NCBI GenBank assembly: GCA_045543555.1
Contig: JAZQMQ010000020.1
Coordinates: 2,911-66,910, forward strand
Source of the DNA: Eubacteriales bacterium
GTDB taxonomy: Bacteria > Bacillota > Clostridia > Oscillospirales > CAG-272
DNA: 64,000 nucleotides
Direction of reading: 5' to 3'
Below are positions 1-64,000 of the stretch, piece after piece. The notes under the pieces are model-generated. The model worked only from the letters and a program-made list of their open reading frames with translations. It was not told where the DNA came from and made no database searches. How positions within the stretch are numbered: the first letter of the stretch is position 1; each line of letters begins with the position of its first letter. The position numbers were made by a program, and so were the translations under genes.

Positions 1-79
1 GGTTGTTTCTTGGTACGACAACGAGAACTCCTACACCTCTCAGATGGTTCGTACTATCAAGTACTTCGCAGAGATCTGA
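1..79 (+). CDS. gap: glyceraldehyde-3-phosphate dehydrogenase, C-terminal end (partial, enters from left edge)
   Basis: Frame 2 reads VVSWYDNENSYTSQMVRTIKYFAEI then TGA at 77-79. This is the conserved WYDNE..SYT..VR GAPDH C-terminus, and a terminator follows. Confidence 0.75.
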   Translation, partial: VVSWYDNENSYTSQMVRTIKYFAEI

Positions 80-103
80 TTATAGCAAATCAAATAAAAA
101 TTA

Positions 104-135
104 CTGCCTCGCTTTATGCGAGGCAGTCTTTTTAT
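104..135 (+). terminator. rho-independent terminator of gap
   Basis: CTGCCTCG-loop-CGAGGCAG stem (104-126) followed by TCTTTTTAT. Confidence 0.8.
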
Positions 136-144
136 GGGATCAAT

Positions 145-695
145 ATGCCACAAATAATAGCACAGGCTATAGGCATTATAGCAACTGTAATAACGATACT
201 GTCGTTTCAGCAAAAGAATCAAAAAGGGATAGTTATATCCAGGCAACTTCCGCTACCCTATGGAGCGTTCCTTTCTTGTCAATCGGCGCTTATACGGGCG
301 GAATATTAAACCTTGTTCCATTCGTCCGAAACAGCGTAATGTCTCAAAGAAACAAGTGGAAACGGGTGGGCAGTTCCCTGTTTGTTGCATTTATGACAAT
401 TGTGTAATTTACGGTATATGCATTATCATTTCTCGTATTTGGCATCCAGCCTACAATTTCAAACTTCATTCTTGAGCTTCTACCCGCGCTGGGAATGATA
501 ACCACCACTTTTGCATTCAGACAGAAGGAAGGCAAGCGGGTCCGTCTGCTCTCGTTACTGAATTCTCCGCTGTGGCTTGTTTATAACGCCTTAAACGAGT
601 CTATTGGCGGTGCAATAACCGAGGTGTTCTGTTTGATATCTATCGGAATTGGCTACATAAGACACGACAGAACGCAAAATAACGACATAAAATAA
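145..695 (+). pseudogene. YgjV-family inner-membrane protein, disrupted by a frameshift and an in-frame stop
   Basis: The YgjV-like reading MPQIIAQAIGIIATVITILSFQQKNQKGIVI (frame 1 from 145) continues in frame 3 as QATSATLWSVPFLSIGAYTGGILNLVPF after about 240. That frame hits TAA at 408-410, then resumes as FTVYALSFLVFGIQP...NSPLWLVYNALNESIGGAITE to 695. Confidence 0.6.
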
Positions 696-940
696 TATAA
701 AAACACTTTAAAGGCTACGCGATCAGAAGTGATAACATTCACAGTGATCACGCCCTCTGCAATTCATCCTAAAACTATGTTATAGATACAATGATATTCG
801 GTATGAATCTCGTTTGCGGACAGTTTTCGTTATTCTACAGCTCACAAACTGATCTATCCAAGGCAATTGAAAACGCTGTACCCTTGAATTGCCCCATTGT
901 CGCATTGTTTGACCTGTTGGATCTTGGTATATTACCGAAG

Positions 941-985
941 AAAAATCAAAAAGCTCCTTAAGAAATTTCTTAAGGAGCTTTTACT
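941..985 (-). terminator. terminator downstream of glcK (bidirectional hairpin)
   Basis: 14-bp perfect stem AAAAGCTCCTTAAG/CTTAAGGAGCTTTT (949-982) with T-runs on both strands. Confidence 0.75.
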
Positions 986-992
986 GTTAATA

Positions 993-1943
993 TTAATAAT
1001 TGATTGCTGCTGCGCCTACGATACCTGCATCGTTTCCAAGCTCTGCGATACAGATTCTGGTCTTCTTTTCAAGAGTTGATGTGTACTGATCCTCTTCAAC
1101 AAGCTTAAGCAGAGGTTTGAGGAGGTAATCCTTTTCGTTACATACTCCGCCACCTATGCAAAGCACGTTAGGCTGGAAGATATTGATAATGTTCGAAACA
1201 CCGCACGCGAGGTATCCAATGTACTTGTCAACGACCTCTTTACCTGCTTCATCGCCCTGCTTCATTGCTGCAAAAGCAGTTCTTGCACTAGCCTTTTCGA
1301 TATCGCCATCAACCATGCTCCACATGATAGAGTCCTTAGCCTCAAGCATCTTTTCCTTAGTCATACGAACAAGAGCAGTTGCAGAGGAATATGCCTCCCA
1401 GCATCCTTTTCTTCCGCATGAGCACTGAACACCGTTGTACTCGATAACAATATGTCCAAGTTCAGCACCCGCATAGTTGAAGCCGGAATATACTTTACCA
1501 TCGATGATAACTCCACCGCCAAGACCTGTGCCAAGAGTAATCATAACAGCGATATCAGCACCTGCAGCTACACCGCCCATTGCCTCGCCGAGCGCTGCTG
1601 CATTTGCGTCGTTCTCAACGTAGATTTTTTCAACAGGGAGATACTTCTTAAGAAGAGCTGCGATAGGGAATCTGCTGAACGGAAGGTTATTTGCATAAAC
1701 AACCATACCCTCTTTAGGATCGATAGATCCGGGAGAAGCAATACCGGCATGTGCGATCTCGCTTACATCGATGTTTGCTTCGTTCAAGAGTCTCATACAG
1801 AGAGCTCCCATATCCTTAACAATTTCTTCAGGCTCACGGTTTGCAAGCGTGGGAGTGCTTCCCTTCTTAACGATCTTATAATTTTCGTCTACGATACCTG
1901 CTGCGATATTTGTTCCGCCAAGGTCAATTCCTATGTAATACAT
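993..1943 (-). CDS. glcK: ROK-family glucokinase
   Basis: 316 aa. N-terminal IGIDLGGTNIAAG ATP-binding motif, ROK Cys motif CSCGRKGCWE, and GNDAGIVGAA near the C-terminus. Confidence 0.9.
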   Translation of the reverse strand: MYYIGIDLGGTNIAAGIVDENYKIVKKGSTPTLANREPEEIVKDMGALCMRLLNEANIDVSEIAHAGIASPGSIDPKEGMVVYANNLPFSRFPIAALLKKYLPVEKIYVENDANAAALGEAMGGVAAGADIAVMITLGTGLGGGVIIDGKVYSGFNYAGAELGHIVIEYNGVQCSCGRKGCWEAYSSATALVRMTKEKMLEAKDSIMWSMVDGDIEKASARTAFAAMKQGDEAGKEVVDKYIGYLACGVSNIINIFQPNVLCIGGGVCNEKDYLLKPLLKLVEEDQYTSTLEKKTRICIAELGNDAGIVGAAAINY

Positions 1944-1991
1944 TTATTTTCTCCGTCTGATTTTTTGATATTTTAGTTATGTGATATGAAC

Positions 1992-2516
1992 TCAGTTATT
2001 CTTCTTGAGAATATCACGAATCTCTGCCAGGAGAGCTTCCTGCTGCATAATGCTGTTATTAAACTCTGCCTGACGGGCATCATCCGCCTCTTTAGCAGCC
2101 TTAGCTTTAGCGTCAGCCTCTGCCTTAGCCTGAGCTTCAGCAGCAATCTTCTCTGCATCAATACGAGCTCTGATACGTCCGATGGTATGAATTACGGCAA
2201 AAATGCAGAGTGCGGTAATAAGGAAATCGATGATGGTCTGGAACCAAGTTCCCCAAAGGATTGCAACCTCGGCAGAAGCCGCAGTTACTACGTTACCTGC
2301 CTCATCAAGAACCTCCTCAACTGCAGGATGGATAATGGTCTTAAGAGAATCAAGGCTTCCATTCTTGATAAATATTCCAACAAAAGGATTGATGATGTAA
2401 TTAACGAGTCCGGTTACGATCTTACCGAATGAACCACCGATTACAACACCGACAGCCATGTCGACAACATTGCCTCTGGTGATAAACTTTTTGAATTCAC
2501 CTATAAATTTTTTCAT
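1992..2516 (-). CDS. mscL: large-conductance mechanosensitive channel MscL with extended Ala/Lys/Glu-rich C-terminus
   Basis: MKKFIGEFKKFITRGNVVDMAVGVVIGGSFGKIV is the MscL signature N-terminus. 174 aa. Confidence 0.92.
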   Translation of the reverse strand: MKKFIGEFKKFITRGNVVDMAVGVVIGGSFGKIVTGLVNYIINPFVGIFIKNGSLDSLKTIIHPAVEEVLDEAGNVVTAASAEVAILWGTWFQTIIDFLITALCIFAVIHTIGRIRARIDAEKIAAEAQAKAEADAKAKAAKEADDARQAEFNNSIMQQEALLAEIRDILKKNN

Positions 2517-2556
2517 AATGCTTTCCTCCGAAAAATTGTCTTTAGAATTTAATGTA

Positions 2557-2585
2557 ATTATATATCAATAATCACGCTTTGTCAA
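2557..2585 (-). promoter_or_regulatory. sigma-A promoter of mscL
   Basis: On the minus strand: TTGACA, 17 nt, TATAAT. Confidence 0.6.
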
Positions 2586-2607
2586 GACAAATTGCCCTAT
2601 AAATCCA

Positions 2608-3291
2608 CTATATTTGAGGATTTTCGAGGTCAAGCTTATCTATGTGCAGAAACGCATTAGCCGCAAGTGTGCTCGACATAGGGACACGCTTTTCACAGTG
2701 ACATTTTTTGCAGTAGATCACAACGTTATCGCCCTTAAATTCAAAATCGCAATCAGGGCTGTCCTTACAGTCGCATCTTATACTTCCCTCATCTTTTAGT
2801 TCAGCAAGCATAAAGCGTACAACGTCTTCTATCTGCGCATAGTCAAGGCGATAATCCTCATCGACGTTGTCTTCACCGTCCACACTGTTTTTTCCACGCA
2901 TAAATGATTCTATGCCATCAAATCCCGCTTCCTCAAGAAGCTCATTCAAGCGCATATCGGCGTCATTTGCTGCCTCTGAGACCTTTTCTTTATTGCCAAT
3001 GAAGCACACGTCAAGTCCCGAATAAGTGCAGTTAAGAGCAAGTATTTCTCGATCGAAAAACGCCCCTTTTGTCAAGAGATAGGTATGAGGCTTGGGGCAG
3101 AAAAGACAAGGCACTGTGATTCTGAGCTTTTCATCACTCGTATATGCGATCTTCAACTCTGAGCCTCCGCAGTCGCACTTGAGCTTTATTAAATCTCCGG
3201 AAAGAGTGAATATTCCCACCATTCCGAATATAAATTTTCCACAGGTCGGGCAACGATATGCAATCGTTGTTTCTTTGGACTGAAGTATCAT
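2608..3291 (-). CDS. Cys-rich hypothetical protein (several CxxC pairs)
   Basis: I chose the internal ATG at 3291 (MILQSKETTIAYRCPTCGKF...) because AAGGAG lies 6 nt upstream and the longer ORF would overlap the upstream gene. It has CPTCG, CDCGG, CLFCP and CKKCHC motifs. Confidence 0.6.
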   Translation of the reverse strand: MILQSKETTIAYRCPTCGKFIFGMVGIFTLSGDLIKLKCDCGGSELKIAYTSDEKLRITVPCLFCPKPHTYLLTKGAFFDREILALNCTYSGLDVCFIGNKEKVSEAANDADMRLNELLEEAGFDGIESFMRGKNSVDGEDNVDEDYRLDYAQIEDVVRFMLAELKDEGSIRCDCKDSPDCDFEFKGDNVVIYCKKCHCEKRVPMSSTLAANAFLHIDKLDLENPQI

Positions 3292-3301
3292 AGTTAACTC
3301 C

Positions 3302-3952
3302 TTATTCTGTCTTTTCTCCATACTTGATTTCGGAATTTGCTGCACTCGACTTACCGGGATCGTAATCTCGAGATGGAACGTCCTTTTCCCATACAATACA
3401 GCTTCCAACGTGAACGTCTCCGTCATCTGTAACAAGGTATATCTTCAAATGAAGCTTTGAAAGATAACTGAGCTCCACGTCTTCAAATGCAATCCTGAAG
3501 TATTTGTACATAAGCGCTGAATCGGTGATGTACTGGTATTTCGTGTAGTGCGTACCTTCGTTATCGGTTAGCTCGAAAACAAATTCCGCCTTACCGTCTT
3601 CGTCGAGCATATCCTTGTAATCCTGATTCAACGTATTGTAGCGTATCATAAACTGAAGCTGACCAATCTCCTCGGTATGATATATCTTGCTTATAAAAAA
3701 CAGTGAGCTAAGCTCGGGATCCTGATACTCGGTAAGCCTTTTTACCGTCAGCTTACCGTCCTTACTTGTTTCAACAGCCTTTTCGGTCCACATATATTTC
3801 TTCATTTTTGCAGTACCGTCCTGATAGCAGGAGCGAAGGCTCAGCCAACAGATCATTATCACCAGAACAGCCAAAAAACCGTATTTTATAACCTTTCCGA
3901 GAATAATTAAAGGTTTCGGTACAATTTTATCTTCAACGGGATCAAAGATCAT
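3302..3952 (-). CDS. hypothetical membrane-anchored protein
   Basis: 216 aa. One N-terminal hydrophobic helix (YGFLAVLVIMICWLSL). The stop lies 10 nt from the next start, so this is an operon pair. Confidence 0.6.
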   Translation of the reverse strand: MIFDPVEDKIVPKPLIILGKVIKYGFLAVLVIMICWLSLRSCYQDGTAKMKKYMWTEKAVETSKDGKLTVKRLTEYQDPELSSLFFISKIYHTEEIGQLQFMIRYNTLNQDYKDMLDEDGKAEFVFELTDNEGTHYTKYQYITDSALMYKYFRIAFEDVELSYLSKLHLKIYLVTDDGDVHVGSCIVWEKDVPSRDYDPGKSSAANSEIKYGEKTE

Positions 3953-3988
3953 AATAAACCATCCTTACAGTTTTCATATATTTCTATT

Positions 3989-4017
3989 ATTCTACCACAT
4001 TTATCCCCAGCATTCAA
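3989..4017 (-). promoter_or_regulatory. candidate promoter of the 3952-2608 two-gene unit
   Basis: Minus strand: TTGAAT, 17 nt, (TGg)TAGAAT. Divergent from the trpS promoter. Confidence 0.5.
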
Positions 4018-4077
4018 GTAGATTGAGCATCGAAAAAGGTAATTTAAAAATAAATTTACAAAAAAGCTTTATAAGTA

Positions 4078-4106
4078 TTGCAAAAATGCCCGTTTTATGC
4101 TAAAAT
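4078..4106 (+). promoter_or_regulatory. sigma-A promoter of trpS
   Basis: TTGCAA (4078-4083), 17 nt, TGcTAAAAT extended -10 (4098-4106). GGAGG RBS before the ATG at 4149. Confidence 0.65.
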
Positions 4107-4148
4107 ATCATTTATAGGCATCAAAACCAACAAGGAGGTAAAAACGTA

Positions 4149-5162
4149 ATGGAAAATGCTGAAAACGTAATTAAAAAAACAATATTTTCGGGAGTCCAGC
4201 CAAGCGGAAAGCTGACTATCGGTAACTATCTCGGGTCTATCAAGAATTGGCGGGAATTTCAGGAAAGCTACAACTGCATTTACTGCGTCGTTGACCTTCA
4301 CGCTATAACCGTCCGTCAGGACCCGGCGGAGCTTCGCCGCCGCACCTACGAAACTCTGGCGCTCTACATCGCAAGCGGTCTCGACCCCGAAAAGAATACC
4401 CTTTTCGTGCAGAGCCACGTTCCCGCTCACGCAGAGCTTGCTTGGGTGCTAAACTGCTACTCAATGCACGGTGAGCTTAACCGTATGACTCAGTTCAAGG
4501 ATAAGAGCCAGAAATACGCATCAAATATCAATGCAGGTCTTTTCACATATCCTGTGCTTATGGCGGCTGATATTCTGCTTTATCAGACTAATTTGGTTCC
4601 TGTCGGTATCGATCAGATGCAGCACATCGAGCTTACCCGCGACATCGCAAACCGTTTTAATCAGGTCTACGGCGATACCTTCGCAATCCCCGAGGGCTTC
4701 ATTCCCAAGGCGGGCGCGAAGATCATGTCTCTATCTGAGCCCGAGAAAAAGATGAGCAAATCTGACAGCAATGGTAATGCATCAGTCTACATTCTCGACA
4801 GCCGTGACGACATAATCAGAAAGTTCAAGCGTGCGGTCACAGACTCCGACACCGTAGTCCGTCGCGGCGAGGGTAAGGACGGCATAAATAACCTTATGAC
4901 CATCTACACTGCATTCACAGGCAAAACCGACGCTGAAATTGAGAAGGAATTTGAAGGTCTTGGCTATGGACACTTCAAGCTAGCGGTAGGAGAGACCGTT
5001 GCAGACGCTTTAGCCCCCGTAAAGGCTGAATTTGACAGACTTATGAGCGACAAAGCATACCTTGAAGGCGTAATGAAGGACGGCTCCGCACGCGCGTCGT
5101 ACCTTGCAAGAAAGACCCTCTCCAAGGTCTACCGTAAGGTCGGATTTACACAGCCGAAGTGA
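4149..5162 (+). CDS. trpS: tryptophan--tRNA ligase
   Basis: 337 aa. Class I motifs: SGVQPSGKLTIGNYLG (HIGH-region equivalent) and KMSKS. Confidence 0.95.
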   Translation: MENAENVIKKTIFSGVQPSGKLTIGNYLGSIKNWREFQESYNCIYCVVDLHAITVRQDPAELRRRTYETLALYIASGLDPEKNTLFVQSHVPAHAELAWVLNCYSMHGELNRMTQFKDKSQKYASNINAGLFTYPVLMAADILLYQTNLVPVGIDQMQHIELTRDIANRFNQVYGDTFAIPEGFIPKAGAKIMSLSEPEKKMSKSDSNGNASVYILDSRDDIIRKFKRAVTDSDTVVRRGEGKDGINNLMTIYTAFTGKTDAEIEKEFEGLGYGHFKLAVGETVADALAPVKAEFDRLMSDKAYLEGVMKDGSARASYLARKTLSKVYRKVGFTQPK

Positions 5163-5274
5163 TAGAGAAATTACCACCCAAATCGAGTGAAAATTTTAGA
5201 TAATAAATAATAAAGCATAAATAATAAATATGAAATAAGAATGAATAGCACCAAACAGTGCGACTCCAAACATC

Positions 5275-5300
5275 AAAAAGCACCCTCACGGGTGCTTTTT
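5275..5300. terminator. bidirectional terminator (trpS / convergent membrane-protein gene)
   Basis: AAAAAGCACCC-TCAC-GGGTGCTTTTT perfect hairpin. Confidence 0.8.
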
Positions 5301-5678
5301 GATTATCCGTTCTGTGGTATATATTAGCGTACAACCTACTGCATAGCAGATTATATCTGCTACGGAGAAGGTTCTGCCTATGATGATTGACAATATCGAA
5401 CTTGACGGGATATCAAGCAGTGCTACCACGTCAACGAACTGCATCAGTTCGACGCCGCAGGCGAATATGAAGATGTACAGGGGCAGGAGCTTTATGCCTT
5501 TTGGGAATATCACCCTCAACGCGCAATATATCAGCACCACGACCAGCACGTCGCCAACATACGGGCGCACGAAATTGTCGCGCACAAAGTCTCCTATGAA
5601 TATTTCGACGCCCAGCAGCAAAACGAGTGCTATCAGGTACACGGTTCTTAATTTTTTATGCTTCATTCTAAGTCTCAT
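5286..5678 (-). CDS. small polytopic membrane protein (DUF2809-like)
   Basis: 130 aa with four hydrophobic segments. The FVRPYVGDVLVV motif resembles DUF2809. This family assignment is from memory only. Confidence 0.55.
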   Translation of the reverse strand: MRLRMKHKKLRTVYLIALVLLLGVEIFIGDFVRDNFVRPYVGDVLVVVLIYCALRVIFPKGIKLLPLYIFIFACGVELMQFVDVVALLDIPSSSILSIIIGRTFSVADIICYAVGCTLIYTTERIIKKHP

Positions 5679-5683
5679 TTATC

Positions 5684-5709
5684 AAATGCCCCTCGTGTGC
5701 GGGGCATTT
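5684..5709 (-). terminator. hairpin downstream of typA (possible terminator)
   Basis: AAATGCCCC-8 nt-GGGGCATTT. The T-run is strong on the plus strand and weaker on the minus strand. Confidence 0.45.
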
Positions 5710-5719
5710 TGTTATTCAA

Positions 5720-7573
5720 TTACTGCTGAGCCTTTTTCTTTGCCGCCTGTGCCTTTTTACGTGTGGGAGTGTCGAGAATTACCTTACGCAGACGAAGGCT
5801 CTTGGGAGTTACCTCGATAAGCTCGTCGTCAGCAATAAATTCGATTGCTTCCTCAAGCGACATAAACTTGGGGGGCGTGAGAATGAGCTTTTCGTCCGCA
5901 CCCTTGGAGCGAATTGCGGTAAGCTGCTTTGTCTTGCAGGGATTTATCTCGATATCGCCCGCCTTGGGGTTTTCACCGACAATCATTCCCTCGTAAACGT
6001 CGGTCTGTACGCCGACGAAGAGCTGACCTCTCTCCTGAGAATTAAACAGACCGTAGGATGTAGTCTCGCCCTGCTCGGAGGCAACGAGAGATCCCGTCTG
6101 ACGTGTAGGGATATCACCTTTATAAGGATGGTAGCCCTCGAACACGGTGTTCATTATTCCTTCTCCTCTGGTTGCGGTAAGGAATTCGCTTCTGTATCCG
6201 AAGAGACAACGGGAAGGAATGGTATAGTTAAGCTCCATTCTGTTTCCTCTTGCTCCCATTGTCACAAGCTCGCCCTTTCTTGAGCCGAGCTTTTCCATTA
6301 CGGAGCCCATATAGATATCAGGTACGTCGATTATAACAGTTTCGTATGGCTCGCACTTAACACCGTCTATTGTCTTGTAAAGCACGCGGGGAGTTGACAA
6401 AGAAAGCTCATATCCCTCTCGTCTCATGGTTTCAACAAGAATGGAAAGATGCATTTCACCTCTGCCCGCGACCTTGAAGCTATCGGTGGTCTCACCGTCC
6501 TCAACACGAAGTGATACGTCTTTAAGAAGTTCACGGTAAAGACGCTCTCTGATCTGACGGGATGTAACGAATTTACCCTCCTTGCCTGCAAAGGGGCTGT
6601 CGTTTACCGCGAACGTCATCTCAATGGTAGGTTCGCTTATCTTCACGAAAGGAAGAGGTTCAGGAGCATTGACCGAAGTTATGGTATCTCCGATCGTGAT
6701 GTTTTCTGCACCGGAGAAGCAAATTATATCACCAACGTGTGCTTCCTCAACAGTTCTTCTTCCAAGTCCGTCAAACTGCTGAATGGAAACGATCTTTGTT
6801 CTCACGGGATTTGCACCCGTATGGTAATTGCAAATAAGAGCTTCCTGATTCTGCTTGATAGATCCGCGCTCGATTCGTCCGATACCCATTCTTCCGACGT
6901 AATCGTTATAGTCGATAGAGGAAACGAGGAGCTGAAGCTCGCCCTCCTCATCACCCTCGGGTGCGGGAATGTACTCGAGAATAGTATCGAAAAGCGGCTG
7001 AAGGTCAACACCGGGCTCGTAGGGTGTGATGGATGCAGTACCTGCTCTTCCCGAACAGAAAAGCATGGGGGAATCGAGCTGATCATCGGTAGCATCGAGA
7101 TCCATAAGAAGCTCAAGGACCTCGTCCTCAACCTCCTCAATGCGCGCATCGGGCTTGTCTATTTTATTTACAACTACTATAACTCTGTGGTTAAGCTCAA
7201 GCGCCTTCTGAAGCACGAAACGGGTCTGGGGCATAGGTCCCTCCGCCGCATCGACAAGAAGTATAACTCCGTTTACCATCTTGAGTATTCTCTCTACCTC
7301 ACCCGAGAAATCCGCGTGTCCGGGGGTGTCGATGATGTTGATTTTTACGTCCTTATAGTGAACTGCAGTATTTTTTGCCAGAATGGTAATGCCTCTCTCC
7401 TTTTCAAGAGCGTTTGAGTCCATTACTCTCTCCTCTGTTGCCTGATTATCGCGGTAAACTCCGCCCTGCTTCAGCATTTGGTCAACGAGTGTGGTCTTGC
7501 CGTGGTCAACGTGAGCGATGATCGCTATATTTCTTAAATCGTTCCTAACCAAGTTTTCATCTTCCTTACTCAA
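5720..7573 (-). CDS. typA: translational GTPase TypA/BipA
   Basis: 617 aa. G-domain motifs [14 protein letters not shown] and NKID. Overall TypA architecture. Confidence 0.95.
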
Positions 7574-7673
7574 TAAATTTAACAGTTAATTATAACACAG
7601 TTTCAAAACAATTTCAATAGTTTTTTACAAATACAAGGTGCTATTAACTAAAAAGCTATTTTTTACCAACTAC

Positions 7674-7702
7674 TTGATTTTGTTAAAAATGTATGATATA
7701 AT
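7674..7702 (+). promoter_or_regulatory. sigma-A promoter of znuCB
   Basis: TTGATT (7674-7679), 17 nt, TGaTATAAT (7694-7702). Confidence 0.65.
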
Positions 7703-7727
7703 TTGAAATTGATAATCATTTTCAAAT
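7701..7727. promoter_or_regulatory. Fur-family (Zur-type) operator candidate
   Basis: 27-nt near-perfect palindrome ATTTGAAATTGATAATCATTTTCAAAT containing the Fur-box-like core TGATAATCATT. It overlaps the -10 and transcription start of a metal ABC operon. Confidence 0.5.
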
Positions 7728-7737
7728 CGAGGTTATA

Positions 7738-8424
7738 ATGACTGTAATAGAATGTAAAAATCTTTGTTTATCATACGGAAGTATGCCCGTAATAAAAGAT
7801 TTGAGCTTTTGTATATCAGACGGACAATGCGTCTGTGTTGCAGGCGAGAACGGAACCGGAAAAAGCACTCTGATTAAGGCAATTTTAGGCTTAAAGGAAG
7901 CAACTTCCGGCGAAATACTGTTTTGCGACGGACTTTCAAAAAATCACATAGGATATCTCCCGCAAAGGACCGAAACGCAAAAGGATTTTCCTGCAACTGT
8001 TTGGGAGGTAGTTCTCTCGGGACGTCTCGAATCAGGCAGACTGCCTTTTTATACAAAAAATGACAAAAAGATCGCAGTGGATAAGCTCGCGCTTCTTGAC
8101 ATAACCAATCTTAAGAAACGAAGCTTTGCGGAGCTTTCGGGCGGTCAACAGCAAAGAGCCCTTCTTTGCCGTGCTCTTTGCGCCGCAAAGAAGCTTATAA
8201 TTCTCGATGAGCCGGTTGCGGGGCTTGACCCAACTGCCACAAGCGAGTTTTACAAGATAATTCACCGTCTTAAGCATGAGGGAGTGACCGTCATTATGGT
8301 TTCCCACGACATTCACTGTGCTTTGGCTGTAGCGGACAAGCTTCTTATCCTCCGTAATGACGGTTATTCATATACAGACGCTGTAGAACATCATCACGAC
8401 GCGGAAGGGGGCTGCATATTATGA
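7738..8424 (+). CDS. znuC: metal (zinc-type) ABC transporter ATP-binding protein
   Basis: 228 aa. Walker A GENGTGKST, signature LSGGQQQR, Walker B LIILDEP. Coupled to an ABC-3 permease. Confidence 0.85.
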   Translation: MTVIECKNLCLSYGSMPVIKDLSFCISDGQCVCVAGENGTGKSTLIKAILGLKEATSGEILFCDGLSKNHIGYLPQRTETQKDFPATVWEVVLSGRLESGRLPFYTKNDKKIAVDKLALLDITNLKKRSFAELSGGQQQRALLCRALCAAKKLIILDEPVAGLDPTATSEFYKIIHRLKHEGVTVIMVSHDIHCALAVADKLLILRNDGYSYTDAVEHHHDAEGGCIL

Positions 8425-9248
8425 ACTTTTTTGAAGAACTCATTGCTATGTTCTCGCTTAATTCCATGGTGTATGCATTTGTGTGCGGAATTTTGATATC
8501 CGTATGCTCTGCCATGCTCGGTGTAAGCCTCGTTCTCAAGAGATATTCAATGATCGGTGACGGTCTTTCACACGTAGCTTTTGCTTCTCTTGCTATTGGA
8601 AGCGCACTTTCGGTCGCGCCCATGCTTCTCACGGTTCCCGTTGTACTAATCGCTGCATTTTTCCTGCTTCGTCTGAATGAAAAAGGAAAAATGAAGGGTG
8701 ATGCCCTAACCGCCATAATATCTACAGGCGCATTAGCTATCGGAACCGTAGCCGCTTCCCTTTCTCCGGGATCAAATATCGACTTAAACGGATATATGTT
8801 CGGAAGTATTCTTGCTTTAGATGAGGGTGACGTTATATTAAGCGCAATATTGTTTGCTATCGTCGTTCCGATATACTCTATACTGTACAATAGGATTTTT
8901 GCCGTTACATTTGATCCCATATTTGCAAAAGCAACGGGCACGAAGGTAGGAATATACGACACGGTCTTGGCTTTGCTTTCAGCTGTTACTATCGTTGTTG
9001 GTATGCGTTTTATGGGTGCTCTCTTGATTTCTGCTCTGATAGTATTCCCTCCAATGACCGCAATGCGACTTATGAAAAGCTTCAAGGGTGTAGTTATATG
9101 CTCTGCGATCCTACCCGTTTTCTCCTTTGTGATCGGCCTCACCGCTTCGTATTTTCTTTCAACCCCTGCCGGTGCAAGTGTCGTTTGCGTAAGTCTCATC
9201 ATATTCATAATATCCTCTATAATGGGCTCATTCAAAAAAAGACATTGA
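8421..9248 (+). CDS. znuB: metal ABC transporter permease (ABC-3 family)
   Basis: 275 aa, polytopic. ATGA overlap with znuC. Confidence 0.85.
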   Translation: MNFFEELIAMFSLNSMVYAFVCGILISVCSAMLGVSLVLKRYSMIGDGLSHVAFASLAIGSALSVAPMLLTVPVVLIAAFFLLRLNEKGKMKGDALTAIISTGALAIGTVAASLSPGSNIDLNGYMFGSILALDEGDVILSAILFAIVVPIYSILYNRIFAVTFDPIFAKATGTKVGIYDTVLALLSAVTIVVGMRFMGALLISALIVFPPMTAMRLMKSFKGVVICSAILPVFSFVIGLTASYFLSTPAGASVVCVSLIIFIISSIMGSFKKRH

Positions 9249-9274
9249 CACTTTTCGGTCTGTAATGGTATAAT
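9245..9274 (+). promoter_or_regulatory. promoter of the 9302 gene
   Basis: TTGACA (9245-9250), 18 nt, TGgTATAAT (9266-9274). GGAG RBS before the ATG at 9302. Confidence 0.55.
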
Positions 9275-9301
9275 AAAAAAAACACATAAGGAGAACTGAC
9301 C

Positions 9302-10087
9302 ATGGGAAGAATGCTTGGCTCATTTGACGGAGACAACGATCTTGACCGTCCCGACCTTAATAAATGTCCTGACTGCGAATGCTACTTTGCGCAGAACAAC
9401 TGCCCTCTTTGCGGCAAAGAGTGTCCTCCGGAGTTTAGAGCAGGAAACAGAAAGCCTGTCAAGATAAGAAAACGCAGAAATACAGGAAGCGGCAGAGTAA
9501 CCTTTGTTGAGTGGTACCACTCCTGGTGGTTCATTATCATTATGCTTATATTTATGCCGCTGATCGGTATAATTCTGCTTCTTACAAGTCCTCATAAAAA
9601 ATCTCTTAAGATAGGGCTTATAGCTTGTGCTGTTGCATATTCACTTGTCACAACATATGGCATTGGAAATATCATTTCATATTTTAACAACACTTTTGAC
9701 CCTCCCGTAAACACAAAGCTTTCAAAGGAGGAATACGTTGAAAGATGCTCCGAAATAAATGCAGACGATTATTTCAGAACTCCAAGTGCGTATAAGGGCG
9801 AGTACGTAAAGCTGACTGTAACGGTTATTGATCATTCTTATTACGATTATGAAACCAAGTATGGAGAAAAGTACACCACGTTATATCTCGTTGCAAGCAG
9901 TACGGAATCAGGCAAGCCCATAATGATCAGAGATTGCTCGCAAGATGCATTCAAAAATTATGCTGCAGGTGACGTTATAGTAATATACGGTCAAGCGCAG
10001 GGCAACTCAACGGTATATACCGAGTACGAGCAAAGTAAAGTTCCTTTGATCCACGTGGCATACATTGAAATCATAAACATCAATTGA
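9302..10087 (+). CDS. membrane protein with N-terminal zinc-ribbon
   Basis: 261 aa. CPDCECYF...CPLCGKEC ribbon, then hydrophobic helices (WWFIIIMLIFMPLIGIILLL), then a soluble C-terminal domain. Confidence 0.6.
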   Translation: MGRMLGSFDGDNDLDRPDLNKCPDCECYFAQNNCPLCGKECPPEFRAGNRKPVKIRKRRNTGSGRVTFVEWYHSWWFIIIMLIFMPLIGIILLLTSPHKKSLKIGLIACAVAYSLVTTYGIGNIISYFNNTFDPPVNTKLSKEEYVERCSEINADDYFRTPSAYKGEYVKLTVTVIDHSYYDYETKYGEKYTTLYLVASSTESGKPIMIRDCSQDAFKNYAAGDVIVIYGQAQGNSTVYTEYEQSKVPLIHVAYIEIININ

Positions 10088-10096
10088 TATGAAGCA

Positions 10097-10795
10097 ATGA
10101 AAAACAAGAAAAATAAAAATAAAACACTGCTTAAACTCCTGCTTTGGATACTTTTCTTTCCGATAATGGCAACGGTAGCGCTGTGTCGATCAGAACGCAT
10201 CACGGTTTCTGCAAAAATATTTTCTGTAGCGGCAATATGGGTAATATTCTTCTCAATATTGGAAGCTTATGGAAACACGCTTCCCGACGTTGAAGAACCA
10301 AAAGCCACCACACCAATAATTGAGATTACTACACCAAGTGAAACTACCGACAATACCGATGACACGGTAGTTTACGTCACTCCAACAGGCAAAAAGTATC
10401 ATCTTTTAATGTCCTGTGCAGGTGTTAACGCGGTAGAAAAAACACTTTCAGAGGTTACAGGCAGCTATAGTCCGTGTAAAACCTGCGCATCACATCAATC
10501 AACAACCGAGCAAATAACTCCCCCCAAGATCACAACAGAACCCGAGATTACGACTACGCCTGAAATCACGACTAAGCCTGAGGTTACGACCACTACCGAA
10601 ATTACGACTACTCCCGAGGTTACGACCTCATCCGAAGTAACAACGGAAGAAAACGAAAGGATCGTGTATAAAACCCCAACCGGAAAGCGTTACCACTATT
10701 CTCTTGATTGTGCAGGAAAGAATGGAACTCCCATAACTATAAGCGAAGCAAAAGAATTGGGTCTCACACTTTGTAATAACTGCAAAAACAAATAA
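10097..10795 (+). CDS. membrane-anchored protein with two YH-x4-C...CxxC modules separated by a Thr/Pro/Glu repeat linker
   Basis: 232 aa. VYVTPTGKKYHLLMSCAG...PCKTCA and VYKTPTGKRYHYSLDCAG...LCNNCKN. Confidence 0.65.
   Translation: MKNKKNKNKTLLKLLLWILFFPIMATVALCRSERITVSAKIFSVAAIWVIFFSILEAYGNTLPDVEEPKATTPIIEITTPSETTDNTDDTVVYVTPTGKKYHLLMSCAGVNAVEKTLSEVTGSYSPCKTCASHQSTTEQITPPKITTEPEITTTPEITTKPEVTTTTEITTTPEVTTSSEVTTEENERIVYKTPTGKRYHYSLDCAGKNGTPITISEAKELGLTLCNNCKNK
10541..10648 (+). repeat. imperfect 18-nt tandem repeats encoding PEITTT-type linker
   Basis: CCCGAGATTACGACTACG / CCTGAAATCACGACTAAG / CCTGAGGTTACGACC... encode PEITTTPEITTKPEVTTTTEITTTPEVTTSSEVTTEE. Confidence 0.7.
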
Positions 10796-10946
10796 TAAAA
10801 AAGAGCAAACCGGATGGGGTTGTACTCTAAAGGACAGTTTTCAAAAATACGGTATATCTCGAAAGAGGTATGCCGTATTTTGCATTTGTGGGCACAAATG
10901 CAGTGCTTGTCAGGAAAAACAGAAAAACCTTTGGGGGACAAAAAAT

Positions 10947-10975
10947 AAGGCTCCCTTTTCGCAAGAGAGCCTTTT
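10947..10975. terminator. bidirectional terminator between convergent genes
   Basis: AAGGCTCCCTT-loop-AAGAGAGCCTT stem with one mismatch, flanked by an A-run and a T-run. Confidence 0.7.
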
Positions 10976-11021
10976 AACAATCAGCACATCATAGTTTTTC
11001 GATAAATTGGAACTTGTCAAA

Positions 11022-11600
11022 TTATAATTTAAACAATAGTTTCTTGTGCTTTACCAAATTTATCCCAAGCAGAAATACAATCACGCACACGGCAGAGCCG
11101 AGCGTGGCGTTCATAATCGCTATTTCTGCTTCGGTCATTCCCTCAAATGATACGAGCATTGAGCGTTGCAATGCGAATATCGAAACAAAGGCATCGGCAA
11201 ATGAAATGTTTCGGAGCGTGATAAGCGTTGCTGATGTACTGCGACGAGCTTTTATGAGCTTTATTGTTGCAAGCGTAATCTTGGTAAAGGCATACGCCGC
11301 CATTGCTATCATCACGATCATATACCGCTCGTGCCCTCTATCTCGCACTACCGAAAGTATAACAGTTCCAACAAGTGATATGGATAGCAATATCAGCATC
11401 CACCCCGTAAACTTAACAATGAAACGCTCTCTGGATTTGGAGCATAGCACCACAAAGCGTACAATGCTTAAAACAAGATAGTACGAGCCAAGCATTAATA
11501 ACCACCACGAGCTTGTAACCAATCCCATTACAAGATGGTAGGTTGCAAACGCTATGTTGAATGACAGACTTGCGAGAGCAAGTTTCAATGTCCTATCCAT
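11022..11600 (-). CDS. hypothetical polytopic membrane protein (in TetR operon)
   Basis: 192 aa with 5-6 hydrophobic helices. Overlaps the tetR stop by 8 nt. Confidence 0.6.
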   Translation of the reverse strand: MDRTLKLALASLSFNIAFATYHLVMGLVTSSWWLLMLGSYYLVLSIVRFVVLCSKSRERFIVKFTGWMLILLSISLVGTVILSVVRDRGHERYMIVMIAMAAYAFTKITLATIKLIKARRSTSATLITLRNISFADAFVSIFALQRSMLVSFEGMTEAEIAIMNATLGSAVCVIVFLLGINLVKHKKLLFKL

Positions 11601-12189
11601 TTGTGTTCCTCTCGCCCATCACACAATCGGTGATGACCTTAATAACCGTTGCCATATCATCAGAGCAGTTCTTATCAAGCCATTCCATAACAATAGTGAA
11701 TACGCCGGTCAGGTAGAACTTCATCACATAGGCACGCTCCTTTTCGGGAACATGGAAGCGTTCAAGAATAGGATTGAAGATGTGTTCGAACATTCCGCCA
11801 TATACCTCATTCATATTCAATGAGTTAAACTGCTTGATAGACACCTTAAACAAACGCTGATTGTCCTTGATAAACGTCAAATAAGGCACAAGATACTCGC
11901 TTGTGATAAACAAAAGCTCCTCACGCCTGCATGTTTCAAATGACAGAGATATGTGTTTCTGCTCTATTCCATAGTATGCGAGGTGCTTGTCAATAATATA
12001 GCGTGTAGTTTCCTTTATTAAATCCGAGGTGTTCTCGTAATGTAGGTAAAAGGTGGAACGATTTACCCCTGCTGTATAACATATCTCTTTGATGGTGATA
12101 TATTCAAAGTCCTTCTTTTCAAGTAGCGTAATGAGGGCTTCGTCCATTCTGATTGCCGTATTAAAATATTTACTTTCGTTTTTATTCAT
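11593..12189 (-). CDS. TetR/AcrR-family transcriptional regulator
   Basis: 198 aa. N-terminal HTH ITIKEICYTAGVNRSTFYLHYENTSDL. Confidence 0.85.
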   Translation of the reverse strand: MNKNESKYFNTAIRMDEALITLLEKKDFEYITIKEICYTAGVNRSTFYLHYENTSDLIKETTRYIIDKHLAYYGIEQKHISLSFETCRREELLFITSEYLVPYLTFIKDNQRLFKVSIKQFNSLNMNEVYGGMFEHIFNPILERFHVPEKERAYVMKFYLTGVFTIVMEWLDKNCSDDMATVIKVITDCVMGERNTNG

Positions 12190-12210
12190 AAGACAGCCCT
12201 CCGTGAATGC

Positions 12211-12564
12211 TTATTTGCCTTCGCTGATCTCTCTTGCAAGCTGTACGATTTCATAAGCATACTTTTTCTTGCCGTTCTCAAGCATTTTCTTGTAAATTGG
12301 ATAGTTTACGCCGCATCCAATCATGCCGATAATGCCAACGATAATACCGATCACCATACCGGCGATACCGCTACCGATAATCTGCATACCAAGGCACATT
12401 CCCGTGCCGAATACAAGTGCGGAAATAATTCCCCAAGTATAGGTGAAGATAGTTGCAGGCAGCTTTGCCTTTCGGTCGAGCTTGCGAAGTGCTACGATTT
12501 TGGAGCTGTCCTTGGGGGCATACTCCTTTGCGATGGATTCTGCGTAGATTTTGTCTGTGTTCAT
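12211..12564 (-). CDS. small membrane protein
   Basis: I prefer the ATG at 12564 (MNTDKIYAES...) because GGAG lies 8 nt upstream. Two Gly-rich hydrophobic helices. Confidence 0.6.
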   Translation of the reverse strand: MNTDKIYAESIAKEYAPKDSSKIVALRKLDRKAKLPATIFTYTWGIISALVFGTGMCLGMQIIGSGIAGMVIGIIVGIIGMIGCGVNYPIYKKMLENGKKKYAYEIVQLAREISEGK

Positions 12565-12754
12565 TTTGTTTCTCCGTTTCATTTTTTTGTTGTAAATTTA
12601 TTTTAATAACAAAGAAGAAGAAACAGAACAACACGATTTTCATAAAATGTTGATTTTAGAAAAAACTGTCGTCAAATTCTTATTTATCGTTCGGATTTAT
12701 CATAGCAAAAAAACTTTATGTACAGTGTTAATCACACACCCTATTGTAGCACAA

Positions 12755-12790
12755 AAACCGCAGAAAATCAATCTGCGGTTTCTGTTTTTT
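12755..12790. terminator. terminator after the aminotransferase gene (bidirectional hairpin)
   Basis: AAACCGCAGA-7 nt-TCTGCGGTTT with T-runs in both orientations. Confidence 0.75.
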
Positions 12791-12859
12791 CTGTCGGTAT
12801 AAAACTGTCCTTTAGGATACAGCCCTATCGTTTGCTCTTTTTTATTTACTATTTTGTTA

Positions 12860-14146
12860 TTAAGCCTCGCCAAGAAGCTTTTTTGCACTCTCGATCTTTA
12901 CGCATAGAGCGAAAAGTTTCGTTGCGATTTCGAGATCATTAATTGTGGGATAGGATGGTGCAATACGTATGTTTTTATCCTCAGGGTCGAGGCCGTAAGG
13001 ATAGGTCGCACCTGCACCTGTCATAATAACGCCCGCCTTCTTACAGCTTGCAACTATTGCCTTTGCGCAACCGGGAAGGCTATCAAATGATACAAAGTAG
13101 CCACCCTTAGGCTTGGTCCATTCACCGATTCCAAGTCCGCCAAGCTCATTTTCAAGTATTTCTAATACCTTTTCAAACTTGGGACGAAGAATGTCTGCAT
13201 GCTTCCTCATATGCTCATGCATTCCTTCTATACTCTTGAAGAACTTAACGTGACGGAGCTGATTGACTTTATCATGACCGATCGTCTGCATACCAAGTTG
13301 TCTGCGGATATCGTCGAGGTTGTTATGCGATGCTGCAATAGCTGCAATTCCAGAACCCGGGAAGGAGATCTTAGACGTTGATGCAAATTTGTATACCATA
13401 TCCGGGTTTCCTGCCTTACGACATTCATCGAGGATCTCAAGAATAACATCACAATCATCTTCATAAAGGTGATGAATGGTGTATGCATTATCCCAATATA
13501 TGCGGAAATCCTTTGCCTTAGGCTTCAAATGCGCAAAGCGACGAACCGTCTCGTCGGAATAAGAATATCCCTGTGGATTAGAGTACTTTGGAACACACCA
13601 AATACCCTTGATAGAATCATCTTCGGACACAAGCTTTTCAACAAGGTCCATTTCAGGTCCCGATTCGGTCATTGGAACGTTGATCATCTCAATACCGAAA
13701 TACTGTGTGATTGCAAAATGTCTGTCATATCCGGGAACAGGACAAAGGAACTTAACCTTGTCAAGCTTGCACCACGGAGTGCTGCCAAGTACACCGTGAG
13801 TCATTGAACGGGATACGGTATCATACATTACGTTGAGCGAGGAGTTACCGTAGATAATGATATTATCGTCAGGAACTTCCATCATGTCTCCAAGAAGCTT
13901 CTTTGCTTCGGCAATACCGTCAAGCACACCGTAGTTACGGCAGTCCGTTCCGTCCTCGCAGGTGAGATCGTCCTCAGAGCTTAAAATATCCATCATGCTC
14001 ATAGACAGATTGAGCTGATCAACTGAGGGCTTTCCTCTTGCCATATTGAGAGAAAGATCCATTGCCTTATACTCTCTGTATTGTGCCTTAAGGTCTTCGA
14101 GAAGTGCGATCAACTCTTCCCTTGTCATTTCGCTGTACTTTGCCAT
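12860..14146 (-). CDS. class I/II PLP-dependent aminotransferase
   Basis: Start taken at ATG 14146 (MAKYSEMTREEL...) with AAGGAG upstream. NMARGKPS motif and STSK PLP-lysine motif. Confidence 0.85.
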   Translation of the reverse strand: MAKYSEMTREELIALLEDLKAQYREYKAMDLSLNMARGKPSVDQLNLSMSMMDILSSEDDLTCEDGTDCRNYGVLDGIAEAKKLLGDMMEVPDDNIIIYGNSSLNVMYDTVSRSMTHGVLGSTPWCKLDKVKFLCPVPGYDRHFAITQYFGIEMINVPMTESGPEMDLVEKLVSEDDSIKGIWCVPKYSNPQGYSYSDETVRRFAHLKPKAKDFRIYWDNAYTIHHLYEDDCDVILEILDECRKAGNPDMVYKFASTSKISFPGSGIAAIAASHNNLDDIRRQLGMQTIGHDKVNQLRHVKFFKSIEGMHEHMRKHADILRPKFEKVLEILENELGGLGIGEWTKPKGGYFVSFDSLPGCAKAIVASCKKAGVIMTGAGATYPYGLDPEDKNIRIAPSYPTINDLEIATKLFALCVKIESAKKLLGEA

Positions 14147-14171
14147 TGTTTTCTCCTTATTTGCAGAGTCG

Positions 14172-14816
14172 TTAGTCCTCGTTTTGCTCACCGAGCATCT
14201 GGTTTAGGTGCTTAGACAAAAGCGCAAGAGAACACGCCATATTTTCATTTTGAACGAGGACTCCTTCGGGCACAGTAATGTGCGCGGGAGCAAAATTCCA
14301 TATTGCCTTAATGCCTGCTTCCACAAGCATATCGCATACCGCTTGAGCGGCGTGAGCAGGAGTTGTTATTATACCTATCTTCACGTTATTCTTTAAGCAG
14401 TAATTTGCGATATCGTCTGTGGAAAGTATCTCCTTGCCGTCCACACGGCACCTAACAAGCGCAGGGTTCATATCAAATCCCGCAACTATATTAAAGCCGT
14501 ATTCAGCGAAGCCACGATAAGACATAAGTGCTCTTCCAAGATTACCTGCACCCACGAGAATTGCGGGATTAACTGAATTATATCCAAGAAATTCCTTCAA
14601 TTCGCTTATTAAGGTCGCAACGTTATAACCGACCTTGGGTTTCCCGCCTGAACTGACAGCGGATAGGTCTTTTCGGACTTGAACGTCGTTTAAACCGAGC
14701 TTTTTCGCTATTTCGGTGGAGGATATGTTACCATCAGCATCAAGCGTCTTAAGAAAATTAAGATAATGAGGCAGGCGTTGCAGTGTATTAAGCGATACCT
14801 GTTGGCTTGATTCCAT
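14172..14816 (-). CDS. rex: redox-sensing transcriptional repressor Rex
   Basis: Start at ATG 14816 (MESSQQVSLNTLQRLPHYLNFL). The track start at 14840 is a TTG. Winged-helix N-terminus plus Rossmann GAGNLGRAL. Confidence 0.9.
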   Translation of the reverse strand: MESSQQVSLNTLQRLPHYLNFLKTLDADGNISSTEIAKKLGLNDVQVRKDLSAVSSGGKPKVGYNVATLISELKEFLGYNSVNPAILVGAGNLGRALMSYRGFAEYGFNIVAGFDMNPALVRCRVDGKEILSTDDIANYCLKNNVKIGIITTPAHAAQAVCDMLVEAGIKAIWNFAPAHITVPEGVLVQNENMACSLALLSKHLNQMLGEQNED

Positions 14817-14868
14817 TATTATTCTCCGTTCAATATGCAAGATTGCATTTATAATCCTGCATTTTCAT

Positions 14869-14897
14869 ATTATATACTAAAGATAACAATTTGTCAA
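14869..14897 (-). promoter_or_regulatory. sigma-A promoter of rex
   Basis: Minus strand: TTGACA (14897-14892), 17 nt, TATAAT (14874-14869). Confidence 0.6.
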
Positions 14898-14924
14898 TGG
14901 GGGCGCAATAAATTTCGCCCCCAT
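14897..14924 (-). terminator. GC-rich hairpin after the transporter gene (weak terminator in the relevant orientation)
   Basis: ATGGGGGCG-10 nt-CGCCCCCAT. The T-run is on the plus side only, so read-through into rex is plausible. Confidence 0.45.
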
Positions 14925-14936
14925 TTTTATATTATG

Positions 14937-16202
14937 TCAGAAAAGAATTATGATGAACTGCGTAACAAGTACAACGGCAACCAATGCTATCGGATAGGTA
15001 GCCGCGTAAGCCGCAGCAACGTCCTCTGTACCCGAAACACCGATAAGTGTACCAAGCGCAGGAGTACTCGTCATACCGCCTGTAAGCGATCCGAGGTTGT
15101 TAAGCAGGGAGAGCTTGAGAACGTATTTGGAAAACAAGAAGCCGACGATCATAGGAATGATAGTCATTATAATTCCGTAAACGAAGTACATCGGGTCAAA
15201 GTTTGCAATAAACTCAGCGCCACCAGGAATTCCCGCGCCAACGAGGAAGAACACAAGACCAAGCTCGCGGAAGAGCTTGAGTGTGGAATCCTTAGGCATA
15301 ATGCTTACCTTACCGATTCTGGTAATATGTCCGAGAATAAGGCTTACAAGCAGACATCCGCCTGTGGTGGTAAGCGAGAAGCAGGTACCGTCAAGACCCT
15401 TTGCGGAAAGGGGTATTTTGATCTGTCCAATGAACGTACCGAGTATTGCAGCAAGAGAAAATACAGCAATTCCCATGTGGTCAAGCTCAAAGAGCTTGCC
15501 TGCAAAGGTCTTCTTTTTGCCTTCCTCTTCCTTAACAACAAGCTTTGCTCTTTCAGCAGCCATATCAGCCTTAAGAACCTTAGGCATGAGCTGAACGAAA
15601 AGCACTACGCCGATAACGCCGAAAATGTAAGCAATTCCGTGTCCGACAGACACAAGTGACTGATATTCGGGAGCAACTGTTGCCTTTGCCGCGGAGAAAG
15701 CGGGAGTTGATGTGAGTGCTCCCGAAAGGAGACCTACGATCATTGCAACGAAGCCGTCCTGAGTTTTAATGGAGGAGCCGTATCCCATAACCTCGCCAAG
15801 GTAGATGCATCCAACTGCCGCAAGTCCGCCTGCAAGGATAACGATCGCACCGAGAAGAACGTAGGACTTGAAGTTACGCTTGAAATTTCCAAAGAATTTA
15901 GGCCCTGCGATAAAGCCTACCGAGGTTACAAAGAGGATAAGTCCGAGGCTTTCGATAATAGAAAGTCCTGCTTCAAAATTATATGGAGTTTTTGAAGCGA
16001 TAAAGTTAAGCCCGGTAACCTCGTTCATCTCAAAGCAGAGAGCTCCTGCCAAAAGTGCTACAACAAATACACCCGCATCGCCGAGGGAAATTCCCTTGAC
16101 AGTGATTCTTCCAAGTGCATAGCCTGCGAGAAGCACTGCAAACACAACCGAAAGCAGTGTTGAAATATTAGAAAGCGTTATAACGCCGCCGAATAATTCC
16201 AT
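14937..16202 (-). CDS. AAE-family (YidE/YbjL/AspT/SucE-type) transporter, short form without TrkA-C domains
   Basis: 421 aa. Internally duplicated halves with LSGALTSTPAFSAAK and LTGGMTSTPALGTLI. The N-terminus LLAGYALGRITVKGISLGDAG is typical of the family. Confidence 0.8.
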   Translation of the reverse strand: MELFGGVITLSNISTLLSVVFAVLLAGYALGRITVKGISLGDAGVFVVALLAGALCFEMNEVTGLNFIASKTPYNFEAGLSIIESLGLILFVTSVGFIAGPKFFGNFKRNFKSYVLLGAIVILAGGLAAVGCIYLGEVMGYGSSIKTQDGFVAMIVGLLSGALTSTPAFSAAKATVAPEYQSLVSVGHGIAYIFGVIGVVLFVQLMPKVLKADMAAERAKLVVKEEEGKKKTFAGKLFELDHMGIAVFSLAAILGTFIGQIKIPLSAKGLDGTCFSLTTTGGCLLVSLILGHITRIGKVSIMPKDSTLKLFRELGLVFFLVGAGIPGGAEFIANFDPMYFVYGIIMTIIPMIVGFLFSKYVLKLSLLNNLGSLTGGMTSTPALGTLIGVSGTEDVAAAYAATYPIALVAVVLVTQFIIILF

Positions 16203-16205
16203 TTT

Positions 16206-17819
16206 TTACACCTTCCTTGCATAGTCAGGAAGAAGTCTGGGGGATACCTCGTCGGTAACGATGCCCGCTTCTGCCATTTCCTTCTTAAAGCTGTTAACGT
16301 GAGAAAGGGTGAGCTTTTCAGGAGTTGCAGTCTCTGCCGCAACCTTTGCCGCATTTACGCCCGCGTTACGTCCGAATACGATGATGTCGAGGAGGGAGTT
16401 ACCCATAAGTCTGTTCTCACCGTGAATTCCTCCGACTGCCTCACCTGCAACGAAGAGGTTAGGCACCTCGGACATTCCGTTCTCGCTTATCTTGATACCG
16501 CCGTTCTGGTAGTGAAGTGTGGGGTAGATAAGAATGGGCTGCTTTCTCATATCAATGCCGTACTTGAGATACATACGCATCATTGCGGGGATTCTCTTCT
16601 CAATCGTTCCCTCGCCGTGAAGCATCTCGATCATGGGAGAGTCGAGCCATATTCCCTGTCCGCCGTTGAAGGTGTCAACGCCCTTACCCTTTCTGCACTC
16701 GCGAATAACACCAGATGCGCAAACGTCACGGGTCTCAAGGGAGTACATGAAGGGCTCACCGTCACAGTTTACGAGCTGTGCTCCGATGGAACGAACCTTC
16801 TCGGTTACGAGTGCGCCGAATATCTGCGAGGGATATGCTGCACCCGTGGGGTGATACTGAAGTGTGTAAGCATAAAGGAGAGGTGCGCCCGCACGATAAG
16901 CCATAACAAGACCGTCAGCGGTTGCTCCGTAGTGGTTGGAGGTGGGGAAGCCCTGATAGTGCATTCTGCCTGCGCCGCCCGTTGCGATGATAACGGTCTT
17001 TGCTCTTGCTATAAGGATCTCCTTGGTCTCCATATTCATAAGGACAGCACCTGCGGCATTGCCCTTTTCGTCCTTGATTATCTCGATAGCCGAGGTAAAA
17101 TCAACGACGTTGATGCCTCTGTTCTGAACCTCGTCACGAAGAACTCTCATGATCTCGGCACCGGAGTAGTCCTTACAAGCGTGCATTCTCTTTCTGGAAG
17201 TGCCGCCGCCGTGGGTTGTTACCATAGTACCGTCGGCTTCCTTGTCGAACATAACGCCGAGATCGTTGAGCCACTTAATACAAACGGGGGCATCGTTTAC
17301 GAGCTTATAAACAAGCTCGGGAACGTTCTTGAAGTGTCCGCCGCCCATAACGTCGAGATAGTGCTGTGCGGGGGAGTCATTGGGCTTATCAGCCGCCTGA
17401 ATTCCACCCTCTGCCATCATGGTATTAGCATCGCCGTGGCGAAGCTTGGTAACTATCATAACGTTTGCGCCGCTTTCCTGTGCCATAATTGCTGCAGCAG
17501 ATCCTGCTCCGCCGCCGCCTATAATCAGCACATCAACATCGTAATCGATCTTGTTAAGATCTATCTTATCGGGATCGATTCTGGGATTAGCCTGAAGGAT
17601 TCCTGCAAGCTCAAGGGGCACCTTTTCACCCTTGTTAGGACCTATTTTGAGAGTGTCGAACTGATCGACGATATGGTCGGGGTGGTTTTCAAGAAGGACC
17701 TGATCCTTTTCCTCAGCAGTCATTCTGCGAGGATGAATACCGTTAAGTGCGTTCTTGACACGCTCTTCACGTGTAGCTTCGACCTTTTTGATCGATTCAA
17801 GCATTTCATTCGTATACAT
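16206..17819 (-). CDS. FrdA/SdhA-family flavoprotein (soluble fumarate-reductase-like)
   Basis: 537 aa. FAD motif VLIIGGGGAGSAAA. Substrate-site motifs LQYHPTG, TEKVRS, ETRD, PTLHYQNGG and GIHGENRLMGNSLLD. ANTMMAEGG replaces SHTVAAEGG, so there is no covalent-FAD His. Confidence 0.8.
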   Translation of the reverse strand: MYTNEMLESIKKVEATREERVKNALNGIHPRRMTAEEKDQVLLENHPDHIVDQFDTLKIGPNKGEKVPLELAGILQANPRIDPDKIDLNKIDYDVDVLIIGGGGAGSAAAIMAQESGANVMIVTKLRHGDANTMMAEGGIQAADKPNDSPAQHYLDVMGGGHFKNVPELVYKLVNDAPVCIKWLNDLGVMFDKEADGTMVTTHGGGTSRKRMHACKDYSGAEIMRVLRDEVQNRGINVVDFTSAIEIIKDEKGNAAGAVLMNMETKEILIARAKTVIIATGGAGRMHYQGFPTSNHYGATADGLVMAYRAGAPLLYAYTLQYHPTGAAYPSQIFGALVTEKVRSIGAQLVNCDGEPFMYSLETRDVCASGVIRECRKGKGVDTFNGGQGIWLDSPMIEMLHGEGTIEKRIPAMMRMYLKYGIDMRKQPILIYPTLHYQNGGIKISENGMSEVPNLFVAGEAVGGIHGENRLMGNSLLDIIVFGRNAGVNAAKVAAETATPEKLTLSHVNSFKKEMAEAGIVTDEVSPRLLPDYARKV

Positions 17820-17833
17820 CTTACCCGTCCTCC

Positions 17834-18508
17834 TTATTTCTCAAAATCTCTGTTGTTATACATTTCCTTAAGCTCCTCAGCGGTCTTGCTCATAATATCG
17901 CGAAGAGCCTCCTCGGTTGCACCGTTTTCGATTTCAGCAACTCTCTCGAGGAGGTGCTGAGTTTCGGGAGCGAGATACTTACCGGTGAGACGGCGGGACA
18001 GAAGTCCTACCTGACCGTGAGTGATACCCGCAGGGCATCTGGAGGAGCAAACACCGCACATTACGCAGTCAAAGGACTCCTCTGCGCACTTTTCGTACTC
18101 GCCTCTCTGAGCGTAAGCAATGTACTGCATAACGTTAAGACCCTGAGTACAAGCCTTGGTGCAGGCGTTACAGCCTACGCAAGCGTAAATTTCGGGGTAA
18201 AGCTGCATCATTATCTGTTCGGTGGGCTTTACCTTCTCGATATCGTAGGGCTGCTTAATAAGGGGGAAGAAAGGAAGGGTCGCAATGTACATATTGTCTT
18301 CAACCTTTGTCTGACATGCAAGACATGTCTTCAGCTCTCGTTCACCCTTTATACGATAAATGGTCGCACAAGCACCGCAGAAGCCACAACGGCATCCTAC
18401 TCCGCGTACGAGCTGATAGCCCGCATACTCCATTGCTCCCATAATTGTAAGATTAGACGGCACCTCGTACTTTTTGCCGTAAAGATATATGTTTACCATA
18501 TTTTCCAT
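17834..18508 (-). CDS. FrdB/SdhB-like iron-sulfur protein
   Basis: 224 aa. N-terminal CRCGFCGAC...C (2Fe-2S-like), then CVGCNACTKAC and CVMCGVCSSRCP cluster motifs. Confidence 0.75.
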   Translation of the reverse strand: MENMVNIYLYGKKYEVPSNLTIMGAMEYAGYQLVRGVGCRCGFCGACATIYRIKGERELKTCLACQTKVEDNMYIATLPFFPLIKQPYDIEKVKPTEQIMMQLYPEIYACVGCNACTKACTQGLNVMQYIAYAQRGEYEKCAEESFDCVMCGVCSSRCPAGITHGQVGLLSRRLTGKYLAPETQHLLERVAEIENGATEEALRDIMSKTAEELKEMYNNRDFEK

Positions 18509-18522
18509 AGTATGTTACCTCA

Positions 18523-19347
18523 TCAATATTCATCAGGCAATGCGCCAAGCTTATCGTAACGGAATACCGGTCCGTCCTTGCAGACGTATTTGCTTCCAAT
18601 GTTACAGCGTCCACATTTACCGATACCGCACTTCATACGAAGCTCCATTGTAGTGTACACCTGCTCCTCAGTAAAGCCCAGCTCCTTCAGAGCCGCAAGC
18701 GTAAATTTGATCATAATGGGAGGACCGCAAACAAGTACGGTCTTGCTTATATCGGGCTCGAGCTCCTTTACGTAGTTGGGAACGAAGCCGACGTGTCCGT
18801 CCCAACCCTCCTGCTCACGGTCGATGGTAAGATGGACGTTAACGCCCGCCTCGGTCATCCACTCCTCAATTATTTCCTTGTAATCAACAAGGTCATCCTT
18901 GGAGCGTGAGCCGTAAACGATGTCTATGCTTCCGTAATTTTCTCTGTAGTGACGGCAGTAATTTATAACCGAGCGAAGAGGCGCAAGTCCGATTCCGCCC
19001 GCAATAAAGAGCAGGTCCTTGCCCTTGAGCTCCGTTTCAACGGGGAAGGAATTTCCGTAAGGGCCTCTGACGGTTACGTACTGACCTACCTCCATAGCGT
19101 GAAGCCACTCGGTAAGACATCCGCACTTCTTGATGCTGAATTCCATATACTCGGTATTCGTGGGAGATGAGGTTATGGAAAACATAGCCTCGCCCACACC
19201 GGGAATGGAAAGCATCGCACACTGACCGGGCATATGGTCAAAGGGCTTGACTCCGTCGGGAGTTACTACCCTGAAGGTCTTTACGTCGGGGGTATCGATA
19301 CGTATATCGGTTACTACTCCGACCACTGGGATAAGTGTTTCGTTCAT
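18523..19347 (-). CDS. flxA: FNR-like NAD(P)H:flavin oxidoreductase with C-terminal 2Fe-2S (FlxA / HydG / AsrB type)
   Basis: 274 aa. GGIGLAPL nucleotide-binding motif and CGIGKCGRC cluster motif. Confidence 0.75.
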   Translation of the reverse strand: MNETLIPVVGVVTDIRIDTPDVKTFRVVTPDGVKPFDHMPGQCAMLSIPGVGEAMFSITSSPTNTEYMEFSIKKCGCLTEWLHAMEVGQYVTVRGPYGNSFPVETELKGKDLLFIAGGIGLAPLRSVINYCRHYRENYGSIDIVYGSRSKDDLVDYKEIIEEWMTEAGVNVHLTIDREQEGWDGHVGFVPNYVKELEPDISKTVLVCGPPIMIKFTLAALKELGFTEEQVYTTMELRMKCGIGKCGRCNIGSKYVCKDGPVFRYDKLGALPDEY

Positions 19348-20372
19348 TACTTTTCCTCCTTAAAGGCCTTCATTACCTTGACGATATTCATGGAGATGGG
19401 GCACTTGCTCAGACATCTGCCGCAACCCACACAGCTGAAGATACCGTCGTTGTTTGCGGGATAGTAAACGAGCTTGTGCATAAATCTCTGCCTGAATCTT
19501 TCAAGCTGAGATACACGGGGATTTCCGTGCGCCATTTTGGTGAAATCGGAATACATGCAGGAATCCCAGCATCTGAATCTCTTGATGCCGCTTCCCGTGT
19601 CGAAATCCTTTATGTCATAGCACTGGCAGGTGGGACAAACGAATGTACAGGTACCGCAACCGATACAAGACTCCGAAAGACCTGCCCATTTGTCGGAATC
19701 AAAGTACTCCATCATCTTTTCGGGAGTAAAGCCGTCGGTGGTAAGGGACGCAAGCGGAAGCTCAGCCTTTGCGCTGTATATCCCGGTCTTGATGTCCCAT
19801 ACGGGCTCGTCATCGGATTCGGTAAGAGAGGTCCCGATGCTCTCGATGAGAGCCTTTCCCTTCTCTGTTACCGCCTCAAGATAAACCTCGTCTCCGTTTA
19901 CCCAAGCGGAAACGTCGCCCTCAGGCTCTGCACAGTTGATGCCGAAGGTCTGACAGAAGCAGGTCTCCCGCATCATATCGGGGTTACAAGCGACTGCAAT
20001 GGTGGTGCAATGCTCACGTCTGCTCTTGTAATAGGTATCGACGGGCTCGGACAAAAATACTCTGTCGAGAATTTCGAAGGACTTGACGTCGCAGGCACGG
20101 AGTCCGAATACCGTAAAATCCTCGGTCTCGCTTCTTACGTCGATAATTTCGATCTTCTTGCCCTCACGCTTGAAATCAACAAGATTTTCGGTCTGGGGGA
20201 AGAAGAAATCCTTAGGAGTTCTGACCTTGTCGCATTTTTCGTTTGCGTCAGCCTTCCACTCCTTGAAGGGCTTATGGGTGTCGCTTACGTCGGCACCGTC
20301 GGGATCGGGCACATAGAGACGCTGAAGCGAAGCGATAGCGGAGAAAAGCTCGTTTAAAGTTGTTTTAAGCAT
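19347..20372 (-). CDS. flxB: 4Fe-4S dicluster protein (FlxB / HydB / AsrA type)
   Basis: Start taken at ATG 20372 (MLKTTLNELF), preceded by GAGGAGG. CIGCGTCTFVCPTCQC and CVGCGRCLSKCP motifs. TAATG overlap with flxA. Confidence 0.7.
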   Translation of the reverse strand: MLKTTLNELFSAIASLQRLYVPDPDGADVSDTHKPFKEWKADANEKCDKVRTPKDFFFPQTENLVDFKREGKKIEIIDVRSETEDFTVFGLRACDVKSFEILDRVFLSEPVDTYYKSRREHCTTIAVACNPDMMRETCFCQTFGINCAEPEGDVSAWVNGDEVYLEAVTEKGKALIESIGTSLTESDDEPVWDIKTGIYSAKAELPLASLTTDGFTPEKMMEYFDSDKWAGLSESCIGCGTCTFVCPTCQCYDIKDFDTGSGIKRFRCWDSCMYSDFTKMAHGNPRVSQLERFRQRFMHKLVYYPANNDGIFSCVGCGRCLSKCPISMNIVKVMKAFKEEK

Positions 20373-21354
20373 TTTCCTTTCCTCCTCTTTCGTGAACGAT
20401 ACTCGGCTCGGCGTCGCCGTAGGTGTAGTTGGTAAGGGGAGAACGGCTCTCCATATCCTCACCCGCCTGATACTCGCCGTAAAGCTCGTTTATATCCTTG
20501 ATAAACTTACGGTTGAGCAGGTGAAGGGGAATGTGCTGAGGACATACTCTGCTGCACTCACCGCAGTCGGTACAGCGTCCCGCTACGTGGAACGCTCTTA
20601 TGATATGGAACATATTTTCCTCAAAGGAGGTAGCCGCCGCCTTCTGTGCCACACCCGATGCATCGTTGTCGAATACACATTTTTCGCAGGTGCAGGCGGG
20701 ACAAGCGTTACGGCAGGCGTTACATCTGATGCAACGGGAAAGCTCACCTCTCCAGAATTCGTATCTTTCCTCGGGAGTCATATTTTCGAGGGCGGCAACC
20801 TGATCAAAGCGGTCACAGTCGTCCACCTTATCTCCCTCCTCGCAGAGAAGCTCGTCGCATATGGGATGCTTCTTGCTCTTGCAGGATGCACATTTTTCAA
20901 GAAGTGCCTCGTAAATGGGAAGCTCCCTTGCAGTATCACCAAGACCGTAAACGGTAAGCACACCGTCACGCTCGGTAACGTTTTTAATGGTCGCAACGCC
21001 GCTCTTGGCTCTGACGGCATCAATATCCGCCTTGCCGAAGCACTCGATACCGATAGCGTATACGTTTTCTCTTATAATTCTGTGCTCCTTGAGAAGCTGT
21101 GCGAAGCTGTAGCTGTCGCAGGGCTTGAGGAATACCAGCACCTTTCCTTCTTTTCTGCTCTCTTTTACGAGATACTTGGAAAGGTTTGCTCCGCAGAAAG
21201 CGGAATAGACGAAATCCGCCTCAATTTCCTCCTTGGTCTCAAACACCGCGGGGGTAATATCGTAAACAAAATCGCCCTTTTTCCAACCGAGCACACGGCT
21301 TACCGCACCGCTTGAAAGAAGCTCGATCGCCTTATTTTTCATCATTTCTTGCAT
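20365..21354 (-). CDS. flxC: iron-sulfur protein (FlxC-type)
   Basis: 329 aa. CIRCNACRNACPACTC and CTDCGECSRVCP motifs. Overlaps both neighbours. Confidence 0.65.
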   Translation of the reverse strand: MQEMMKNKAIELLSSGAVSRVLGWKKGDFVYDITPAVFETKEEIEADFVYSAFCGANLSKYLVKESRKEGKVLVFLKPCDSYSFAQLLKEHRIIRENVYAIGIECFGKADIDAVRAKSGVATIKNVTERDGVLTVYGLGDTARELPIYEALLEKCASCKSKKHPICDELLCEEGDKVDDCDRFDQVAALENMTPEERYEFWRGELSRCIRCNACRNACPACTCEKCVFDNDASGVAQKAAATSFEENMFHIIRAFHVAGRCTDCGECSRVCPQHIPLHLLNRKFIKDINELYGEYQAGEDMESRSPLTNYTYGDAEPSIVHERGGKENA

Positions 21355-21779
21355 CGGAGGTCCTCCAATCTGCGATTCTCACCGAGGTCGGTGACTGTCT
21401 TTACGAAGCTGTTCATGGTTTCCGCAAACTTCTGACCCTCAGCGGCAGATACCCATTCAACTCTCGTTCTGTCTCTTTCGATACCGAGGTAGTCGAGCAT
21501 CGAGAACAGAAGGGTCATACGGCGCCTTGCATAGTAGTTACCCGTAGTATAGTGACAGTCGCCGGGGTGACAACCGCAAATTATAACGCCGTCCGCACCT
21601 CTCTGGAAGGCACGGAGGATGAACATGGGATTTACTCTGCATGAACAGGGCACTCTGATTATCTTAACGTCGGCAGGATACTGAAGACGGTTGGTTCCCG
21701 CAAGGTCAGCGCCCGCGTAAGAGCACCAGTTACAGCAGAAGGCTACTATTTTGGGCTTGAATTCATTATTTACTTGCAT
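21342..21779 (-). CDS. flxD: MvhD-family (methyl-viologen-reducing hydrogenase delta subunit-like) protein, FlxD
   Basis: 145 aa. KIVAFCCNWCSY...VPCSCRV...GVIICGCHPGDCHY is the MvhD signature. Confidence 0.85.
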   Translation of the reverse strand: MQVNNEFKPKIVAFCCNWCSYAGADLAGTNRLQYPADVKIIRVPCSCRVNPMFILRAFQRGADGVIICGCHPGDCHYTTGNYYARRRMTLLFSMLDYLGIERDRTRVEWVSAAEGQKFAETMNSFVKTVTDLGENRRLEDLRCKK

Positions 21780-23761
21780 ATTGCGTCAACCTCCGCCATT
21801 ATCTGTGCATTTGTGAAGCCCTTAAGGTCCATAGCGCCCGAAGGACAAGCAACGGTACAAGCACCGCAGCCCTGACATACCGCTTCGTTAACAGAAGCAA
21901 CTCTGCGAATGAGGGTGGTACGGTTGGGACCTCTGAATTCCTTATCGGAATAGGTGATTGCGCCGTAAGGACATACCTTTTCACAGGAGGAGCATCCGTT
22001 ACAGAGCATCTCGTCGGAATGAGCAACACAGGGGTTGCAGGTAAGCTTATTCTTATTAAGAAGACCGATAACCTTTGCCGCACAAGCGGAGGCCTGAGAA
22101 ACGGTCTCGGGAATATCCTTGGGGCCCTGACATACGCCCGAGAGGAAGATGCCCGCCGTAGGGCTCTCAACGGGACGGAGCTTGGGGTGTGCCTCGGTGA
22201 AGAAATCGTTTGTATCCATACTTGCGGTAAGCTTGGTAGCAAGAGGTCTTGCGGAGCTATCGGGCTCGATAGCGGTTGCGAGAACAACCATATCCGCGCT
22301 TATCTTCAGCTGCTTGCCCTCGATAAGATCGGATGCACGTACCGTGAGAGTACCGTCGGGCTCCGGAAGAACCTTTCCGACCATTCCTTTAACGTAATGA
22401 ACACCGTATTCCTCAACCGCACGGCGATAGAACTCGTCAAAATTCTTACCGGGCGTACGAACGTCGATATAGAACACGTACACCTCGGTGTCGGGATATT
22501 TTTCCCTTATGAGCATAGCGTGCTTTGCGGTGTACATACAGCATATCTTGGAGCAATAGCTCTTGCCCTTGTCGTCGGAGCATCTTGAGCCCACGCACTG
22601 TACGAACACGATGGTGTGCGGGTGGGTCTTATCGGAGGGACGGAGAAGCGTTCCGCCGTTAGGGCCTGCGGCGTTCATAAGACGCTCAAGCTCAAGGGAG
22701 GTAACTACGTCCTTGCTCTGATTGTATGCAAACTCATCGTACTTGTCGAGCTTGATGGGATTGAAGCCGGTTGCAACGACGATGGCACCGTACTGCTCGT
22801 TTATATAGCTGTCTGTCTGCTTGTAATCGATAGCGCCAACCGTACAAACCTTTGCGCAAAGGCCGCACTTACCGCTTTTCAGCATAGTGCAATAATCTGC
22901 ATCGATGGTTGCAACCTTCGGTACTGCCTGAGCGAAGGGTATATATACTGCGCGACGGTTATCAAGACCGAGATTGAAGGCATTCGGAACCTTCTTCTGA
23001 GGACATTTTTCTGTACAAAGACCGCAGCCCGTACACTTATTTTCGTCAACGTATCTCGCCTTGCGCTTGATGGTAACGTTGAAATTACCGACGAAGCCCT
23101 TTACGTCCTCGACCTCGGAATAGGAAAGAATCCTTATCTTTTCATGTTGAGCACAATCGACCATTTTAGGCGTAAGGATACAAGCGGCACAGTCGAGGGT
23201 CGGGAATGTCTTGTCTATCTGCGCCATCTTTCCTCCGATGGTCGCCTCCTTCTCGACTATGTCGACCTCAAAGCCCGCATCGGCAATATCAAGTGCGGTC
23301 TGGATTCCCGCAATACCGCCTCCGATAACGAGGGCACGCTTGACAACGGGGCTCTCGCCTGCGGTGAGGGGTGCGTTAAGATGTACCTTTGCTATAGCTG
23401 CACGTCCGAGGATAATTGCCTTTTCGGTCGCCTCCTCGACGTTCTTATGTATCCACGATACCTGCTCTCTGATGTTTGCTATCTCGACCATATAGGGATT
23501 AAGTCCCGCCGCCGTCGCAGTTTTGCGGAAGGTGGCCTCGTGCATACGGGGTGAGCAGGAGCATACAACCACTCCCGTAAGAGCGTTATCCTTTATTGCG
23601 TCCTTAATGAGATTCTGTCCTGCCTCAGAGCACATATACTGATATTCGGTGGAGATAACTACACCGGGCTCGTGCGAAAGAGCCTCCGCTACCGCCTTAA
23701 CGTCCACGGTCGCAGCAATATTCGTACCGCAATGGCAGACAAATACTCCAATTCTCTGCAT
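21770..23761 (-). CDS. hdrA: heterodisulfide reductase subunit A-like flavoprotein
   Basis: 663 aa. N-terminus MQRIGVFVCHCGTNIA, FAD motif ALVIGGGIAGIQTALDIA, several 4Fe-4S motifs (CTGCGLCTEKCP, CNGCSSCEKVCP, CQGCGACTVACP). Confidence 0.9.
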   Translation of the reverse strand: MQRIGVFVCHCGTNIAATVDVKAVAEALSHEPGVVISTEYQYMCSEAGQNLIKDAIKDNALTGVVVCSCSPRMHEATFRKTATAAGLNPYMVEIANIREQVSWIHKNVEEATEKAIILGRAAIAKVHLNAPLTAGESPVVKRALVIGGGIAGIQTALDIADAGFEVDIVEKEATIGGKMAQIDKTFPTLDCAACILTPKMVDCAQHEKIRILSYSEVEDVKGFVGNFNVTIKRKARYVDENKCTGCGLCTEKCPQKKVPNAFNLGLDNRRAVYIPFAQAVPKVATIDADYCTMLKSGKCGLCAKVCTVGAIDYKQTDSYINEQYGAIVVATGFNPIKLDKYDEFAYNQSKDVVTSLELERLMNAAGPNGGTLLRPSDKTHPHTIVFVQCVGSRCSDDKGKSYCSKICCMYTAKHAMLIREKYPDTEVYVFYIDVRTPGKNFDEFYRRAVEEYGVHYVKGMVGKVLPEPDGTLTVRASDLIEGKQLKISADMVVLATAIEPDSSARPLATKLTASMDTNDFFTEAHPKLRPVESPTAGIFLSGVCQGPKDIPETVSQASACAAKVIGLLNKNKLTCNPCVAHSDEMLCNGCSSCEKVCPYGAITYSDKEFRGPNRTTLIRRVASVNEAVCQGCGACTVACPSGAMDLKGFTNAQIMAEVDAICK

Positions 23762-23781
23762 TTTTCTTGTCCTTTCGGGAA

Positions 23782-24159
23782 TTATTTTGTATATTTACGG
23801 AAAGCCGTTACGATAGCCTGCTGAGGCATATCGGGATCGAGAAGCTCGGGGATATCGTCAGGGGTAAGACGGTTACATCCCTGAGGACGGATGGCCATAA
23901 GCCTTACCGCCTCGATAAGCTTTGCGGGCTCGACACCTCTGGGGCATCGCTCTACACAAGCAAAGCAGGTGAGACATTTGTATACCGATTCCGAGTTCAG
24001 CAGGGCGTCAATATCGCCGTTTTCGACCATATATACGAACTGATGGGGATGATACTCCATCTCGCCGTAGGAGGGGCAGGTGCCGGAGCACTTACCGCAT
24101 TTCATACATTTTCTCGGGTTTACACCGCTTACTCGGATTATTTCTTCCTTCTTGTTCAT
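23782..24159 (-). CDS. hdrC: heterodisulfide reductase subunit C-like 4Fe-4S protein
   Basis: 125 aa. CMKCGKCSGTCP and CLTCFACVERCP. Confidence 0.8.
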   Translation of the reverse strand: MNKKEEIIRVSGVNPRKCMKCGKCSGTCPSYGEMEYHPHQFVYMVENGDIDALLNSESVYKCLTCFACVERCPRGVEPAKLIEAVRLMAIRPQGCNRLTPDDIPELLDPDMPQQAIVTAFRKYTK

Positions 24160-24950
24160 TTGGCGACATCCTCCTTAACTCCGAGAGCCTCCGCAAGAAG
24201 CTCGGTGAAGTACTTTATCTCCGCTCCGCCATCTCTGCACTGCTCGAGATTGTAAAGGCAGAGGGGACAAGCGGTGATAACAAGGTCTGCACCGAAGCCA
24301 TTTGCGCTGTTAAGCACGTCGGCGCTCTTTGAGAGTGCGGATGCCTTATCCTCTAGGGCAACGTAGCCACCGCAGCACTCGTTACGGTAGGGGTAGATAA
24401 CGGGCTCACCGCCGATGGCACGGATAAGGTCCTCAATTATCTTGGGGTCCTCAACATCGTCCATCGCCATGACCTTTCCGGGACGGAGAAGGAGACAGCC
24501 GTAGTATGCGGCGATCTTCTTGCCCGTAAAGGGGTTTACCACCTTTTCCTTAATCTTATCAAAGCCCACTCTGTCACGGAGAAGCTCAAGGAAATGAATA
24601 ACCTGAGTCTTACCCTCGTACTCACCCTCGGGCTTTTCATACATACGGACCTTCAGCTTGAAGTTTTCATCGTTCAAAAGATCGTTTCTCACTCTCTTCA
24701 GCACGTTGTGACAGGCGGAGCAAAGGGTCACAAGGTCTTCACCTCTCTTTTCCGCCGCATAAAGTGCTCTCACGGAGGAAAGCTTGTTTGCTATCTCGTT
24801 ACTTGCGGCATTATACGTACCTCCGCAGCACTGCCAGGTGTCAAGCTCGTTCAAGCCTACACCGAGGACCTCTGCTACGGCTCTTGCATATCTGTCAAGC
24901 TCCTTAGCCTTGGTCTTTAAGGTACAGCCGGGATAATAACTGTAAGTCAT
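24156..24950 (-). CDS. hdrB: heterodisulfide reductase subunit B-like protein (two CCG domains)
   Basis: 264 aa. YYPGC...WQCCGG...CSAC and YYGC...NECCGG...CPLC. Confidence 0.85.
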   Translation of the reverse strand: MTYSYYPGCTLKTKAKELDRYARAVAEVLGVGLNELDTWQCCGGTYNAASNEIANKLSSVRALYAAEKRGEDLVTLCSACHNVLKRVRNDLLNDENFKLKVRMYEKPEGEYEGKTQVIHFLELLRDRVGFDKIKEKVVNPFTGKKIAAYYGCLLLRPGKVMAMDDVEDPKIIEDLIRAIGGEPVIYPYRNECCGGYVALEDKASALSKSADVLNSANGFGADLVITACPLCLYNLEQCRDGGAEIKYFTELLAEALGVKEDVAK

Positions 24951-24968
24951 AACTTCATCCTTTCAGGT

Positions 24969-26345
24969 TTATACCATCTGCTCGGGGTGGAAGACCTCGT
25001 CGAAGCGCTCCTCGGTCAAAAATCCGAGAGCAACGCAGGCCTCTTTAAGCGAAATATTGTCCTTATACGCCTTCTTTGCGGTCTTTGCCGCATTTTCGTA
25101 GCCGATGTAGGGGTTAAGGGCGGTCACGAGCATAAGGGAATTCTTGAGATTGTGATCCATCTTCTCACGGTTTGCCTTAATGCCCACCGCACAGTTATTG
25201 TTGAAGGAAACTATGCTGTCCGCAAGGAGACGTACCGACTGAAGGAAATTATAAATACATACGGGCATGAACACGTTAAGCTCAAAGTTGCCCTGAGAAG
25301 CCGCCATGCCGACCGCAACGTCGTTACCCATTACCTGAACCGCAACCATCGTAACCGCCTCGCACTGAGTGGGGTTTACCTTACCGGGCATAATGGAGGA
25401 GCCGGGCTCGTTTTCGGGAATGAATATCTCACCGAGGCCGTCACGGGGACCCGAAGCAAGCCATCTTACGTCGTTTGCGATCTTCATCATATCGCAGGCA
25501 AGAGCCTTAAGTGCTCCGTGTGCAAAAACAAGCTCGTCCTTGGAGGTGAGAGCGTGAAATTTATTGCCTGCGGTAACGAAAGCCTTACCGGTTATCTCGG
25601 ATACCGCCTCTGCGACCGCAGTATCGAAGCCCTTGGGAGCGTTAAGACCCGTACCGACGGCAGTGCCGCCGAGAGCAAGCTCGTGAAGGGGCTTGAGGGA
25701 CATAGCTATAAGCTCTCTGTCTCTTTCAAGCGAGCTTCTCCAACCGCTGATCTCCTGAGAGAACTTTATGGGGGTTGCATCCTGAAGATGAGTACGTCCG
25801 CACTTTACGGCGTCCTCGTTTTCGCTTTCAAGACGCTTGAAGGTGTCGATAAGCAGGTCAACTGCGGGAAGAAGCTTATCCTCTATTCCGATCACCGCCG
25901 CAATGTGCATTGCGGTGGGGAAGGTATCGTTTGATGACTGAGACATATTGATGTCGTCGTTGGGGTGGAGAAGCTTTTTGCCCGCAAGCTCGTTGCCTCT
26001 GTTGGCGATGACCTCGTTTGCGTTCATGTTGGACTGAGTGCCGCTTCCCGTCTGCCATACGACGAGGGGGAAATGATCGTTTAACTGACCCGAAATGACC
26101 TCGTCACATGCTGAGCAGATAGCACGAAGCTTTTCCTCGGTCATCTTCTCGGGGCGAAGGGTGGAGTTTGCCATTGCCGCCGCCTTTTTGAGAACACCGA
26201 AGGCGTGAGTGATCTCACGGGGCATTATCTCGTTGCCTACGCCTATGCGGAAGTTTTCTGAGCTTCTCTGTGTCTGAGCCGCCCAATATTTATCTGCGGG
26301 GACTTTTACCTCGCCCATCGAATCGTGTTCAATACGAAATTCCAT
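24969..26345 (-). CDS. fumC: class II fumarate hydratase
   Basis: 458 aa. GSSIMPGKVNPTQCEA signature. Confidence 0.95.
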   Translation of the reverse strand: MEFRIEHDSMGEVKVPADKYWAAQTQRSSENFRIGVGNEIMPREITHAFGVLKKAAAMANSTLRPEKMTEEKLRAICSACDEVISGQLNDHFPLVVWQTGSGTQSNMNANEVIANRGNELAGKKLLHPNDDINMSQSSNDTFPTAMHIAAVIGIEDKLLPAVDLLIDTFKRLESENEDAVKCGRTHLQDATPIKFSQEISGWRSSLERDRELIAMSLKPLHELALGGTAVGTGLNAPKGFDTAVAEAVSEITGKAFVTAGNKFHALTSKDELVFAHGALKALACDMMKIANDVRWLASGPRDGLGEIFIPENEPGSSIMPGKVNPTQCEAVTMVAVQVMGNDVAVGMAASQGNFELNVFMPVCIYNFLQSVRLLADSIVSFNNNCAVGIKANREKMDHNLKNSLMLVTALNPYIGYENAAKTAKKAYKDNISLKEACVALGFLTEERFDEVFHPEQMV

Positions 26346-26357
26346 CTTGCCTCTCCT

Positions 26358-27302
26358 TCATATGTTGAGCTGATTTATTACTTCTTTGAGCTTGTCTGCG
26401 CTGTAACGGAGCTTCGCGATCTCCTCTTCCGTCAAGGGAGAGATGATCTTTCCGTTTACTCCGCCCTTTCCAACAATGGAAAGAATGCTGAGACAAACGT
26501 CGCTGATGCCGTATTCACCGTTCATCATAGTGGACACCGAAAGTGCAGTATCGATGCCTCTGAAGATGCTGGAGCAAATATTGTTAACCGTGAGAGCTAT
26601 AGCGTAGTAGGTAGCTCCCTTTGCGGTGATAATTGTTGAACCGGACTTTCTTACGTACTCCTCGATCTCATCGCGGTTAAAGCCGCAACCGTCGATCTGA
26701 AGGCCCTTGGACTGAGCGTAAGCGTCGATAGGTGTGCCCGATATGGTTGCGATAGACCACGGCACGAAGGAAGTATCACCGTGCTCACCGAAAACGTTTG
26801 CATGAACGTTCTGCATACTAATGCTGAAGTTTTCAGCAAGACGAGAACGAAGACGTGCTGTATCAAGGAGCGCACCACTTCCGATTATCTGCTTTTCGGG
26901 AAGACCCGAGCACTTACAGAAAACATACGTAAGTATATCAACGGGGTTACTTACGACGATATACACCGCGTTGGGAGCAACACTCGTTATTTTCGGAATG
27001 ATGCTCTTGGTGATGTTGACGTTTGTCTGTGCAAGGTCAAGCCGGGACTGTCCCGGACGTCTTGCGATACCGGAGGTAAGCACCACGATATCAGAATCTC
27101 TTGCATCCTCGTAGTCACCTGCGTGAATGTTGATGGGCGAAATAAACGGCGCGCCCTGTCTGATATCCATTGCTTCACCAAACGCCTTCTGCTCGTTGAT
27201 ATCGATAAGAACCACCTCTGCAGCATTACCGCTGACCGCAAGAGTAAACGCGATAGTCGCACCTACAGATCCGGCTCCTATGATAGACACTTTTCTTCCC
27301 AT
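26358..27302 (-). CDS. mdh: LDH-family 2-hydroxyacid dehydrogenase with Arg at the Q102 position (predicted malate dehydrogenase)
   Basis: 314 aa. VSIIGAGSVGAT. The specificity loop GIARRPGQSRLDL aligns as RRPGQSR against LDH QKPGETR and MDH RKPGMSR. Catalytic GEHGDT. Confidence 0.8.
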   Translation of the reverse strand: MGRKVSIIGAGSVGATIAFTLAVSGNAAEVVLIDINEQKAFGEAMDIRQGAPFISPINIHAGDYEDARDSDIVVLTSGIARRPGQSRLDLAQTNVNITKSIIPKITSVAPNAVYIVVSNPVDILTYVFCKCSGLPEKQIIGSGALLDTARLRSRLAENFSISMQNVHANVFGEHGDTSFVPWSIATISGTPIDAYAQSKGLQIDGCGFNRDEIEEYVRKSGSTIITAKGATYYAIALTVNNICSSIFRGIDTALSVSTMMNGEYGISDVCLSILSIVGKGGVNGKIISPLTEEEIAKLRYSADKLKEVINQLNI

Positions 27303-27365
27303 ATTTTTCTTATCCTTTCTTATCGGGGAAGGGGTTCCCCATACTACTCCATTTTACTGTCATAG

Positions 27366-27394
27366 ATTATATCACCTATATATTGTTTTTGCAA
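27366..27394 (-). promoter_or_regulatory. sigma-A promoter of the mdh-fumC-hdr-flx-frd operon
   Basis: Minus strand: TTGCAA (27394-27389), 17 nt, TGaTATAAT (-10 at 27371-27366). Confidence 0.6.
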
Positions 27395-27403
27395 ATGCAA
27401 AAA
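27386..27403. promoter_or_regulatory. 18-nt perfect palindrome overlapping the -35 (operator candidate)
   Basis: TTTTTGCA-AA-TGCAAAAA. Confidence 0.45.
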
Positions 27404-27409
27404 AAGCAT

Positions 27410-27429
27410 ATCGATATATTTTTATCGAT
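27410..27429. promoter_or_regulatory. inverted repeat at about -45 to -65 (LysR-type site candidate)
   Basis: ATCGATA-TATTTT-TATCGAT, perfect 7-nt arms. Fits the T-N11-A architecture. Confidence 0.4.
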
Positions 27430-27581
27430 TGGTGCAATGGTATTTTTTATATGGGGTAATATTAATAAATCAACAAATTATCGGTCTAAAAATAACGACT
27501 TTTAGTGTTTTTTTCGTTTGCGCAGTCAAATTTGTTGTTATATTGCATTATTCACATTCCTAGTTGGAATTAATCAATGTA

Positions 27582-27620
27582 AAAATGCAGATATCACCAC
27601 AAGGGTTTTATCTGCATTTT
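27582..27620 (-). terminator. terminator after the LysR gene
   Basis: AAAATGCAGAT...ATCTGCATTTT 11-nt arms. On the minus strand the tail is ATTTTTAC. Confidence 0.6.
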
Positions 27621-27658
27621 AACCAATTTTATCAGCTTACACTTATACAATATTACCA

Positions 27659-28594
27659 TTAAACAACGCCGAAGGCAACCTTGTTCTTAGTCTCATACAG
27701 CTTATCAATAAAGCGTCTGTCGAGCTCACTGAGCCTTGTTCCCTCCCTGCAAACCATAACGTCCTTATACTTATGTGCCGGAGCATTGCAGGATCTCTGT
27801 ATAAGCCCGTATCGTCTGAGTATGCTTTCGGGAGTCGGAGAAACCCACATAAAAGATGAAGGCATCATAGAAAGCAGCAGGAATGCGTCGGTGCCCTTAT
27901 AGAGATTTATAACCTTTTTGTCCGAGAGTGCAAGGGATACGTTTTCGCTCTGCACAACGTTTATATACGGCACGTTACAGTCGCCGTGAGTGACCTCAAC
28001 ATAGGAAGCAAAATCCGAAAGACTGAGCTTTTCCTTGCTTGCAAGCGGATGCTCCTTTGACATGAGCGCGAGGGATTCGAATTCCCATATCGGTTCGCAC
28101 TTAAGCCCCTTATCTCTGCAAAAATCGGCAAAATAGGTTTCATACTGCACCTGATAACGAATAACTCCGATATTGAATATTCCGTCGGAAACCATATTTA
28201 CCCCGTCAATTGAGGTTGTTTCTCCGAGATTCACATCGATTGGCTTATCGTTGTCAAGAGAGGATATAAATTCCATAGCCGCAACCGAAGCATAGCTTCC
28301 CCTTGGTACACATACGTTAAAGAACTGCATATCCGGATCATTTTCGCGACATATAGACTGCATTTGCTCTATTTGTGAGAGGATATTCTTTGCATAACGC
28401 AGAAATTCTTGTCCCTTATCTGTAGGAACAACTCCGCGCGAGGTTCTCTTGAATATTACTATACCAAGCGTGTCCTCAAGCTCCTTAATTGATTTGCTCA
28501 AGTTTGGCTGACCCATGAAAAGGTTCTCCGCAGCCTGTGTTATAGACCCTGTTTTTTCAACCTCGAGAGCATATTTGAAATGCTGTGTGTTCAT
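27659..28594 (-). CDS. LysR-family transcriptional regulator
   Basis: Start at ATG 28594 (MNTQHFKYALEVEKTGSITQAAENLFMGQPNLSKSIKELE) with GGAG 6 nt upstream. The track start is a TTG. Confidence 0.85.
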   Translation of the reverse strand: MNTQHFKYALEVEKTGSITQAAENLFMGQPNLSKSIKELEDTLGIVIFKRTSRGVVPTDKGQEFLRYAKNILSQIEQMQSICRENDPDMQFFNVCVPRGSYASVAAMEFISSLDNDKPIDVNLGETTSIDGVNMVSDGIFNIGVIRYQVQYETYFADFCRDKGLKCEPIWEFESLALMSKEHPLASKEKLSLSDFASYVEVTHGDCNVPYINVVQSENVSLALSDKKVINLYKGTDAFLLLSMMPSSFMWVSPTPESILRRYGLIQRSCNAPAHKYKDVMVCREGTRLSELDRRFIDKLYETKNKVAFGVV

Positions 28595-28617
28595 TTTGTT
28601 CTCCAATCGTTTTCCGT

Positions 28618-29853
28618 TTACAGCAGTGTCTTGTCAAAAAAGTGATTTTTATAAGACTTAACCTTATTATGCGTTATTTCCATAAATTTAAGCGTTCGTA
28701 TTATGTCATTATCCTTCGGGTTTTTAAAAGAATACACTATTCCCTTTTCCCTAATGACATTCTTTGCCTTGACCTTCATTTCGGGGTCCTTCAGATACTT
28801 CATCAAGATCCTTTTAGGCACCGAAGCCCAAACCGATTCGTTATCTCCGTATGTGGTGCAGTCACGTTCTTCATCAAAAACAACGTCGGAAACAAGCTCT
28901 GCCATTAAATTATATCCCGCAGCACGCACAAAATAGCTTGATCTGCCGTGTCTTGGATTAAGCTCGAAAAAGCAGAAGCTTCCGCTTTCCGCGTCATACT
29001 TGACATCAATATTGGAAAATCCGACAAAGCCTATTCCGTTTAAGAAGTCTTCGATCTGTTTATACAGCTCCGGAATTGACACGCTCATTATTCCGGCATA
29101 ATTACCGATCATATGGGGCGCGTATTCCTCAAGAAGAGCTTGTCCCATACACATAAACCTGACTTTTCCGTCTATTCCCGAATATGAATTCACGACAAAA
29201 GACGTCGTATCTCCCCCACGTATAAGCTTCTGAATTATCAGCTTTCCCTTATAACCGGTCTGATTCATTTTCGTAACGACTGCCAGGTACTCCTCTTCAC
29301 TTTTCAGGAAATATACCTTCTTCTTTCCTTCAAAGCTGCAGTGCAAATATTCACTTGCATTGGAATTTTCGGGCTTCATAACTATCGGGAAGCTGAAAGG
29401 TAGGTCTTTACATACAGTAAGCCTGTCCTTTACATCACATATCACCGTCTTTGGATAGTACAGTCCCTTATCCTCACACAACGAGTAGAATCCGTCCTTG
29501 GTGCTTATCCTCTCCATTAGGTCCGGAGAAACGAATTTGTTTGCTATCCTTCCCTCAAAAAGATGATAATTTTTAACGAGTAGCTCTGTATAGTAGTCTG
29601 CGCAGGGGATAACGATAAGCTTCCCCATTTTTTCACGTTCCTTAAGCTCCCTCAGAAGGGCGTTAACAAATATTTCGGGCTGATCGAAGCCCTTCACCGT
29701 CTTAACGGTAAGGATACTGCTTCTGTCGGTCTGTACCAGTGCGGTAGCGCACATACAAAGCGGCTTTACTCCGTATCTGTCATTAAAGCATCTTGCCGTG
29801 GCATATGCATTATCGTCGCTTCCGAGAATTATCGGAAAGAATTTATTATCCAT
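28618..29853 (-). CDS. ATP-grasp carboxylate-amine ligase (D-aspartate-ligase-like)
   Basis: 411 aa. N-terminus PIILGSDDNAYATARCF, ATP-grasp core (IVMKPENS, LIIQKLIRGG, FFELNPRHGRS). Confidence 0.7.
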   Translation of the reverse strand: MDNKFFPIILGSDDNAYATARCFNDRYGVKPLCMCATALVQTDRSSILTVKTVKGFDQPEIFVNALLRELKEREKMGKLIVIPCADYYTELLVKNYHLFEGRIANKFVSPDLMERISTKDGFYSLCEDKGLYYPKTVICDVKDRLTVCKDLPFSFPIVMKPENSNASEYLHCSFEGKKKVYFLKSEEEYLAVVTKMNQTGYKGKLIIQKLIRGGDTTSFVVNSYSGIDGKVRFMCMGQALLEEYAPHMIGNYAGIMSVSIPELYKQIEDFLNGIGFVGFSNIDVKYDAESGSFCFFELNPRHGRSSYFVRAAGYNLMAELVSDVVFDEERDCTTYGDNESVWASVPKRILMKYLKDPEMKVKAKNVIREKGIVYSFKNPKDNDIIRTLKFMEITHNKVKSYKNHFFDKTLL

Positions 29854-29867
29854 ATTCGCTCATTCTC

Positions 29868-31700
29868 TTATCTCAGTATAAAATATTGCTCGTACCAGAG
29901 CAGGAAAGAATAAACCGTATATATGATTCTGCCGTAATTTGCTTTTCCTGCCCTGTGATCATCGAGCATCGAGATCAGCTTATCACGGTCAAAGAATTCA
30001 CTTACGTATTCCCTATCAAAGCATTCCTTCACAATAGAGTAATACTTTTCCTCTTTTATCCATAGACGGAAAGGAACCATAAATCCACGCTTTTTCCTGT
30101 TTGACCAATCGCTAGGAATGTGTCTGTATGCCGCAGCTCTGAAAGCAGCCTTCGAGTGACGGTAACGCACCTTATTTTCATCATCAAGTGTTCTCGCGAC
30201 CGCCCACACCTCTCGGTCAAGGAACGGAACGCGAAGCTCAAGTGAATGAGCCATTGTCATCTTATCTGCCTTTAGGAGTATATCTCCCTGAAGCCAAAGG
30301 TGCATATCGAGATACATCTTTTTTTCAAGCTCGGATCTATTCTTCACAGCCTCATAATACGGCGCTGTAACATCGGTTCTGTTAATTGAAGAACGGTATT
30401 TTTCAGTCAGCAACGAATCTGCAGTGCTCTGACTCATAATATTGGCCTGACCTATATACTCATTTTCGGGAACGGAAGCATTTTCTGTCAAGAATCGTCC
30501 CACTCCGTGTCCGACCTTTCCAAACATCTTTCTTGCAAGCTTCCGAATGCAGAGAGGAAGTTTTCTGTATGTCATTCCTCTTTTTGAGCAGGTATATTCG
30601 TCATATCCTCCGAAAAGCTCATCCGCGCCTTCTCCGCTGAGAACGACCTTAACATCCTCTGCTGCAAGAGCAGACAGGTAATAAAGCGGAACAGCAGAAA
30701 GATTTGCATGCGGCTCATCAGAATGATATTGCACCATTGGCAGTGCGGCAAAAAACTCGTCGGGGGTTATCTCTTTTTTGCGGTTTTTCATCCCTTTTTC
30801 ACGGCAAAGCTCCTCAGCAAGCGAGGTTTCATCAAACCCTGCAGCATCAAAACCTACGGAAAACGTTTTATCGGGCTTTGCCACCGTGGCAATGTAGCTG
30901 CTGTCAACTCCGCCCGAAAGGAAGGAGCCTACCTCAACATCAGCTATTTTGTGGTATTCCACCGATGAGAGCACTGTCTTATCAATAATGTCGGCAGTTT
31001 CCTCTTCGCTTCTTACCTGTGGGGCGTATTCGAACGTATGATATTGCTTTATTTCCATTCCGCTATCGAGATTTAATGTAAAATATCTTCCGGGAAGGAG
31101 CTTATAAACATTTTTAAAGATCGTCTGCTCTATTGGAGAATATTGGAACTGAAGATACAAGGAGAGTATTTCGGGTGCAATCTCCTTTTTAAATGACGGA
31201 TGATGAAGAAACGACTTTATTTCCGAACCGAAAAAGTAGGTTCCGTCGATCTTTGACCAATAAAACGGCTTTATTCCGAACATATCTCTTGCACCGTATA
31301 TGCTTTCATTTTTTCTGTCATAGATAACAAAAGCAAACATTCCGCGAAGGTATGACGCCGCATCCTCACCGTACTGCATATAGGTATGGAGAATAACCTC
31401 AGTATCTGAATCGGTTGCGAACTCGTGTGAATATTTTTCTATAAGCTCTGCCCTGAGTTCTTTATAATTATATATCTCACCGTTGAAAACAATAACGTAG
31501 CGTCCGTCAGGGCTATATATTGGCTGATGACCTCCGTCCAGGTCGATGATGGACAGGCGTCGGAATCCAAGTGCAACGTCCTTTTCAACAAACTTACCGT
31601 CGCTGTCGGGTCCCCTATGAGCTATAGCTGCGCTCATATCGTCTATTGCTTTTTCTCTGTTATATTCGCCTTCTCCAAAGAAGCCGGTAAATCCGCACAT
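29868..31700 (-). CDS. asnB: asparagine synthase (glutamine-hydrolysing) family amidotransferase
   Basis: 610 aa. MCGF N-terminal nucleophile Cys, SGGVDSS PP-loop. Confidence 0.9.
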   Translation of the reverse strand: MCGFTGFFGEGEYNREKAIDDMSAAIAHRGPDSDGKFVEKDVALGFRRLSIIDLDGGHQPIYSPDGRYVIVFNGEIYNYKELRAELIEKYSHEFATDSDTEVILHTYMQYGEDAASYLRGMFAFVIYDRKNESIYGARDMFGIKPFYWSKIDGTYFFGSEIKSFLHHPSFKKEIAPEILSLYLQFQYSPIEQTIFKNVYKLLPGRYFTLNLDSGMEIKQYHTFEYAPQVRSEEETADIIDKTVLSSVEYHKIADVEVGSFLSGGVDSSYIATVAKPDKTFSVGFDAAGFDETSLAEELCREKGMKNRKKEITPDEFFAALPMVQYHSDEPHANLSAVPLYYLSALAAEDVKVVLSGEGADELFGGYDEYTCSKRGMTYRKLPLCIRKLARKMFGKVGHGVGRFLTENASVPENEYIGQANIMSQSTADSLLTEKYRSSINRTDVTAPYYEAVKNRSELEKKMYLDMHLWLQGDILLKADKMTMAHSLELRVPFLDREVWAVARTLDDENKVRYRHSKAAFRAAAYRHIPSDWSNRKKRGFMVPFRLWIKEEKYYSIVKECFDREYVSEFFDRDKLISMLDDHRAGKANYGRIIYTVYSFLLWYEQYFILR

Positions 31701-31715
31701 ATTTTACTCCGAATT

Positions 31716-33260
31716 TCAGTTATTTGCCGTAGAGACGGCAGCGTAATACTCCGAATAATATTTTTCAACCGCACCTGCGTCGGTTATATAGTCCTTGTAG
31801 CCGTTCGCTACTCTTTGGTTTGTCTCATTTCCCTTGCCGGCAATAAGAAGCACACTACTTTCACCCATTTCGTCAAGTGCCGTTCTTATAGCCGTCTCTC
31901 TGTCCTCAATTATCTTATAAGGGCATCCGGTTGCCTCAACGTTCTTTGCTATTTCCGCGCTGATGCTTTCAAAGGATTCGGATGAGGTATCATCCTCCGT
32001 TACATAAATAAAATCAGAATGTCTTCCCGCGGCATCTGCAAGATCATGACGGCGGTTAAACGCCTTATTTCCCGGGCAACCGAAAATAAACACTATTTTC
32101 TTATCCGGAAATTCTCTTTTTGCGCTTTTTGCCAAAGCCTCATAGCTCATGGTATTGTGTGCAAAATCAACTATAGCATTATATTTACCGTCACGACTTC
32201 TGTGAAGCTCCATTCTTCCCTCTACCGAGGTATGAGCTATCCCCTCATACATATATTCATACGGTACGTTGAGAATCGACAGCACGGAAATTGCCGCAAG
32301 CGCGTTATCGACGTTGAAAAATCCCGGTACCGTAAGCTTAAATGCACGGTCAAAAGTTTTGGTACGAACAGAGAAAAGTATTTCGTCACCTTCTTTTCTG
32401 ATGTTGTATCCATATATATCTGTTTTATCGTTTTTCGTACTGAATGTTGTTATTCCCTGCTTATCCTTAAGATACTCGCTCACCTCGTCATACCGGTCTG
32501 TATCGAGGTTAACGACTTTATTTTTTGATATATCGAAAAGTTTCAATTTGGATTTGAAGTAATCGTCATAATCGGGGTGTTCCACGGAGCTTATGTGATC
32601 GTATCCAATATTGAGGAAACAACCAATATCGTAGATTATTCCATCAACTCTACCGTACTTAAGTCCCTGTGATGATACCTCCATGCTCAGATATTCGGTA
32701 CCGTGATCCACCGCGGCAGCGAGATTTTTCTGAAGCTCCAAAGCTTCGGGGGTAGTGATTCTTGAGGGTATCTTTTCTTCGCCGATAAAGGTTGCAACCG
32801 TTGAAAAAAGGGCTGAATTAATTTTTCCTTGAGCCTTCTGCCATCTGTCAAGCGCAGCCTTTATAAAATACGCAACCGTTGTCTTACCTTTTGTCCCGGT
32901 CAAGCCTATGGTAGTCATTTTTTTTGCCGGCGAATCAAAGTGCATAACAGCGCAAACGCTCATTGCACGTCGTATATCGTTAACAAGGATAACCGGCAGA
33001 TCACACTCCGCATAAGCTTTCTCCGACACATAGGCAACAACACCCTTTTGAGATGCATCAAGGAGATACTCCACCTTAAAATTCTGCCCCTTACAGAAAA
33101 ACAGGGTATTTTCAGAAACTTCACGGTTGTCGTACGAAAGACATTGTATCACGCAATCGCAATCATCTGATGATACAAGTACCCCTTCAATTTCAAGAAG
33201 CGAGACAAACTCACTATATGTGTGCGCATATCCGCCGCTCACAATATCAACAACCGACAT
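31716..33260 (-). CDS. murE: MurE-type Mur ligase with non-canonical amino-acid-selection motif
   Basis: Start at ATG 33260 (GGAGG 6 nt upstream). GLTGTKGKTT, MEVSSQGL, DFAHN. DDTS lies where meso-DAP enzymes carry DNPR (YVTEDDTSSE). Confidence 0.85.
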   Translation of the reverse strand: MSVVDIVSGGYAHTYSEFVSLLEIEGVLVSSDDCDCVIQCLSYDNREVSENTLFFCKGQNFKVEYLLDASQKGVVAYVSEKAYAECDLPVILVNDIRRAMSVCAVMHFDSPAKKMTTIGLTGTKGKTTVAYFIKAALDRWQKAQGKINSALFSTVATFIGEEKIPSRITTPEALELQKNLAAAVDHGTEYLSMEVSSQGLKYGRVDGIIYDIGCFLNIGYDHISSVEHPDYDDYFKSKLKLFDISKNKVVNLDTDRYDEVSEYLKDKQGITTFSTKNDKTDIYGYNIRKEGDEILFSVRTKTFDRAFKLTVPGFFNVDNALAAISVLSILNVPYEYMYEGIAHTSVEGRMELHRSRDGKYNAIVDFAHNTMSYEALAKSAKREFPDKKIVFIFGCPGNKAFNRRHDLADAAGRHSDFIYVTEDDTSSESFESISAEIAKNVEATGCPYKIIEDRETAIRTALDEMGESSVLLIAGKGNETNQRVANGYKDYITDAGAVEKYYSEYYAAVSTANN

Positions 33261-33311
33261 ATAAACCTCCGCAAAAGTGGTCACAGTAACCTTATTTTAC
33301 TATTTCATATA

Positions 33312-33340
33312 ATTATATCATAATTACACACGGTTTTCAA
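33312..33340 (-). promoter_or_regulatory. sigma-A promoter of murE-asnB-ATP-grasp(-lysR)
   Basis: Minus strand: TTGAAA, 17 nt, TGaTATAAT. Confidence 0.6.
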
Positions 33341-33380
33341 GCGAAAAAGAAAATTTCCTCCGCTTTTCCGGAGGAAATTC
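33341..33380 (-). terminator. terminator of the dnaK operon / prmA
   Basis: AATTTCCTCCG-6 nt-CGGAGGAAATT stem followed on the minus strand by TTCTTTTTC. Confidence 0.75.
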
Positions 33381-33385
33381 TTATA

Positions 33386-34300
33386 TTAAGGTCTTGTGAA
33401 AAGCATTGCATTCCAATCGTTTTCAGCGGTAGTGAGAACGTATGTAAGTCCACCCTTGATCAGAGAGTCCTTAACTCTTTCAGCCTGTGTTTCGATTATT
33501 CCCGACACAGCCAAAAGTCCTCCCTTTTTCAAATAGGGGAGAATATCGGGAGCCATTCTCACGATGATATCCGCAACAATATTAGCGGATATAAAATCAT
33601 AAGCGCCACCGCTTCTGTCAACGCCTGCAAGTAGATCGGAAATTCCGCACACTACGTTGTCGCAACCGTTTTCGTCGCAGTTTTCCTGTGCAACTCTGAC
33701 GGCAACGGGATCAATGTCATAAGCATTGACCTTGCTTGCACCGAGCTTAGAAGCAGCAATCGCAAGAATTCCGCTTCCCGTACCGACGTCAAGAACGTAA
33801 TCGCCCTTTTTCATATAGCTTTCCATCATTGAAGAGCACAGTCTGGTTGTCTCATGGGTTCCTGTTCCGAATGCCATACCCGGATCCATCATAAGCACTA
33901 TGTCGTCTTCCTTGGGCTCATATTTTTCCCAAGTTGGTACGACAATAAGCTTTTTTCCTATTCTGACCGGCTTATAGTACTGTTTCCACGTGTTTGCCCA
34001 GTCCTCTTCCTTAACTCCTGCCAGCGTAATCTCATACTTTACGTTGATCAGCTGTTCCTTAATGAATGAAATACACTCAGCAGGATTTCTTTCATCCGGA
34101 ATATAAACGCTTACAGCACCGACAGAACGGTCAGCCGTTTTCATGGACTCATCCATGAGTTCACCATAGCAAGTATCCATTTTATCTATTTCGTTCGCAT
34201 CCTCGATCATAAGACCGTTATCGACCATACTCATAACCGCGCAAACATTATCAAGATCAGTTATATTACAAGATACACGTATCTGTGTCCAATTACTCAT
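33386..34300 (-). CDS. prmA: ribosomal protein L11 methyltransferase
   Basis: 304 aa. SAM motif VLDVGTGSGILAIAA. Position after dnaJ. Confidence 0.9.
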   Translation of the reverse strand: MSNWTQIRVSCNITDLDNVCAVMSMVDNGLMIEDANEIDKMDTCYGELMDESMKTADRSVGAVSVYIPDERNPAECISFIKEQLINVKYEITLAGVKEEDWANTWKQYYKPVRIGKKLIVVPTWEKYEPKEDDIVLMMDPGMAFGTGTHETTRLCSSMMESYMKKGDYVLDVGTGSGILAIAASKLGASKVNAYDIDPVAVRVAQENCDENGCDNVVCGISDLLAGVDRSGGAYDFISANIVADIIVRMAPDILPYLKKGGLLAVSGIIETQAERVKDSLIKGGLTYVLTTAENDWNAMLFTRP

Positions 34301-34322
34301 ATTTCCTCACAATGAATTCAGC

Positions 34323-35459
34323 TTATTTTTTGTTCTTTTTAAAGAACGACTGCTTTTTCTGATAATTTTTCTGCCCGGATTCTTCTGCAAATGAACGAAG
34401 GATTTCCTTCTGCTTATCATTCAGATTTTTTGGCACCTCCACGGTAACCTCAAATATAAGATCGCCCTTTCTGCCATTTCTGGGAGAAACTATACCCCCT
34501 CCGCGAACAGTAAATCTTGTGCCCGTCTGTGTTCCCTCGGGAATAGTGAATTTAACGCTATCCGTAAGTGTAGGAACGTCGATCTCAGCACCAAGGGCTG
34601 CCTCAACAAAGGTTATAGGCAACTCACAGTAGATATTTGTTCCGTCACGCTCAAAAATCTGATGAGGACGAACGCTGATGCTGACGTAAAGATCGCCTGC
34701 ACCACCACCGTTTCTTCCGTCGTTACCCTTGCCCGAGACTCTTAAGGTCTCGCCGTTATCGATACCTGCAGGTATGGTAACAGTAATGCTCTTCTGAAGT
34801 CTCACGTAACCCTTACCGTTACAGTTTTTACAGGGTGTTTTTACGATCTTACCTGTTCCTCGGCAGTTATCACATGCCTGTGTGCTTTGAAAAACACCAA
34901 ACGGAGTTCTCTGTGTTGTATTCACCTGACCGCGTCCGTTACAGGTAGGACAGGTTTCGGGGCTTGTGCCCTTTGCCGCGCCGTTACCTCCGCAGTCGGA
35001 GCATTTTTCAACTCTTGCGTATGTTATGTCCTTCTTGCAGCCGAAAGCCGCTTCTTCGAAGGTGATCGTGAGGCGGTATTGAAGATCGTCTCCTCTTACG
35101 GGACCGTTTCTTCTTGATGATCCGCCGCCGCCAAAGCCACCGAATCCTCCGCCGAACATTGAGCTGAATATATCGCCGAAATCGAAGCCTCCGAAATCGC
35201 CTCCGCCAAAGCCCGATCCACCCATCGAGGGATCGAACGCTGCATGGCCGTACTGGTCGTACTTACTCTTCTTGTCGGGATCCGAAAGCACTGCGTAAGC
35301 CTCGTTTACCTCCTTGAACTTTTCCTCAGCTTCCTTATCGCCGGGATTCATGTCGGGATGGTACTTTTTGGCAAGCTTTCTGTATGACTTTTTTATATCG
35401 TCGTCCGAGGCGCTTTTATCAACTCCAAGCACCTCGTAGTAATCTCTTTTATCTGCCAT
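34323..35459 (-). CDS. dnaJ: molecular chaperone DnaJ
   Basis: 378 aa. J-domain HPD, G/F region, four CxxCxGxG zinc motifs. Confidence 0.95.
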
Positions 35460-35507
35460 TTATGCCTCCGTTATTGCCCAATTAAAGCATCTTGCTTATA
35501 ACGGGCT

Positions 35508-35534
35508 TTTGCAGGGGCAAATTGCCCCTGCAAA
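35508..35534. other. 27-nt perfect palindrome between dnaK and dnaJ (intra-operon hairpin)
   Basis: TTTGCAGGGGCAA-A-TTGCCCCTGCAAA. No T-run on the minus strand, so it is likely a processing or attenuation stem rather than a full terminator. Confidence 0.5.
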
Positions 35535-35544
35535 GTAATTTTTA

Positions 35545-37380
35545 TTAGGTCTTATCCTCGTAATCAGCGTTGTAGTAGCCCTGACCGTTATCGCCCTGGT
35601 TTCCTCCCTGTGCATTGGGATCGAATCCCTGCGCATTGGGGTCGCCACCCTGTGCCTTATAGAGCTTCTCGGAAAGTGCATAGAATGCCTTTTCAAGAGC
35701 TTCTGTGTCAGCCTTGATTGCATCGGTATCATTACCCTTAAGGGTCTCCTTCAGCTTCTCAAGTGCCGCATTTACGTCTGCCTTATCGGAATCGGGGAGC
35801 TTATCGCCAATCTCGCCGAGAGTCTTCTCGGACTGGAATACGAGAGAATCTGCACGATTCTTGATTTCAACAGCTTCCTTAAGCTTCTTATCCTCCTCAG
35901 CAAACTTTTCCGCCTCACGAACTGCGCGATCAATGTCCTCCTTGGACATATTGGTGGAGGAGGTGATGGTGATGTGCTGCTCCTTACCGGTTCCCTTATC
36001 CATAGCGGATACGTTTACGATACCGTTAGCGTCGATGTCGAAGGTAACCTCGATCTGAGGCACTCCGCGGGGAGCAGAAGGAATACCGTCGAGGTGGAAG
36101 CGACCGAGGGTGGTGTTACCTGCAGCCATTTCTCTCTCACCCTGAAGGATGTGAATCTCAACGGAGGTCTGACCGTCAGCCGCGGTGGAGAACACCTGGC
36201 TCTTCTTTACGGGGATAGTGGTGTTTCTGTCTATGATCTTTGTGCAAACTCCACCGAGAGTCTCGATACCGAGAGAAAGGGGAGTAACGTCGAGAAGAAG
36301 AAGGTCCTTAACGTCGCCGCCGAGGACACCCGCCTGAATTGCGGCGCCTACAGCTACACATTCGTCGGGGTTGATGCCCTTGAAGGGATCCTTACCGATG
36401 AACTTCTTAACAGCTTCCTGAACCGCGGGAATTCTTGTGGAACCACCTACGAGAAGCACCTTATCGATCTGAGAAACGCTGATGCCTGCATCGGAAAGCG
36501 CCTTCTTTGTGGGGATCATGGATCTTTCAACAAGGTCAGCTGTGATACGGTCGAACTCAGCTCTTGTAAGGGTTGCGTCGAAGTGGAGAGGACCTGCAGC
36601 GGTTGCTGTGATGAAGGGGAGATTGATATTAGATGATGTCATACCGGAAAGCTCGATCTTTGCCTTCTCTGCAGCATCCTTAAGACGCTGAAGAACAGTC
36701 TTATCGTTGCGAAGATCTACGCCGTTTTCTGCACGGAACTTATCTGCCATCCAGTCAATGATTCTCTGGTCGAAGTCATCGCCGCCGAGGTGAGTATCAC
36801 CGTTTGTTGCAAGAACTTCGAAGACACCGTCGGAAATTTCGAGGATGGATACGTCGAATGTACCGCCTCCAAGGTCGAATACCATGATCTTCTGGTCAAC
36901 TTCCTTATCCATACCGTAAGCGAGAGCTGCCGCGGTAGGCTCGTTGATTATACGCATTACCTCAAGTCCTGCGATCTTACCCGCGTCCTTTGTTGCCTGA
37001 CGCTGTGCATCGGAGAAGTATGCGGGAACTGTAATTACAGCCTTGTTTACCTTAGTTCCGAGGTATGCTTCTGCATCAGCCTTAAGCTTCTGAAGAACCA
37101 TTGCGGAGATTTCCTGAGGAGTGTATGCCTTACCGTCAATGTTTACCTTATAATCGGTACCCATGTGACGCTTGATGGACATAACGGTCTTGTCGGGGTT
37201 TGTAATAGACTGACGCTTTGCAACCTGTCCGACAATTCTTTCGCCGGTCTTTGTAACAGCTACAACGGAAGGTGTAGTTCTTGCTCCCTCGGGATTGGGA
37301 ATTACAACGGGCTCTCCGCCCTCATATACTGCTACACATGAATTTGTAGTACCAAGGTCAATACCAATAATCTTTTCCAT
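35545..37380 (-). CDS. dnaK: molecular chaperone DnaK
   Basis: 611 aa. [18 protein letters not shown], canonical Hsp70. Confidence 0.97.
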
Positions 37381-37419
37381 AATAAATTTCCTCCTAAAAG
37401 TAAATTGAAATATTTTAAA

Positions 37420-37956
37420 TCAGTTTGCTACCTTTACCATAGCATATCTTATGATTTTGTCACCTTTTTTATATCCCTTGAGAAGAACCTCTGCAATAAC
37501 GCTCTCTCCCATAGACTCATCGTCTACGTGAAGAACGGCATTGTGAAGATTGGGATCAAATTCTTCTCCCTCAACTCCGAATTCTTCTACACCAAGCTTA
37601 CCGAGTATTTCGGAGAACTTGTTGAGAGTCATATTAACGCCCTGTGAAAGCTGGCTTTCATCCGAATACTTGATCGCCATTTCAAGACTGTCCTTAATGG
37701 GAAGTATGCTGTTAAGAACATCGCTTACTGCGTCGTTATAAATTCCTTCCCTTTCCTTTTGAGCGCGTTTGCGGAAATTATCATATTCCGCCAAGGTTCT
37801 TAAATATCTGTCGTTTAATTCTTCAAGCGACTTATTTAACGCCTCATTTTCCTCACGAAGCTTCTTAACATCTTTTTTTTCCTTCTGAGGCTTTTCTTCC
37901 TTTTTTTCCTCAACGGTTTCCGCTACTTCGTTTTCTGTATTTACGTTTTCTTCCAC
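37420..37956 (-). CDS. grpE: nucleotide exchange factor GrpE
   Basis: 178 aa. The RTLAEYDNFRKRAQKE motif. Confidence 0.92.
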   Translation of the reverse strand: MEENVNTENEVAETVEEKKEEKPQKEKKDVKKLREENEALNKSLEELNDRYLRTLAEYDNFRKRAQKEREGIYNDAVSDVLNSILPIKDSLEMAIKYSDESQLSQGVNMTLNKFSEILGKLGVEEFGVEGEEFDPNLHNAVLHVDDESMGESVIAEVLLKGYKKGDKIIRYAMVKVAN

Positions 37957-37958
37957 GA

Positions 37959-39050
37959 TTAGATATCCTTTCGCTGATGTTCTGTTTGACCGTCACCTTC
38001 GGGCAGAGACGGCGTTGTGTTTAGCATTCCCGAAATATTTTGAGCAATATATTCAACGGTCGAAATGACCTTCGAATAATCCATTCGTCTCGGTCCTATG
38101 ATTCCGATAGCACCGACAACCTTCTCGCCAATCTTGATCTTCTGAAAGACCATTGTGGAATTTTTAAATTCTTCAAGTGAATTCTCAGATCCTATAAGCA
38201 CCTGAGGTCCATCCGAATCTGCATCGGATACAAGCTTCAGAATATCTCTTTTTTCTTCAAGCGCACCAAGAAGCTCTTTAAACTCCTTCGCATCGCTGAA
38301 TTCGGGATATTCGAGAAGATGATTTACTCCCGACATCTTAAGATCTCCGTTTTCGGGCTCGCCCAAAACCTCGCATACCGCTTTTATCGCCGGAGAAACT
38401 ATGCTCTCCCCTGCTCCGAACCCCCGTTCGATCTCCATAACCAGCGATACGGTTATCTCATCTACACTTCTGTTTGCAACCCTTACGTTAAGTGCCATCT
38501 CAAGCTTGCTTAAGATACCCTCGTCGATAGGCTCAGAGGTGTGGATCTGTGAAGTTCGTATGCTTCCCGATCCGTCGATCATAATCAGCATAAACTGATT
38601 TGGGGACAGAAGCACTGTCTTGAACTTGTCAACAACCGCGGTGCTTTGCTTAGGCTTTATAGCGATAGACGTATAATTTGTAAGTGTCGCCGCAAGACCC
38701 GTTGCCGTTTCAAGAAGTCTGTCGATCTCCGAGAGACGGCTCTTTGCAATAGCGTTCATTCGCGCAAGCTCGTTTTGGCTCATGCGGTACTTCTGCATAA
38801 GAGAATTTACGTAGAATCGGTAGCCTACCTCGGACGGAACTCTGCCCGCAGAGGCGTGCGGCTGTTCAAGATAACCGAGGGATTCAAGCTCTGCCATCTC
38901 GTTTCGGATGGTGGCGGGAGACAGGGATATCTGATTATTTTGAGTGAGGTATTTTGAGCCGACGGGCTCTCCCTCCTTGACGTGTGCCTCGATGATGGCT
39001 TTAAGTATCATCTTTTTTCGATCGTTAAGCTCGTTACCGTTTCTTGACAC
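37959..39050 (-). CDS. hrcA: heat-inducible transcription repressor HrcA
   Basis: I prefer the GTG at 39050 (VSRNGNELNDRKKMILKAIIEAHVKEGEPVGSKYL) because a GGGGTGA RBS precedes it. The longer track ORF would run through CIRCE. Confidence 0.9.
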   Translation of the reverse strand: MSRNGNELNDRKKMILKAIIEAHVKEGEPVGSKYLTQNNQISLSPATIRNEMAELESLGYLEQPHASAGRVPSEVGYRFYVNSLMQKYRMSQNELARMNAIAKSRLSEIDRLLETATGLAATLTNYTSIAIKPKQSTAVVDKFKTVLLSPNQFMLIMIDGSGSIRTSQIHTSEPIDEGILSKLEMALNVRVANRSVDEITVSLVMEIERGFGAGESIVSPAIKAVCEVLGEPENGDLKMSGVNHLLEYPEFSDAKEFKELLGALEEKRDILKLVSDADSDGPQVLIGSENSLEEFKNSTMVFQKIKIGEKVVGAIGIIGPRRMDYSKVISTVEYIAQNISGMLNTTPSLPEGDGQTEHQRKDI

Positions 39051-39076
39051 CCGTCTCACCCCTTTTCGTTGTATTT

Positions 39077-39103
39077 TTAGCACTCGCACATTCAGAGTGC
39101 TAA
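39077..39103. promoter_or_regulatory. CIRCE operator (HrcA binding site)
   Basis: TTAGCACTC-GCACATTCA-GAGTGCTAA, a perfect match to the consensus TTAGCACTC-N9-GAGTGCTAA, 12 nt downstream of the -10. Confidence 0.92.
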
Positions 39104-39114
39104 TCCACGGTACT

Positions 39115-39143
39115 AATATAACACTATTTTTACCCATTGTCAA
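39115..39143 (-). promoter_or_regulatory. sigma-A promoter of hrcA-grpE-dnaK-dnaJ
   Basis: Minus strand: TTGACA (39143-39138), 17 nt, TATATT (39120-39115). Confidence 0.65.
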
Positions 39144-39194
39144 GAACGAATTTAAGATTTTCTGTTAATAATTTGTAAATCCAAACGACAGAGT

Positions 39195-39222
39195 GCTAAA
39201 AAAAGCAGGGATCGCTCCCTGC
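39195..39222 (-). terminator. terminator of the 39758-39237 gene
   Basis: GCAGGGA-TCGC-TCCCTGC followed on the minus strand by TTTTTTT. Confidence 0.75.
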
Positions 39223-39236
39223 CTTCATTTTTCCAA

Positions 39237-39758
39237 TTATTTATTTTCAGTTCCCCGTTCAATATCCCTGATCCGTCTTTTGGTATCGATCATCTTCCAC
39301 ACCGTACCGATCACGAAAAGCACCGCGATCGCCACGATCAATATCGTGTCGCTTTTAACGGATTCGGATTTTTCCCAGCTTATCTCCATCAAAAAATAAC
39401 GGTAGAAGAACACCCCGTAAAGTATGTCGTAGGCGAGGGATATTATGAGGTTGCTTCTAAACGATCCCTTTACCGCTTCGACGTCATTCGTTCTTTTACG
39501 GTCAAAACAATATGACAATATCAAAGCAATCACCGTAAATACGGGCACGAACAAAGCAGATGACATCAAAAACGCCCGATCAACGTAAAAAGATAGCAAG
39601 ACCTCAAGCACCGAAAGAGTGAAATGAAGTGCCTCAACGATAAGCATCTCGAGCATCAAGTATTTGAAGGCTCCTTCAACGACCCGCAGCCTCTTATATG
39701 CGAAGGCGTCTATGCACCTCACGGCAAGGAGCATCGCAAAATTCGGCAAGATAAACAT
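39237..39758 (-). CDS. hypothetical polytopic membrane protein
   Basis: 173 aa with four or five hydrophobic segments. No recognisable motif. Confidence 0.55.
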   Translation of the reverse strand: MFILPNFAMLLAVRCIDAFAYKRLRVVEGAFKYLMLEMLIVEALHFTLSVLEVLLSFYVDRAFLMSSALFVPVFTVIALILSYCFDRKRTNDVEAVKGSFRSNLIISLAYDILYGVFFYRYFLMEISWEKSESVKSDTILIVAIAVLFVIGTVWKMIDTKRRIRDIERGTENK

Positions 39759-39941
39759 CCAGAAAATATTACTAACTCAAGAAAATCGTCATTGATAAGC
39801 ATTTTGACACCGTCCTTTCATTATATTCCATCTCAATTATAGCATATCGAGCACCGAAAAAAATACAGTTTTGATATTTTCCCGAAGTTTGTATATATGC
39901 ACAAATCCGCCCCTGCAATTTTGTGCAACATTACCTTGAGC

Positions 39942-39982
39942 AAAAAGTCGGGCTCCCTCTCCGATAAAGGAGGGGGAGCCCC
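39942..39982 (-). terminator. terminator of the MarR-ABC exporter operon
   Basis: GGGCTCCCTCTCC-loop-GGAGGGGGAGCCC followed on the minus strand by GACTTTTTG. Confidence 0.7.
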
Positions 39983-40001
39983 AACATTCGTTTGTTTTAT
40001 A

Positions 40002-41969
40002 TCATTCAAGCTCGAAGGCACCCGTGTAGAGACGGTAATAGGTTCCCTTCTCTGCTATGAGCTTTTCGTGGTTGCCGCGCTCGATTATACGTCCCTGATC
40101 GAGAACCATTATAACGTCGGAATCACGGACTGTTGACAGACGGTGAGCGATGACAAACACCGTTCTGCCCTCCATAAGCTTATCCATTCCTCGCTGAACG
40201 ATTGCCTCTGTTCTTGTATCGATAGAGGAGGTCGCCTCATCGAGTATCAGGCAGGGCGGGTCCGCAACTGCTGCACGGGCGATGGAAATAAGCTGACGCT
40301 GACCCTGCGAAAGATTTGCGCCGTTATTTGTAAGCTGTGTATTATAGCCCTCGGGCAGACGGGTGATAAAGTCGTCTGCTCCCGCAAGCTTTGCCGCTTC
40401 TATACACTCCTCGTCGGTTGCGTCGAGGTTTCCGTATCTTATATTCTCCATAACGCTTCCCGTAAAGAGGTTTACGTCCTGAAGAACTATACCAAGTGAA
40501 CGGCGGAGGTCGGATTTTTTAATCTTGTTAATGTTTATACCGTCATATCTTATCTTACCGTCTGCAATATCGTAGAAGCGGTTGATAAGATTGGTAATAG
40601 TAGTCTTACCCGCACCTGTAGCACCGACGAAGGCAACCTTCTGACCGGGTTCGGCATAAACGGAAACGTCATACAAGACCTGCTTACCATCTACGTATCC
40701 GAAATCGACATTCTCCATTCTCACGTCACCGCGAAGAAGAGTATAGGTAACGGTACCGTCTCCGTGAGGATGCTTCCAAGCCCATTTACCTGTATGCTTA
40801 ACAGTTTCGGTGATGGTTCCGTCCTCGCCGATTTTAGCATTTACGAGAGTAACGTAACCGTTGTCGTCCTCGGGAATCTGATCCATAAGCTCAAAGATAC
40901 GCTCCGCGCCTGCAAGACCCATTACGATACTGTTTATCTGCTGGGAGAAAGTGTTTACGTTACCCGTGAACTGCTTGGTCATATTGAGGAAAGGAACCAC
41001 AATATCTACGCTGAATGGCAAAGCCATCAGCCCTCCCGCAGTGATCAGACCTCTTAAGCTGGGGTTTGCAATATTTGAAACAAGGAACAGACCGCCGACA
41101 GTCGCACAGATAACGTAGAGCATATTACCTATATTCATAATGATGGGTCCGAGGCAGTTTGCATAGGCGTGAGCACGGTAGCTGTCGTTGTACAGCTCAT
41201 TATTTATCTCGTCAAAGTCTTCCTTGACGTGCTTCTCACGGTTGAACACCTTTATAACCTTCTGTCCGTTCATCATTTCCTGAACGAAGCCCTCGTTCTT
41301 ACCCATAGCCTTCTGCTGACGTATGAAGAACTTGGCTGACCCTCCTCCGATCTTGCCCGAAATGAGCATCATCAGAGCAACTCCAAGAACGACCACGAGA
41401 GTCATCCACACGCTGTACCAAAGCATGATCGAAAGAACGGACACAACAACCACCGCGGACTGAAGTATCGAGGGGATCGATTGAGACACGAGCTGACGCA
41501 GTGCGTCTATATCGTTTGTATAATAGCTCATTATGTCGCCGTGCTTGTTAGTGTCGAAATATTTTATGGGAAGATTCTGCATTCCGTCGAACATTTTTTT
41601 CCTCATCTTATTGAGGAAGCCCTGCGTGATTACCGCCATAAGCTGATTGTAGAGGGTAATGCAGGCAAGGGACAGCACGTAGAGCCCGACAAGTATCAGC
41701 ACAAGAGGAATGATCTCCTTTGATGCCGACACCCAGTCTCTGTTTCCGCTCTTAAAGTATCTTGTGATAACCTCAAGGACCTTCTGCTGAAAGACTGCAG
41801 GAATCGATGCAACCACGGATGCAAAAATGATACTCACCGCAGTTACGGGAAGAAGAACGGGATATGCTTTAAACAAAAGCTTCATCAATCTTCCGAGGGA
41901 TTTGAAATTTATCTTACGTCCGCCGGGACCGGGTACACCCTTTGGGGGTCTCTTATTCATTCTCCTCAC
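40002..41969 (-). CDS. ABC exporter, fused permease/ATPase (heterodimer partner 2)
   Basis: 655 aa. Six-helix TMD, Walker A GATGAGKTT, LSQGQRQ, ILDEATS. There is an insertion of about 40 aa (GYVTLVNAKIGEDGTITETVKHTGKWAWKHPHGDGTVTY) at the start of the NBD. Confidence 0.9.
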   Translation of the reverse strand: MRRMNKRPPKGVPGPGGRKINFKSLGRLMKLLFKAYPVLLPVTAVSIIFASVVASIPAVFQQKVLEVITRYFKSGNRDWVSASKEIIPLVLILVGLYVLSLACITLYNQLMAVITQGFLNKMRKKMFDGMQNLPIKYFDTNKHGDIMSYYTNDIDALRQLVSQSIPSILQSAVVVVSVLSIMLWYSVWMTLVVVLGVALMMLISGKIGGGSAKFFIRQQKAMGKNEGFVQEMMNGQKVIKVFNREKHVKEDFDEINNELYNDSYRAHAYANCLGPIIMNIGNMLYVICATVGGLFLVSNIANPSLRGLITAGGLMALPFSVDIVVPFLNMTKQFTGNVNTFSQQINSIVMGLAGAERIFELMDQIPEDDNGYVTLVNAKIGEDGTITETVKHTGKWAWKHPHGDGTVTYTLLRGDVRMENVDFGYVDGKQVLYDVSVYAEPGQKVAFVGATGAGKTTITNLINRFYDIADGKIRYDGININKIKKSDLRRSLGIVLQDVNLFTGSVMENIRYGNLDATDEECIEAAKLAGADDFITRLPEGYNTQLTNNGANLSQGQRQLISIARAAVADPPCLILDEATSSIDTRTEAIVQRGMDKLMEGRTVFVIAHRLSTVRDSDVIMVLDQGRIIERGNHEKLIAEKGTYYRLYTGAFELE

Positions 41970-43704
41970 CTCCGTTCACCTGCTGATCGTAGATCTCTCT
42001 GTAAATATCGCTGGTCTCCATAAGCTCGTTATGGTTACCAATAGAAGCGATCCTTCCGTTTTCGAGGACGATGATAAGGTCTGCGTCCTGAACAGATGCG
42101 ATACGCTGAGCGATGATTATCTTCGTTGTCTGCGGAATGTACTTCTTGAAAGAAGCTCTGATTATAGCGTCGGTACGCATATCGACCGCCGAAGTAGAGT
42201 CGTCAAGAATGAGTATCTTCGGCTTCTTAAGCAGTGCTCTCGCAATACAAAGCCGCTGCTTCTGTCCACCCGACACGTTTGTTCCACCCTGCTCTATCTT
42301 TGTGTCGTAGCCGTCGGGGAAGGTGCTCACAAATTCATCTGCGCAGGCAAGCTTGCATGCCTCAATAAGCTCCTCGTCGGTAGCGTTTTCATTACCCCAA
42401 CGGAGATTTTCCTTAATGGTTCCCGAGAAAAGAAGATTCTTCTGAAGCACCATCGCAACGGAATCTCTTAGAGGCTTGATACCGTACTCACGGACGTCGA
42501 CTCCGCCAACCTTGACGCTGCCCTCCGTCACGTCGTAAAGACGGGGGATAAGCTGAACGAGAGTGGTTTTTGAGGAGCCCGTTCCGCCGAGGATTCCGAC
42601 GGTCATACCCGATCTTATATCAAGGTTTATGTTCTCAAGAGCGAATTTTTCGGCACCGGACGAATACTTGAAGGACACGTTATCGAAAACTATGGAGCCG
42701 TCCTTGACCTCGGTTACTGCATTTTCGGGGTCTGTAAGGGCAGGAGTCTCGGAGAGCACCTCACCTATACGCTTGATGGACTCGCCCGACATAGTGAGCA
42801 TAACGTAGATCATCGAAAGCATCATAAGCTGCATAAGCACCATCATGCCGTAAGTAAGCATCATCGAGATAGAGCCGAGACCGAGGGTCTTTCCGCCGCT
42901 TTCGATAATGAGCTTTGAGCCGATGACAAGGATGAATATCAGGTTGAAATACATGCATATCTGCATTATGGGAGAGTTAAGAGCAACTATTCTTTCAGCA
43001 CGTGTGAAGTCGTGGCAGATATCGTCTGCGGCTGAAGCAAACTTCTTCTTCTCGTGCTCCTCTCTTGAGAAGCCCTTGACCACTCTCATGCCGCGAACGT
43101 TTTCCTCAATGCTCTCATTCAGGCGGTCGTACTTACGGAATACCGCGCGGAATGCGGGCATCGCCTTTCTCGCAATAAGCAATAGACCCGTAATGAGCAC
43201 CGGAATAACGACCACGAAACCAAGGGCAAGGCTCTTACCCTGCGAAAACGCCATTATTACAGCAAAGATCAGAAGCAGTGGCGAACGAACTGCAATTCTG
43301 ATAATCATCATAAACGCCATCTGAGCGTTTGATACGTCAGTGGTCATTCTCGTAACGAGGGATGTTGAAGAGAATTTGTCGATATTTTCGAAGGAATAAT
43401 CCTGTATCTTATGGAACATATCGTGCCGAACATTTTTAGCGAAGCCCGCGGACGCCTTAGCGCAGGTTATCGCTGCGATACCACCGAAGCAGAGCGATAT
43501 AAGCGCCAGGATAACAAGCCTTAGACCGTATTTCAGTATCTCATTCATATCGGCGCCACCGTTTTGGATAACGTCTATAAGATCCTTAGTGACCGCGGGG
43601 ATAAATACCTCGATGACCGCTTCGCCCGTTATGAATATGAGTGTAAGGATCGCGGGAAGCTTATATTCTCTTACACATTTCAAGAGCAGCTTAATATTCT
43701 TCAT
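41953..43704 (-). CDS. ABC exporter, fused permease/ATPase (heterodimer partner 1)
   Basis: 583 aa. Walker A GGTGSSKTT, VSGGQKQR, ILDDSTS. Confidence 0.9.
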   Translation of the reverse strand: MKNIKLLLKCVREYKLPAILTLIFITGEAVIEVFIPAVTKDLIDVIQNGGADMNEILKYGLRLVILALISLCFGGIAAITCAKASAGFAKNVRHDMFHKIQDYSFENIDKFSSTSLVTRMTTDVSNAQMAFMMIIRIAVRSPLLLIFAVIMAFSQGKSLALGFVVVIPVLITGLLLIARKAMPAFRAVFRKYDRLNESIEENVRGMRVVKGFSREEHEKKKFASAADDICHDFTRAERIVALNSPIMQICMYFNLIFILVIGSKLIIESGGKTLGLGSISMMLTYGMMVLMQLMMLSMIYVMLTMSGESIKRIGEVLSETPALTDPENAVTEVKDGSIVFDNVSFKYSSGAEKFALENINLDIRSGMTVGILGGTGSSKTTLVQLIPRLYDVTEGSVKVGGVDVREYGIKPLRDSVAMVLQKNLLFSGTIKENLRWGNENATDEELIEACKLACADEFVSTFPDGYDTKIEQGGTNVSGGQKQRLCIARALLKKPKILILDDSTSAVDMRTDAIIRASFKKYIPQTTKIIIAQRIASVQDADLIIVLENGRIASIGNHNELMETSDIYREIYDQQVNGGEENE

Positions 43705-43717
43705 TTTTTCTCCTTTT

Positions 43718-44152
43718 TTAGTCGAGATTTGAACCTATCTTTTCAGATAGCCTTATGAATTCGGCAATTTCTTCATCACTCAGATTTTCCTTTAATCTCT
43801 TTTCAAGACCGTCGATGCATTTTCTCATTCTCTCCTGCTTTTCAACAGCGGTGGGAGTGAGTATCAGCTTTTTGAGTCGCTTATCAGATGCGACCTCCTC
43901 CTTTACGATAAGTCCGTTTTTCTCCATTAACTGAAGAATACTCGTCATCGTTGAACGGCGCACGGAAAATCTCGATTCAAGATCCTTCTGGAATACGTCT
44001 TTATCCTTATTTTCGTAAAGATAACGTATTACCCAGCTTTGAACCGGTGTAGTTGCATCTCCGAACTCGTTTGCATTTATCGATGCGACAGCTCTTCCTA
44101 TCTTATTATTAAGGCAACGAACTACTATACCGATATGCTTATCTTTGTTCAA
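43718..44152 (-). CDS. MarR-family transcriptional regulator
   Basis: 144 aa. TTG start with GGAGG upstream. Winged-helix region DLESRFSVRRSTMTSILQLMEKNGLI. Confidence 0.85.
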   Translation of the reverse strand: MNKDKHIGIVVRCLNNKIGRAVASINANEFGDATTPVQSWVIRYLYENKDKDVFQKDLESRFSVRRSTMTSILQLMEKNGLIVKEEVASDKRLKKLILTPTAVEKQERMRKCIDGLEKRLKENLSDEEIAEFIRLSEKIGSNLD

Positions 44153-44189
44153 TTACACAGCCTCCGATTGTTAGATTTCGTACTTTTTT

Positions 44190-44203
44190 GTTAGCGCCCT
44201 AAC
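44190..44203. promoter_or_regulatory. MarR operator candidate
   Basis: GTTAG-CGCC-CTAAC palindrome immediately downstream of the marR -10. Confidence 0.5.
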
Positions 44204-44232
44204 ATTATACATTTTTTAATACGCAATGTCAA
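44204..44232 (-). promoter_or_regulatory. sigma-A promoter of marR-ABC operon
   Basis: Minus strand: TTGACA (44232-44227), 17 nt, TATAAT (44209-44204). Confidence 0.6.
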
Positions 44233-44282
44233 TGTGAAAATGGCATAAATTTTATAAATTTATGTTAATTTTTAAAATGTTA

Positions 44283-44311
44283 TTGACGGAAAAGCTATTT
44301 CGTAATATACT
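44283..44311 (+). promoter_or_regulatory. candidate promoter of znuA
   Basis: TTGACG, 17 nt, TATACT. Confidence 0.5.
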
Positions 44312-44341
44312 GTATCCAGCAAATCAGATAGGTGATACGTA

Positions 44342-45265
44342 ATGAAAAAAATAATTGCTTCAGTTCTGAGCATAATGATGCTCATTTCGCTTTTTGCATG
44401 TGGCGCAAGATCAAATATCAGTGAAAAATCGGTCGTTACTACCTGCTTCCCGATATACGATATCGCTAATTCTCTTCTGGAAAATGATGCGAACGTAATT
44501 CTTCTTCTAAAGCCCGGTCAAGACAGCCATTCGTACGATCCTTCCGCAAAGGATATTGTAAAAATAAAAAACTGCGACGTTTTTCTTTGCATCGGCGGTA
44601 AGGACGAAAAATGGGTAAAAACTCTGCTCTCGGGAAAAGACATGAAGGATGTCAATGCACTTTCTCTCATCAATGCCGTGCCTCCCATCGCATTTGAAGA
44701 AGGTCACGACAGCAACGACGGACACGATCACTCCCACGAATACGACGAGCATATATGGACGTCTCCAAAAAATATGCTCATTATGCTCCAAACGATAAAA
44801 ACAAGTCTCATTTCCGCTTATCCGGAGCTTGAAACGGCAATAAACGAAAGAGCCGAAGCATATTCGGAGAAGCTTAAAAGCATTGATACCCAGCTCACCA
44901 CCGTTGTCGCAAATGCGGAACGCAAGACCGTAATTTTCGGTGACCGTTTTCCCTTTCTGCACCTGTTCACCGACTACGGAATTGAATATTCCGCGGCATA
45001 TCCCGGTTGCTCCGAAATGACCGAACCGTCAGCGGCAACCGTAGCAGAGCTGATCAACAAGATCAAGGCAGAAAATATACCCGCAGTTTTCAAAACTCAG
45101 CTCTCAAACGGCAGAATCGCCGAAGCGATTGCAGAGCAGACAGATGCCGAAATTTTCGTTCTTCATTCACTTGCCACACTCACCAAGGACGAATGGGAAA
45201 GAAATGAAACGTATTACTCAATAATGACAAAAAATATAGAAGCATTGCAATCGGCTCTGGATTAA
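44342..45265 (+). CDS. znuA: metal (zinc-type) ABC transporter substrate-binding lipoprotein
   Basis: 307 aa. Lipobox LFAC. His/Asp-rich loop EEGHDSNDGHDHSHEYDEH typical of Zn-specific cluster A-I SBPs. Confidence 0.85.
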   Translation: MKKIIASVLSIMMLISLFACGARSNISEKSVVTTCFPIYDIANSLLENDANVILLLKPGQDSHSYDPSAKDIVKIKNCDVFLCIGGKDEKWVKTLLSGKDMKDVNALSLINAVPPIAFEEGHDSNDGHDHSHEYDEHIWTSPKNMLIMLQTIKTSLISAYPELETAINERAEAYSEKLKSIDTQLTTVVANAERKTVIFGDRFPFLHLFTDYGIEYSAAYPGCSEMTEPSAATVAELINKIKAENIPAVFKTQLSNGRIAEAIAEQTDAEIFVLHSLATLTKDEWERNETYYSIMTKNIEALQSALD

Positions 45266-45319
45266 AAACGATACTACAATAGATTATCTAAAAACATTTG
45301 TTCGTGAAAGGAGAGGACT

Positions 45320-47293
45320 ATGGGAGATTTCAAGCTCGTTTCAAATTACGAGCCTACGGGAGATCAGCCCGAGGCTATAGCAAAGCTTGTGGACGGAATA
45401 AACAGTGGCTACCGTGACCAGACACTGCTCGGTGTCACAGGCTCGGGCAAGACGTTTACGATGGCAAATATTATCGCCAAGGTCAACCGCCCCACCCTCG
45501 TCCTCGCACACAACAAGACCCTTGCGGCACAGCTTTGCTCCGAATTCCGTGAATTTTTCCCCGAAAATGCGGTAGAATATTTCGTATCCTACTACGATTA
45601 CTTTCAGCCCGAGGCATATATTCCCGGCAAGGACGTGTATATCGAGAAGGATTCCCTTGTAAACGATGAGATAGACAAGCTCCGTCACTCCGCCACCTCT
45701 TCGCTTTTTGAAAGGCGTGACGTTATAATCGTTTCGTCTGTCTCCTGCATTTATTCCCTCGGCGACCCCGAGGATTACACCGACCTCATGATAAATCTCC
45801 GCCCGGGTATGATGATGGAGAGAGACGCACTTCTGCGAAAGCTCGTTTCCATAAATTACGACCGCAACGACGTCGGCTTTGAGCGTAACCGCTTCAGAGT
45901 AAGGGGCGACGTTGTGGAGATATTCCCGCCATCCTCAAGCGGAGATATACTTCGTGTGGAGTTTTTCGGTGACGAGATCGACCGACTTTCCGAAATAAAT
46001 TACGTAACGGGCGAGGTCATCCGTGACCTTCGCTACGCATCGGTCTTCCCTGCGACTCACTACGCCACCACCGACGATAAAAAGGAGGCTGCGCTCAAGG
46101 AGATAGAAGCCGAGCTTGAGGAAAGAGTCGAATATTTCAAGAGTCAGAACAAGCTCATCGAGGCTCAGCGCATCGAGGAGCGCACCCGTTACGATATTGA
46201 AATGATCCGAGAGATAGGATATTGCTCGGGCGTTGAAAACTATTCCCGAGTATTTTCGGGAAGAGCTCCCGGCACCACCCCCTACACTCTGATGGACTAT
46301 TTCCCCAAGGACTTTCTGATGTTCATCGACGAGTCACACGTTACGCTCCCTCAGGTCAAGGGCATGAGCGGCGGCGACAGAGCGAGAAAGACGAACCTTA
46401 TAAACTACGGCTTCCGCCTCCCCTCCGCATTTGATAACAGACCTCTGTTCTTCGACGAATTCGAAAGCAAGATAAATCAGGTAATTTACGTCAGCGCCAC
46501 CCCCGCCGACTACGAAAAGGAGCATTCGGTGCAGATAGCCGAGCAGCTCATTCGACCTACGGGTCTTATCGACCCCGAGATCGAGATACGTCCCATCGAC
46601 GGTCAGGTGGATGACCTTATGGGTGAGATACGTATCCGTGCAAAGCGCGGGGAGCGTGTTCTCGTCACCACCCTTACGACCCAAATGGCAGAGGACCTGA
46701 CCGAATATCTCGAGATGAATCTCATAAAGGTCAAATATATCCATCACAACGTTGAAACCATCGAGCGAATGGAGATAATACGCGACCTTCGACTCGGGGT
46801 TTTCGACGTGCTTGTGGGTATAAACCTGCTTCGTGAGGGTCTCGACATCCCCGAGGTCTCACTGGTTGCCATACTCGATGCCGACAAGGAGGGTCTGCTT
46901 CGCTCCGAGACAGCACTTATACAAACCGTCGGACGTGCCGCACGAAACGCCGAGGGCAAGGTCATTTTCTACGCCGATGTTATGACAAGATCGATCAAGG
47001 CAACGGTCGAAGAGACCAACCGCCGCCGTCAGATACAGATGGCATACAACGAAAAGCACGGAATAGTTCCGAAAACAATAATCAAAGAAATAAGGGATCT
47101 CATTGAAATAGGAGTATCCCCGACAAAAACCGAAAAGGAACGAATCAAGGACGCAAAAAAGCTTCCTCCGAAGGAAAAGGCTTCGCTTGTGGAGGAGCTT
47201 ACAAAACAGATGAAGGAAGCGGCAAAGAATCTCGATTTCGAGCGTGCCGCATACCTGCGTGACCGCATCGCAGAGCTAAGAACGAAAAAATAA
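45320..47293 (+). CDS. uvrB: excinuclease ABC subunit B
   Basis: 657 aa. GVTGSGKT, helicase motifs, C-terminal UVR domain ([11 protein letters not shown]). Confidence 0.97.
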
Positions 47294-47305
47294 AGAAGGG
47301 CAAAT

Positions 47306-50140
47306 ATGTCTTATCCGAAAATTACAGTCAAGGGCGCAAGAGTCCACAATTTAAAAAACATCGATCTGGAAATACCGCGAGATAAGCTCGTGGTATTCAC
47401 GGGTCTGAGCGGCTCGGGAAAATCCTCCCTTGCCTTCGATACACTATATGCAGAGGGACACCGACGCTTCGTCGAGTCCCTTTCGTCCTATGCCCGAATG
47501 TTCTTAGGGCAGATGGACAAGCCCGACGTGGATCTCATCGAGGGACTTTCCCCCGCCATTTCAATAGACCAGAAGACCACCTCCAAAAACCCACGCTCCA
47601 CCGTGGGAACGGTCACCGAGATATACGATTACCTCCGTCTCATGTACGCCCGTATCGGTATTCCCCACTGTCCCGTCTGCGGCAAGGAGATCCGTCAGCA
47701 GAGCATCGATCAGATACTTGACGATGTCCTTTCGCTTCCCGAGAGGACTAAATTCATAATCCTCTCCCCCGTTGTCCGTGACAAAAAGGGCATGCACGAA
47801 AAGGTTCTTGAGGAAGCAAGGAAAAACGGATACGTCCGTATCCGGATCGACGGCGTGACCTACGATATAAACGATACCCCCGAGCTTGACAAAAATAAGA
47901 AGCACAGTATAGACGTCGTTGTCGACCGTCTCGTTATGAGAGACGGTATAAGAAGCAGGCTTGCTGACTCCGCGGAAAACGCCCTGAATCTCGCAAAGGG
48001 AAATATGACCGTGGTCATCCTTGACCGCGAGGGCGGAGAGACCGAGCGCACGTATTCGCAGAATTACGCCTGCGAGGAGCACTCCTTCAGTATGCCCGAG
48101 CTTTCTCCCCGTATGTTTTCCTTCAACAACCCCTTGGGAGCATGTGAAAAATGTGCGGGAATCGGTGAGCTTCGCACGGTATCGAAGGAGCTCGTCATTC
48201 CCGACACCTCCCTTTCCATTGCCGACGGCGCCATCAACGTAAACGGCTTCAAGAGTATCGAGGAAAGCACCTGGATGTCACCTCTTTACGAGGCGGTTGG
48301 CAAGGTTTACGGCTTCACCCTCAACACTCCCATCTGCGATTACTCCGAGGAAGCGCTGAACGCCCTGCTTTTCGGTACGGGCGACCGTTATTTTGAGATA
48401 GAACGCTCCTTTGATGCCAGAAGAGTGCGTCAGTCGGTCAGATTCGAGGGCGTTCTCAATATTATCGAGCAACGCTACGAAATGGGTCAGAGCGAATACT
48501 ACGAGGACTTTTTCGAGTTCATTCCCTGCCCTCTCTGTCAGGGCAAAAGACTCAAGCCGCACGTCCTCGCCGTCACCGTCGACGGTATGAGCATCGACGG
48601 TATCTGCTCTCTGTCGGTCGACGATGCCCTTGGCAGAGTCAATTCCCTCATCCTTTCGGGCGAGGAGGAGAAAATTGCAAGAGACATCGTAAAGGAGCTT
48701 CGCTCAAGGCTCTCCTTCCTGAAAAACGTTGGTCTCGGCTACCTTTCCCTCTCACGTCGCTCGGGCACTCTTTCGGGCGGTGAGGCACAGAGAATAAGAC
48801 TCGCCACCCAGATAGGCTCATCCCTTATGGGCGTGCTGTACATCCTCGACGAGCCCAGCATCGGTCTTCACCAGAGGGACAACGGCAAGCTGATAACGGC
48901 TCTGAAGGCTCTTCGTGACGTAGGAAACACCGTTATCGTGGTGGAGCATGACGAGGAGACCATGACCGAGGCGGATTACATCGTCGACATCGGCCCCCGT
49001 GCAGGTGTCCACGGCGGTGAGATAGTCGCCTGCGGCACCCCCGAGGAGATAATGAAAAACGAGGCGTCCCTGACGGGAGATTACCTTTCGGGCAGAAAGA
49101 AGATCGCAGTCCCCGAAAAGCGAAGAGACGGAAACGGTAAATTCCTTAAAATTTACGGCGCAAGGCAGAATAATCTTAAAAATATCGACGTGACACTCCC
49201 CCTCGGTAAGCTCGTTTGCATAACGGGCGTGTCGGGCTCGGGAAAATCGTCGCTGATAAACGGAATTCTCTATCCCGCACTTGCAAAGCAGCTCAACCGT
49301 GCTCTGACGCGTGCGGGCAAGCACGACAGCATCGAGGGCATTGAGGCTCTCGACAAGGTCATTGCCATCGACCAGAGCCCCATCGGTCGCACCCCCCGTT
49401 CAAATCCCGCAACCTATACGGGACTTTTCAACGATATAAGAGAGCTGTTCGCATCCACAAACGATGCAAAGCTCCGAGGCTACAAGGCAGGACGCTTCTC
49501 CTTCAACGTCAAGGGAGGACGTTGCGAAAGCTGCGAGGGTGACGGCGTAAAGAAGATAGAAATGCACTTCCTTCCCGACATTTACGTCACCTGCGACGTC
49601 TGTCGTGGAAAGCGTTACAACCGAGACACGCTTGAGGTCAAATATAAGGGCAAGAGCATATCCGACGTCCTTGATATGACCGTTGAGGAAGGACTTTATT
49701 TCTTCGAAAGCCTGCCCAAGCTGAAGAGAAAGCTTCAGACTCTTTTTGACGTAGGTCTCGGATACATCAAGATAGGTCAGTCCTCCACCACCCTTTCGGG
49801 AGGCGAGGCGCAGAGAGTCAAGCTTGCGACCGAGCTTGCCAAGAGAGGTACGGGACAGACAGCATATATTCTCGACGAGCCCACGACAGGTCTGCATACC
49901 GCTGACGTGGACAAGCTCATCTCCATCCTGCAAAGACTTGCCGACCAGGGCAACACCGTCATCGTCATCGAGCATAACCTCGACCTCATCAAGACCGCAG
50001 ACCACATTATCGATATGGGCCCCGAGGGCGGAGACAACGGCGGCACGGTAATAGCCAATGGCACACCTGAAGATGTATCCGCGACAAAGGGATCTTACAC
50101 CGGTGAATTTTTGGCAAAAATTCTCGGTCGAAAAAATTAA
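47306..50140 (+). CDS. uvrA: excinuclease ABC subunit A
   Basis: 944 aa. Two ABC modules ([18 protein letters not shown]), zinc-finger Cys pairs. Confidence 0.97.
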
Positions 50141-50201
50141 GAATCAGAAAAGGCAGAAATATGTTAAGTAAAGCCGAGCTTTCGTCGTTATTTCACGGCA
50201 G

Positions 50202-50577
50202 TTATTCCCTTGATTTCGACGAACATGGGTATATATCCGTAAAAAGAAGCGCCGACTGAACGTTTTCCTTTACGCTGAGGTCAAAAATAAGATTTCCCGC
50301 AGGGAGCTTTGTGGGGAGTAGGTCTGCCGTAAGGCTTATCAAAAATTCTGATAATCTCCTCGTTCTTTTTCTCCTCGGCAAGCCTTTTAAGATTTGCATA
50401 GGTGTATTCACCGCCCGCTATCGAGGGCGTGGAGCAGTCCCAAAGACTATTTAAATCAAGAGACATACGGTGCGCGTCGGACGGGCTGTAAATAAGCGCT
50501 CCGATAGCGCCGTTCCCCAGAGGAATAGCCTCGTCCCACTTGGTTATTGTGTTTTCAAATTTCATTACGTTCTTCAT
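50202..50577 (-). pseudogene. N-terminal remnant of a glycoside hydrolase (GH95-like N-terminal domain), frameshifted and truncated
   Basis: KWDEAIPLGNGAIGALIY...LDLNSLWD (50577-50281) continues in another frame as KLPAGNLIFDLSV... (to 50202) and then ends. About 125 aa survive of what is normally a much larger enzyme. Confidence 0.5.
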
Positions 50578-50816
50578 GCTTTTCTCCTGTAACTTAGGTT
50601 GTTTTCATTATAATATTTATCAGTTAATAAGTTAATATAAAAATGAGACAACAATCATGCATTTTCTGCAAGGCGTATAACAGGTCACAAATTACAATGT
50701 GCCACAAAAAAATAATAACGATAAGGCATTTCAATACCCAATTTTTATTTGTGATAGAAATACTATATATCAGCTTTATTTCTTTTAAAAAAAAATAAAA
50801 TTTTTTTCAAAAACAT

Positions 50817-50845
50817 TTGAAATCGCAAAAAATTTAGTGTATAAT
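50817..50845 (+). promoter_or_regulatory. candidate promoter of the small Cys-protein gene
   Basis: TTGAAA, 17 nt, TATAAT within a long AT-rich spacer. Confidence 0.5.
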
Positions 50846-50879
50846 ATGTGTTAGAACGAAAATATCAAGGATAAGAACA

Positions 50880-51104
50880 ATGTTTAAGAAAAAGAAAAAA
50901 GGTTCAACCCCCGACACTCCAAAGATGTGTCTTTACTGCGAGAACGCAACGGTTATCAGTGATGACGACAACGTTCTTTGCTCACTCAAGGGAATAGTAA
51001 ATAAAGAGTACAGCTGCAACAAATGCATCTACGACCCGCTGAAAAGAATTCCGACTCCTATTCCCCCAATGCCCAAGCTTTCAGAGGAAGATATTATCAT
51101 TTAA
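50880..51104 (+). CDS. small Cys-rich protein (74 aa), unknown function
   Basis: MCLYCEN...C...CNKC arrangement. AAGGA RBS. Own promoter and terminator. Confidence 0.55.
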   Translation: MFKKKKKGSTPDTPKMCLYCENATVISDDDNVLCSLKGIVNKEYSCNKCIYDPLKRIPTPIPPMPKLSEEDIII

Positions 51105-51142
51105 AAAAAACAAGCTGTTGCCCAGGCAACAGCTTGTTTTTT
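51103..51142. terminator. bidirectional terminator
   Basis: AAAAAACAAGCTGTTGCC / GGCAACAGCTTGTTTTTT. Confidence 0.8.
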
Positions 51143-52625
51143 ATTTATCAACTATTATCTTGTACTTACTTTCGGGATCATCGGAAGTGTGGGCAAGTAT
51201 TGCATTTTCTTTTTCCATATACCCGAAAAGTGCGGTAAGGTGAGTAACGAAAACGTACTTAGTCTTAAGCTTTGGCATAAAACGGAGAATATTGTATATA
51301 CTCTCGGTTCCTTCCTTGTATGAAGTCGTCTGGAATGTCTCGTTTAAAAGCAAGAAGGAATAGGGCGTAAGCTTATTAAGTATCGTCGCAATTTCTCTTG
51401 CCTCCTGATCGAATCTTCCCTTTGCGTCTCCAATAAGAAACTCCTCTTCCGCGCTTGAGAAATGGGAGAAAAATCCTCGTCTGATACTGATTACGGCACT
51501 CTCCGCCAAAACAGGTAATCCTGCCTGCGCGAAAAGCTGAGCCGCTCCTATAGAACGGAGATAAACGGTCTTTCCGCTGTCCGTAAGTCCCTTAACGAGA
51601 AGCCCCGACTGCTCATTTGTCAGCACGAGGTCGTTTGGTACGGTTTTTGCGCCATGTCCGTTTGACAGAAGAACAAGCTCACGAAGCCCTTTGGCTTCAA
51701 ACCTGTCAGCCTCCTCGGGCAGCACGGTAGGAATAACCGTGGGTACGCCGTCGGAAAGAGCCTTATTGCAATAGTTGAGTGCGGCTTCATAGAACATCAG
51801 CTCGCTCGAAAGTCCAAAAAAGGCATCGTAAACGTCGCCTGTAACCTTCGTCAGCACAGCATCTATCCTTGAAAGAGCTTCGTTCAGGATATACTGTGCA
51901 TCGCTTAAAGGATCCTCGCCTGCCTCTGACAAGGCCGCAGTAACCTCAACCCCTTCTTTAACCTTCTTTTTTGCGAAAAGCTTCGACAATCCGCTTGCCT
52001 GCTTTTTCTCGACTATATCACTTATATCGCATGATAACAGCTTAAGTGCATGATCGAGAAAAAACACCATACTGAAATCAAAATCCTGTGGGGTCTTGTA
52101 TCTGAATCTTTGAGATATATCAACGAGCTCATTAAGTGCCTCGTTTTCGGACATGCTCTTACACCAATCGCGTATGGCACAAAGTCCCTCACTCTTGACC
52201 GGATATTCGCTTAGCGTCTCTCCGATCGTGCCGAAGAACGATGCTATTGTTGAAGGAAATATCGCCGTAATTTTAAGCGATGAAAAGGTGTGATCAAGAA
52301 GCGCCTCGGAATTTATTTCCGAGCCCCTGCTGTTCACAGCGCTCAGCTTCATTTCCTGCCAGTCACTTTTGATCTTATCGTAACGGGAAAACAGAGTTTT
52401 AAGCGAATCGATAAGTCCGTCAATTTTATTCAGATCCTCAAATATTTGCTGCCTGAATACAATATTCTCGGTCTTAGTCAGTGGCTTTTCAAGAACCGAG
52501 ATGAAATACTCTGCTCTTCTCTTATCCGCAACTATGTTCTTCACTGCCCTGTCGAGAGACAAGTCGTAAAGAACTCCACATTCGGCATTGGGATCGGGTA
52601 TTTTATAAAGCAAACTGAACTTCAT
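51141..52625 (-). CDS. MutS-domain-V ATPase paralog B (no mismatch-binding or nuclease domain)
   Basis: Start at ATG 52625 (MKFSLLYKIP...) with GGGGAGG 6 nt upstream. Walker A GLTDSGKT. LLLNETFQTT lies where MutS has LVLxDExGRGT. Confidence 0.75.
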   Translation of the reverse strand: MKFSLLYKIPDPNAECGVLYDLSLDRAVKNIVADKRRAEYFISVLEKPLTKTENIVFRQQIFEDLNKIDGLIDSLKTLFSRYDKIKSDWQEMKLSAVNSRGSEINSEALLDHTFSSLKITAIFPSTIASFFGTIGETLSEYPVKSEGLCAIRDWCKSMSENEALNELVDISQRFRYKTPQDFDFSMVFFLDHALKLLSCDISDIVEKKQASGLSKLFAKKKVKEGVEVTAALSEAGEDPLSDAQYILNEALSRIDAVLTKVTGDVYDAFFGLSSELMFYEAALNYCNKALSDGVPTVIPTVLPEEADRFEAKGLRELVLLSNGHGAKTVPNDLVLTNEQSGLLVKGLTDSGKTVYLRSIGAAQLFAQAGLPVLAESAVISIRRGFFSHFSSAEEEFLIGDAKGRFDQEAREIATILNKLTPYSFLLLNETFQTTSYKEGTESIYNILRFMPKLKTKYVFVTHLTALFGYMEKENAILAHTSDDPESKYKIIVDK

Positions 52626-52626
52626 A

Positions 52627-54090
52627 TTATGCCTCCCCATTATCAAGCTTACCAAAGCGAGCCTCAAGGGCCTCAACAGTTAGTCCGCATCTTATCAGAA
52701 TATCCCTTGCGTATGAACCGCCCACGCTTTTTTGCTTTGCAATCTTAAAGGTTCGTCTGTTTTCGTCATTAACGTCGATAAGCACGTTTAGATACGGTAT
52801 ATCAGACTCCCTGAGTCCGTGCTGATGAGTGATATAAAGTCCGAATATCTTCTTTGAGTAAAGCTCGTTTGCAAGCTTTTCTGTCATAAATACGGCATTT
52901 TCCTCATTGGTTGTAGAATACGTCTCATTCAGCAAAACGACAGAGTTTTCGTCCATTTCTCGAAGGATACCTTGAACACGGTTGTTTTCCTCAACAAATC
53001 GTCCGCTTCCGTCAAAGCGTTCATCACGAGGAAAATGTGTGAATACCGAGCTTATGTCGCTTATCGATGCACTTACACAGGGTAATGGACAACCAAGCAG
53101 GAATAGAACGAGCGCGATACCTACGGTTCTGAGATACGTTGTTTTTCCTCCGCCATTTGCACCCGTCAGAATATAAAAGGGCTCTTCCTCTGTGAATGAT
53201 ATGTCATTCGGAATTATGTCTGTCTCGTTTTTTGCAAGAAGTGATACGTCGTATGCTTCGGTTACGCTTACTACTCTGCCCTCTGCAACCGTTGGATAAG
53301 TAAGTGGAATACCAACCCCTTTGATCCTGTCAAGAAAATCGAGCATCGTAAGATAGAACTCGGTCTCCTTTCGGTAGAAGGTTATCGAGGGATCATAATA
53401 CGAATAAAACTCTGTCTTAAAAGCTTTGAGCTCCTTCATCAACGGAATATTGAGCTTTCCCATTGAATTTACTATATCCGGAGAAAGCCTTCTGCTCTCG
53501 GGAGTCTTCACTCTGGGTTCAGAAACACCCAAGGTAGTCGCACATTCGGTTATTCTCTGCATAAATGTCTGATTTTTTTCGGCCTGAAGGCTGATCTTTT
53601 CTCCCGACACCTCAAGGGTGACACATAAAGTCTCCTCAACCGACGGTAAAAGTCTGTTTATCTCCGAAGCCATTCTGCTGAATATTTCAGAACCTCTCTC
53701 CTTTTCGAAGGCAGCGGAAAAACGGTGGGAAAGCGGATCGGACAGATCTGCTTTTGATGCGTTTTCTATGAAATTTTCAAGTTCAAAACAGATGAAAAAG
53801 AATATTAAGCATTTTTCAGCCTCGGTTCTCACCTTTCCAAAGGCTTCGTCGAGGCGGCTCAGCTCGCTTGATATTTCAAACAAATTCTTATAAGTCTCTC
53901 TTGAACTATGATCCGAAAGAGCTTTAAAAAACGCCTGTCTGCGAATAATGTTATCTTTTTCACATGGCACAGACGCGGCGCGAGCAACCCTCTTGGGCAT
54001 AAAATTAAGGAGCTGAAGATCCTCAAATACGTTCAAACTCAATGGCTTTTTATTTGGCTTAACATAATAAAGCAGACTGGGATATCCCAT
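52627..54090 (-). CDS. MutS-domain-V ATPase paralog A
   Basis: 487 aa. Walker A GANGGGKTTYLR, VVLLNETYSTT, THQH. Its TAA stop is 1 nt from the start of paralog B. Confidence 0.8.
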   Translation of the reverse strand: MGYPSLLYYVKPNKKPLSLNVFEDLQLLNFMPKRVARAASVPCEKDNIIRRQAFFKALSDHSSRETYKNLFEISSELSRLDEAFGKVRTEAEKCLIFFFICFELENFIENASKADLSDPLSHRFSAAFEKERGSEIFSRMASEINRLLPSVEETLCVTLEVSGEKISLQAEKNQTFMQRITECATTLGVSEPRVKTPESRRLSPDIVNSMGKLNIPLMKELKAFKTEFYSYYDPSITFYRKETEFYLTMLDFLDRIKGVGIPLTYPTVAEGRVVSVTEAYDVSLLAKNETDIIPNDISFTEEEPFYILTGANGGGKTTYLRTVGIALVLFLLGCPLPCVSASISDISSVFTHFPRDERFDGSGRFVEENNRVQGILREMDENSVVLLNETYSTTNEENAVFMTEKLANELYSKKIFGLYITHQHGLRESDIPYLNVLIDVNDENRRTFKIAKQKSVGGSYARDILIRCGLTVEALEARFGKLDNGEA

Positions 54091-54205
54091 ATAATTTTAC
54101 CTTTCAGACAGTAATCTTTTATTATTATAACCCTAAAATCCCATATTTGCAAGGGCATTTTGTAAATATTTGAGTCCGCTTATTCAAAAAACCGCCCTCA
54201 AGGTC

Positions 54206-54234
54206 TTGAAAACGTTACTTGGTTGTGATATAAT
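54206..54234 (+). promoter_or_regulatory. sigma-A promoter of yqeG-rlmA-acyltransferase-pepF
   Basis: TTGAAA, 17 nt, TGaTATAAT. Confidence 0.6.
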
Positions 54235-54257
54235 CTACATAATTATGTGAACGGAGA

Positions 54258-54785
54258 ATGTACAAATTGTTTACCGATAAATATTTTATGCCCGATCTGT
54301 ATCTTGACGATATATACTGTATAAAGGCGGAATTCCTTAAAAGCAAAGGAATAAAGGCAGTGCTCCTCGACATTGATAACACGCTTGTCACATACGATGA
54401 TCCGCTTCCCACAGAAAGCGTGCTTAATTGGTTAAGCTCACTTTCCGATGCCGGAATAAAAGCGGCATTTATTTCGAACAACCATAAGGATAGAGTTGAG
54501 CATTTCAATTCAGAGCTGAAGTGTTTTGCAACCTGGGACAGCCGCAAACCATCCGGCAAATGCTACCGTGCTGCAATGAAGCACCTCGGAACCGACACCA
54601 CAAATACTGCAGTCATCGGAGATCAGGTGTTTACAGACGTTTGGAGCGCAAAAAGACTTGGCTTATTTGCCATCCTTGTTAAGCCCATTAAAGACAAAAC
54701 TTCCCTTTTCTTCAAGTCCAAAAGAGCACTTGAAAAGCCGATCCTTAAAAGATACAAAAAAAATCACTGTGAGGATAAAAAATGA
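54258..54785 (+). CDS. yqeG: YqeG-family HAD-IIIA phosphatase
   Basis: 175 aa. LLDIDNTLV and GDQVFTDV motifs. Confidence 0.85.
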   Translation: MYKLFTDKYFMPDLYLDDIYCIKAEFLKSKGIKAVLLDIDNTLVTYDDPLPTESVLNWLSSLSDAGIKAAFISNNHKDRVEHFNSELKCFATWDSRKPSGKCYRAAMKHLGTDTTNTAVIGDQVFTDVWSAKRLGLFAILVKPIKDKTSLFFKSKRALEKPILKRYKKNHCEDKK

Positions 54786-55606
54786 TCCCCTTTGTTTGTC
54801 CGAGCTGCCGCATTCCACTCAATATCGATGGCAATTCATATAAATGCGAAAACAAGCACTGCTTCGACATATCAAAGGAGGGTTACGTAAACCTTGCATT
54901 AGGCAAAAACGATTCGGGAGACGATCCCGAAATGTGCCGTGCGAGAAGAGATTTTCTCTCCGCGGAATACTATGAACAATTTGCCGATGCAATAGCAGAC
55001 GAGCTGCGGGTAAGGAATGTAAAAAGCGTCTGCGATGCAGGATGCGGAGAAGGTTATTACTCAAGAAAGATCAGATCATTTATTCCTGAAGCCGAAATTA
55101 TCGGTCTTGACCTTGCAAAAACCTCTGTAAAGCTCGCGTCGAAATCAGAAAAAAACAGCGATAACCCTATTCGCTATGCCGTTGCGGGAATATTTGATAT
55201 GCCCCTGCCGAGCAACTCCTTTGACGCTCTTATTTCTGTATTTGCTCCCGTACCGGAGGCAGAAGCGTTCCGCATACTGAAAAGCGACGGCATTATGATA
55301 GTCGCTCATCCCGGAAAGGATCACTTAAACGGGTTAAAAAGCCTGCTTTACGACACTCCCTACGATAACGATGAGGTACTCACACAGTACCACGGATTTA
55401 AGCATCTGTACAACAGACGAACAAAATATGATGTACGAGTATCAAATGAACATGCTTCAAGCCTGTTTCTCATGACCCCTTACTATTGGAGAACGTCAAA
55501 ATCCGACGCGGACAAGCTTAAAAACGCAGAGGTCGTACACACCGACCTTGATTTCATTATTTCGGTATATCAAAAAACAAGCGAAAGCGAGAACAAAAAT
55601 GAGTAA
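54782..55606 (+). CDS. rlmA: 23S rRNA (guanine-N1)-methyltransferase RlmA-like
   Basis: 274 aa. N-terminal Zn motif CPSC...YKCENKHCFDISKEGYVNL. SAM motif VCDAGCGEGYY. Confidence 0.85.
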   Translation: MIPFVCPSCRIPLNIDGNSYKCENKHCFDISKEGYVNLALGKNDSGDDPEMCRARRDFLSAEYYEQFADAIADELRVRNVKSVCDAGCGEGYYSRKIRSFIPEAEIIGLDLAKTSVKLASKSEKNSDNPIRYAVAGIFDMPLPSNSFDALISVFAPVPEAEAFRILKSDGIMIVAHPGKDHLNGLKSLLYDTPYDNDEVLTQYHGFKHLYNRRTKYDVRVSNEHASSLFLMTPYYWRTSKSDADKLKNAEVVHTDLDFIISVYQKTSESENKNE

Positions 55607-56900
55607 AAAGGTAATGCATTTCGATTTTGCAAAAAAGCCCTACCGTCCCAGCAAATTTCTGTTTTTCCTTGCAAAAAATATTCTTTGTAAGCCGGATTTA
55701 AAAAAGAGAAAGGCTAAGATAAACAAGATAGGAATGGAAGAATACGAAAACGTTCCGTATCTTCTTCTCATAAACCACGCATCGATGGTCGATCTGAACC
55801 TCATGATGATGTCAACTCATCCTCGCTTGGTCAATAACGTAATGACCCTTGAAGGCTTCCGCGACTACACCGAACCTCTTATGCGAGGTCTCGGAGTTCT
55901 CGGAAAGAGAAAGTACGTTTCCGACATTCATCTCGTCAGAAATATCTCCTATTGTCTCAAAGAGCTAAAAACCATATTCGCAATGTTCCCTGAGGCGCGT
56001 TATTCTCTTGACGGATGTACTTCATTTCTTCCGGAATCCTTGGGTAATCTGGTAAAAATGATGAAGGTCCCCGTCGTAATGCTGAAGCTCCACGGAAACT
56101 TCGTTACAAATCCCCAATGGAATAAGATCAACAAATTCAATTGGGTCGAAGCTGATATGTACCCCATAATCACCGAGGAGCAAACACGTACGCTTTCATC
56201 ATCAGAACTGTTCAGTATCATAAAAGAAAATTTCCGCTATGACGATTTCGCGTGGCAGTATGAAAACAAGGTCAAGATCGACCACCCGCAAAGAGCAAAG
56301 GGTCTCAACTGTCTGCTTTACAAATGTCCCAAGTGCGGTACGGAGCATAAAACAGAGGCGTCGGGAACCACTCTCCGCTGCGCCGCCTGTGGAAAGAGCT
56401 GGGAAATGGACGAATACGGACGTCTGCACGGTGACGACGGTATTACGGAATTTCCTCATATTCCCGATTGGTCAAATTGGGAAAGACAGTGCGTACGTGA
56501 GGAAATAAGAAACGGAACCTACTATTTTGAGGATACCGTCCGCGTCGAAACGCTTCCTAATGCATGGGTATTCCACAAGCAAGGCGAGGGCAAGCTCGTT
56601 CAGACCTCCGAAGGCACGACTCTTACCTGCAACTTCTACGGCGAGCCCTACACCTTAAATAAGCCCGGACTTGTCCTTGAAAGTATGCACATCGAATACG
56701 ACTACAAGGGTCACGGAGATTGCGTCGATATTTCCATTCCCGACGACAGCTTCTGGTGCTACCTATCCAAAAAGGACGCGATAACCAAGCTTTCCTTTGC
56801 CACAGAGGAAATACATTTCTTGGCAAGAGAAAAGAAGGAAGCCGAAAGACTCGCCAAAAAGCAAAATAAAAACGAGGAAACAAAAGAAAAGGAGAACTGA
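55599..56900 (+). CDS. lysophospholipid acyltransferase-family protein with internal zinc-ribbon
   Basis: Start at ATG 55599 (MSKKVMHFDF), overlapping the rlmA stop. NHASMVD (HX4D). CPKCG...CAACG. Confidence 0.8.
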   Translation: MSKKVMHFDFAKKPYRPSKFLFFLAKNILCKPDLKKRKAKINKIGMEEYENVPYLLLINHASMVDLNLMMMSTHPRLVNNVMTLEGFRDYTEPLMRGLGVLGKRKYVSDIHLVRNISYCLKELKTIFAMFPEARYSLDGCTSFLPESLGNLVKMMKVPVVMLKLHGNFVTNPQWNKINKFNWVEADMYPIITEEQTRTLSSSELFSIIKENFRYDDFAWQYENKVKIDHPQRAKGLNCLLYKCPKCGTEHKTEASGTTLRCAACGKSWEMDEYGRLHGDDGITEFPHIPDWSNWERQCVREEIRNGTYYFEDTVRVETLPNAWVFHKQGEGKLVQTSEGTTLTCNFYGEPYTLNKPGLVLESMHIEYDYKGHGDCVDISIPDDSFWCYLSKKDAITKLSFATEEIHFLAREKKEAERLAKKQNKNEETKEKEN

Positions 56901-56901
56901 T

Positions 56902-58590
56902 ATGTCAAGATTAAAGGTAAAGGATATACCATATCAAAGATACACGATCGAGGAAGGCAAGGAAGCCTTTGCAAAATTTGAAGCAGCTATGAAGGAAGCG
57001 AAAAACGCATCCGACGTGCTCAAGGCAAGAAAGGATTTCAGAGACGCAATATCCCTCTATTCCACAGCAGGTTCACTTGCATACTGCCGTTTTTCCCTTA
57101 ACACAAAGGATGAATACTATCAGGCGGAAATGGACCACTACGACAACGTAGGACCTCTCTTTAACGAGCTGTTCACCAATTACGCCTCCCTCATGCTCGA
57201 TTGCCCCTACCGCGCAGAGCTTGAAAAAATGATGAATCCCCGTCTTTTCGATATGTGGGAAATGCAGAGAAAGACCTTCTCTCCCGAAATAATCGAGGAT
57301 TGCCAGACCGAAAACGCAACAGTAACCGAGTATTCCAAGATGATGTCGGAAATGGTATTCGAATACGAGGGCGAAAAGATGCCACTGTCCTTCCTTCGCG
57401 GAAAGCTTGAGGATGCAGACCGTGAGGTAAGAAGAAAGGCGGCTTTTGCGATCGGTGAGGGACTTAAGGCACATTCGGGCGAACTCGACGAAATATACGA
57501 CAGACTCGTAAAAATCAGAACGGGCATTGCTCACAAACTCGGATACAAAACCTTCACCGAGCTCGGATACTACCGTATGGGACGCCTTGATTACAATGCG
57601 GAAATGGTTGCATCCTTCCGTGAAAACGTTAAAAACGCCATCGTACCGGTTGTAAGCAAGGTGAAAAATCAGATCGCAGAGGAACTCGGATTTGATAAGG
57701 TAATGTCCTACGACGACGCGATCTACGGCGCGGGTGCATCCATCGTTCCCGTTCTTAATAAGGACGGAATGTTCACCGAGGCACAAAAGATGTACGACGC
57801 AATGAATCCCGAGATCGGTGATTTTATGAGAGAAATGCAGGAAGCCGAAGCATTCGACGTTGAATCCCGCGACGGCAAATGGGGCGGAGGCTATTGTACC
57901 GTATTTGAAAAGTACGAGCAGCCCTTCATTCTCGCAAACTTCAACGGAACAACAGGCGACGTTGACGTTCTTACACACGAATTCGGCCACGCATTCGCTA
58001 TGAAAAAGGCATTTGACCGCGAGGACAATGAGCTCGGTATCGGAGGCTCCGAGACCGCTGAGGTGCATTCTATGAGTATGGAGTTCCTTTCGTGGCCCAA
58101 TATGGATAAATTCTTCGGTTCAGACGCTGACCGTTACCGCAGAAAGCACCTGCTCGATGCTCTGACGTTCATTCCATACGGAGTAATGGTCGATGAATTC
58201 CAGCATATCGTTTACGAAAATCCCGAGCTTACTCCCGCACAGCGCAAGGAAGCTTGGCTCGGTCTTGAAAGCAAATACCGTCCTTATATGTCCTACGGTG
58301 ATATTCCCTACCTTTCCGAAGGCACACGCTGGCAGTATCAGATGCATATCTACGAATCCCCCTTCTATTACATCGATTACTGCCTTGCACAGACAGTAGC
58401 AATGGGCTTCCTCTGCGAATCCAAGAAGGACTATGCATCGGCTCTCAAGCGTTACATCGACCTCTGTAAGGCAGGCGGAGAAAAGGCATTCGGTGCACTC
58501 GTTACCGACGCAGGCCTTTGCGATCCCTTCACCGACGGCGCGCTCAACAGCATAGCCACAGACGTTATGGAAATAATAAATAAGTTCTGA
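56902..58590 (+). CDS. pepF: M3-family oligoendopeptidase F
   Basis: Start at ATG 56902 (MSRLKVKDIPYQRY) after GGAG. HEFGH zinc motif. Confidence 0.9.
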   Translation: MSRLKVKDIPYQRYTIEEGKEAFAKFEAAMKEAKNASDVLKARKDFRDAISLYSTAGSLAYCRFSLNTKDEYYQAEMDHYDNVGPLFNELFTNYASLMLDCPYRAELEKMMNPRLFDMWEMQRKTFSPEIIEDCQTENATVTEYSKMMSEMVFEYEGEKMPLSFLRGKLEDADREVRRKAAFAIGEGLKAHSGELDEIYDRLVKIRTGIAHKLGYKTFTELGYYRMGRLDYNAEMVASFRENVKNAIVPVVSKVKNQIAEELGFDKVMSYDDAIYGAGASIVPVLNKDGMFTEAQKMYDAMNPEIGDFMREMQEAEAFDVESRDGKWGGGYCTVFEKYEQPFILANFNGTTGDVDVLTHEFGHAFAMKKAFDREDNELGIGGSETAEVHSMSMEFLSWPNMDKFFGSDADRYRRKHLLDALTFIPYGVMVDEFQHIVYENPELTPAQRKEAWLGLESKYRPYMSYGDIPYLSEGTRWQYQMHIYESPFYYIDYCLAQTVAMGFLCESKKDYASALKRYIDLCKAGGEKAFGALVTDAGLCDPFTDGALNSIATDVMEIINKF

Positions 58591-58607
58591 TATTTACCCT
58601 GCACATT

Positions 58608-58639
58608 AAAAATCGGCGGATTAAATCCGCCGATTTTTT
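58608..58639. terminator. bidirectional terminator after pepF
   Basis: AAAAATCGGCGGATT / AATCCGCCGATTTTTT. Confidence 0.85.
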
Positions 58640-58679
58640 GTGTTCGATATTGACCAATCATTCTGCTACATCATCTATG

Positions 58680-59009
58680 TCATTTTTGTGTCCAATCATA
58701 CCCATGAACAACGAGATAATCTCTATGTTTATAGACATCGGCAATCTTTGCAACCATATCCTTCGTTATCATATTTTTCTCATAGGCATCTTTTATATAC
58801 AAAAATTGTCCGTTAACCCAAACTTCAATTGGTTGATAGTCAGGATAATTAAATTCATAACCGGCCACATTATCTACCCACTCTTCTTGAGGATACGCTC
58901 CACACATTATAAATAGAAAATGAATGTCCCCATAACTTCCGAGCCAGTATTCGATTTTTGCATTTTTCACATCATCTTCTTTCGCACCATATCTGTTTTT
59001 TTGATACAC
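58680..59009 (-). CDS. signal-less paralog of the C-terminal domain of the adjacent lipoprotein (possibly a remnant)
   Basis: WLGSYGDIHFLFI...VAGYEFNY...VWVNGQFLYIKDAYEKNMITKDMV parallels RWYGSYGNIHFLLI...VAGYIFSY...VWVNGRFYTLKKAYANGKITKEMV. GTG start with no visible SD. Confidence 0.4.
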   Translation of the reverse strand: MYQKNRYGAKEDDVKNAKIEYWLGSYGDIHFLFIMCGAYPQEEWVDNVAGYEFNYPDYQPIEVWVNGQFLYIKDAYEKNMITKDMVAKIADVYKHRDYLVVHGYDWTQK

Positions 59010-59045
59010 AATTTCTATACATTATTGCTTTAACGTGATCGACTA

Positions 59046-59624
59046 TTACTTATTGTTCTTTGGCATTTCAATTGGGGCTATACCTCCACTGACCTCACGC
59101 ACATTGTTCATTGTAGCCACCATCTCCTTTGTTATCTTCCCGTTGGCATATGCCTTTTTAAGAGTATAGAAGCGTCCATTAACCCATACGGATATGCTCC
59201 TGCCATCGCCATAAGAAAAGATATATCCTGCGACATCTTCCTCCCAATTCATATGAGGATATTGTCCTACATCTATTAGCAAAAAATGAATATTGCCATA
59301 ACTACCATACCATCGTTGAATACTGGGTTGTTCACCGCTATCTGGGTGCTGCTTTTTCCATTCTTCAACAAAACGTTTCTGCAATTCCTCCGACGGCATC
59401 TCAATTGAATATTCGAGCTTTTCAAGATCGATTTCAGTGGTAATAACAGTCTCAGTCGTCTGAGGCTGTGTTTCGGTCGTTTGAGGCTGTGTTTCGGTCG
59501 TCTGTGGCAGAGTATCCGTAGTCTCGTCTGCCGGGCTTGATGCTTTTTTATAGAAGCATGAGGTAAGCATCACCGCTGAAAGAATTATTAGAATTAGTTT
59601 TGTGGCTCTGAAAGTGTGTTTCAT
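59046..59624 (-). CDS. lipoprotein of unknown function
   Basis: 192 aa. Signal peptide with lipobox LTSC. TETQPQT x3 linker. AAGGAGG RBS. Confidence 0.7.
   Translation of the reverse strand: MKHTFRATKLILIILSAVMLTSCFYKKASSPADETTDTLPQTTETQPQTTETQPQTTETVITTEIDLEKLEYSIEMPSEELQKRFVEEWKKQHPDSGEQPSIQRWYGSYGNIHFLLIDVGQYPHMNWEEDVAGYIFSYGDGRSISVWVNGRFYTLKKAYANGKITKEMVATMNNVREVSGGIAPIEMPKNNK
59445..59507 (-). repeat. 21-nt tandem repeat x3 (two copies near-identical)
   Basis: CCACAGACGACCGAAACACAG / CCTCAAACGACCGAAACACAG / CCTCAGACGACTGAGACTGTT encode PQTTETQ repeats. Confidence 0.75.
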
Positions 59625-59664
59625 ATAAAAATCCTCCTTGATAATGGTTTACAATTAATACTAT

Positions 59665-59714
59665 ATAAAAGCAAAACGCACCCCTAACCGCGTCACAGCG
59701 CGGCAGAAGTGCGT
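59665..59714 (-). terminator. intrinsic terminator inside the lipoprotein-gene leader
   Basis: Minus strand: GACGCAC...CCGCG-loop-CGCGG...GTGCGT two-tier stem (59714-59676) followed by TTTTGCTTTTAT. Confidence 0.6.
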
Positions 59715-59829
59715 CTTATAAAACAAATTTTGGAAAAAACTCTTGAAATGGCAGGTGTACGGCTATGCGTATTGTCGGTCCTCTGTTAGTCACACTAAAT
59801 TCCTCCCCAAATTAGATTCCTTTTTATTA

Positions 59830-59858
59830 ATTTTAAACAATCATGATATATTTGTCAA
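59830..59858 (-). promoter_or_regulatory. sigma-A promoter driving the approximately 160-nt leader/sRNA candidate
   Basis: Minus strand: TTGACA (59858-59853), 17 nt, TAAAAT (59835-59830). Confidence 0.55.
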
Positions 59859-59887
59859 TGAAGATGTCCGAAAAATTCACAGAATGT

Positions 59888-59917
59888 TAAAAAATGCCCT
59901 CCGCTTTCGCGGAGGGC
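59888..59917 (-). terminator. terminator of hpf
   Basis: GCCCTCCGC-TTTC-GCGGAGGGC followed on the minus strand by ATTTTTTA. Confidence 0.8.
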
Positions 59918-59932
59918 TGAATTATTTATTCG

Positions 59933-60451
59933 TTATTTTTCGGGGTTAAGCAGACCATAGCCGCCGTTCTTTCTCTTATAAACGACTGCGGCGTTACCCG
60001 TTTCGGAATTTTCAAACATAAAGAATTCGTGACCGATGAGATTCATCTGAAGTATTGCTTCCTCGACCGACATTGGCTTCATTACGAAGTTCTTTTCTCT
60101 GATCTCGAAAGCCTCCTCGTATTCCTCGGGCTGCTCCTCAATGGCTCTGAACGCACCCTCTCGCAGACGCTTTTCAAGGCGTGTCTTGTTTTTGCGTATC
60201 TGGCGCTCTATGGTATCCACGGCGGTATCGAGGGCGTTGTTGAAGGTCTCATCGCGCTCTTCCGAGCGGAAGAGCATCGTACCGCTTGTGACAGTGATCT
60301 CAAGACGTTCGCCGTTCTTTTCCTTCGTCATTGTGACGTGGGCAACGGCATCGTCTTTGAAGTACTTGTCGAGCTTCTCGAGCTTCTTTTCGACCAGCTC
60401 CTTGAAGCTGTCTCTTACGTTAAGCTTGCGTCCGATGATGTTGATCGTCAT
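59933..60451 (-). CDS. hpf: ribosome hibernation-promoting factor (long form)
   Basis: Start at ATG 60451 (MTINIIGRKLNVRDSFKELVEKKL). C-terminal dimerisation domain FFMFENSETGNAAVVYKRKNGGYGLL. Confidence 0.92.
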   Translation of the reverse strand: MTINIIGRKLNVRDSFKELVEKKLEKLDKYFKDDAVAHVTMTKEKNGERLEITVTSGTMLFRSEERDETFNNALDTAVDTIERQIRKNKTRLEKRLREGAFRAIEEQPEEYEEAFEIREKNFVMKPMSVEEAILQMNLIGHEFFMFENSETGNAAVVYKRKNGGYGLLNPEK

Positions 60452-60504
60452 AAAACATACCACCTTTTGTATAGATTTTTGCGGATTTTTATCTCCGCAA
60501 GTAT

Positions 60505-60533
60505 ATTATACCACACTTTAGATGATTTGTCAC
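60505..60533 (-). promoter_or_regulatory. candidate promoter of hpf
   Basis: Minus strand: GTGACA, 17 nt, TGgTATAAT. Confidence 0.5.
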
Positions 60534-60584
60534 TATTTTTTTGTGAAATTTTATAAGTTTTTTGTGTATTCTTCCCCGTTTTGT

Positions 60585-61454
60585 TCAATTAGCATATCTG
60601 AACGCGGCGGGAACAGCAGTTATTTCCGCTTCTGTTCTGTCTTCTATCTCTCCGTCCGCACAAAGTCGTGATACACCTGATATCTTCATACTCTTGCATC
60701 TGCGGTAAACAACGTATTTTTCAAATTTCTTATACGGAGCACCGGTTGTGGGATCGAGATGTGTTCCCTTTTTATAGCTTCCGATGAGATTAATGAACGA
60801 CAGACGCGGTATCTTTCTGATCAAAAGCACGTCAAGAAGACCGTCAGATGAGTTTGCAAGAGGTGCAGCTCTGAAGCCACCGCCGTAGTACTGACAGTTA
60901 GCGGCAAGAGCAAGGGTGAACTCCTCGTCGAAGCTCTCGACGTTTCCGTTTTCGTCGGTGAGCTCTATCGACCACTTTTCTCCGATCTTATGGAAGAAGG
61001 TATCAACAACACCCGCTATGTATGCCGCACTTCCGGGGAATGCCTTTTTATAGGTTTCGGTCTTTACAACAACGGTGCTGTCGAAGCCGAAATTGACTAT
61101 ATTTGCGGCATACTTATCGCCGTATTTTATAGCATCGACCTTATATATTCTGTCCTTTTCGGGAAAGCTCCTTACAAAATCGTTTCCCGTTCCCGCGGGC
61201 ACTACCGAAAGAAGCGCCTTATCGCCCACTCCGGACTTGATTATTCCGTTTACAGCCTCGCTGATCGTACCGTCACCGCCGTAAACGATGAAATGCGTCT
61301 CGGGATCCTTTAAGCACCTTTCGTATATTGCCCTCTCAGCGTCTCCTACGCAAGTCGTAATATAGCTTTCATCGTCCTTTGCTGCTCCTTTGGTAAGAAG
61401 CTCGGGAGAATGCTTGACCCCCGATGCGGGATTGAAAATATGCAGTCTTTTCAC
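60585..61454 (-). CDS. diacylglycerol kinase-family lipid kinase (YegS/BmrU type)
   Basis: 289 aa. VYGGDGTISEAVNG motif, PAGTGNDF. Confidence 0.85.
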   Translation of the reverse strand: MKRLHIFNPASGVKHSPELLTKGAAKDDESYITTCVGDAERAIYERCLKDPETHFIVYGGDGTISEAVNGIIKSGVGDKALLSVVPAGTGNDFVRSFPEKDRIYKVDAIKYGDKYAANIVNFGFDSTVVVKTETYKKAFPGSAAYIAGVVDTFFHKIGEKWSIELTDENGNVESFDEEFTLALAANCQYYGGGFRAAPLANSSDGLLDVLLIRKIPRLSFINLIGSYKKGTHLDPTTGAPYKKFEKYVVYRRCKSMKISGVSRLCADGEIEDRTEAEITAVPAAFRYAN

Positions 61455-61577
61455 GTTTTTTCCCCTAACATATAGATTGTAATTCCATTATACTCTTTTT
61501 TCCCCATTTTTCAACCCTTTTAATGAGATTGTTCAAAAAAATGATAGTATCAGTCAATTCTTTTTAAAAAGTGTATA

Positions 61578-61606
61578 TTGACAATTTGCGACTTTTGTAC
61601 TATAAT
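61578..61606 (+). promoter_or_regulatory. consensus sigma-A promoter of guaB
   Basis: TTGACA (61578-61583), 17 nt, TATAAT (61601-61606). Confidence 0.7.
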
Positions 61607-61629
61607 CGTTAGTTAATAGAAGCTGTTAG

Positions 61630-63123
<1,494 letters not shown>

Positions 63124-63135
63124 TAATCAAACATC

Positions 63136-63168
63136 ACCCTCCCTATTTTTGGGGAGGGTTTCTTATTT
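63136..63168 (+). terminator. terminator of guaB
   Basis: ACCCTCCC-8 nt-GGGAGGGT followed by TTTCTTATTT. Confidence 0.8.
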
Positions 63169-63210
63169 AATATTCCAATATATTGCAAGTACAATATAAA
63201 ACTTTTACGG

Positions 63211-63239
63211 TTGACAATATATAATTAGTATGATATAAT
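63211..63239 (+). promoter_or_regulatory. sigma-A promoter of the TerB-N gene
   Basis: TTGACA, 17 nt, TGaTATAAT. Confidence 0.6.
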
Positions 63240-63274
63240 TATCAGATACCAAGGGTTGAAAGGAGGAGTGGAAA

Positions 63275-64000
63275 ATGTCAGAAAAAAAGCCGAACACGTT
63301 TGACAGAAACGACGATTTCTGGGACATAGACAATATGCTTCCGAAAAAGCGCGTGGGAGCTGTGTTTTCTACAGACACCGATGCCTCCGAGGTAACCGTT
63401 GAGGGAATTTTTGATGAAAAGCAGGGACAAGCCATTCCAAAGATGTCCCCCGAGGTATCCGAACGTCTTAAGGTTGCTCGCGCGGCACTAAAATTAGCCG
63501 AAGGATTTAATTCCGACGTTCTCGACGAGTTAAGTGATGCCCACGATGCGCTCGAAACCGTAGAAAAGGTAAACCCCGAGCTGTCCGATCGTTTAAAGAT
63601 CGCTCGCGATGCGCTCAAAAAGGCTGAAGAAAAGCACCTTCGCTACACTTCCAGTGCGTTCGGCGACAGAAAAAACAGCACCCTCTCCGTTTCAGAGGAG
63701 ATAAAGCCCTCAGATGATCCTATCTTAACCTACGCACCTGCCTCAAATCCTCTCATTAAGGAAGTAACTATAAGGCTCTGGCCCGCAAAATACTCGTTTT
63801 ACGAACAGTTCCGCCACGATGCAGAGCGATTGTTTAAACACGAAGGACATCCCTGCACCAATACACCCTTCTTTTCATTCACTCCGCAATATTCACAGTT
63901 ATCCCCCGAGCAGCTGGATTTTTATCTGTATTTCAGACAGTGCATTCGTGATAATGCCCCAATAAAAGCAGACTATTCTTACATTTTGCTTTTGATCTAT
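63275..64000 (+). CDS. TerB-N-domain-like protein (partial, runs off right edge; absent from the supplied ORF track)
   Basis: My own translation from ATG 63275 (AGGAGG at 63261) is open to the window end: MSEKKPNTFDRNDDFWDIDNMLPKK...FFSFTPQYSQLSPEQLDFYLYFRQCIRDNAPIKADYSYILLLIY. The last part matches my memory of the TerB_N pattern. Confidence 0.65.
   Translation, partial: MSEKKPNTFDRNDDFWDIDNMLPKKRVGAVFSTDTDASEVTVEGIFDEKQGQAIPKMSPEVSERLKVARAALKLAEGFNSDVLDELSDAHDALETVEKVNPELSDRLKIARDALKKAEEKHLRYTSSAFGDRKNSTLSVSEEIKPSDDPILTYAPASNPLIKEVTIRLWPAKYSFYEQFRHDAERLFKHEGHPCTNTPFFSFTPQYSQLSPEQLDFYLYFRQCIRDNAPIKADYSYILLLIY

Follow-up and report, generated by a model that had tools for sequence, protein, structure and literature searches.

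The operon described here, from a gut member of the Clostridia, has a counterpart in the "succinate operon" of P. thermosuccinogenes (Pseudoclostridium), where the genes follow one another in identical order and agree in size. This bacterium produces succinate and possesses both Rnf and Ech. Its succinate operon genes are co-expressed at 2,400-12,700 FPKM and respond as a group, their log2 fold change lying between -1.4 and -2.0; added H2 abolishes succinate production. For the same operon, the mechanism considered below was proposed in a preprint of 2019 (Koendjbiharie and van Kranenburg, as cited in PMC7282089), and that proposal was used in a paper of 2020 (PMC7282089). A related tfrAB/flx-hdr linkage occurs in tubeworm symbionts (PMC6315080). 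Our literature search yielded no biochemical or structural characterisation of any Flx-Hdr-Frd member, in line with the original prediction, which was aware of no biochemically characterised complex. Hence, the operon is a further case of a published but biochemically unproven kind. The gene content and succinate route of the original prediction stand; the novelty that it implied was overstated, given the P. thermosuccinogenes operon and proposal of 2019-2020.

Two other systems provide precedents. In the characterised methanogen protein TfrB, FrdB-like and CCG modules cooperate in one polypeptide, whereas here they are separate proteins. The TfrB model is matched piecewise, by FrdB-like (model positions 18-149), HdrC (132-218) and HdrB (395-468). 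The TfrB fusion thus supports a partnership between the FrdB-like and Hdr proteins. In MetFV-HdrABC-MvhD, HdrABC-MvhD is paired with a non-disulfide reductase, a precedent for the Frd partner.

Layout and flanks of the operon

The window, i.e. the whole 64-kb stretch of DNA that was analysed, contains twelve intact, closely spaced ORFs that run from 27302 to 14937 on the minus strand. Their order is mdh, fumC, hdrB, hdrC, hdrA, flxD/mvhD, flxC, flxB, flxA, frdB-like, frdA-like and AAE transporter. The features are:

27410..27429, minus: candidate operator dyad ATCGATA-N6-TATCGAT, immediately upstream of the -35 element
27386..27403, minus: perfect dyad TTTTTGCA-TT-TGCAAAAA, overlapping the -35 hexamer; candidate repressor site
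27366..27394, minus: sigma-A-type promoter, TTGCAA, 17 nt, TATAAT, TG-extended -10; 10/12 matches
26358..27302, minus: mdh, LDH-like NAD-dependent malate dehydrogenase, 314 aa; Ldh_1_N/C
24969..26345, minus: fumC, class II fumarate hydratase, 458 aa; Lyase_1 and FumaraseC_C; fumC_II (TIGR00979) 719 bits, cut-off 665
24156..24950, minus: hdrB, 264 aa; two CCG domains (PF02754 x2)
23782..24159, minus: hdrC, 2x[4Fe-4S], 125 aa; Fer4_8/17, CoB_CoM_SS_C model, two CxxCxxCxxxC motifs
21770..23761, minus: hdrA, FAD and multi-[4Fe-4S] flavoprotein, 663 aa; HdrA2 model, 798 bits
21342..21779, minus: flxD/mvhD, [2Fe-2S] electron-transfer subunit, 145 aa; PF02662 (FlpD/MvhD), 190 bits
20365..21354, minus: flxC, Fe-S subunit, 329 aa, 19 Cys; Fer4_8/17, two CxxCxxCxxxC motifs
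19347..20372, minus: flxB, Fe-S subunit, 341 aa; Fer4_22, ShyB and AsrA models
18523..19347, minus: flxA, FNR-like NAD(P)H:flavin subunit with C-terminal [2Fe-2S], 274 aa; FAD_binding_6, NAD_binding_1, DHODB_Fe-S_bind
17834..18508, minus: frdB-like iron-sulfur subunit, 224 aa; Fer2_4 and two 4-Cys motifs
16206..17819, minus: frdA-like flavoprotein, 537 aa; FAD_binding_2 from residue 96, 226 bits
14937..16202, minus: AAE-family (AspT/YidE/YbjL/SucE-type) transporter, 421 aa; PF06826 (Asp-Al_Ex) x2, TIGR01625 above cut-off
14897..14924, minus: GC-rich hairpin after the transporter stop, 9-bp stem, -19.5 kcal/mol, no U-tract

The ORFs lie exactly where the original prediction had placed them, and profile matches agree with its order and families gene for gene. 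All twelve begin with ATG behind a Shine-Dalgarno-like sequence; flxB starts at 20372, with the ribosome-binding site GAGGAGG. Successive intergenic gaps are 12, 18, -4, 20, -10, -13, -8, -1, 14, 14 and 3 nt, which reproduces the predicted TAATG at 19345-19349 and the four overlaps. The promoter was also recovered at its predicted position. By a Kyte-Doolittle scan, all eleven enzymes are free of transmembrane-grade segments, again as predicted. Terminator-like matches within the operon were as frequent as in shuffled sequence (16 vs 15.6 expected), which agrees with the predicted lack of an internal terminator. The hairpin after the transporter gene is likely the 3' end, or a stabiliser, of the transcript.

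The dyad at 27410..27429 is mostly kept in the closest relative, and may possibly be an operator for the neighbouring LysR-type regulator. The dyad at 27386..27403 does not fit the Rex consensus. The flanking features are:

27659-28606, minus: LysR-family regulator, upstream of the operon; HTH_1 and LysR_substrate
27617-27581, minus: lysR terminator hairpin, -19.1 kcal/mol, then UUUUU
14172..14897, minus: rex, redox-sensing repressor, including its promoter; ATG at 14816; NF003994 280 bits, cut-off 130
12860-14191, minus: type Ic aspartate aminotransferase; NF053594 661 bits, cut-off 435
12785-12755, minus: canonical terminator downstream of the aspartate aminotransferase gene

The lysR terminator is predicted to shield the operon from upstream transcription. 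The LysR-family protein is a possible activator of the operon; just two further loci besides the window have a LysR gene nearby. A perfect TTGACA-17-TATAAT promoter (14897-14869, 12/12 matches), separate from that of the operon, precedes rex. The aspartate aminotransferase could possibly feed in oxaloacetate from aspartate; as a neighbour it is kept in the closest relative only. The 64-kb window contains no Rnf, hydrogenase or ferredoxin genes, and housekeeping genes make up its remainder.

Cofactor and active-site residues

Scores for Mdh exceed the cut-offs of NCBIfam L-LDH models. We call the protein a malate dehydrogenase despite these scores because specificity position "Q102" is Arg, within GIARRPGQSR. 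Arg at this position is the malate dehydrogenase signature; the Q102R exchange turns LDH into MDH. The AAE transporter has ~10 hydrophobic segments by hydropathy and is without the central cytoplasmic domains. Succinate export or dicarboxylate exchange is its probable function. Together, these genes support the predicted route from oxaloacetate through malate and fumarate to succinate and transport.

All seven Flx-Hdr subunits are encoded and intact. FlxA carries both motifs claimed for it (GGIGLAPL, residue 117; CGIGKCGRC, residue 240). FlxB resembles sulfhydrogenase beta and AsrA, with 125 bits to the P. furiosus sulfhydrogenase beta subunit 9nez_B. HdrA, the presumed site of bifurcation, matches the solved bifurcating methanogen HdrA (5odc/8rvu) over its full length with 680 bits. 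In HdrB, Cys 9, 41, 42, 77, 80, 152, 192, 193, 228 and 231 are invariant among 107-111 relatives. The protein scores 114 bits to solved HdrB; the models for HdrB and for SdhE, the CCG "anchor" of type E fumarate reductases, fit it equally well.

The FrdB-like subunit has [2Fe-2S] ligands C39-x4-C44-x2-C47-x14-C62 and two four-Cys [4Fe-4S] motifs (C110-120 and C148-158), all conserved in ~110 relatives. It matches the TfrB N-terminus and dhsB weakly. The FrdA-like flavoprotein consists of a 93-aa N-terminal extension, which has no Pfam match, followed by FAD and capping domains; the C-terminal Frd/Sdh domain is missing. Among NCBIfam models, TfrA scores best (339 bits), ahead of sdhA/frdA (275) and nadB (268). 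In alignments with SdhA, FrdA and NadB, the covalent-FAD His is replaced by Asn132, but the dicarboxylate-binding and catalytic residues of FrdA/SdhA are all kept, with His323, Thr339, Glu340, Arg343, Arg364, His436 and Arg470. All are invariant in 109-113 relatives. Non-covalent FAD is associated with fumarate reduction, not succinate oxidation. The position of the NadB substrate Glu, which we take to be specificity residue E121, is an invariant His203. The FrdA-like protein is probably the catalytic fumarate reductase subunit.

Synteny and Rex boxes

The core hdrBCA-flxDCBA-frdBA is colinear in 47/47 related genomic loci, counting those long enough to show it. The frdA gene always has its partners adjacent (FrdB in 71/71 relatives, FlxA in 67/67). 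The check proposed with the original prediction, whether frdAB-like genes adjoin flx-hdr in relatives, thus came out in its favour. Linkage to the core is frequent for FumC (39/45) and Mdh (34/43), and 54 of 67 FumC-centred metagenome loci run on into hdrB. A homologue of the AAE transporter gene lies downstream in 54/68 relatives. Other genes flanking the core are not conserved. The relatives span several hundred species of gut or rumen at the least; most of these are Clostridia, and a few are genome bins of spirochaetes.

Rex boxes are strongly enriched upstream of the operon: they occur at 20/95 loci, vs 0.73 expected and a maximum of 3 in 300 shuffles. A rex gene is present in the operon flanks at 18/160 related loci, the window included. 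The window's own Rex box is weak, with three mismatches. At 5/160 loci the operon borders directly on a gene for a monomeric [FeFe] hydrogenase, a rare and circumstantial link to ferredoxin.

Possible routes of electrons to fumarate

We favour, as the probable reading of this gene set, a cytoplasmic, quinone-independent FlxABCD-HdrABC-FrdAB fumarate reductase that would use NADH and reduce ferredoxin by electron bifurcation. The operon would then encode the branch from oxaloacetate to succinate, with the last step catalysed by this soluble multi-subunit complex. Mdh and FumC would provide fumarate and FlxA would oxidise NADH. Electrons would pass through the iron-sulfur clusters of FlxB, FlxC and FlxD to the HdrA flavin, where the pair would be bifurcated. 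The high-potential electron would travel through HdrC, the two non-cubane clusters of HdrB and FrdB-like to the non-covalent FAD of FrdA-like, reducing fumarate; the low-potential electron would go to ferredoxin. In sum, 2 NADH + fumarate + oxidised ferredoxin would give 2 NAD+ + succinate + reduced ferredoxin (two electrons). The ferredoxin so reduced could supply Rnf (ion gradient) or [FeFe] hydrogenase (H2), the AAE protein would be the membrane carrier for the dicarboxylate product or substrate, and Rex would couple expression to the NADH/NAD+ ratio. The potentials of NADH (-320 mV), fumarate/succinate (+33 mV) and ferredoxin (about -450 mV) make the coupled reaction exergonic.

For the bifurcating reading we count the complete Flx-Hdr module, core colinearity amid unconserved flanks, FumC and Mdh linkage, and the invariant FrdA-like residues. 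The lack of an electron-input module or anchor in FrdAB itself, the NADH link provided by Rex boxes and adjacent rex, the hydrogenase adjacency, and the expression and H2 response in P. thermosuccinogenes also count for it. Counted against it are the rarity of that adjacency, the weak Rex box of the window, the absence of Rnf, hydrogenase and ferredoxin genes from the window and the atypical FrdA-like architecture. HdrB also retains the full disulfide-reductase Cys set, so a thiol/disulfide intermediate is possible.

Such an intermediate could act as a shuttle, with thiols re-oxidised at the HdrB CCG site and electrons passing to FrdAB. Methanogen thiol:fumarate reductase would then have a bacterial counterpart, split into separate proteins, that cycles with Hdr. 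HdrB shares its ten invariant CCG cysteines with true disulfide reductases, but other CCG proteins simply transfer electrons or form quinone sites (SdhE, GlpC and LldE models). Among curated families, TfrA is nearest to the FrdA-like flavoprotein, and TfrB unites FrdB-like and CCG modules; the FrdB-like protein here lacks a CCG domain of its own. Flx-Hdr electrons go to "ferredoxin (and thiols)" according to PMC7282089. Conversely, a thiol-carrier gene (DsrC-like, lipoate-binding or coenzyme biosynthesis) is neither in the operon nor recurrent in the flanks of 160 loci. We consider the shuttle unlikely.

Flx-Hdr might also be a mere wire from NADH to FrdAB that leaves ferredoxin unreduced, or ferredoxin might be a second donor instead of an acceptor. 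NADH-driven fumarate reduction is strongly exergonic by itself and could proceed without bifurcation, which counts against the bifurcating reading. The operon has no ferredoxin gene, and a 2026 study on Blautia luti, a gut bacterium that forms succinate, takes an NADH-dependent fumarate reductase for granted. Conversely, HdrA is kept at full length and close to bifurcating HdrA, H2 inhibition of succinate formation in P. thermosuccinogenes fits a ferredoxin-reducing step, and some loci have the adjacent [FeFe] hydrogenase. Soluble single-polypeptide NADH-fumarate reductases occur elsewhere, and hundreds of species keep this nine-subunit, Fe-S-rich machine, which argues against a plain wire. 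We find non-bifurcating transfer rather improbable.

Finally, FrdA-like might be an L-aspartate oxidase, or might reduce another unsaturated acid, and be linked to fumC and mdh incidentally; we find this very improbable. In its favour, the nadB and sdhA/frdA scores are similar and all below cut-offs, the domain architecture is unusual and an aspartate aminotransferase gene lies downstream. Against it, the best match to TfrA and His203 in place of the NadB Glu led us to reject the L-aspartate oxidase grouping, an outcome that the original prediction had listed as refuting. The two-His, two-Arg dicarboxylate site with its proton-donor Arg is invariant, an Fe-S partner is obligatory, most loci link FumC and Mdh to the core, and P. 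thermosuccinogenes, which makes succinate, expresses its homologous operon very highly.

Organisation of the operon and its promoter

Twelve co-directional minus-strand genes, all intact, span positions 27302 to 14937 of the window. Their order is mdh, fumC, hdrB, hdrC, hdrA, flxD (mvhD), flxC, flxB, flxA, frdB-like, frdA-like and a gene for an AAE transporter. Each gene has an ATG start and a Shine-Dalgarno-like leader. The distances between successive genes are 12, 18, -4, 20, -10, -13, -8, -1, 14, 14 and 3 nt. The overlaps and the TAATG junction described in the original prediction were reproduced exactly. The following elements flank the operon.

27617-27581 (-), lysR terminator, a hairpin with a U-tract that gives the upstream lysR its own 3' end
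27394-27366 (-), operon promoter-like site: TTGCAA, 17 nt, TATAAT, with a TG-extended -10
14924-14897 (-), GC-rich hairpin after the last operon gene: 9-bp stem, -19.5 kcal/mol, without a U-tract

Within the operon, terminator-like matches occurred at chance frequency (16 against 15.6 expected), in line with the predicted absence of an internal terminator. Internal promoter-like matches were likewise no more frequent than chance. For the window, the evidence for co-transcription is the gene packing and the single promoter-like site; RNA-seq evidence comes from Pseudoclostridium thermosuccinogenes.

Two perfect dyads lie at 27410-27429 and 27386-27403 (-), flanking or overlapping the -35 element. 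The dyad ATCGATA-N6-TATCGAT is mostly kept in the closest relative, locus L012. The second dyad is TTTTTGCA-TT-TGCAAAAA. Neither fits the Rex consensus; a candidate for binding here is the LysR regulator encoded next to the operon.

The operon has a GC content of 50.4%, against 44.8% for the remainder of the window; between 16000 and 26000 the GC content is approximately 5-6 points above the window average. Horizontal transfer was considered on this basis and rejected. The dnaK (50.2%) and uvrA (53.2%) genes are equally GC-rich and, hence, the GC excess of the operon is no evidence of recent acquisition.

The encoded enzymes and the fumarate reductase-like proteins

Profile searches upheld every gene assignment of the original prediction. 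By domain content, FlxA, FlxB, FlxC, FlxD, HdrA, HdrB and HdrC are all present, making a full FlxABCD-HdrABC set. FlxA is FNR-like (FAD_binding_6, NAD_binding_1 and DHODB_Fe-S_bind) and carries the expected GGIGLAPL and CGIGKCGRC motifs. FlxB (Fer4_22) resembles sulfhydrogenase beta and AsrA, and FlxC is a second Fe-S protein (Fer4_8); each has 19 cysteines. FlxD/MvhD matched PF02662 with 190 bits. HdrA, a FAD and Fe-S protein, is full length, and its alignment to the bifurcating HdrA of methanogens, for which structures are known, covers the whole protein (680 bits). Both CCG motifs are present in HdrB, and HdrC has two four-Cys motifs, for 2x[4Fe-4S]. FumC passed the class II fumarase equivalog (719 bits, cut-off 665). 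As predicted, no transmembrane-grade segment was found in any of the eleven enzymes, and the operon contains no gene for an anchor subunit.

The mdh product (26358-27302, -) belongs to the Ldh/Mdh family. The NCBIfam L-lactate dehydrogenase models exceeded their cut-offs (347 against 339 bits; 330 against 304), hence the name that NCBIfam assigns. Malate dehydrogenase models from NCBIfam scored below cut-off. The loop GIARRPGQSR has Arg at the classical specificity position 102, which is a malate dehydrogenase signature in LDH/MDH proteins. Automatic annotation will probably mislabel this product as LDH.

The product of the last gene belongs to the AAE family. It matched PF06826 twice, corresponding to the Asp-Al_Ex halves or YidE-YbjL duplication, and TIGR01625 with 118 bits (cut-off 72). 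The protein has 421 aa and approximately 10 hydrophobic segments, and it lacks the central cytoplasmic region of the ~560-aa members. Its substrate would presumably be succinate or another dicarboxylate.

The FrdB-like protein has a [2Fe-2S] motif, C39-x4-C44-x2-C47-x14-C62, and two complete four-Cys motifs. Methanogen TfrB is reported to have the same clusters, whereas classical FrdB has the 2Fe/4Fe/3Fe set. The frdA-like product (16206-17819, -), hereafter the flavoprotein, has 537 aa and its match to FAD_binding_2 begins only at residue 96. The N-terminal 93 residues had no Pfam match, even at E = 10. Relatives align from residue 1, which shows that this conserved extension is genuine; it may serve to dock the flavoprotein onto the Hdr/Flx module. 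The C-terminal Frd/Sdh domain PF02910 was not matched. A structure model of the flavoprotein had a mean pLDDT of 53 and was too poor to use; the input homologues were all 82-97% identical.

Among curated families, the flavoprotein scored highest with TfrA (339 bits), ahead of sdhA/frdA (275) and nadB (268). The TfrA score is below the cut-off of equivalog NF004900 (718 bits) because nothing aligns to the C-terminal third of the model; the match covers model positions 6-414 of 546. We aligned the flavoprotein to E. coli SdhA, E. coli FrdA and Salmonella NadB. The His that binds FAD covalently (8-alpha-histidyl) is replaced by Asn132, so covalent FAD is not expected. Conversely, His323, Thr339, Glu340, Arg343, the proton-donor Arg364, His436 and Arg470 are retained. 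His203 aligns with a NadB glutamate, which we take to be Glu121, the contact to the substrate amino group. Across 109-113 relatives, Asn132, His203 and the catalytic set do not vary; the cysteines of the FrdB clusters and the ten CCG cysteines of HdrB are likewise invariant.

The invariant residues argue for a dicarboxylate (fumarate) site that would work in the reductase direction, and against an aspartate oxidase. Kinship with L-aspartate oxidases, which the original prediction had raised against its own reading, was rejected. TIGR00551 gave 268 bits against a cut-off of 453, and an invariant His203 occupies the position of the NadB Glu.

Conservation and regulatory association in related loci

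Relatives of the flavoprotein were sought in one genome per GTDB species, and at least 584 loci were found. The best 80 of these are from gut and rumen Clostridia, namely Acutalibacteraceae, Oscillospiraceae, Christensenellales (including the cultured Guopingia tenuis) and Lachnospiraceae, with a few from Treponema/Spirochaetaceae genome bins. The best matches are Acutalibacteraceae/Oscillospirales-like gut genome bins, and the closest relative among the matches listed is L012, from a roe-deer rectum bin. An exact-sequence search of the assembly collection with the flavoprotein of the window gave no match. Four loci in bins labelled Treponema/Spirochaetaceae (L032, L050, L054 and L077) are near-complete copies of the operon, with flavoproteins 70-75% identical. 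These copies reflect either cross-phylum transfer or a binning error.

Gene order is strictly kept. Among the best 80 of the at least 584 loci, frdB precedes frdA in 71/71 cases and flxA precedes frdB in 67/67. The core, running from hdrB through hdrC, hdrA, flxD, flxC, flxB, flxA and frdB to frdA, is colinear in all 47 loci of this set with enough flank. The outer genes are less constant in the same 80 loci (fumC 39/45, mdh 34/43, downstream AAE gene 54/68). Metagenomic loci were also taken around close homologues of FumC (80 loci); 54/67 continue into hdrB, and the remainder of the block follows wherever the contig permits. Thus, the possibility that the frdAB-like genes are not kept next to flx-hdr in relatives, which the original prediction had allowed for, was rejected.

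Genes outside the block showed no general conservation among the related loci. Hence, the block acts like a functional unit complete in itself. When flank ORFs from 160 loci were clustered, the recurrent genes were limited to rex, aconitase with isocitrate dehydrogenase as a pair (~6 loci) and an [FeFe] hydrogenase (5 loci). Rnf, ferredoxin, DsrC and PEP carboxykinase were not found in these flank clusters. Genes for aconitase, isocitrate dehydrogenase and Rex are found directly upstream of the operon at L100 (868-5596) and in approximately five metagenome loci like it. Together with the operon, these genes form a split-TCA gene cluster.

In the window, rex is directly downstream of the operon and has a perfect TTGACA-17-TATAAT promoter at 14897-14869 (12 of 12 consensus positions). 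A rex homologue is present in the fetched flanks of 18 of the 160 related loci. We counted Rex-operator-like sequences, with at most 2 mismatches to the clostridial consensus, in the 250 nt upstream of the first operon gene. They occurred in 20/95 loci, against an expectation of 0.73 from shuffles (maximum 3 in 300 shuffles); equal-length hdrA coding controls had none. The link between the operon and Rex, which senses NADH, is therefore statistically supported. In the window itself, no Rex operator with 2 or fewer mismatches was found, and the best candidate has 3 mismatches and lies 174 nt upstream. Hence, the Rex link of the window operon rests on the adjacent rex gene and on the relatives.

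The region 12860-14897 (-) contains rex and then a type Ic aspartate aminotransferase; their annotated frames share 20 nt. L012 also has this pair after the operon. The arrangement suggests aspartate as a source of oxaloacetate and, hence, a possible role of the AAE transporter in aspartate/succinate exchange.

A gene for a monomeric [FeFe] hydrogenase (Fe_hyd_lg_C and ferredoxin-like domains) abuts the operon in 5 related loci. In L003 (82-480), L004, L007 and L066 it is upstream of mdh; in L030 it lies at 13363-14847 and encodes 494 aa. The hydrogenase gene stops ~22 nt before mdh in 4/5 loci.

Known systems, the proposed electron path and the remaining window

The nearest described system is the 'succinate operon' of P. 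thermosuccinogenes (CDQ83_RS03315-RS03365). As set out in PMC7282089 (2020), a gene for fumarate hydratase is joined there by seven genes for a Flx-Hdr complex, two for a fumarate reductase and one small hypothetical gene. According to the same account, which cites a 2019 preprint by Koendjbiharie and van Kranenburg, fumarate reductase is proposed to be coupled to ferredoxin reduction through Flx-Hdr. The original prediction had implied that NADH:fumarate/ferredoxin bifurcation was new. Its observation of the operon stood and bifurcation is well supported as a hypothesis, albeit unproven, but the implied novelty did not survive (PMC7282089).

Both operons have the same order of fumC, hdrB, hdrC, the five-gene hdrA-to-flxA block and two fumarate reductase genes. 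Gene sizes correspond one to one, at 1366, 784, 325, 5348 (five genes), 676 and 1603 nt in P. thermosuccinogenes and 1377, 795, 378, 5239, 675 and 1614 nt in the window; this comparison uses gene order and sizes, from the PMC7282089 supplementary table. The RNA-seq data described there give 2,400-12,700 FPKM for the succinate-operon genes, with joint log2 fold changes of -1.4 to -2.0. PMC7282089 also recalls that H2 abolishes succinate production in this organism. The window operon differs in having mdh at its head, which is absent from the P. thermosuccinogenes operon as described. At the tail, a 421-aa AAE transporter takes the place of a 250-nt hypothetical gene, and only the window operon is then followed by rex and aspartate aminotransferase. 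The hosts are an uncultured mesophilic gut Clostridia lineage and a thermophile, respectively. Thus, the window operon is of a type that is described but uncharacterised, with extra mdh, AAE and rex/aminotransferase genes. What we add to the published single-organism proposal is breadth (at least several hundred species) with strict synteny, residue invariance, Rex-operator enrichment and occasional hydrogenase linkage.

Full-text literature searches found no enzymological or structural characterisation of a Flx-Hdr-Frd complex. The PDB, searched with HdrA, FlxB and HdrB, yielded no structure of a Flx-Hdr or Flx-Hdr-Frd complex. For Blautia luti, a gut acetogen that forms succinate, a 2026 paper measured fumarate reductase with viologen only and assumed an NADH-dependent enzyme.

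Other systems share parts of the arrangement. The FlxABCD-HdrABC of Desulfovibrio vulgaris has all seven subunit types and the domain content of the window set, and NADH is the presumed donor in both. The gene order is flxABCD-hdrABC, rather than hdrBCA-flxDCBA, and frdAB, fumC and mdh are not adjacent. In methanogen MvhADG-HdrABC and Fdh-HdrABC (5odc, 7bkb and 8rvu), HdrA, HdrB and HdrC are homologous to those of the window over their full length and form a structurally defined bifurcation core. These complexes use H2 or formate as donor and CoM-S-S-CoB as acceptor, and have no fumarate reductase. The MetFV-HdrABC-MvhD complex of Moorella thermoacetica, a methylene-tetrahydrofolate reductase, is a case where HdrABC-MvhD serves a non-disulfide, high-potential reductase. 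NADH is the donor and bifurcation is proposed, as for the window, but the terminal reductase is MetFV, not FrdAB, and FlxABC is lacking.

For the flavoprotein, the closest curated family is that of Methanothermobacter TfrAB. This enzyme is soluble, with [2Fe-2S] and 2x[4Fe-4S] clusters and CCG chemistry feeding a fumarate-reducing flavin. TfrA has the C-terminal domain and no N-terminal extension, the reverse of the flavoprotein. The donors of TfrAB are CoM-SH and CoB-SH, and it has no HdrA or Flx module. As far as PMC6315080 describes them, tubeworm symbionts and Thioflavicoccus have tfrAB and korABCD interspersed with flxABCD-hdrABC, and a joint complex is suggested. These Gammaproteobacteria resemble the window by genomic linkage of Tfr, Flx and Hdr; in PMC6315080 the linkage belongs to autotrophy through a reverse-TCA cycle that includes 2-oxoglutarate:ferredoxin oxidoreductase. 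FrdABCD and type E Sdh/Mfr have catalytic His, Arg and Thr-Glu residues, and chemistry, in common with the flavoprotein, and type E enzymes also have a CCG partner (SdhE). Compared with FrdABCD/SdhABCD, the window proteins lack an anchor or quinol site and PF02910, would bind FAD non-covalently (Asn132), and have two four-Cys motifs instead of 4Fe-4S and 3Fe-4S clusters.

Three proteins of the window, namely the FrdB-like protein, HdrC and HdrB, each matched a different part of the TfrB model. The characterised enzyme therefore fuses exactly those modules that the window splits over three polypeptides. HdrB is equally similar to HdrB and to SdhE, the CCG subunit of type E fumarate reductases. 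FrdAB itself has neither an electron-input domain nor an anchor. Gene content, motifs, synteny and regulatory association are shown here, whereas complex formation, the electron path and bifurcation are inferred. NADH would enter at FlxA, and FlxB, FlxC and FlxD would relay its electrons to the HdrA flavin. HdrA would bifurcate them, one electron going to ferredoxin and the other via HdrC and HdrB to FrdB, FrdA and fumarate. Standard potentials are -320 mV for NADH, +33 mV for fumarate and ~-450 mV for ferredoxin, and the coupled reaction would thus be exergonic. Bifurcation from NADH via Flx-Hdr to ferredoxin and fumarate is the most economical reading, and we consider it rather likely.

A variant with a thiol shuttle is unlikely. 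Thiols are the donors of TfrAB and, in 2015, Ramos and co-workers reportedly proposed the DsrC disulfide as acceptor of the Desulfovibrio vulgaris complex, in the context of ethanol and sulfate metabolism. No DsrC-like gene was found in the operon or in the recurrent flanks of related loci. That Flx-Hdr is a non-bifurcating wire to fumarate is unlikely as well; the adjacency of the [FeFe] hydrogenase is circumstantial support for ferredoxin output. A different substrate for the flavoprotein is very improbable, given its invariant residues.

Succinate is a major cross-feeding metabolite of gut and rumen, a propionate precursor and a host signal. Bacteroidota and Proteobacteria make it via a fumarate reductase that is bound to the membrane and depends on quinones. 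For Firmicutes poor in quinones, it is still treated as open how fumarate is reduced and whether energy is gained from it. Bifurcation by Flx-Hdr-Frd would explain how these fermenters gain energy from fumarate without a respiratory chain. Fumarate would join the short list of bifurcating acceptors, the Hdr CCG module would prove able to serve a non-thiol reductase, and metabolic models of many gut species would need other ATP and H2 balances. If demonstrated, this would be a new class of bifurcating system with wide ecological relevance. Tentatively, with confidence a little short of even, we propose a distinct class of flavin-based bifurcating enzyme, in which the non-cubane clusters of HdrB would deliver electrons directly to the FrdB-like protein with no disulfide. 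Hundreds of quinone-free Clostridia of gut and rumen, and some spirochaetes, would use it as their main energy-conserving route to succinate.

The remainder of the window is housekeeping in character: the dnaK operon, uvrAB, trpS, bipA, guaB and ABC transporters. Neither the Rfam nor the tRNA scan of the window gave a match. Upstream of lysR, 28618-33284 (-) encodes an ATP-grasp protein (carbamoyl-phosphate-synthase-like, no Pfam match), a glutamine-dependent asparagine synthase and a Mur-ligase-family protein, possibly a cluster for cell-wall peptide modification. At 51141-54090 (-), two overlapping adjacent ORFs of 511 and 487 aa each have only MutS domain V (ATPase).

Follow-up and report, generated by a model that had tools for sequence, protein, structure and literature searches.

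A gut Oscillospirales operon joining a FrdAB-like pair to a complete FlxABCD-HdrABC module, with a predicted role in NADH-driven reduction of fumarate and ferredoxin

In methanogens, TfrAB is fed by CoM-SH and CoB-SH, and HdrA is the subunit that performs bifurcation in the methanogen Hdr. We know of no in vitro demonstration of bifurcation by a bacterial Flx-Hdr. The FlxABCD-HdrABC proteins of Desulfovibrio vulgaris have been described as an NADH dehydrogenase/heterodisulfide reductase (Ramos et al. 2015, as cited in PMC7282089 and PMC6315080). In Pseudoclostridium thermosuccinogenes, a 'succinate operon' (CDQ83_RS03365-03315) has been reported (PMC7282089; Koendjbiharie and van Kranenburg, Preprints 2019, doi 10.20944/preprints201912.0288.v1), with expression said to rise about 4-fold when CO2 is limiting (PMC7282089). 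Ca. Endoriftia and Thioflavicoccus mobilis have rTCA clusters in which tfrAB is interspersed with flxABCD-hdrABC and korABCD (PMC6315080, PMC11636981). Finally, a soluble five-subunit NADH-dependent fumarate reductase is known from Hydrogenobacter thermophilus (Miura et al. 2008, as summarised in PMC13147460).

The locus described here lies in a 64,000-nucleotide window of contig JAZQMQ010000020.1 from an Oscillospirales bacterium, and all features given below are on its minus strand. In order of transcription, the genes are mdh-like, fumC, hdrB, hdrC, hdrA, flxD (mvhD), flxC, flxB, flxA, frdB, frdA and an AspT-type transporter gene, separated by overlaps or by gaps of at most 20 nt. This tight spacing bears out an earlier note on this DNA, which had placed the FrdB-like protein and HdrB in one operon. 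Positions 16206-24950 span frdA to hdrB, with fumC and the mdh-like gene upstream of this interval and the transporter gene downstream. A complete seven-gene FlxABCD-HdrABC module sits between the fumarate-making enzymes and the fumarate-reducing enzyme. The region is best explained as the central part of a 'succinate operon' with 12 genes, belonging to an Acutalibacteraceae-like member of the Oscillospirales from the gut.

The first gene of the operon (26358..27302) encodes an LDH/MDH-family NAD dehydrogenase (NCBIfam L-LDH, 346.6 bits; malate dehydrogenase, 275.5 bits) with an Arg at the LDH Gln102 position (GIARRPGQSR; hand alignment), and its product is probably an LDH-like malate dehydrogenase acting from oxaloacetate to malate. 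FumC (24969..26345), a class II fumarate hydratase, converts malate to fumarate (TIGR00979, 719 bits against a cut-off of 665). At the other end of the operon, the AspT/YidE/YbjL-family transporter (14937..16202; PF06826, two matches, 170 bits), the gene for which starts 3 nt past frdA, is predicted to export succinate or C4-dicarboxylates. A promoter-like site upstream of the first gene (27366..27395; TTGCAA, 17-nt spacer, TATAAT and a TG extension) falls within a 356-nt intergenic region and is a consensus-match candidate, with 10/12 consensus matches plus TG in a consensus scan. The LysR-family regulator encoded upstream of the operon (27659..28606; NCBIfam LysR-type matches) is a possible regulator of it, the gene being found at this position in only six related loci. 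Rex (14172..14840; NF003994, 280 bits), an NADH/NAD+-sensing repressor, is a neighbor outside the operon, and its gene has its own promoter (14897-14869, a perfect consensus match in the same type of scan); rex adjoins the operon in 16 loci. An aspartate aminotransferase gene also lies behind the operon, together with rex.

At least 554 genomes contain a relative. Gene order was examined in the best 80 species genomes, all of them (80/80) from gut or rumen Clostridia, and the order fumC-hdrBCA-flxDCBA-frdBA was present on every contig that was long enough, as well as in locus L001. Amongst related loci, the mdh-like gene precedes fumC in most, fumC adjoins hdrB in 58 and the transporter gene follows frdA in 42. 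The nearest record comes from roe-deer rectum, a MAG with a 95%-identical FrdB, and a nine-gene core is still retained in a locus (L091) with an FrdB identity of 62%. The arrangement is real and widespread, and has already been predicted in the literature.

The FrdA-like flavoprotein, the fumarate-reducing subunit (16206..17819; PF00890, 225.9 bits), has TfrA as its best NCBIfam match (339 bits). Its HPT, RD, H436 and R470, all of them conserved, coincide in alignment with SdhA/FrdA catalytic residues, and an invariant N132 occupies the place of the covalent-FAD His. Its partner, the 224-aa FrdB-like protein (17834..18508), has one [2Fe-2S] and two [4Fe-4S] motifs, which are found in the translation as GCRCGFCGAC, CVGCNACTKAC and CVMCGVCSSRCP. 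As the earlier note had stated, the protein has no CCG domain, its Pfam matches being confined to the Fer2_4 and Fer4 families. In an alignment of 27 sequences, in which relatives were 29-62% identical, 12 Cys were invariant (C39/C44/C47/C65, C110/C113/C116/C120 and C148/C151/C154/C158). Among NCBIfam profiles, the protein scored best against TfrB, matching its N-terminal portion (38 bits, profile positions 18-149 of 488). The family profile was co-linear with E. coli FrdB (1kf6_B; 15-123 versus 26-160, E 1.2e-9), and the AlphaFold model had a pLDDT of 89.5. Taken together, these features are best explained by a soluble two-subunit enzyme, FrdA/FrdB, in which FAD is bound non-covalently and the clusters are one [2Fe-2S] and two [4Fe-4S].

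A short FrdB lacking CCG is the norm in this family, which comprises 721 clusters at 50% identity; amongst the best 150 of these, none had members of TfrB length. In several lineages, FrdBA occurs without a neighboring Flx-Hdr, either alone, fused, or beside an Fe-S/cytochrome b protein, which makes FrdBA a portable catalytic module that need not depend on Hdr, rather than a detached half of TfrB. The pairing with an Fe-S/cytochrome b protein in bacterium BFN5 indicates that FrdB takes electrons from Fe-S partners. In a metagenome locus (L086), a gene for a 46%-identical FrdB-like protein directly follows a 2-oxoacid:ferredoxin oxidoreductase gamma gene.

HdrB (24156..24950, 264 aa) is encoded separately and has two intact CCG domains (WQCCGG...CSAC and NECCGG...CPLC), in agreement with the earlier note; PF02754 matched twice (E 2.6e-20). 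Its ten ligand Cys (C9, C41, C42, C77, C80, C152, C192, C193, C228 and C231) were kept in 63/63 orthologues at a mean protein identity of 61.5%, and the non-ligand C238 in 1/63. Because the Cys of both the FrdB-like protein and HdrB are retained across divergent relatives, their motifs are not due to chance. HdrB also aligned over its full length with methanogen HdrB structures (9sfi_C and 5odc_B, E 1e-31 to 3e-29). HdrC (23782..24159; TIGR03290, 67.8 bits), with two [4Fe-4S] clusters, kept eight Cys in 64/64 orthologues. HdrA (21770..23761; NCBIfam HdrA2, 797.7 bits) is the FAD- and multi-[4Fe-4S]-containing subunit and is homologous over its whole length to the bifurcating HdrA of methanogens, with residues 3-661 matching HdrA of solved Hdr complexes (8rvu_a and 5odc_A, E about 1e-203).

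The Flx proteins were assigned in a similar manner. FlxD/MvhD (21342..21779; PF02662 FlpD, 189.7 bits), a [2Fe-2S] adaptor delivering electrons to HdrA, matched the C-terminal MvhD part of HdrA2 (positions 644-774). FlxC (20365..21354; Pfam Fer4_8) is an Fe-S protein related to the F420-dependent formate dehydrogenase beta subunit and matched the FdhB chains of solved Fdh-Hdr complexes (7bkb_E, E 1.2e-26; 8rvu_E). FlxB (19347..20381; PF17179 Fer4_22, 104.8 bits) resembles sulfhydrogenase beta and AsrA (ShyB, 163 bits; PDB 9nez_B, E 2.2e-35); its start was set at the ATG of MLKTT, the L001 orthologue having 341 aa. Lastly, FlxA (18523..19347; PF00175, PF00970 and PF10418) is a FAD/NAD(P)H-binding subunit with a C-terminal [2Fe-2S] cluster that matched sulfhydrogenase gamma (PDB 9nez_C, E 6.5e-57), and is predicted to be the NADH entry site.

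From this gene content, the cofactor-binding motifs, the catalytic residues and the strict synteny, we infer that FrdAB probably forms a physical complex with FlxABCD-HdrABC, which would bifurcate electrons from NADH to fumarate and ferredoxin by direct transfer from HdrBC to FrdB; we favor this reading with some reserve. The operon's reductive branch would run from oxaloacetate through malate and fumarate to succinate, followed by export. NADH would be oxidized at FlxA and its electrons passed through FlxB, FlxC and FlxD (MvhD) to the HdrA flavin, where bifurcation would send one electron uphill to ferredoxin. The other would move downhill through HdrC and HdrB to FrdB, by direct protein-protein contact, and on to the FrdA FAD and fumarate. 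The net reaction would be 2 NADH + fumarate + oxidized ferredoxin → 2 NAD+ + succinate + reduced ferredoxin. The respective potentials are about +30 mV for fumarate/succinate, -320 mV for NAD+/NADH and about -400 to -500 mV for ferredoxin, and the probable purpose of the coupling is that succinate formation also yields reduced ferredoxin. The literature that we searched contained biochemical data for neither this enzyme nor any orthologue. The same bifurcation model has been proposed for Endoriftia (PMC6315080, PMC11636981, PMC13147460), in which the expression pattern of tfrAB is reported to differ from that of the rest of the cluster (PMC11636981). Flavin-based bifurcation from NADH to fumarate and ferredoxin was not stated in the earlier note.

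Direct electron transfer was one of two options in that note and is the more economical. The other was a small thiol/disulfide that shuttles between the two halves. In a thiol shuttle, HdrB would reduce a small disulfide or a DsrC-like protein disulfide, and oxidation of the resulting thiol would feed FrdAB. The strictly conserved CCG ligands of HdrB fit a catalytic disulfide-reducing site, and conservation of these noncubane-cluster ligands is equally expected were HdrB still performing disulfide chemistry; moreover, published work on Flx-Hdr takes the acceptor to be a thiol or DsrC (PMC7282089, PMC11636981), and among curated families FrdAB is nearest to TfrAB. However, the FrdB-like protein has neither a CCG domain nor any other recognizable thiol-oxidizing site, the operon encodes a single CCG protein and no thiol carrier, no thiol-carrier gene was seen beside the operon in related loci, and FrdBA has a non-thiol partner in BFN5. 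We therefore consider a thiol shuttle quite unlikely. Slightly less so, but still unlikely, is a non-bifurcating NADH:fumarate reductase in which Flx and Hdr serve as a mere Fe-S wire and no ferredoxin is reduced. Such a reading is consistent with the soluble multi-subunit NADH-dependent enzyme of Hydrogenobacter, the A and B subunits of which are well matched in other Aquificota (PMC13147460), and with the FrdB of the Aquificota member Desulfurobacterium atlanticum, which falls into the family of the window protein (37% identity). Nevertheless, HdrA, with all of its ferredoxin-like domains, and MvhD are kept complete at 72-93% identity across orthologues, which would be costly for a mere wire, and about 350 mV would be wasted if electrons passed from NADH only to fumarate.

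The earlier note had regarded the FrdB-like protein and HdrB as a split version of TfrB. Read in this way (or with TfrB as the fusion), they would make up an enzyme of three proteins that resembles TfrAB and works independently of HdrA and Flx. The TfrB profile is indeed covered piecewise by the FrdB-like protein (18-149), HdrC (132-218) and HdrB (395-468), and kinship to TfrAB stands insofar as TfrA and the TfrB N-terminal part are the nearest curated matches of FrdA and FrdB. It does not extend to the HdrB half: in profile comparisons, HdrB scored far higher against the HdrB and SdhE profiles (137-147 bits) than against that of TfrB (37 bits), suggesting that it may branch apart from TfrB's CCG half. 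The usual partners of HdrB, namely HdrC, HdrA and MvhD, are always encoded with it, as is FlxABC, making the split description too narrow, and no split event is indicated, since the short FrdB prevails and often occurs without any Hdr. We thus regard a split TfrB as highly unlikely. Least probable of all, to a degree that we would scarcely expect it, is that the substrate of FrdAB is not fumarate, the pair being, for example, aspartate oxidase-like or some other enoate reductase, with an incidental fumC linkage. The FrdA profile scores leave some space for this, as NadB profiles gave 268 bits versus 275 bits for SdhA/FrdA, and the family scores lie below every curated cut-off. Yet fumC, the MDH-like gene and a C4-type transporter gene flank frdBA in dozens of species, the Fe-S partner is typical of Frd/Sdh and not of NadB, the FrdA catalytic residues are all present, and relatives are located in rTCA and citrate-lyase clusters.

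The window is a further case of an arrangement predicted earlier in P. thermosuccinogenes (2019/2020) and, as a related cluster, in tubeworm symbionts (2019); the operon and both the direct and the thiol or DsrC-like carrier alternatives are already in the literature (PMC7282089, PMC6315080, PMC11636981). The P. thermosuccinogenes operon, also from a member of the Clostridia, has, as published, the same gene order and the same gene counts (one for fumarase, seven for Flx-Hdr, two for fumarate reductase and one for a putative succinate transporter), and in both cases fumarate reduction is predicted to be coupled to ferredoxin reduction. The window differs in coming from a mesophilic gut or rumen lineage and in adding the LDH/MDH-family gene at the front and rex and the aspartate aminotransferase gene at the rear. 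In Endoriftia and T. mobilis, a FrdAB-type enzyme is similarly associated with Flx-Hdr; however, these are Gammaproteobacteria in which the neighboring genes are acl, kor, pnt and rnf and the context is autotrophic carbon fixation, as opposed to fermentative succinate formation.

The D. vulgaris module, so far as it is described in the citing papers, has the same seven-subunit set (an NAD(P)H/FAD subunit, two Fe-S subunits, MvhD, HdrA, HdrB and HdrC). There it is linked to ethanol metabolism with an assumed DsrC-type disulfide acceptor, whereas the window operon holds FrdAB, fumarase and a transporter, and no DsrC-like gene. TfrAB, the nearest curated family, and the window pair are both soluble and act in the fumarate-reducing direction, and the Fe-S subunit of each shows one [2Fe-2S] and two [4Fe-4S] motifs. 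Unlike the window's 224-aa, CCG-less subunit, TfrB has two CCG domains of its own and oxidizes CoM-SH and CoB-SH; in the window FrdA, a conserved extension (~93 aa) is present at the N-terminus and the last ~130 positions of TfrA are missing, and scores are far below the Tfr family cut-offs (339 versus 718 for FrdA and 38 versus 385 for FrdB). In type E succinate:quinone reductase and Campylobacter MFR (SdhABE), a CCG-domain protein also works with an SdhAB-type pair, and the MFR SdhE profile is the best NCBIfam match of the window HdrB (147.5 bits, far under the cut-off of 500). SdhE, however, is a membrane-associated, quinone-side subunit, whereas the window CCG protein belongs to a soluble HdrABC with no quinone-related subunit. 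The Hydrogenobacter enzyme, as summarised, is soluble, NADH-driven, irreversible and likewise built on an A/B pair; in that summary its genes are scattered over the genome and bifurcation is not reported.

The FrdB-like and HdrB genes were found to share a single minus-strand operon, in which the gaps between genes are 20 nt or less and five gene pairs overlap. The operon opens with an LDH/MDH-family dehydrogenase (26358-27302) and the class II fumarase FumC (24969-26345; 719 bits). It continues with HdrB (24156-24950), HdrC (23782-24159; assigned by profile match), HdrA (21770-23761), MvhD/FlxD (21342-21779; PF02662, 190 bits), FlxC (20365-21354), FlxB (19347-20381), FlxA (18523-19347), the FrdB-like protein (17834-18508) and the FrdA-like flavoprotein (16206-17819; Pfam and NCBIfam matches). 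The last gene encodes an AspT/YidE/YbjL-family transporter (14937-16202; profile matches). The interval singled out by the earlier note, i.e., 16206-24950, covers the redox core of this operon and omits its pathway-defining genes. There is no membrane-anchor gene in the operon. On the minus strand at 27395-27366, a consensus scan detected a promoter-like sequence whose -10 element is extended. The first gene passes the NCBIfam L-lactate dehydrogenase profile (346.6 bits against a cut-off of 339); by hand alignment, however, Arg occupies its equivalent of the substrate-discriminating Gln102 of LDH (GIARRPGQSR), a replacement that suggests an LDH-like malate dehydrogenase liable to misnaming by automatic annotation.

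The operon is followed on the minus strand by Rex (14172-14840), which has its own perfect sigma-70 consensus promoter at 14897-14869. A search for the Rex operator TTGTGAAN6TTCACAA, with up to three mismatches allowed, yielded no site near the operon, and the overall number of matches was no greater than expected by chance. Directly after Rex, with a 20-nt overlap, lies a type Ic aspartate aminotransferase (12860-14191, minus strand; 661 bits), which could supply oxaloacetate from aspartate to the succinate branch under NADH-responsive control. The GC content over the redox genes (16001-26000) is 0.50-0.52, compared with 0.41-0.46 for most of the flanking sequence. The difference could stem from the composition of these particular genes or from an earlier transfer. 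Long antisense ORFs (e.g., 16299-17960, plus strand) were discounted as mechanical by-products of high GC. Elsewhere in the window, ORF sizes and N-terminal sequences alone indicated two housekeeping regions, a DnaJ, DnaK, GrpE and HrcA-like heat-shock operon (33386-39143, minus strand) and UvrB-UvrA (45320-50140, plus strand). The window contains no tRNA genes, and a megablast search against plasmids returned zero matches.

The translated FrdB-like protein contains the motifs GCRCGFCGAC, CVGCNACTKAC and CVMCGVCSSRCP. Pfam assigned it a 2Fe-2S domain and 4Fe-4S dicluster domains and gave no match to the CCG domain (PF02754), in agreement with the earlier reading that this protein has Fe-S motifs and no CCG motif. 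Twelve Cys residues were invariant in a 27-member alignment that included relatives at 29-62% identity. Four of these (C39, C44, C47, C65) form an SdhB-like C-x4-C-x2-C-x17-C pattern, accompanied by two C-x2-C-x2-C-x3-C motifs; the third motif of the protein is a full CxxCxxCxxxCP of the [4Fe-4S] type and not the [3Fe-4S] type of complex II. E. coli FrdB is co-linear with the family profile (positions 15-123 to 26-160, E 1.2e-9). The profile of the classical complex II Fe-S subunit, TIGR00384, has a cut-off of 88 bits and gave a score of 29. A fold search with a model of FrdB gave weak matches only, at the level of domains.

The residues typical of a classical complex II flavoprotein are all present in the FrdA-like protein, namely a His-Pro-Thr, an Arg that donates protons, and a His and an Arg that bind the substrate. 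H323-P-T, R364-D, H436 and R470 align with the catalytic and substrate-binding residues of SdhA/FrdA, and are invariant or nearly so in orthologues. Where Sdh/Frd have the His for covalent attachment of 8-alpha-FAD, this family has an invariant Asn (N132), and the loss of the His fits a one-way fumarate reductase. Curated profiles ranked TfrA first (339.1 bits), ahead of SdhA/FrdA (275) and NadB (268), with every score below its cut-off; in the case of TfrA (NF004900) the cut-off is 718 bits, and the match spans positions 6-414 of 546, the C-terminal third of TfrA being absent. An N-terminal extension of approximately 93 aa (residues 1-93; RMTAEEK...HPD...GPNKGEKVP) is conserved in FrdA even at only about 52-54% identity. 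A single-sequence AlphaFold model of FrdA was unusable (pLDDT 35.8). The 752-aa FrdA at one related locus (L036, 10690-12945) was rejected as an assembly artefact, as a run of Ns is followed there by a duplicated segment.

HdrB, at 264 aa, bears out the two intact CCG domains that had been described for it in the same operon (WQCCGG...CSAC and NECCGG...CPLC; PF02754 twice), and methanogen HdrB is its full-length homologue (E 1e-31). All ten Cys residues of these domains were kept in 63 of 63 orthologues despite a mean identity of only 61.5%, whereas the non-ligand C238 was kept in one of the 63. To judge from these alignments, the Cys motifs of both the FrdB-like protein and HdrB are under selection. 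Residues 3-661 of HdrA align with HdrA of the solved methanogen complexes (E ~1e-203; 5odc_A 1.2e-202), and HdrA and the separate MvhD together cover the fused HdrA2 profile. FlxA and FlxB are nearest to the gamma and beta subunits, respectively, of Pyrococcus sulfhydrogenase I, i.e., its NAD(P)H module, and FlxC matches FdhB chains of solved Fdh-Hdr complexes; no Flx-Hdr structure was present among the PDB matches of FlxA, FlxB and FlxC. Seven contiguous genes (18523-24950) with the expected domains, including the ten-Cys, two-CCG HdrB and a full-length HdrA, thus make up a complete FlxABCD-HdrABC set, the name given to the same subunits in Desulfovibrio, as cited by two papers (PMC7282089; PMC6315080).

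The earlier note had interpreted the FrdB-like and HdrB genes as a split version of methanogen TfrB, a proposal that we assessed by NCBIfam profile scores and not by a tree. The architecture that it gave for TfrB holds, since the 488-position TfrB profile is covered piecewise by the FrdB-like protein (18-149), HdrC (132-218) and HdrB (395-468). The TfrB profile (NF004898) is also the best curated match of the FrdB-like protein, albeit at 38.4 bits over positions 18-149 of 488 against a cut-off of 385. TfrB, however, unites the Fe-S and both CCG domains in one polypeptide, which the 224-aa FrdB-like protein does not. HdrB scored 137-147 bits against HdrB/SdhE profiles and only 37 against TfrB; the SdhE profile of type E SQR/MFR (NF042965) gave 147.5 bits, below its cut-off of 500. 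HdrB is moreover always accompanied by hdrC, hdrA and flx genes, and among FrdB-like proteins the short form predominates, often without Hdr. The FrdB-like family comprised 6322 matches among 90% clusters and 721 clusters at 50% identity; the best 150 of these 721 were almost all 210-250 aa in length or fragments, with none as long as TfrB. We found no support for a split event, and FlxABCD-HdrABC plus FrdAB appears to be the better description.

Using a seven-sequence FrdB-like alignment as query and one genome per species, we detected relatives in at least 554 species-level genomes. The best 80 of these all belonged to gut or rumen Clostridia (Acutalibacteraceae, Oscillospiraceae, Christensenellaceae and Yeguia hominis), and among the matches listed a MAG from a roe-deer rectum was the closest (95% identity). 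The order [mdh]-fumC-hdrB-hdrC-hdrA-flxD-flxC-flxB-flxA-frdB-frdA-[transporter]-[rex] was present in all of the 80 best loci with a long enough contig. A metagenome locus (L001) kept the operon order but had different flanks, and a very abundant lineage at 62% FrdB identity kept hdrBCA-flxDCBA-frdBA without fumC, mdh or the transporter. The feature is real, strongly conserved and widespread. Two MAGs labelled Treponema and Spirochaetales (L061, L063) also carry the operon, with FrdB 77-78% identical to Clostridia copies, which points to binning contamination or recent transfer.

FrdBA was also found outside this setting. It occurs alone in Desulfurobacterium atlanticum and two other bacteria, and as a natural 727-aa FrdB-FrdA fusion (P0175; L084, 5250-7433) with no Flx or Hdr genes within 5 kb upstream. 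One distant FrdB-like gene directly follows a 2-oxoacid:ferredoxin oxidoreductase gamma gene, and in bacterium BFN5 FrdBA lies between citrate-lyase genes and is followed by a 327-aa Fe-S and cytochrome b protein. Because the contexts vary in this way, we regard FrdBA as a probable catalytic cassette fed by different Fe-S partners. The BFN5 locus (L089, CP053389, approximately 2600-15770) reads citD-frdB-frdA-(Fe-S + cytochrome b)-citE-citF, with an inverted duplication around a LysR-type gene. It resembles a cluster for converting citrate to succinate, in which a membrane-type donor would supply electrons to this same FrdBA family. At another locus (L085), a partial second FrdB-like gene (28-264) immediately precedes the FrdB-like gene P0200 (363-1034), and the two appear to be tandem paralogues.

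Flavin-based bifurcation is the most likely mechanism predicted from these sequences. NADH would enter at FlxA, and FlxB, FlxC and FlxD would carry its electrons on to the HdrA flavin. One electron would then pass from HdrA to ferredoxin, and the other through HdrC and HdrB to FrdB, the FAD of FrdA and fumarate. With textbook potentials of about +30 mV for fumarate, -320 mV for NADH and -400 to -500 mV for ferredoxin, the energy released in the downhill branch can drive the uphill one. Besides the thiol shuttle considered next, the serious rival is an NADH:fumarate reductase that does not bifurcate, as in Hydrogenobacter. As to the step between HdrB and FrdAB, a thiol shuttle is a minority option that is kept alive by how strictly the HdrB ligands are conserved, a pattern that fits a catalytic role and a relay role alike. 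FrdB, however, has no thiol-oxidising domain and has Fe-S or cytochrome partners in other contexts, and the operon encodes a single CCG protein and no carrier. For these reasons, direct transfer from HdrB to FrdB seems the favoured route. Synthesis of CoM-SH and CoB-SH, the electron donors of TfrAB, would not be expected of a Clostridia gut host.

Tentatively, the noncubane [4Fe-4S] clusters of HdrB may act purely as a relay or docking site for FrdB, with no disulfide substrate, and the twelve-gene unit may form a soluble supercomplex that would be the first bifurcating fumarate reductase, conserving energy for quinone-independent gut Clostridia; we consider this full reading plausible, if on balance somewhat doubtful. 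If it is true, succinate formation would yield energy via reduced ferredoxin that is passed on to Rnf or hydrogenase, and HdrB would have a role without thiol chemistry. Fumarate would join heterodisulfide, crotonyl-CoA and the like among the high-potential acceptors that drive flavin-based bifurcation. Given relatives in so many genomes, the best of them from gut and rumen Clostridia, the operon could explain how quinone-independent gut fermenters form succinate with a gain of energy; succinate matters for the host and for propionate cross-feeding. The hypothesis is testable, since cultured carriers exist, i.e., Yeguia hominis (L033) and P. thermosuccinogenes; a knock-down tool is available for the latter (PMC9044749).

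An operon of this kind has already been predicted in print, and the idea is not new; the present analysis contributes how broadly and strictly the synteny holds, together with evidence for FrdBA portability. A full-text literature search found no purification or assay of a Flx-Hdr/Frd complex. Both alternatives raised in the earlier note, direct transfer and a shuttle, had likewise been published: one study names as options a direct passage of electrons and a passage that involves both reduced ferredoxin and a protein like DsrC (PMC11636981), and a 2026 survey repeats both routes and reports that fumarate reductases with only A and B subunits and an unknown partner are common (PMC13147460). 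In Endoriftia and Thioflavicoccus, tfrAB are interspersed with flxABCD-hdrABC, and a complex feeding fumarate reductase directly was suggested (PMC6315080). In P. thermosuccinogenes, an operon of fumarate hydratase, Flx-Hdr, fumarate reductase and a putative succinate transporter was described as approximately 4-fold more expressed at low CO2, and succinate formation was proposed to be coupled to ferredoxin reduction (PMC7282089, which cites a preprint by Koendjbiharie & van Kranenburg (2019)). P. thermosuccinogenes was not among the best 80 of the at least 554 loci. Compared by gene-order description, the window operon matches its published "succinate operon", i.e., fumarase, seven Flx-Hdr genes, two Frd genes and transporter. 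As for the soluble, NADH-dependent FRD of the Hydrogenobacter type (FrdABCDE), the FrdB of the Aquificota member Desulfurobacterium atlanticum (P0189), which adjoins a 531-aa FrdA, is a full-length member of the same FrdB family as the window protein, at 37% identity.

Follow-up and report, generated by a model that had tools for sequence, protein, structure and literature searches.

Four consecutive minus-strand genes in the 64-kb window (the whole stretch of DNA analyzed here) encode, according to the ORF list and translations, a MurE-type ligase, an AsnB-type amidotransferase, an ATP-grasp ligase, and a LysR-type regulator. The first three are fairly likely to act in three successive cytoplasmic steps of peptidoglycan-precursor synthesis, in which the residue at position 3 of the stem peptide would be set, an acidic amino acid added to it as a side branch, and the branch amidated. 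This view of the trio, put forward in the first-pass annotation, was supported by homology of the ATP-grasp protein to the D-aspartate ligases (Asl), by the recurrent adjacency of AsnB, ligase, and racemase genes, by linkage to MurE, and by MurE::ligase fusions. The unit is a familiar kind of system whose arrangement is new: lactic acid bacteria provide the precedent for its chemistry, and it occurs here in an uncultured lineage of Clostridia.

Organization of the gene unit

The MurE-type ligase (positions 31716–33260; 514 amino acids), the AsnB/AsnH-type glutamine-dependent amidotransferase (29868–31700; 610 amino acids), the Asl-family ATP-grasp carboxylate-amine ligase, a predicted side-branch or cross-bridge ligase (28618–29853; 411 amino acids), and the LysR-type transcriptional regulator (27659–28594; 311 amino acids) follow one another on the minus strand. 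When the likelier ATG starts of MurE and LysR are used, the gaps between them are 15, 14, and 23 nt, and both the gene order and these gaps agree with those originally described. For MurE, the ATG at 33260, which lies 5 nt after a GGAGG, is a more likely start than the GTG at 33284 that opens the ORF (31716–33284); this ATG and its Shine–Dalgarno sequence are kept in a relative, L090. For LysR, the ATG at 28594 is likewise more likely than the TTG at 28606 (ORF 27659–28606).

The upstream border of the unit is the prmA terminator (33350–33381, minus strand), a 13-pair stem followed by a T run. Directly after it, about 45 nt 5′ of the MurE start, is a strong sigma-70-type promoter match (33340–33312, minus strand; TTGAAA-17-TATAAT with an extended TG, 11/12 matching), the −10 element of which is kept in L090. 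The promoter ahead of MurE stood; that it alone serves the whole unit is plausible, although weaker matches lie within the genes (32206–32178, 30491–30462, and 28728–28700) and the promoter-like matches in the region (n = 17) are not in excess of those in shuffled sequences (14.1 ± 4.4). No Rfam match indicated a leader RNA for the unit. The proposal that the only terminator follows lysR was borne out: an intrinsic terminator with 20-nt arms (27623–27579, minus strand; ΔG −19.1 kcal/mol, z = −5.5) lies at the end of the unit, its arms are identical and its loop divergent in L090, and the gaps between the genes are too short to hold terminators. The long loop of this hairpin caused it to be overlooked in a simple scan. 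Core genes make up the flanks, those upstream being dnaK-dnaJ-prmA; the region is not mobile.

Assignment of the ATP-grasp ligase to the Asl family

The ATP-grasp protein had no Pfam match, and its NCBIfam matches were weak and CPSase-like alone. Its closest relative in a PDB sequence search was 2pn1 (E = 0.065), and Foldseek searches of the PDB with its AlphaFold2 model (pLDDT 90.3) returned generic ATP-grasp folds at 10–17% identity, including those of the L-amino-acid ligases 3vot and 4wd3. The fold of the model is that of ATP-grasp enzymes, and the ATP-grasp residues E297-x-N299 and R301 are invariant. In a comparison that covered Lactobacillaceae members of the family, the ligase aligned with Lactobacillaceae ligases over 98–99% of its length at 31–37% identity (E = 1e-59 to 1e-82; for a Pediococcus member, 34% and 1e-78), whereas the E-values for the next-closest ATP-grasp families were at least 1e-12. 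When the L. curvatus ligase was used as the seed, only Lactobacillaceae appeared among the best 120 matches listed. Members of the family are named "D-aspartate ligase" in UniRef and JGI, and the Lactobacillaceae homologues adjoin an aspartate racemase gene or asnB. In L. curvatus, the ligase gene is directly downstream of an aspartate-type racemase gene, an order that matches the racD-aslA operon of Lactococcus lactis (PMC4155827). On this sequence evidence, the ATP-grasp protein belongs to the Asl family. D-Asp is the likeliest candidate for the branch residue that it would add.

The window ligase resembles the known Asl–RacD systems (Aslfm of Enterococcus faecium, AslA of L. lactis) in its ATP-grasp fold, in its full-length homology to the Lactobacillaceae orthologues, and in its predicted chemistry, in which an acidic amino acid would be joined to the position-3 residue at its omega-amino group. 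It differs from them in that its gene follows murE (and asnB) and the racemase linkage of the racD-asl operon is missing: no TIGR00035-type aspartate racemase was found in the 64-kb window, which was searched by tblastn, or ≤10 kb from any of 80 related loci. In the tree, the window ligase falls in a separate, MurE-linked clade, which branches within the Asl family beside a racemase-linked member; all the racemase-linked ligases lie outside this clade.

These features bear on a less probable reading, in which the pathway logic is unchanged but the branch put on by the MurE-linked ligases is not D-Asp (instead D-Glu or an L-amino acid), giving a wall with Lys/Orn-D-Glx or another bridge. A4 walls with D-Glu bridges exist, D-Glu is already supplied by MurI so that no dedicated racemase would be needed, and a racemase is never linked in this clade, although the sister groups have one next to or fused with the ligase; the identity to the racD-linked ligases is just 31–37%. 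ATP-grasp ligases for both D-Asp and D-Glu cross-links have been mentioned (PMC2922099). However, the clade arises within the Asl family beside a racemase-linked member, another part of the genome could encode a racemase or D-amino-acid transaminase, and the AsnB–Asl adjacency equals that of L. crispatus, which is reported to have D-Asp bridges. We regard a non-D-Asp branch as unlikely.

The AsnB-type amidotransferase

The amidotransferase starts with MCGF (Cys2 nucleophile) and has the PP-loop SGGVDSS, two motifs that the earlier reading had also drawn from the translation, together with the Asn_synthase and GATase domains. It scored 506 bits against TIGR01536 (cutoff, 267), placing it in the AsnB/AsnH family. 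The wall amidotransferases of this family share its Ntn Cys2, PP-loop, and TIGR01536 match; among them, AsnH of L. lactis amidates D-Asp, whereas AsnB1 of L. plantarum, AsnB of B. subtilis, and LtsA of C. glutamicum amidate mDAP. The window AsnB is 41% identical to the Asl-adjacent AsnB of L. crispatus and 49% identical to the AsnB of a ligase-racemase-AsnB cluster in Subdoligranulum. AsnB adjoins an Asl-type ligase in four unrelated lineages, and also murE; the genes form an asnB-ligase pair in L. crispatus, whereas Subdoligranulum and a B. mycoides plasmid have them in the order ligase-racemase-asnB. The support for an action of AsnB on the wall precursor rather than on free aspartate is contextual and lies in these adjacencies. 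The window asnB is beside an Asl-type ligase gene, as in L. crispatus, and beside murE, as is L. plantarum asnB1, which is co-located with murE (PMC4155827). Since the window MurE falls outside the mDAP type, AsnB more probably amidates the bridge residue, and it may have a role in making free asparagine.

The MurE-type ligase and the residue at position 3

The translation of the first gene contains the motifs GLTGTKGKTT, EVSSQGL, and DFAHN, as previously read, and the Pfam domains Mur_ligase_M and Mur_ligase_C (PF08245 and PF02875). The protein belongs to the murE subfamily (TIGR01085, 309 bits; cutoff, 257.3), and its residues 43–507 align with the MurE of T. maritima. At the position of DNPR in the M. 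tuberculosis and E. coli enzymes and of DDPR in that of T. maritima, it has DDTS, and the alignment thereby confirmed the placement of this motif in the first-pass annotation. The Arg of DNPR binds the carboxylate of mDAP (PMC3829189); this Arg is absent from the window MurE, which scored below the cutoff of every mDAP equivalog model.

The window MurE shares with the L-Lys-adding enzymes (S. aureus, E. faecalis, PRK14022) the three domains, the P-loop, and the lack of an Arg at the fourth motif position. Like the Lys-type MurE proteins of E. faecalis and L. curvatus, it carries the two-residue DHISxxEHP insertion. [quoted passage not shown] It differs from the L-Lys-adding enzymes in that DDTS lacks the Pro of their D(D/N)P(N/A) motif and in its score: the L-Lys ligase PRK14022 was the best equivalog, at 364 bits against a cutoff of 536, and the protein was under the cutoff of every equivalog model. 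The corresponding motif is DDTA in L090 and EEDSG in most relatives, so this Pro is lost from all three forms. In eight or nine relatives, an arginase gene comes after the trio, a hint at L-Orn at position 3; tblastn detected no arginase homologue in the 64-kb window. The motif excludes the mDAP type and resembles the Lys/Orn type, so the residue could be L-Lys or L-Orn, and the earlier decision to leave it undecided was apt. In Subdoligranulum, the ligase-racemase-AsnB cluster occurs with a MurE that has DNPR and lacks the DHISxxEHP insertion; therefore, the ligase family is not confined to Lys/Orn walls.

Linkage and fusions among Clostridia

Of the 44 Clostridia loci whose upstream sequence was long enough, 41 had a MurE gene directly upstream of the ligase, and in 17 of these AsnB lay in between (17 trio loci, 24 duo loci, and three with AsnB only). 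In six loci (L055, L060, L072, L073, L077, and L084), MurE and the ligase form a single protein, and Hominicoprocola fusiformis is among the relatives in which a Mur ligase is fused to the ATP-grasp ligase. More distant members of the Asl family are fused to a TIGR00035 aspartate racemase or to FemAB. The best match among the GTDB representatives, which do not include the species of the window, was 54%. Outside Clostridia, the closest relatives (45–48% identity) are lone genes of Paenibacillus and Cohnella, nested in the tree inside the clostridial clade; meso-DAP walls are generally reported for both genera. Nothing specific was found in the literature on a murE-asnB-asl cluster or on Ruminococcaceae wall types.

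There is a more far-reaching reading, which we also consider rather improbable. The MurE-linked clade would be a distinct, channeled two-enzyme unit, with the two enzymes physically fused in some species, in which the atypical MurE (EEDSG/DDTS) adds L-Orn, via the linked arginase, or another residue, and a racemase-independent ligase adds a non-D-Asp residue to the tripeptide before MurF acts, giving a wall chemotype undescribed for Oscillospiraceae and Ruminococcus-like gut Clostridia.

The LysR gene and the role of the unit

The last protein of the unit has an N-terminal HTH_1 and a LysR substrate-binding domain, and is thus of the LysR type. Its gene starts 23 nt after the ATP-grasp stop, with identical position and spacing in L090, but was found at none of about 45 other loci. 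The claim that lysR is part of the transcription unit therefore held for the window lineage, in which it is predicted to be co-transcribed, but lysR is outside the conserved module. The mdh promoter is preceded by a conserved palindrome, which suggests that LysR acts on downstream genes; the regulator probably controls the downstream mdh/fumarase (malate/fumarate) operon.

The label "dedicated" given to the MurE-led module is doubtful, and the window MurE is probably the organism's main MurE; its gene has core genes around it, as does the single murE of Lactobacillales. The opposing scenario, an accessory, conditional module with a second MurE paralog used for LysR-sensed remodeling while a dcw murE makes the bulk wall, is quite unlikely. 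The LysR arrangement kept in L090, the scores of MurE under every equivalog cutoff, and the two ligase copies in one MAG (L008 and L021) would suit it. Nevertheless, LysR is missing from the roughly 45 other loci and the palindrome suggests that it acts downstream; the neighbors are core genes, prmA and dnaJ in this unit's case and radA and tsaB for the duo loci; tblastn of the 64-kb window gave no other Mur ligase; and the Lys-type murE genes of E. faecalis, L. curvatus, and Vescimonas are likewise outside the dcw clusters.

It is very improbable that the genes make something other than wall precursors (a cyanophycin-like or other poly-amino-acid polymer, or a small peptide metabolite), with AsnB as a housekeeping asparagine synthetase, despite the weak matches to cyanophycin synthetase (76 bits; PDB 7lg5), which also pairs Mur-ligase and ATP-grasp modules, and the L-amino-acid-ligase-like fold, because MurE aligns with solved MurE structures at full length, from the UDP-binding N-domain to the C terminus, and exceeds the murE subfamily cutoff, and the FemAB and aspartate-type racemase fusions in the family point to wall cross-bridges. 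CphA1 resembles the fused relatives in combining a Mur ligase and an ATP-grasp domain in one polypeptide, but in the reverse domain order, and the window-type Mur part is a genuine full-length MurE, so the resemblance is confined to an analogy in architecture. Cyanophycin synthetase, PgsB (poly-gamma-glutamate), and MurT (MurT/GatD) were each considered and dropped on their model scores (76 vs 850, 20 vs 223, and 22 vs 800, respectively).

Predicted pathway and implications

In the favored wall-precursor pathway, MurE would first set the position-3 residue, L-Lys or L-Orn. The Asl-family ligase would then activate the side-chain carboxylate of an acidic amino acid, most likely D-Asp, as an acyl phosphate and join it to that residue through the free omega-amino group, and the AsnH-like amidotransferase would amidate the remaining alpha-carboxylate of the branch, yielding D-iso-Asn. 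The product would be an A4-type wall (Lys/Orn-D-Asx), as in E. faecium, Lactococcus, and many lactobacilli. The analysis shows the gene identities, family memberships, conserved linkage, and fusions, whereas we infer the substrates and the order of the second and third steps. Points against the pathway are the missing linked racemase, the solitary Paenibacillus and Cohnella relatives, the DNPR-type MurE of Subdoligranulum, the sub-cutoff PRK14022 score, and the Pro-less motif.

The wall chemotype of most Ruminococcaceae and Oscillospiraceae was listed as uncharacterized in a 2024 review (PMC11382707). The operon, with about 40 relatives, leads to the prediction that many uncultured Clostridia of the gut and rumen lack plain mDAP walls and instead have Lys/Orn-type stems with an amidated acidic branch. 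The MurE::ligase fusions are ready-made constructs for the question of whether the tripeptide is the stage at which the precursor receives its branch. If the prediction is true, the recognition of muropeptides by NOD1/NOD2, the sensitivity of these bacteria to lysozyme and cationic peptides, and the choice of wall-cutting hydrolases would all be affected.

Organization of the MurE–AsnB–ligase–LysR unit

The unit comprises four minus-strand ORFs, encoding a MurE-type ligase (31716–33284), an AsnB-type amidotransferase (29868–31700), an ATP-grasp protein (28618–29853), and a LysR regulator (27659–28606). Judging from the positions of the Shine–Dalgarno sequences, the ATGs at 33260 (MurE) and 28594 (LysR) are more likely to be the true starts of these two genes; GGAGG lies 5 nt ahead of the MurE ATG, and this start is kept in L090, a relative with the same gene order. 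With the revised starts, the intergenic gaps of 15, 14, and 23 nt reported in the first-pass annotation were reproduced. The unit is bracketed upstream by the prmA terminator (33381–33350, minus strand) and downstream by a hairpin (27579–27623, minus strand; dG −19.1 kcal/mol, z −5.5), which corresponds to the terminator previously noted after lysR. A simple terminator scanner passed over this hairpin, the arms of which are identical in L090, with a different loop. The four genes had also been assigned to one promoter. The best match in the region (TTGAAA-17-TATAAT with an extended TG; 33340–33312, minus strand), directly after the prmA terminator, does head the unit, but weaker matches also occur inside it and promoter-like matches as a class were not enriched (17 observed versus 14.1 expected from shuffles), so that a single transcription unit is plausible rather than established.

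Identity of the three enzymes

Both the middle and the C-terminal domain of Mur ligases are present in the MurE protein, which scored 309 bits against the murE subfamily model (cutoff 257); its residues 43–507 align with solved MurE structures. The best equivalog model was the L-lysine ligase PRK14022, at 364 bits, under the cutoff of 536. In meso-DAP (mDAP)-adding enzymes, the Arg of the DNPR motif binds the distal mDAP carboxylate; in the L-Lys enzyme of S. aureus, the epsilon-amino group is bound by two acidic residues, the motif's first Asp and the GKGxE Glu (Ruane et al., PMC3829189). In the window MurE, the Arg is absent and both acidic residues are retained. A two-residue insertion, DHISxxEHP, is common to the window MurE, the Lys-type MurE proteins of E. 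faecalis and L. curvatus, and the Collinsella MurE, and is lacking in the DNPR-type MurE of Subdoligranulum. Among the related loci, the motif column reads EEDSG in most of those with the MurE–AsnB–ligase order and in many with MurE–ligase only, and EDDP(G/A) in other MurE–ligase loci; DDT(S/A) is confined to the window's own lineage. No second Mur ligase was found in the 64-kb window, and the Lys-type murE also lies outside the dcw clusters in E. faecalis, L. curvatus, and Vescimonas. Of the named relatives of the window MurE, the Collinsella aerofaciens protein (34.6% identity), with the motif EDPA, is one of the closest; asnB is directly upstream of its gene (L094 3979–7533) and murI two genes downstream.

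In AsnB, both the nucleophile Cys2 and the PP-loop SGGVDSS are present; the protein scored 506 bits against TIGR01536 and shares 41% full-length identity with the AsnB adjacent to the D-aspartate ligase (Asl)-type gene of L. crispatus. A Pfam search gave no match for the ATP-grasp protein. Nevertheless, its confident AlphaFold model (pLDDT 90.3) has a generic ATP-grasp fold, and its homologues all retain the catalytic E-x-N and Arg, which together support the fold assignment. Homologues with 45–54% identity occur in Clostridia MAGs, Paenibacillus, and Cohnella, several carrying the JGI or UniRef name D-aspartate ligase. A Pediococcus pentosaceus member is 34% identical over 410 residues (E = 1e-78), and the family of the L. 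curvatus ligase is widespread in Lactobacillaceae, with some members named D-aspartate ligase.

Coupling of the ligase to MurE across Clostridia

When each GTDB species was represented by one genome, 489 relatives were found, of which the best 80 were fetched. Among the Clostridia loci in this set with sufficient upstream sequence, 17 had the order MurE–AsnB–ligase, 24 MurE–ligase, and 3 AsnB–ligase, and in all of the approximately 35 Paenibacillaceae loci the ligase stood alone. Six loci (L072, L073, L055, L060, L077, and L084) encode MurE and the ligase as a single ORF of ~915–950 amino acids, as at L072 2841–5672, with the linker ...DKVHPAAPASSGKKAKKDFLPIILGSD...; two of them come from isolates of Hominicoprocola fusiformis and the others from related MAGs. 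No other single line of evidence argues as strongly as this Rosetta-stone fusion that the ligase and MurE act in one pathway.

In eight or nine of the MurE–AsnB–ligase loci, the ligase is followed directly, on the same strand, by an arginase-like gene (L010 5051–5932, L013 11246–12124, and L038 11245–12105; also L024, L027, L028, L050, and L057, and truncated in L042). These genes scored 170–191 bits against the arginase model TIGR01229 (below its cutoff of 227.6) versus 56–74 for agmatinase. Their position hints at a dedicated supply of L-ornithine for MurE and the stem peptide in those Ruminococcus-like MAGs.

An exhaustive HMMER search (300 cluster representatives at E ≤ 1e-30) revealed ligases fused to aspartate-type racemases (P0261 and P0296) and to FemAB cross-bridge transferases (P0278 and P0385), which ties the family to wall cross-bridges. 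Other fusions involved DegT/EryC1-type sugar aminotransferases and a response-regulator receiver domain; the more distant members with FemAB, DegT/EryC1, or receiver-domain fusions are P0278, P0385, P0259, P0330, P0353, P0357, and P0359.

Phylogeny and gene neighborhoods of the ligase family

In a neighbor-joining tree, the Lactobacillaceae ligases branched first, followed by the racemase-linked Subdoligranulum protein and then by one large clade that unites the window protein with every MurE-linked Clostridial gene and has a Paenibacillus clade nested inside it. L005 and L006 were the neighbors of the window ligase, close to the base of this clade. The window gene thus belongs, broadly defined, to the Asl family. 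Outside the MurE-linked clade, the Latilactobacillus curvatus homologue (33% identity, 98% coverage) comes immediately after an aspartate-type racemase and aspS, an order matching the racD–aslA arrangement known from L. lactis (PMC4155827). The Lactobacillus crispatus homologue (36.6%) immediately follows asnB. The gene order in Subdoligranulum variabile is ligase, TIGR00035 racemase, AsnB, and the three also occur together on a Bacillus mycoides plasmid.

Solitary ligases of Paenibacillus and Cohnella (45–48% identity) were seen in L001, L017, L019, L020, and ~30 more loci. The nesting of their clade within the Clostridial MurE-linked clade suggests horizontal transfer. Paenibacillus and Cohnella are generally reported to have meso-DAP walls. 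One S. variabile assembly carries both the ligase/racemase/AsnB cluster (L088 7980–11878) and a DNPR MurE (L096 6001–7350), a combination that would predict either an mDAP–D-Asx branch or an additional, unseen MurE. Together with the solitary Paenibacillus homologues, this cluster shows that the family is not restricted to Lys/Orn walls.

On the 546-kb conjugative B. mycoides plasmid pl546 (L089 5974–9822), the Asl-type ligase is frameshifted and asnB apparently disrupted; with the amino-acid racemase also present there, they look like a decaying, mobile copy of the cross-bridge module. A tblastn search of PLSDB with the ATP-grasp protein also returned 'plasmids' of 0.1–0.9 Mb (CP117684.1, CP033372.1, NZ_CP143580.1, and OY7257xx) carrying the core genes aspS, gltX, murE, and secA. 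These are evidently mislabelled chromosome pieces; they were informative for the present comparison but call for caution in plasmid statistics.

LysR and the downstream region

L090 (ligase 63% and MurE 81% identical) shares the order MurE–AsnB–ligase–LysR–Ldh/Mdh–fumarase with the window, and LysR was absent beside the module from all of about 45 other loci. Between lysR and the mdh-like gene lies a 32-nt block (AATCGATAAAAATATATCGATATGCTTTTTTT; 27397–27429) that is 100% identical in L090, whereas the flanking intergenic DNA diverges. It contains the palindrome ATCGATA-N6-TATCGAT (27410–27416 / 27423–27429), and the −35 element of the mdh/ldh promoter (27395–27366) is immediately downstream. 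The block is a candidate operator, possibly of the adjacent LysR. Most economically, LysR would control the downstream malate/fumarate operon and, in this lineage, simply be transcribed along with the wall genes or right behind them.

Downstream, a long co-directional cluster (12860–27302, minus strand) encodes an Ldh/Mdh-family dehydrogenase, a class II fumarase, HdrB-like (CCG), HdrC-like, and HdrA-like proteins, several ferredoxin-domain proteins, a PyrK-like flavoprotein, a fumarate-reductase-type flavoprotein (FAD_binding_2), an Asp-Al_Ex family permease, Rex, and an aspartate aminotransferase (PF12897), and resembles a soluble, Hdr-linked module for fumarate/aspartate respiration. Elsewhere in the window, two tandem overlapping minus-strand genes (51141–54090; 511 and 487 amino acids), each with only the MutS domain V ATPase, look like MutS-like paralogues.

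Proposed pathway and its significance

Beyond the observed gene identities, family membership, and coupling, we infer the following substrates and order of steps. MurE would add L-Lys or L-Orn; the ATP-grasp ligase would then join the side-chain carboxylate of an acidic residue to the omega-amino group; and the free alpha-carboxylate would be amidated by AsnB. The residue joined by the ligase is most likely D-Asp. Because no racemase linkage was found anywhere in the window ligase's sub-clade (the window and 80 related loci), a branch of D-Glu or another residue is a real alternative.

All components of this pathway are of known kinds (Lys-type MurE, Asl, and AsnH/AsnB1), and the co-localization of murE and asnB1 and the racD–aslA operon have already been published (PMC4155827). 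Our literature searches found no description of a murE–asnB–asl operon, of a MurE::Asl fusion, or of their wide occurrence in Oscillospiraceae/Ruminococcus-like MAGs, and a 2024 review described the wall type of most Ruminococcaceae and Oscillospiraceae as uncharacterised (PMC11382707). The operon would be of use chiefly for predicting, from genome sequence, the wall chemotype of uncultured gut Clostridia.
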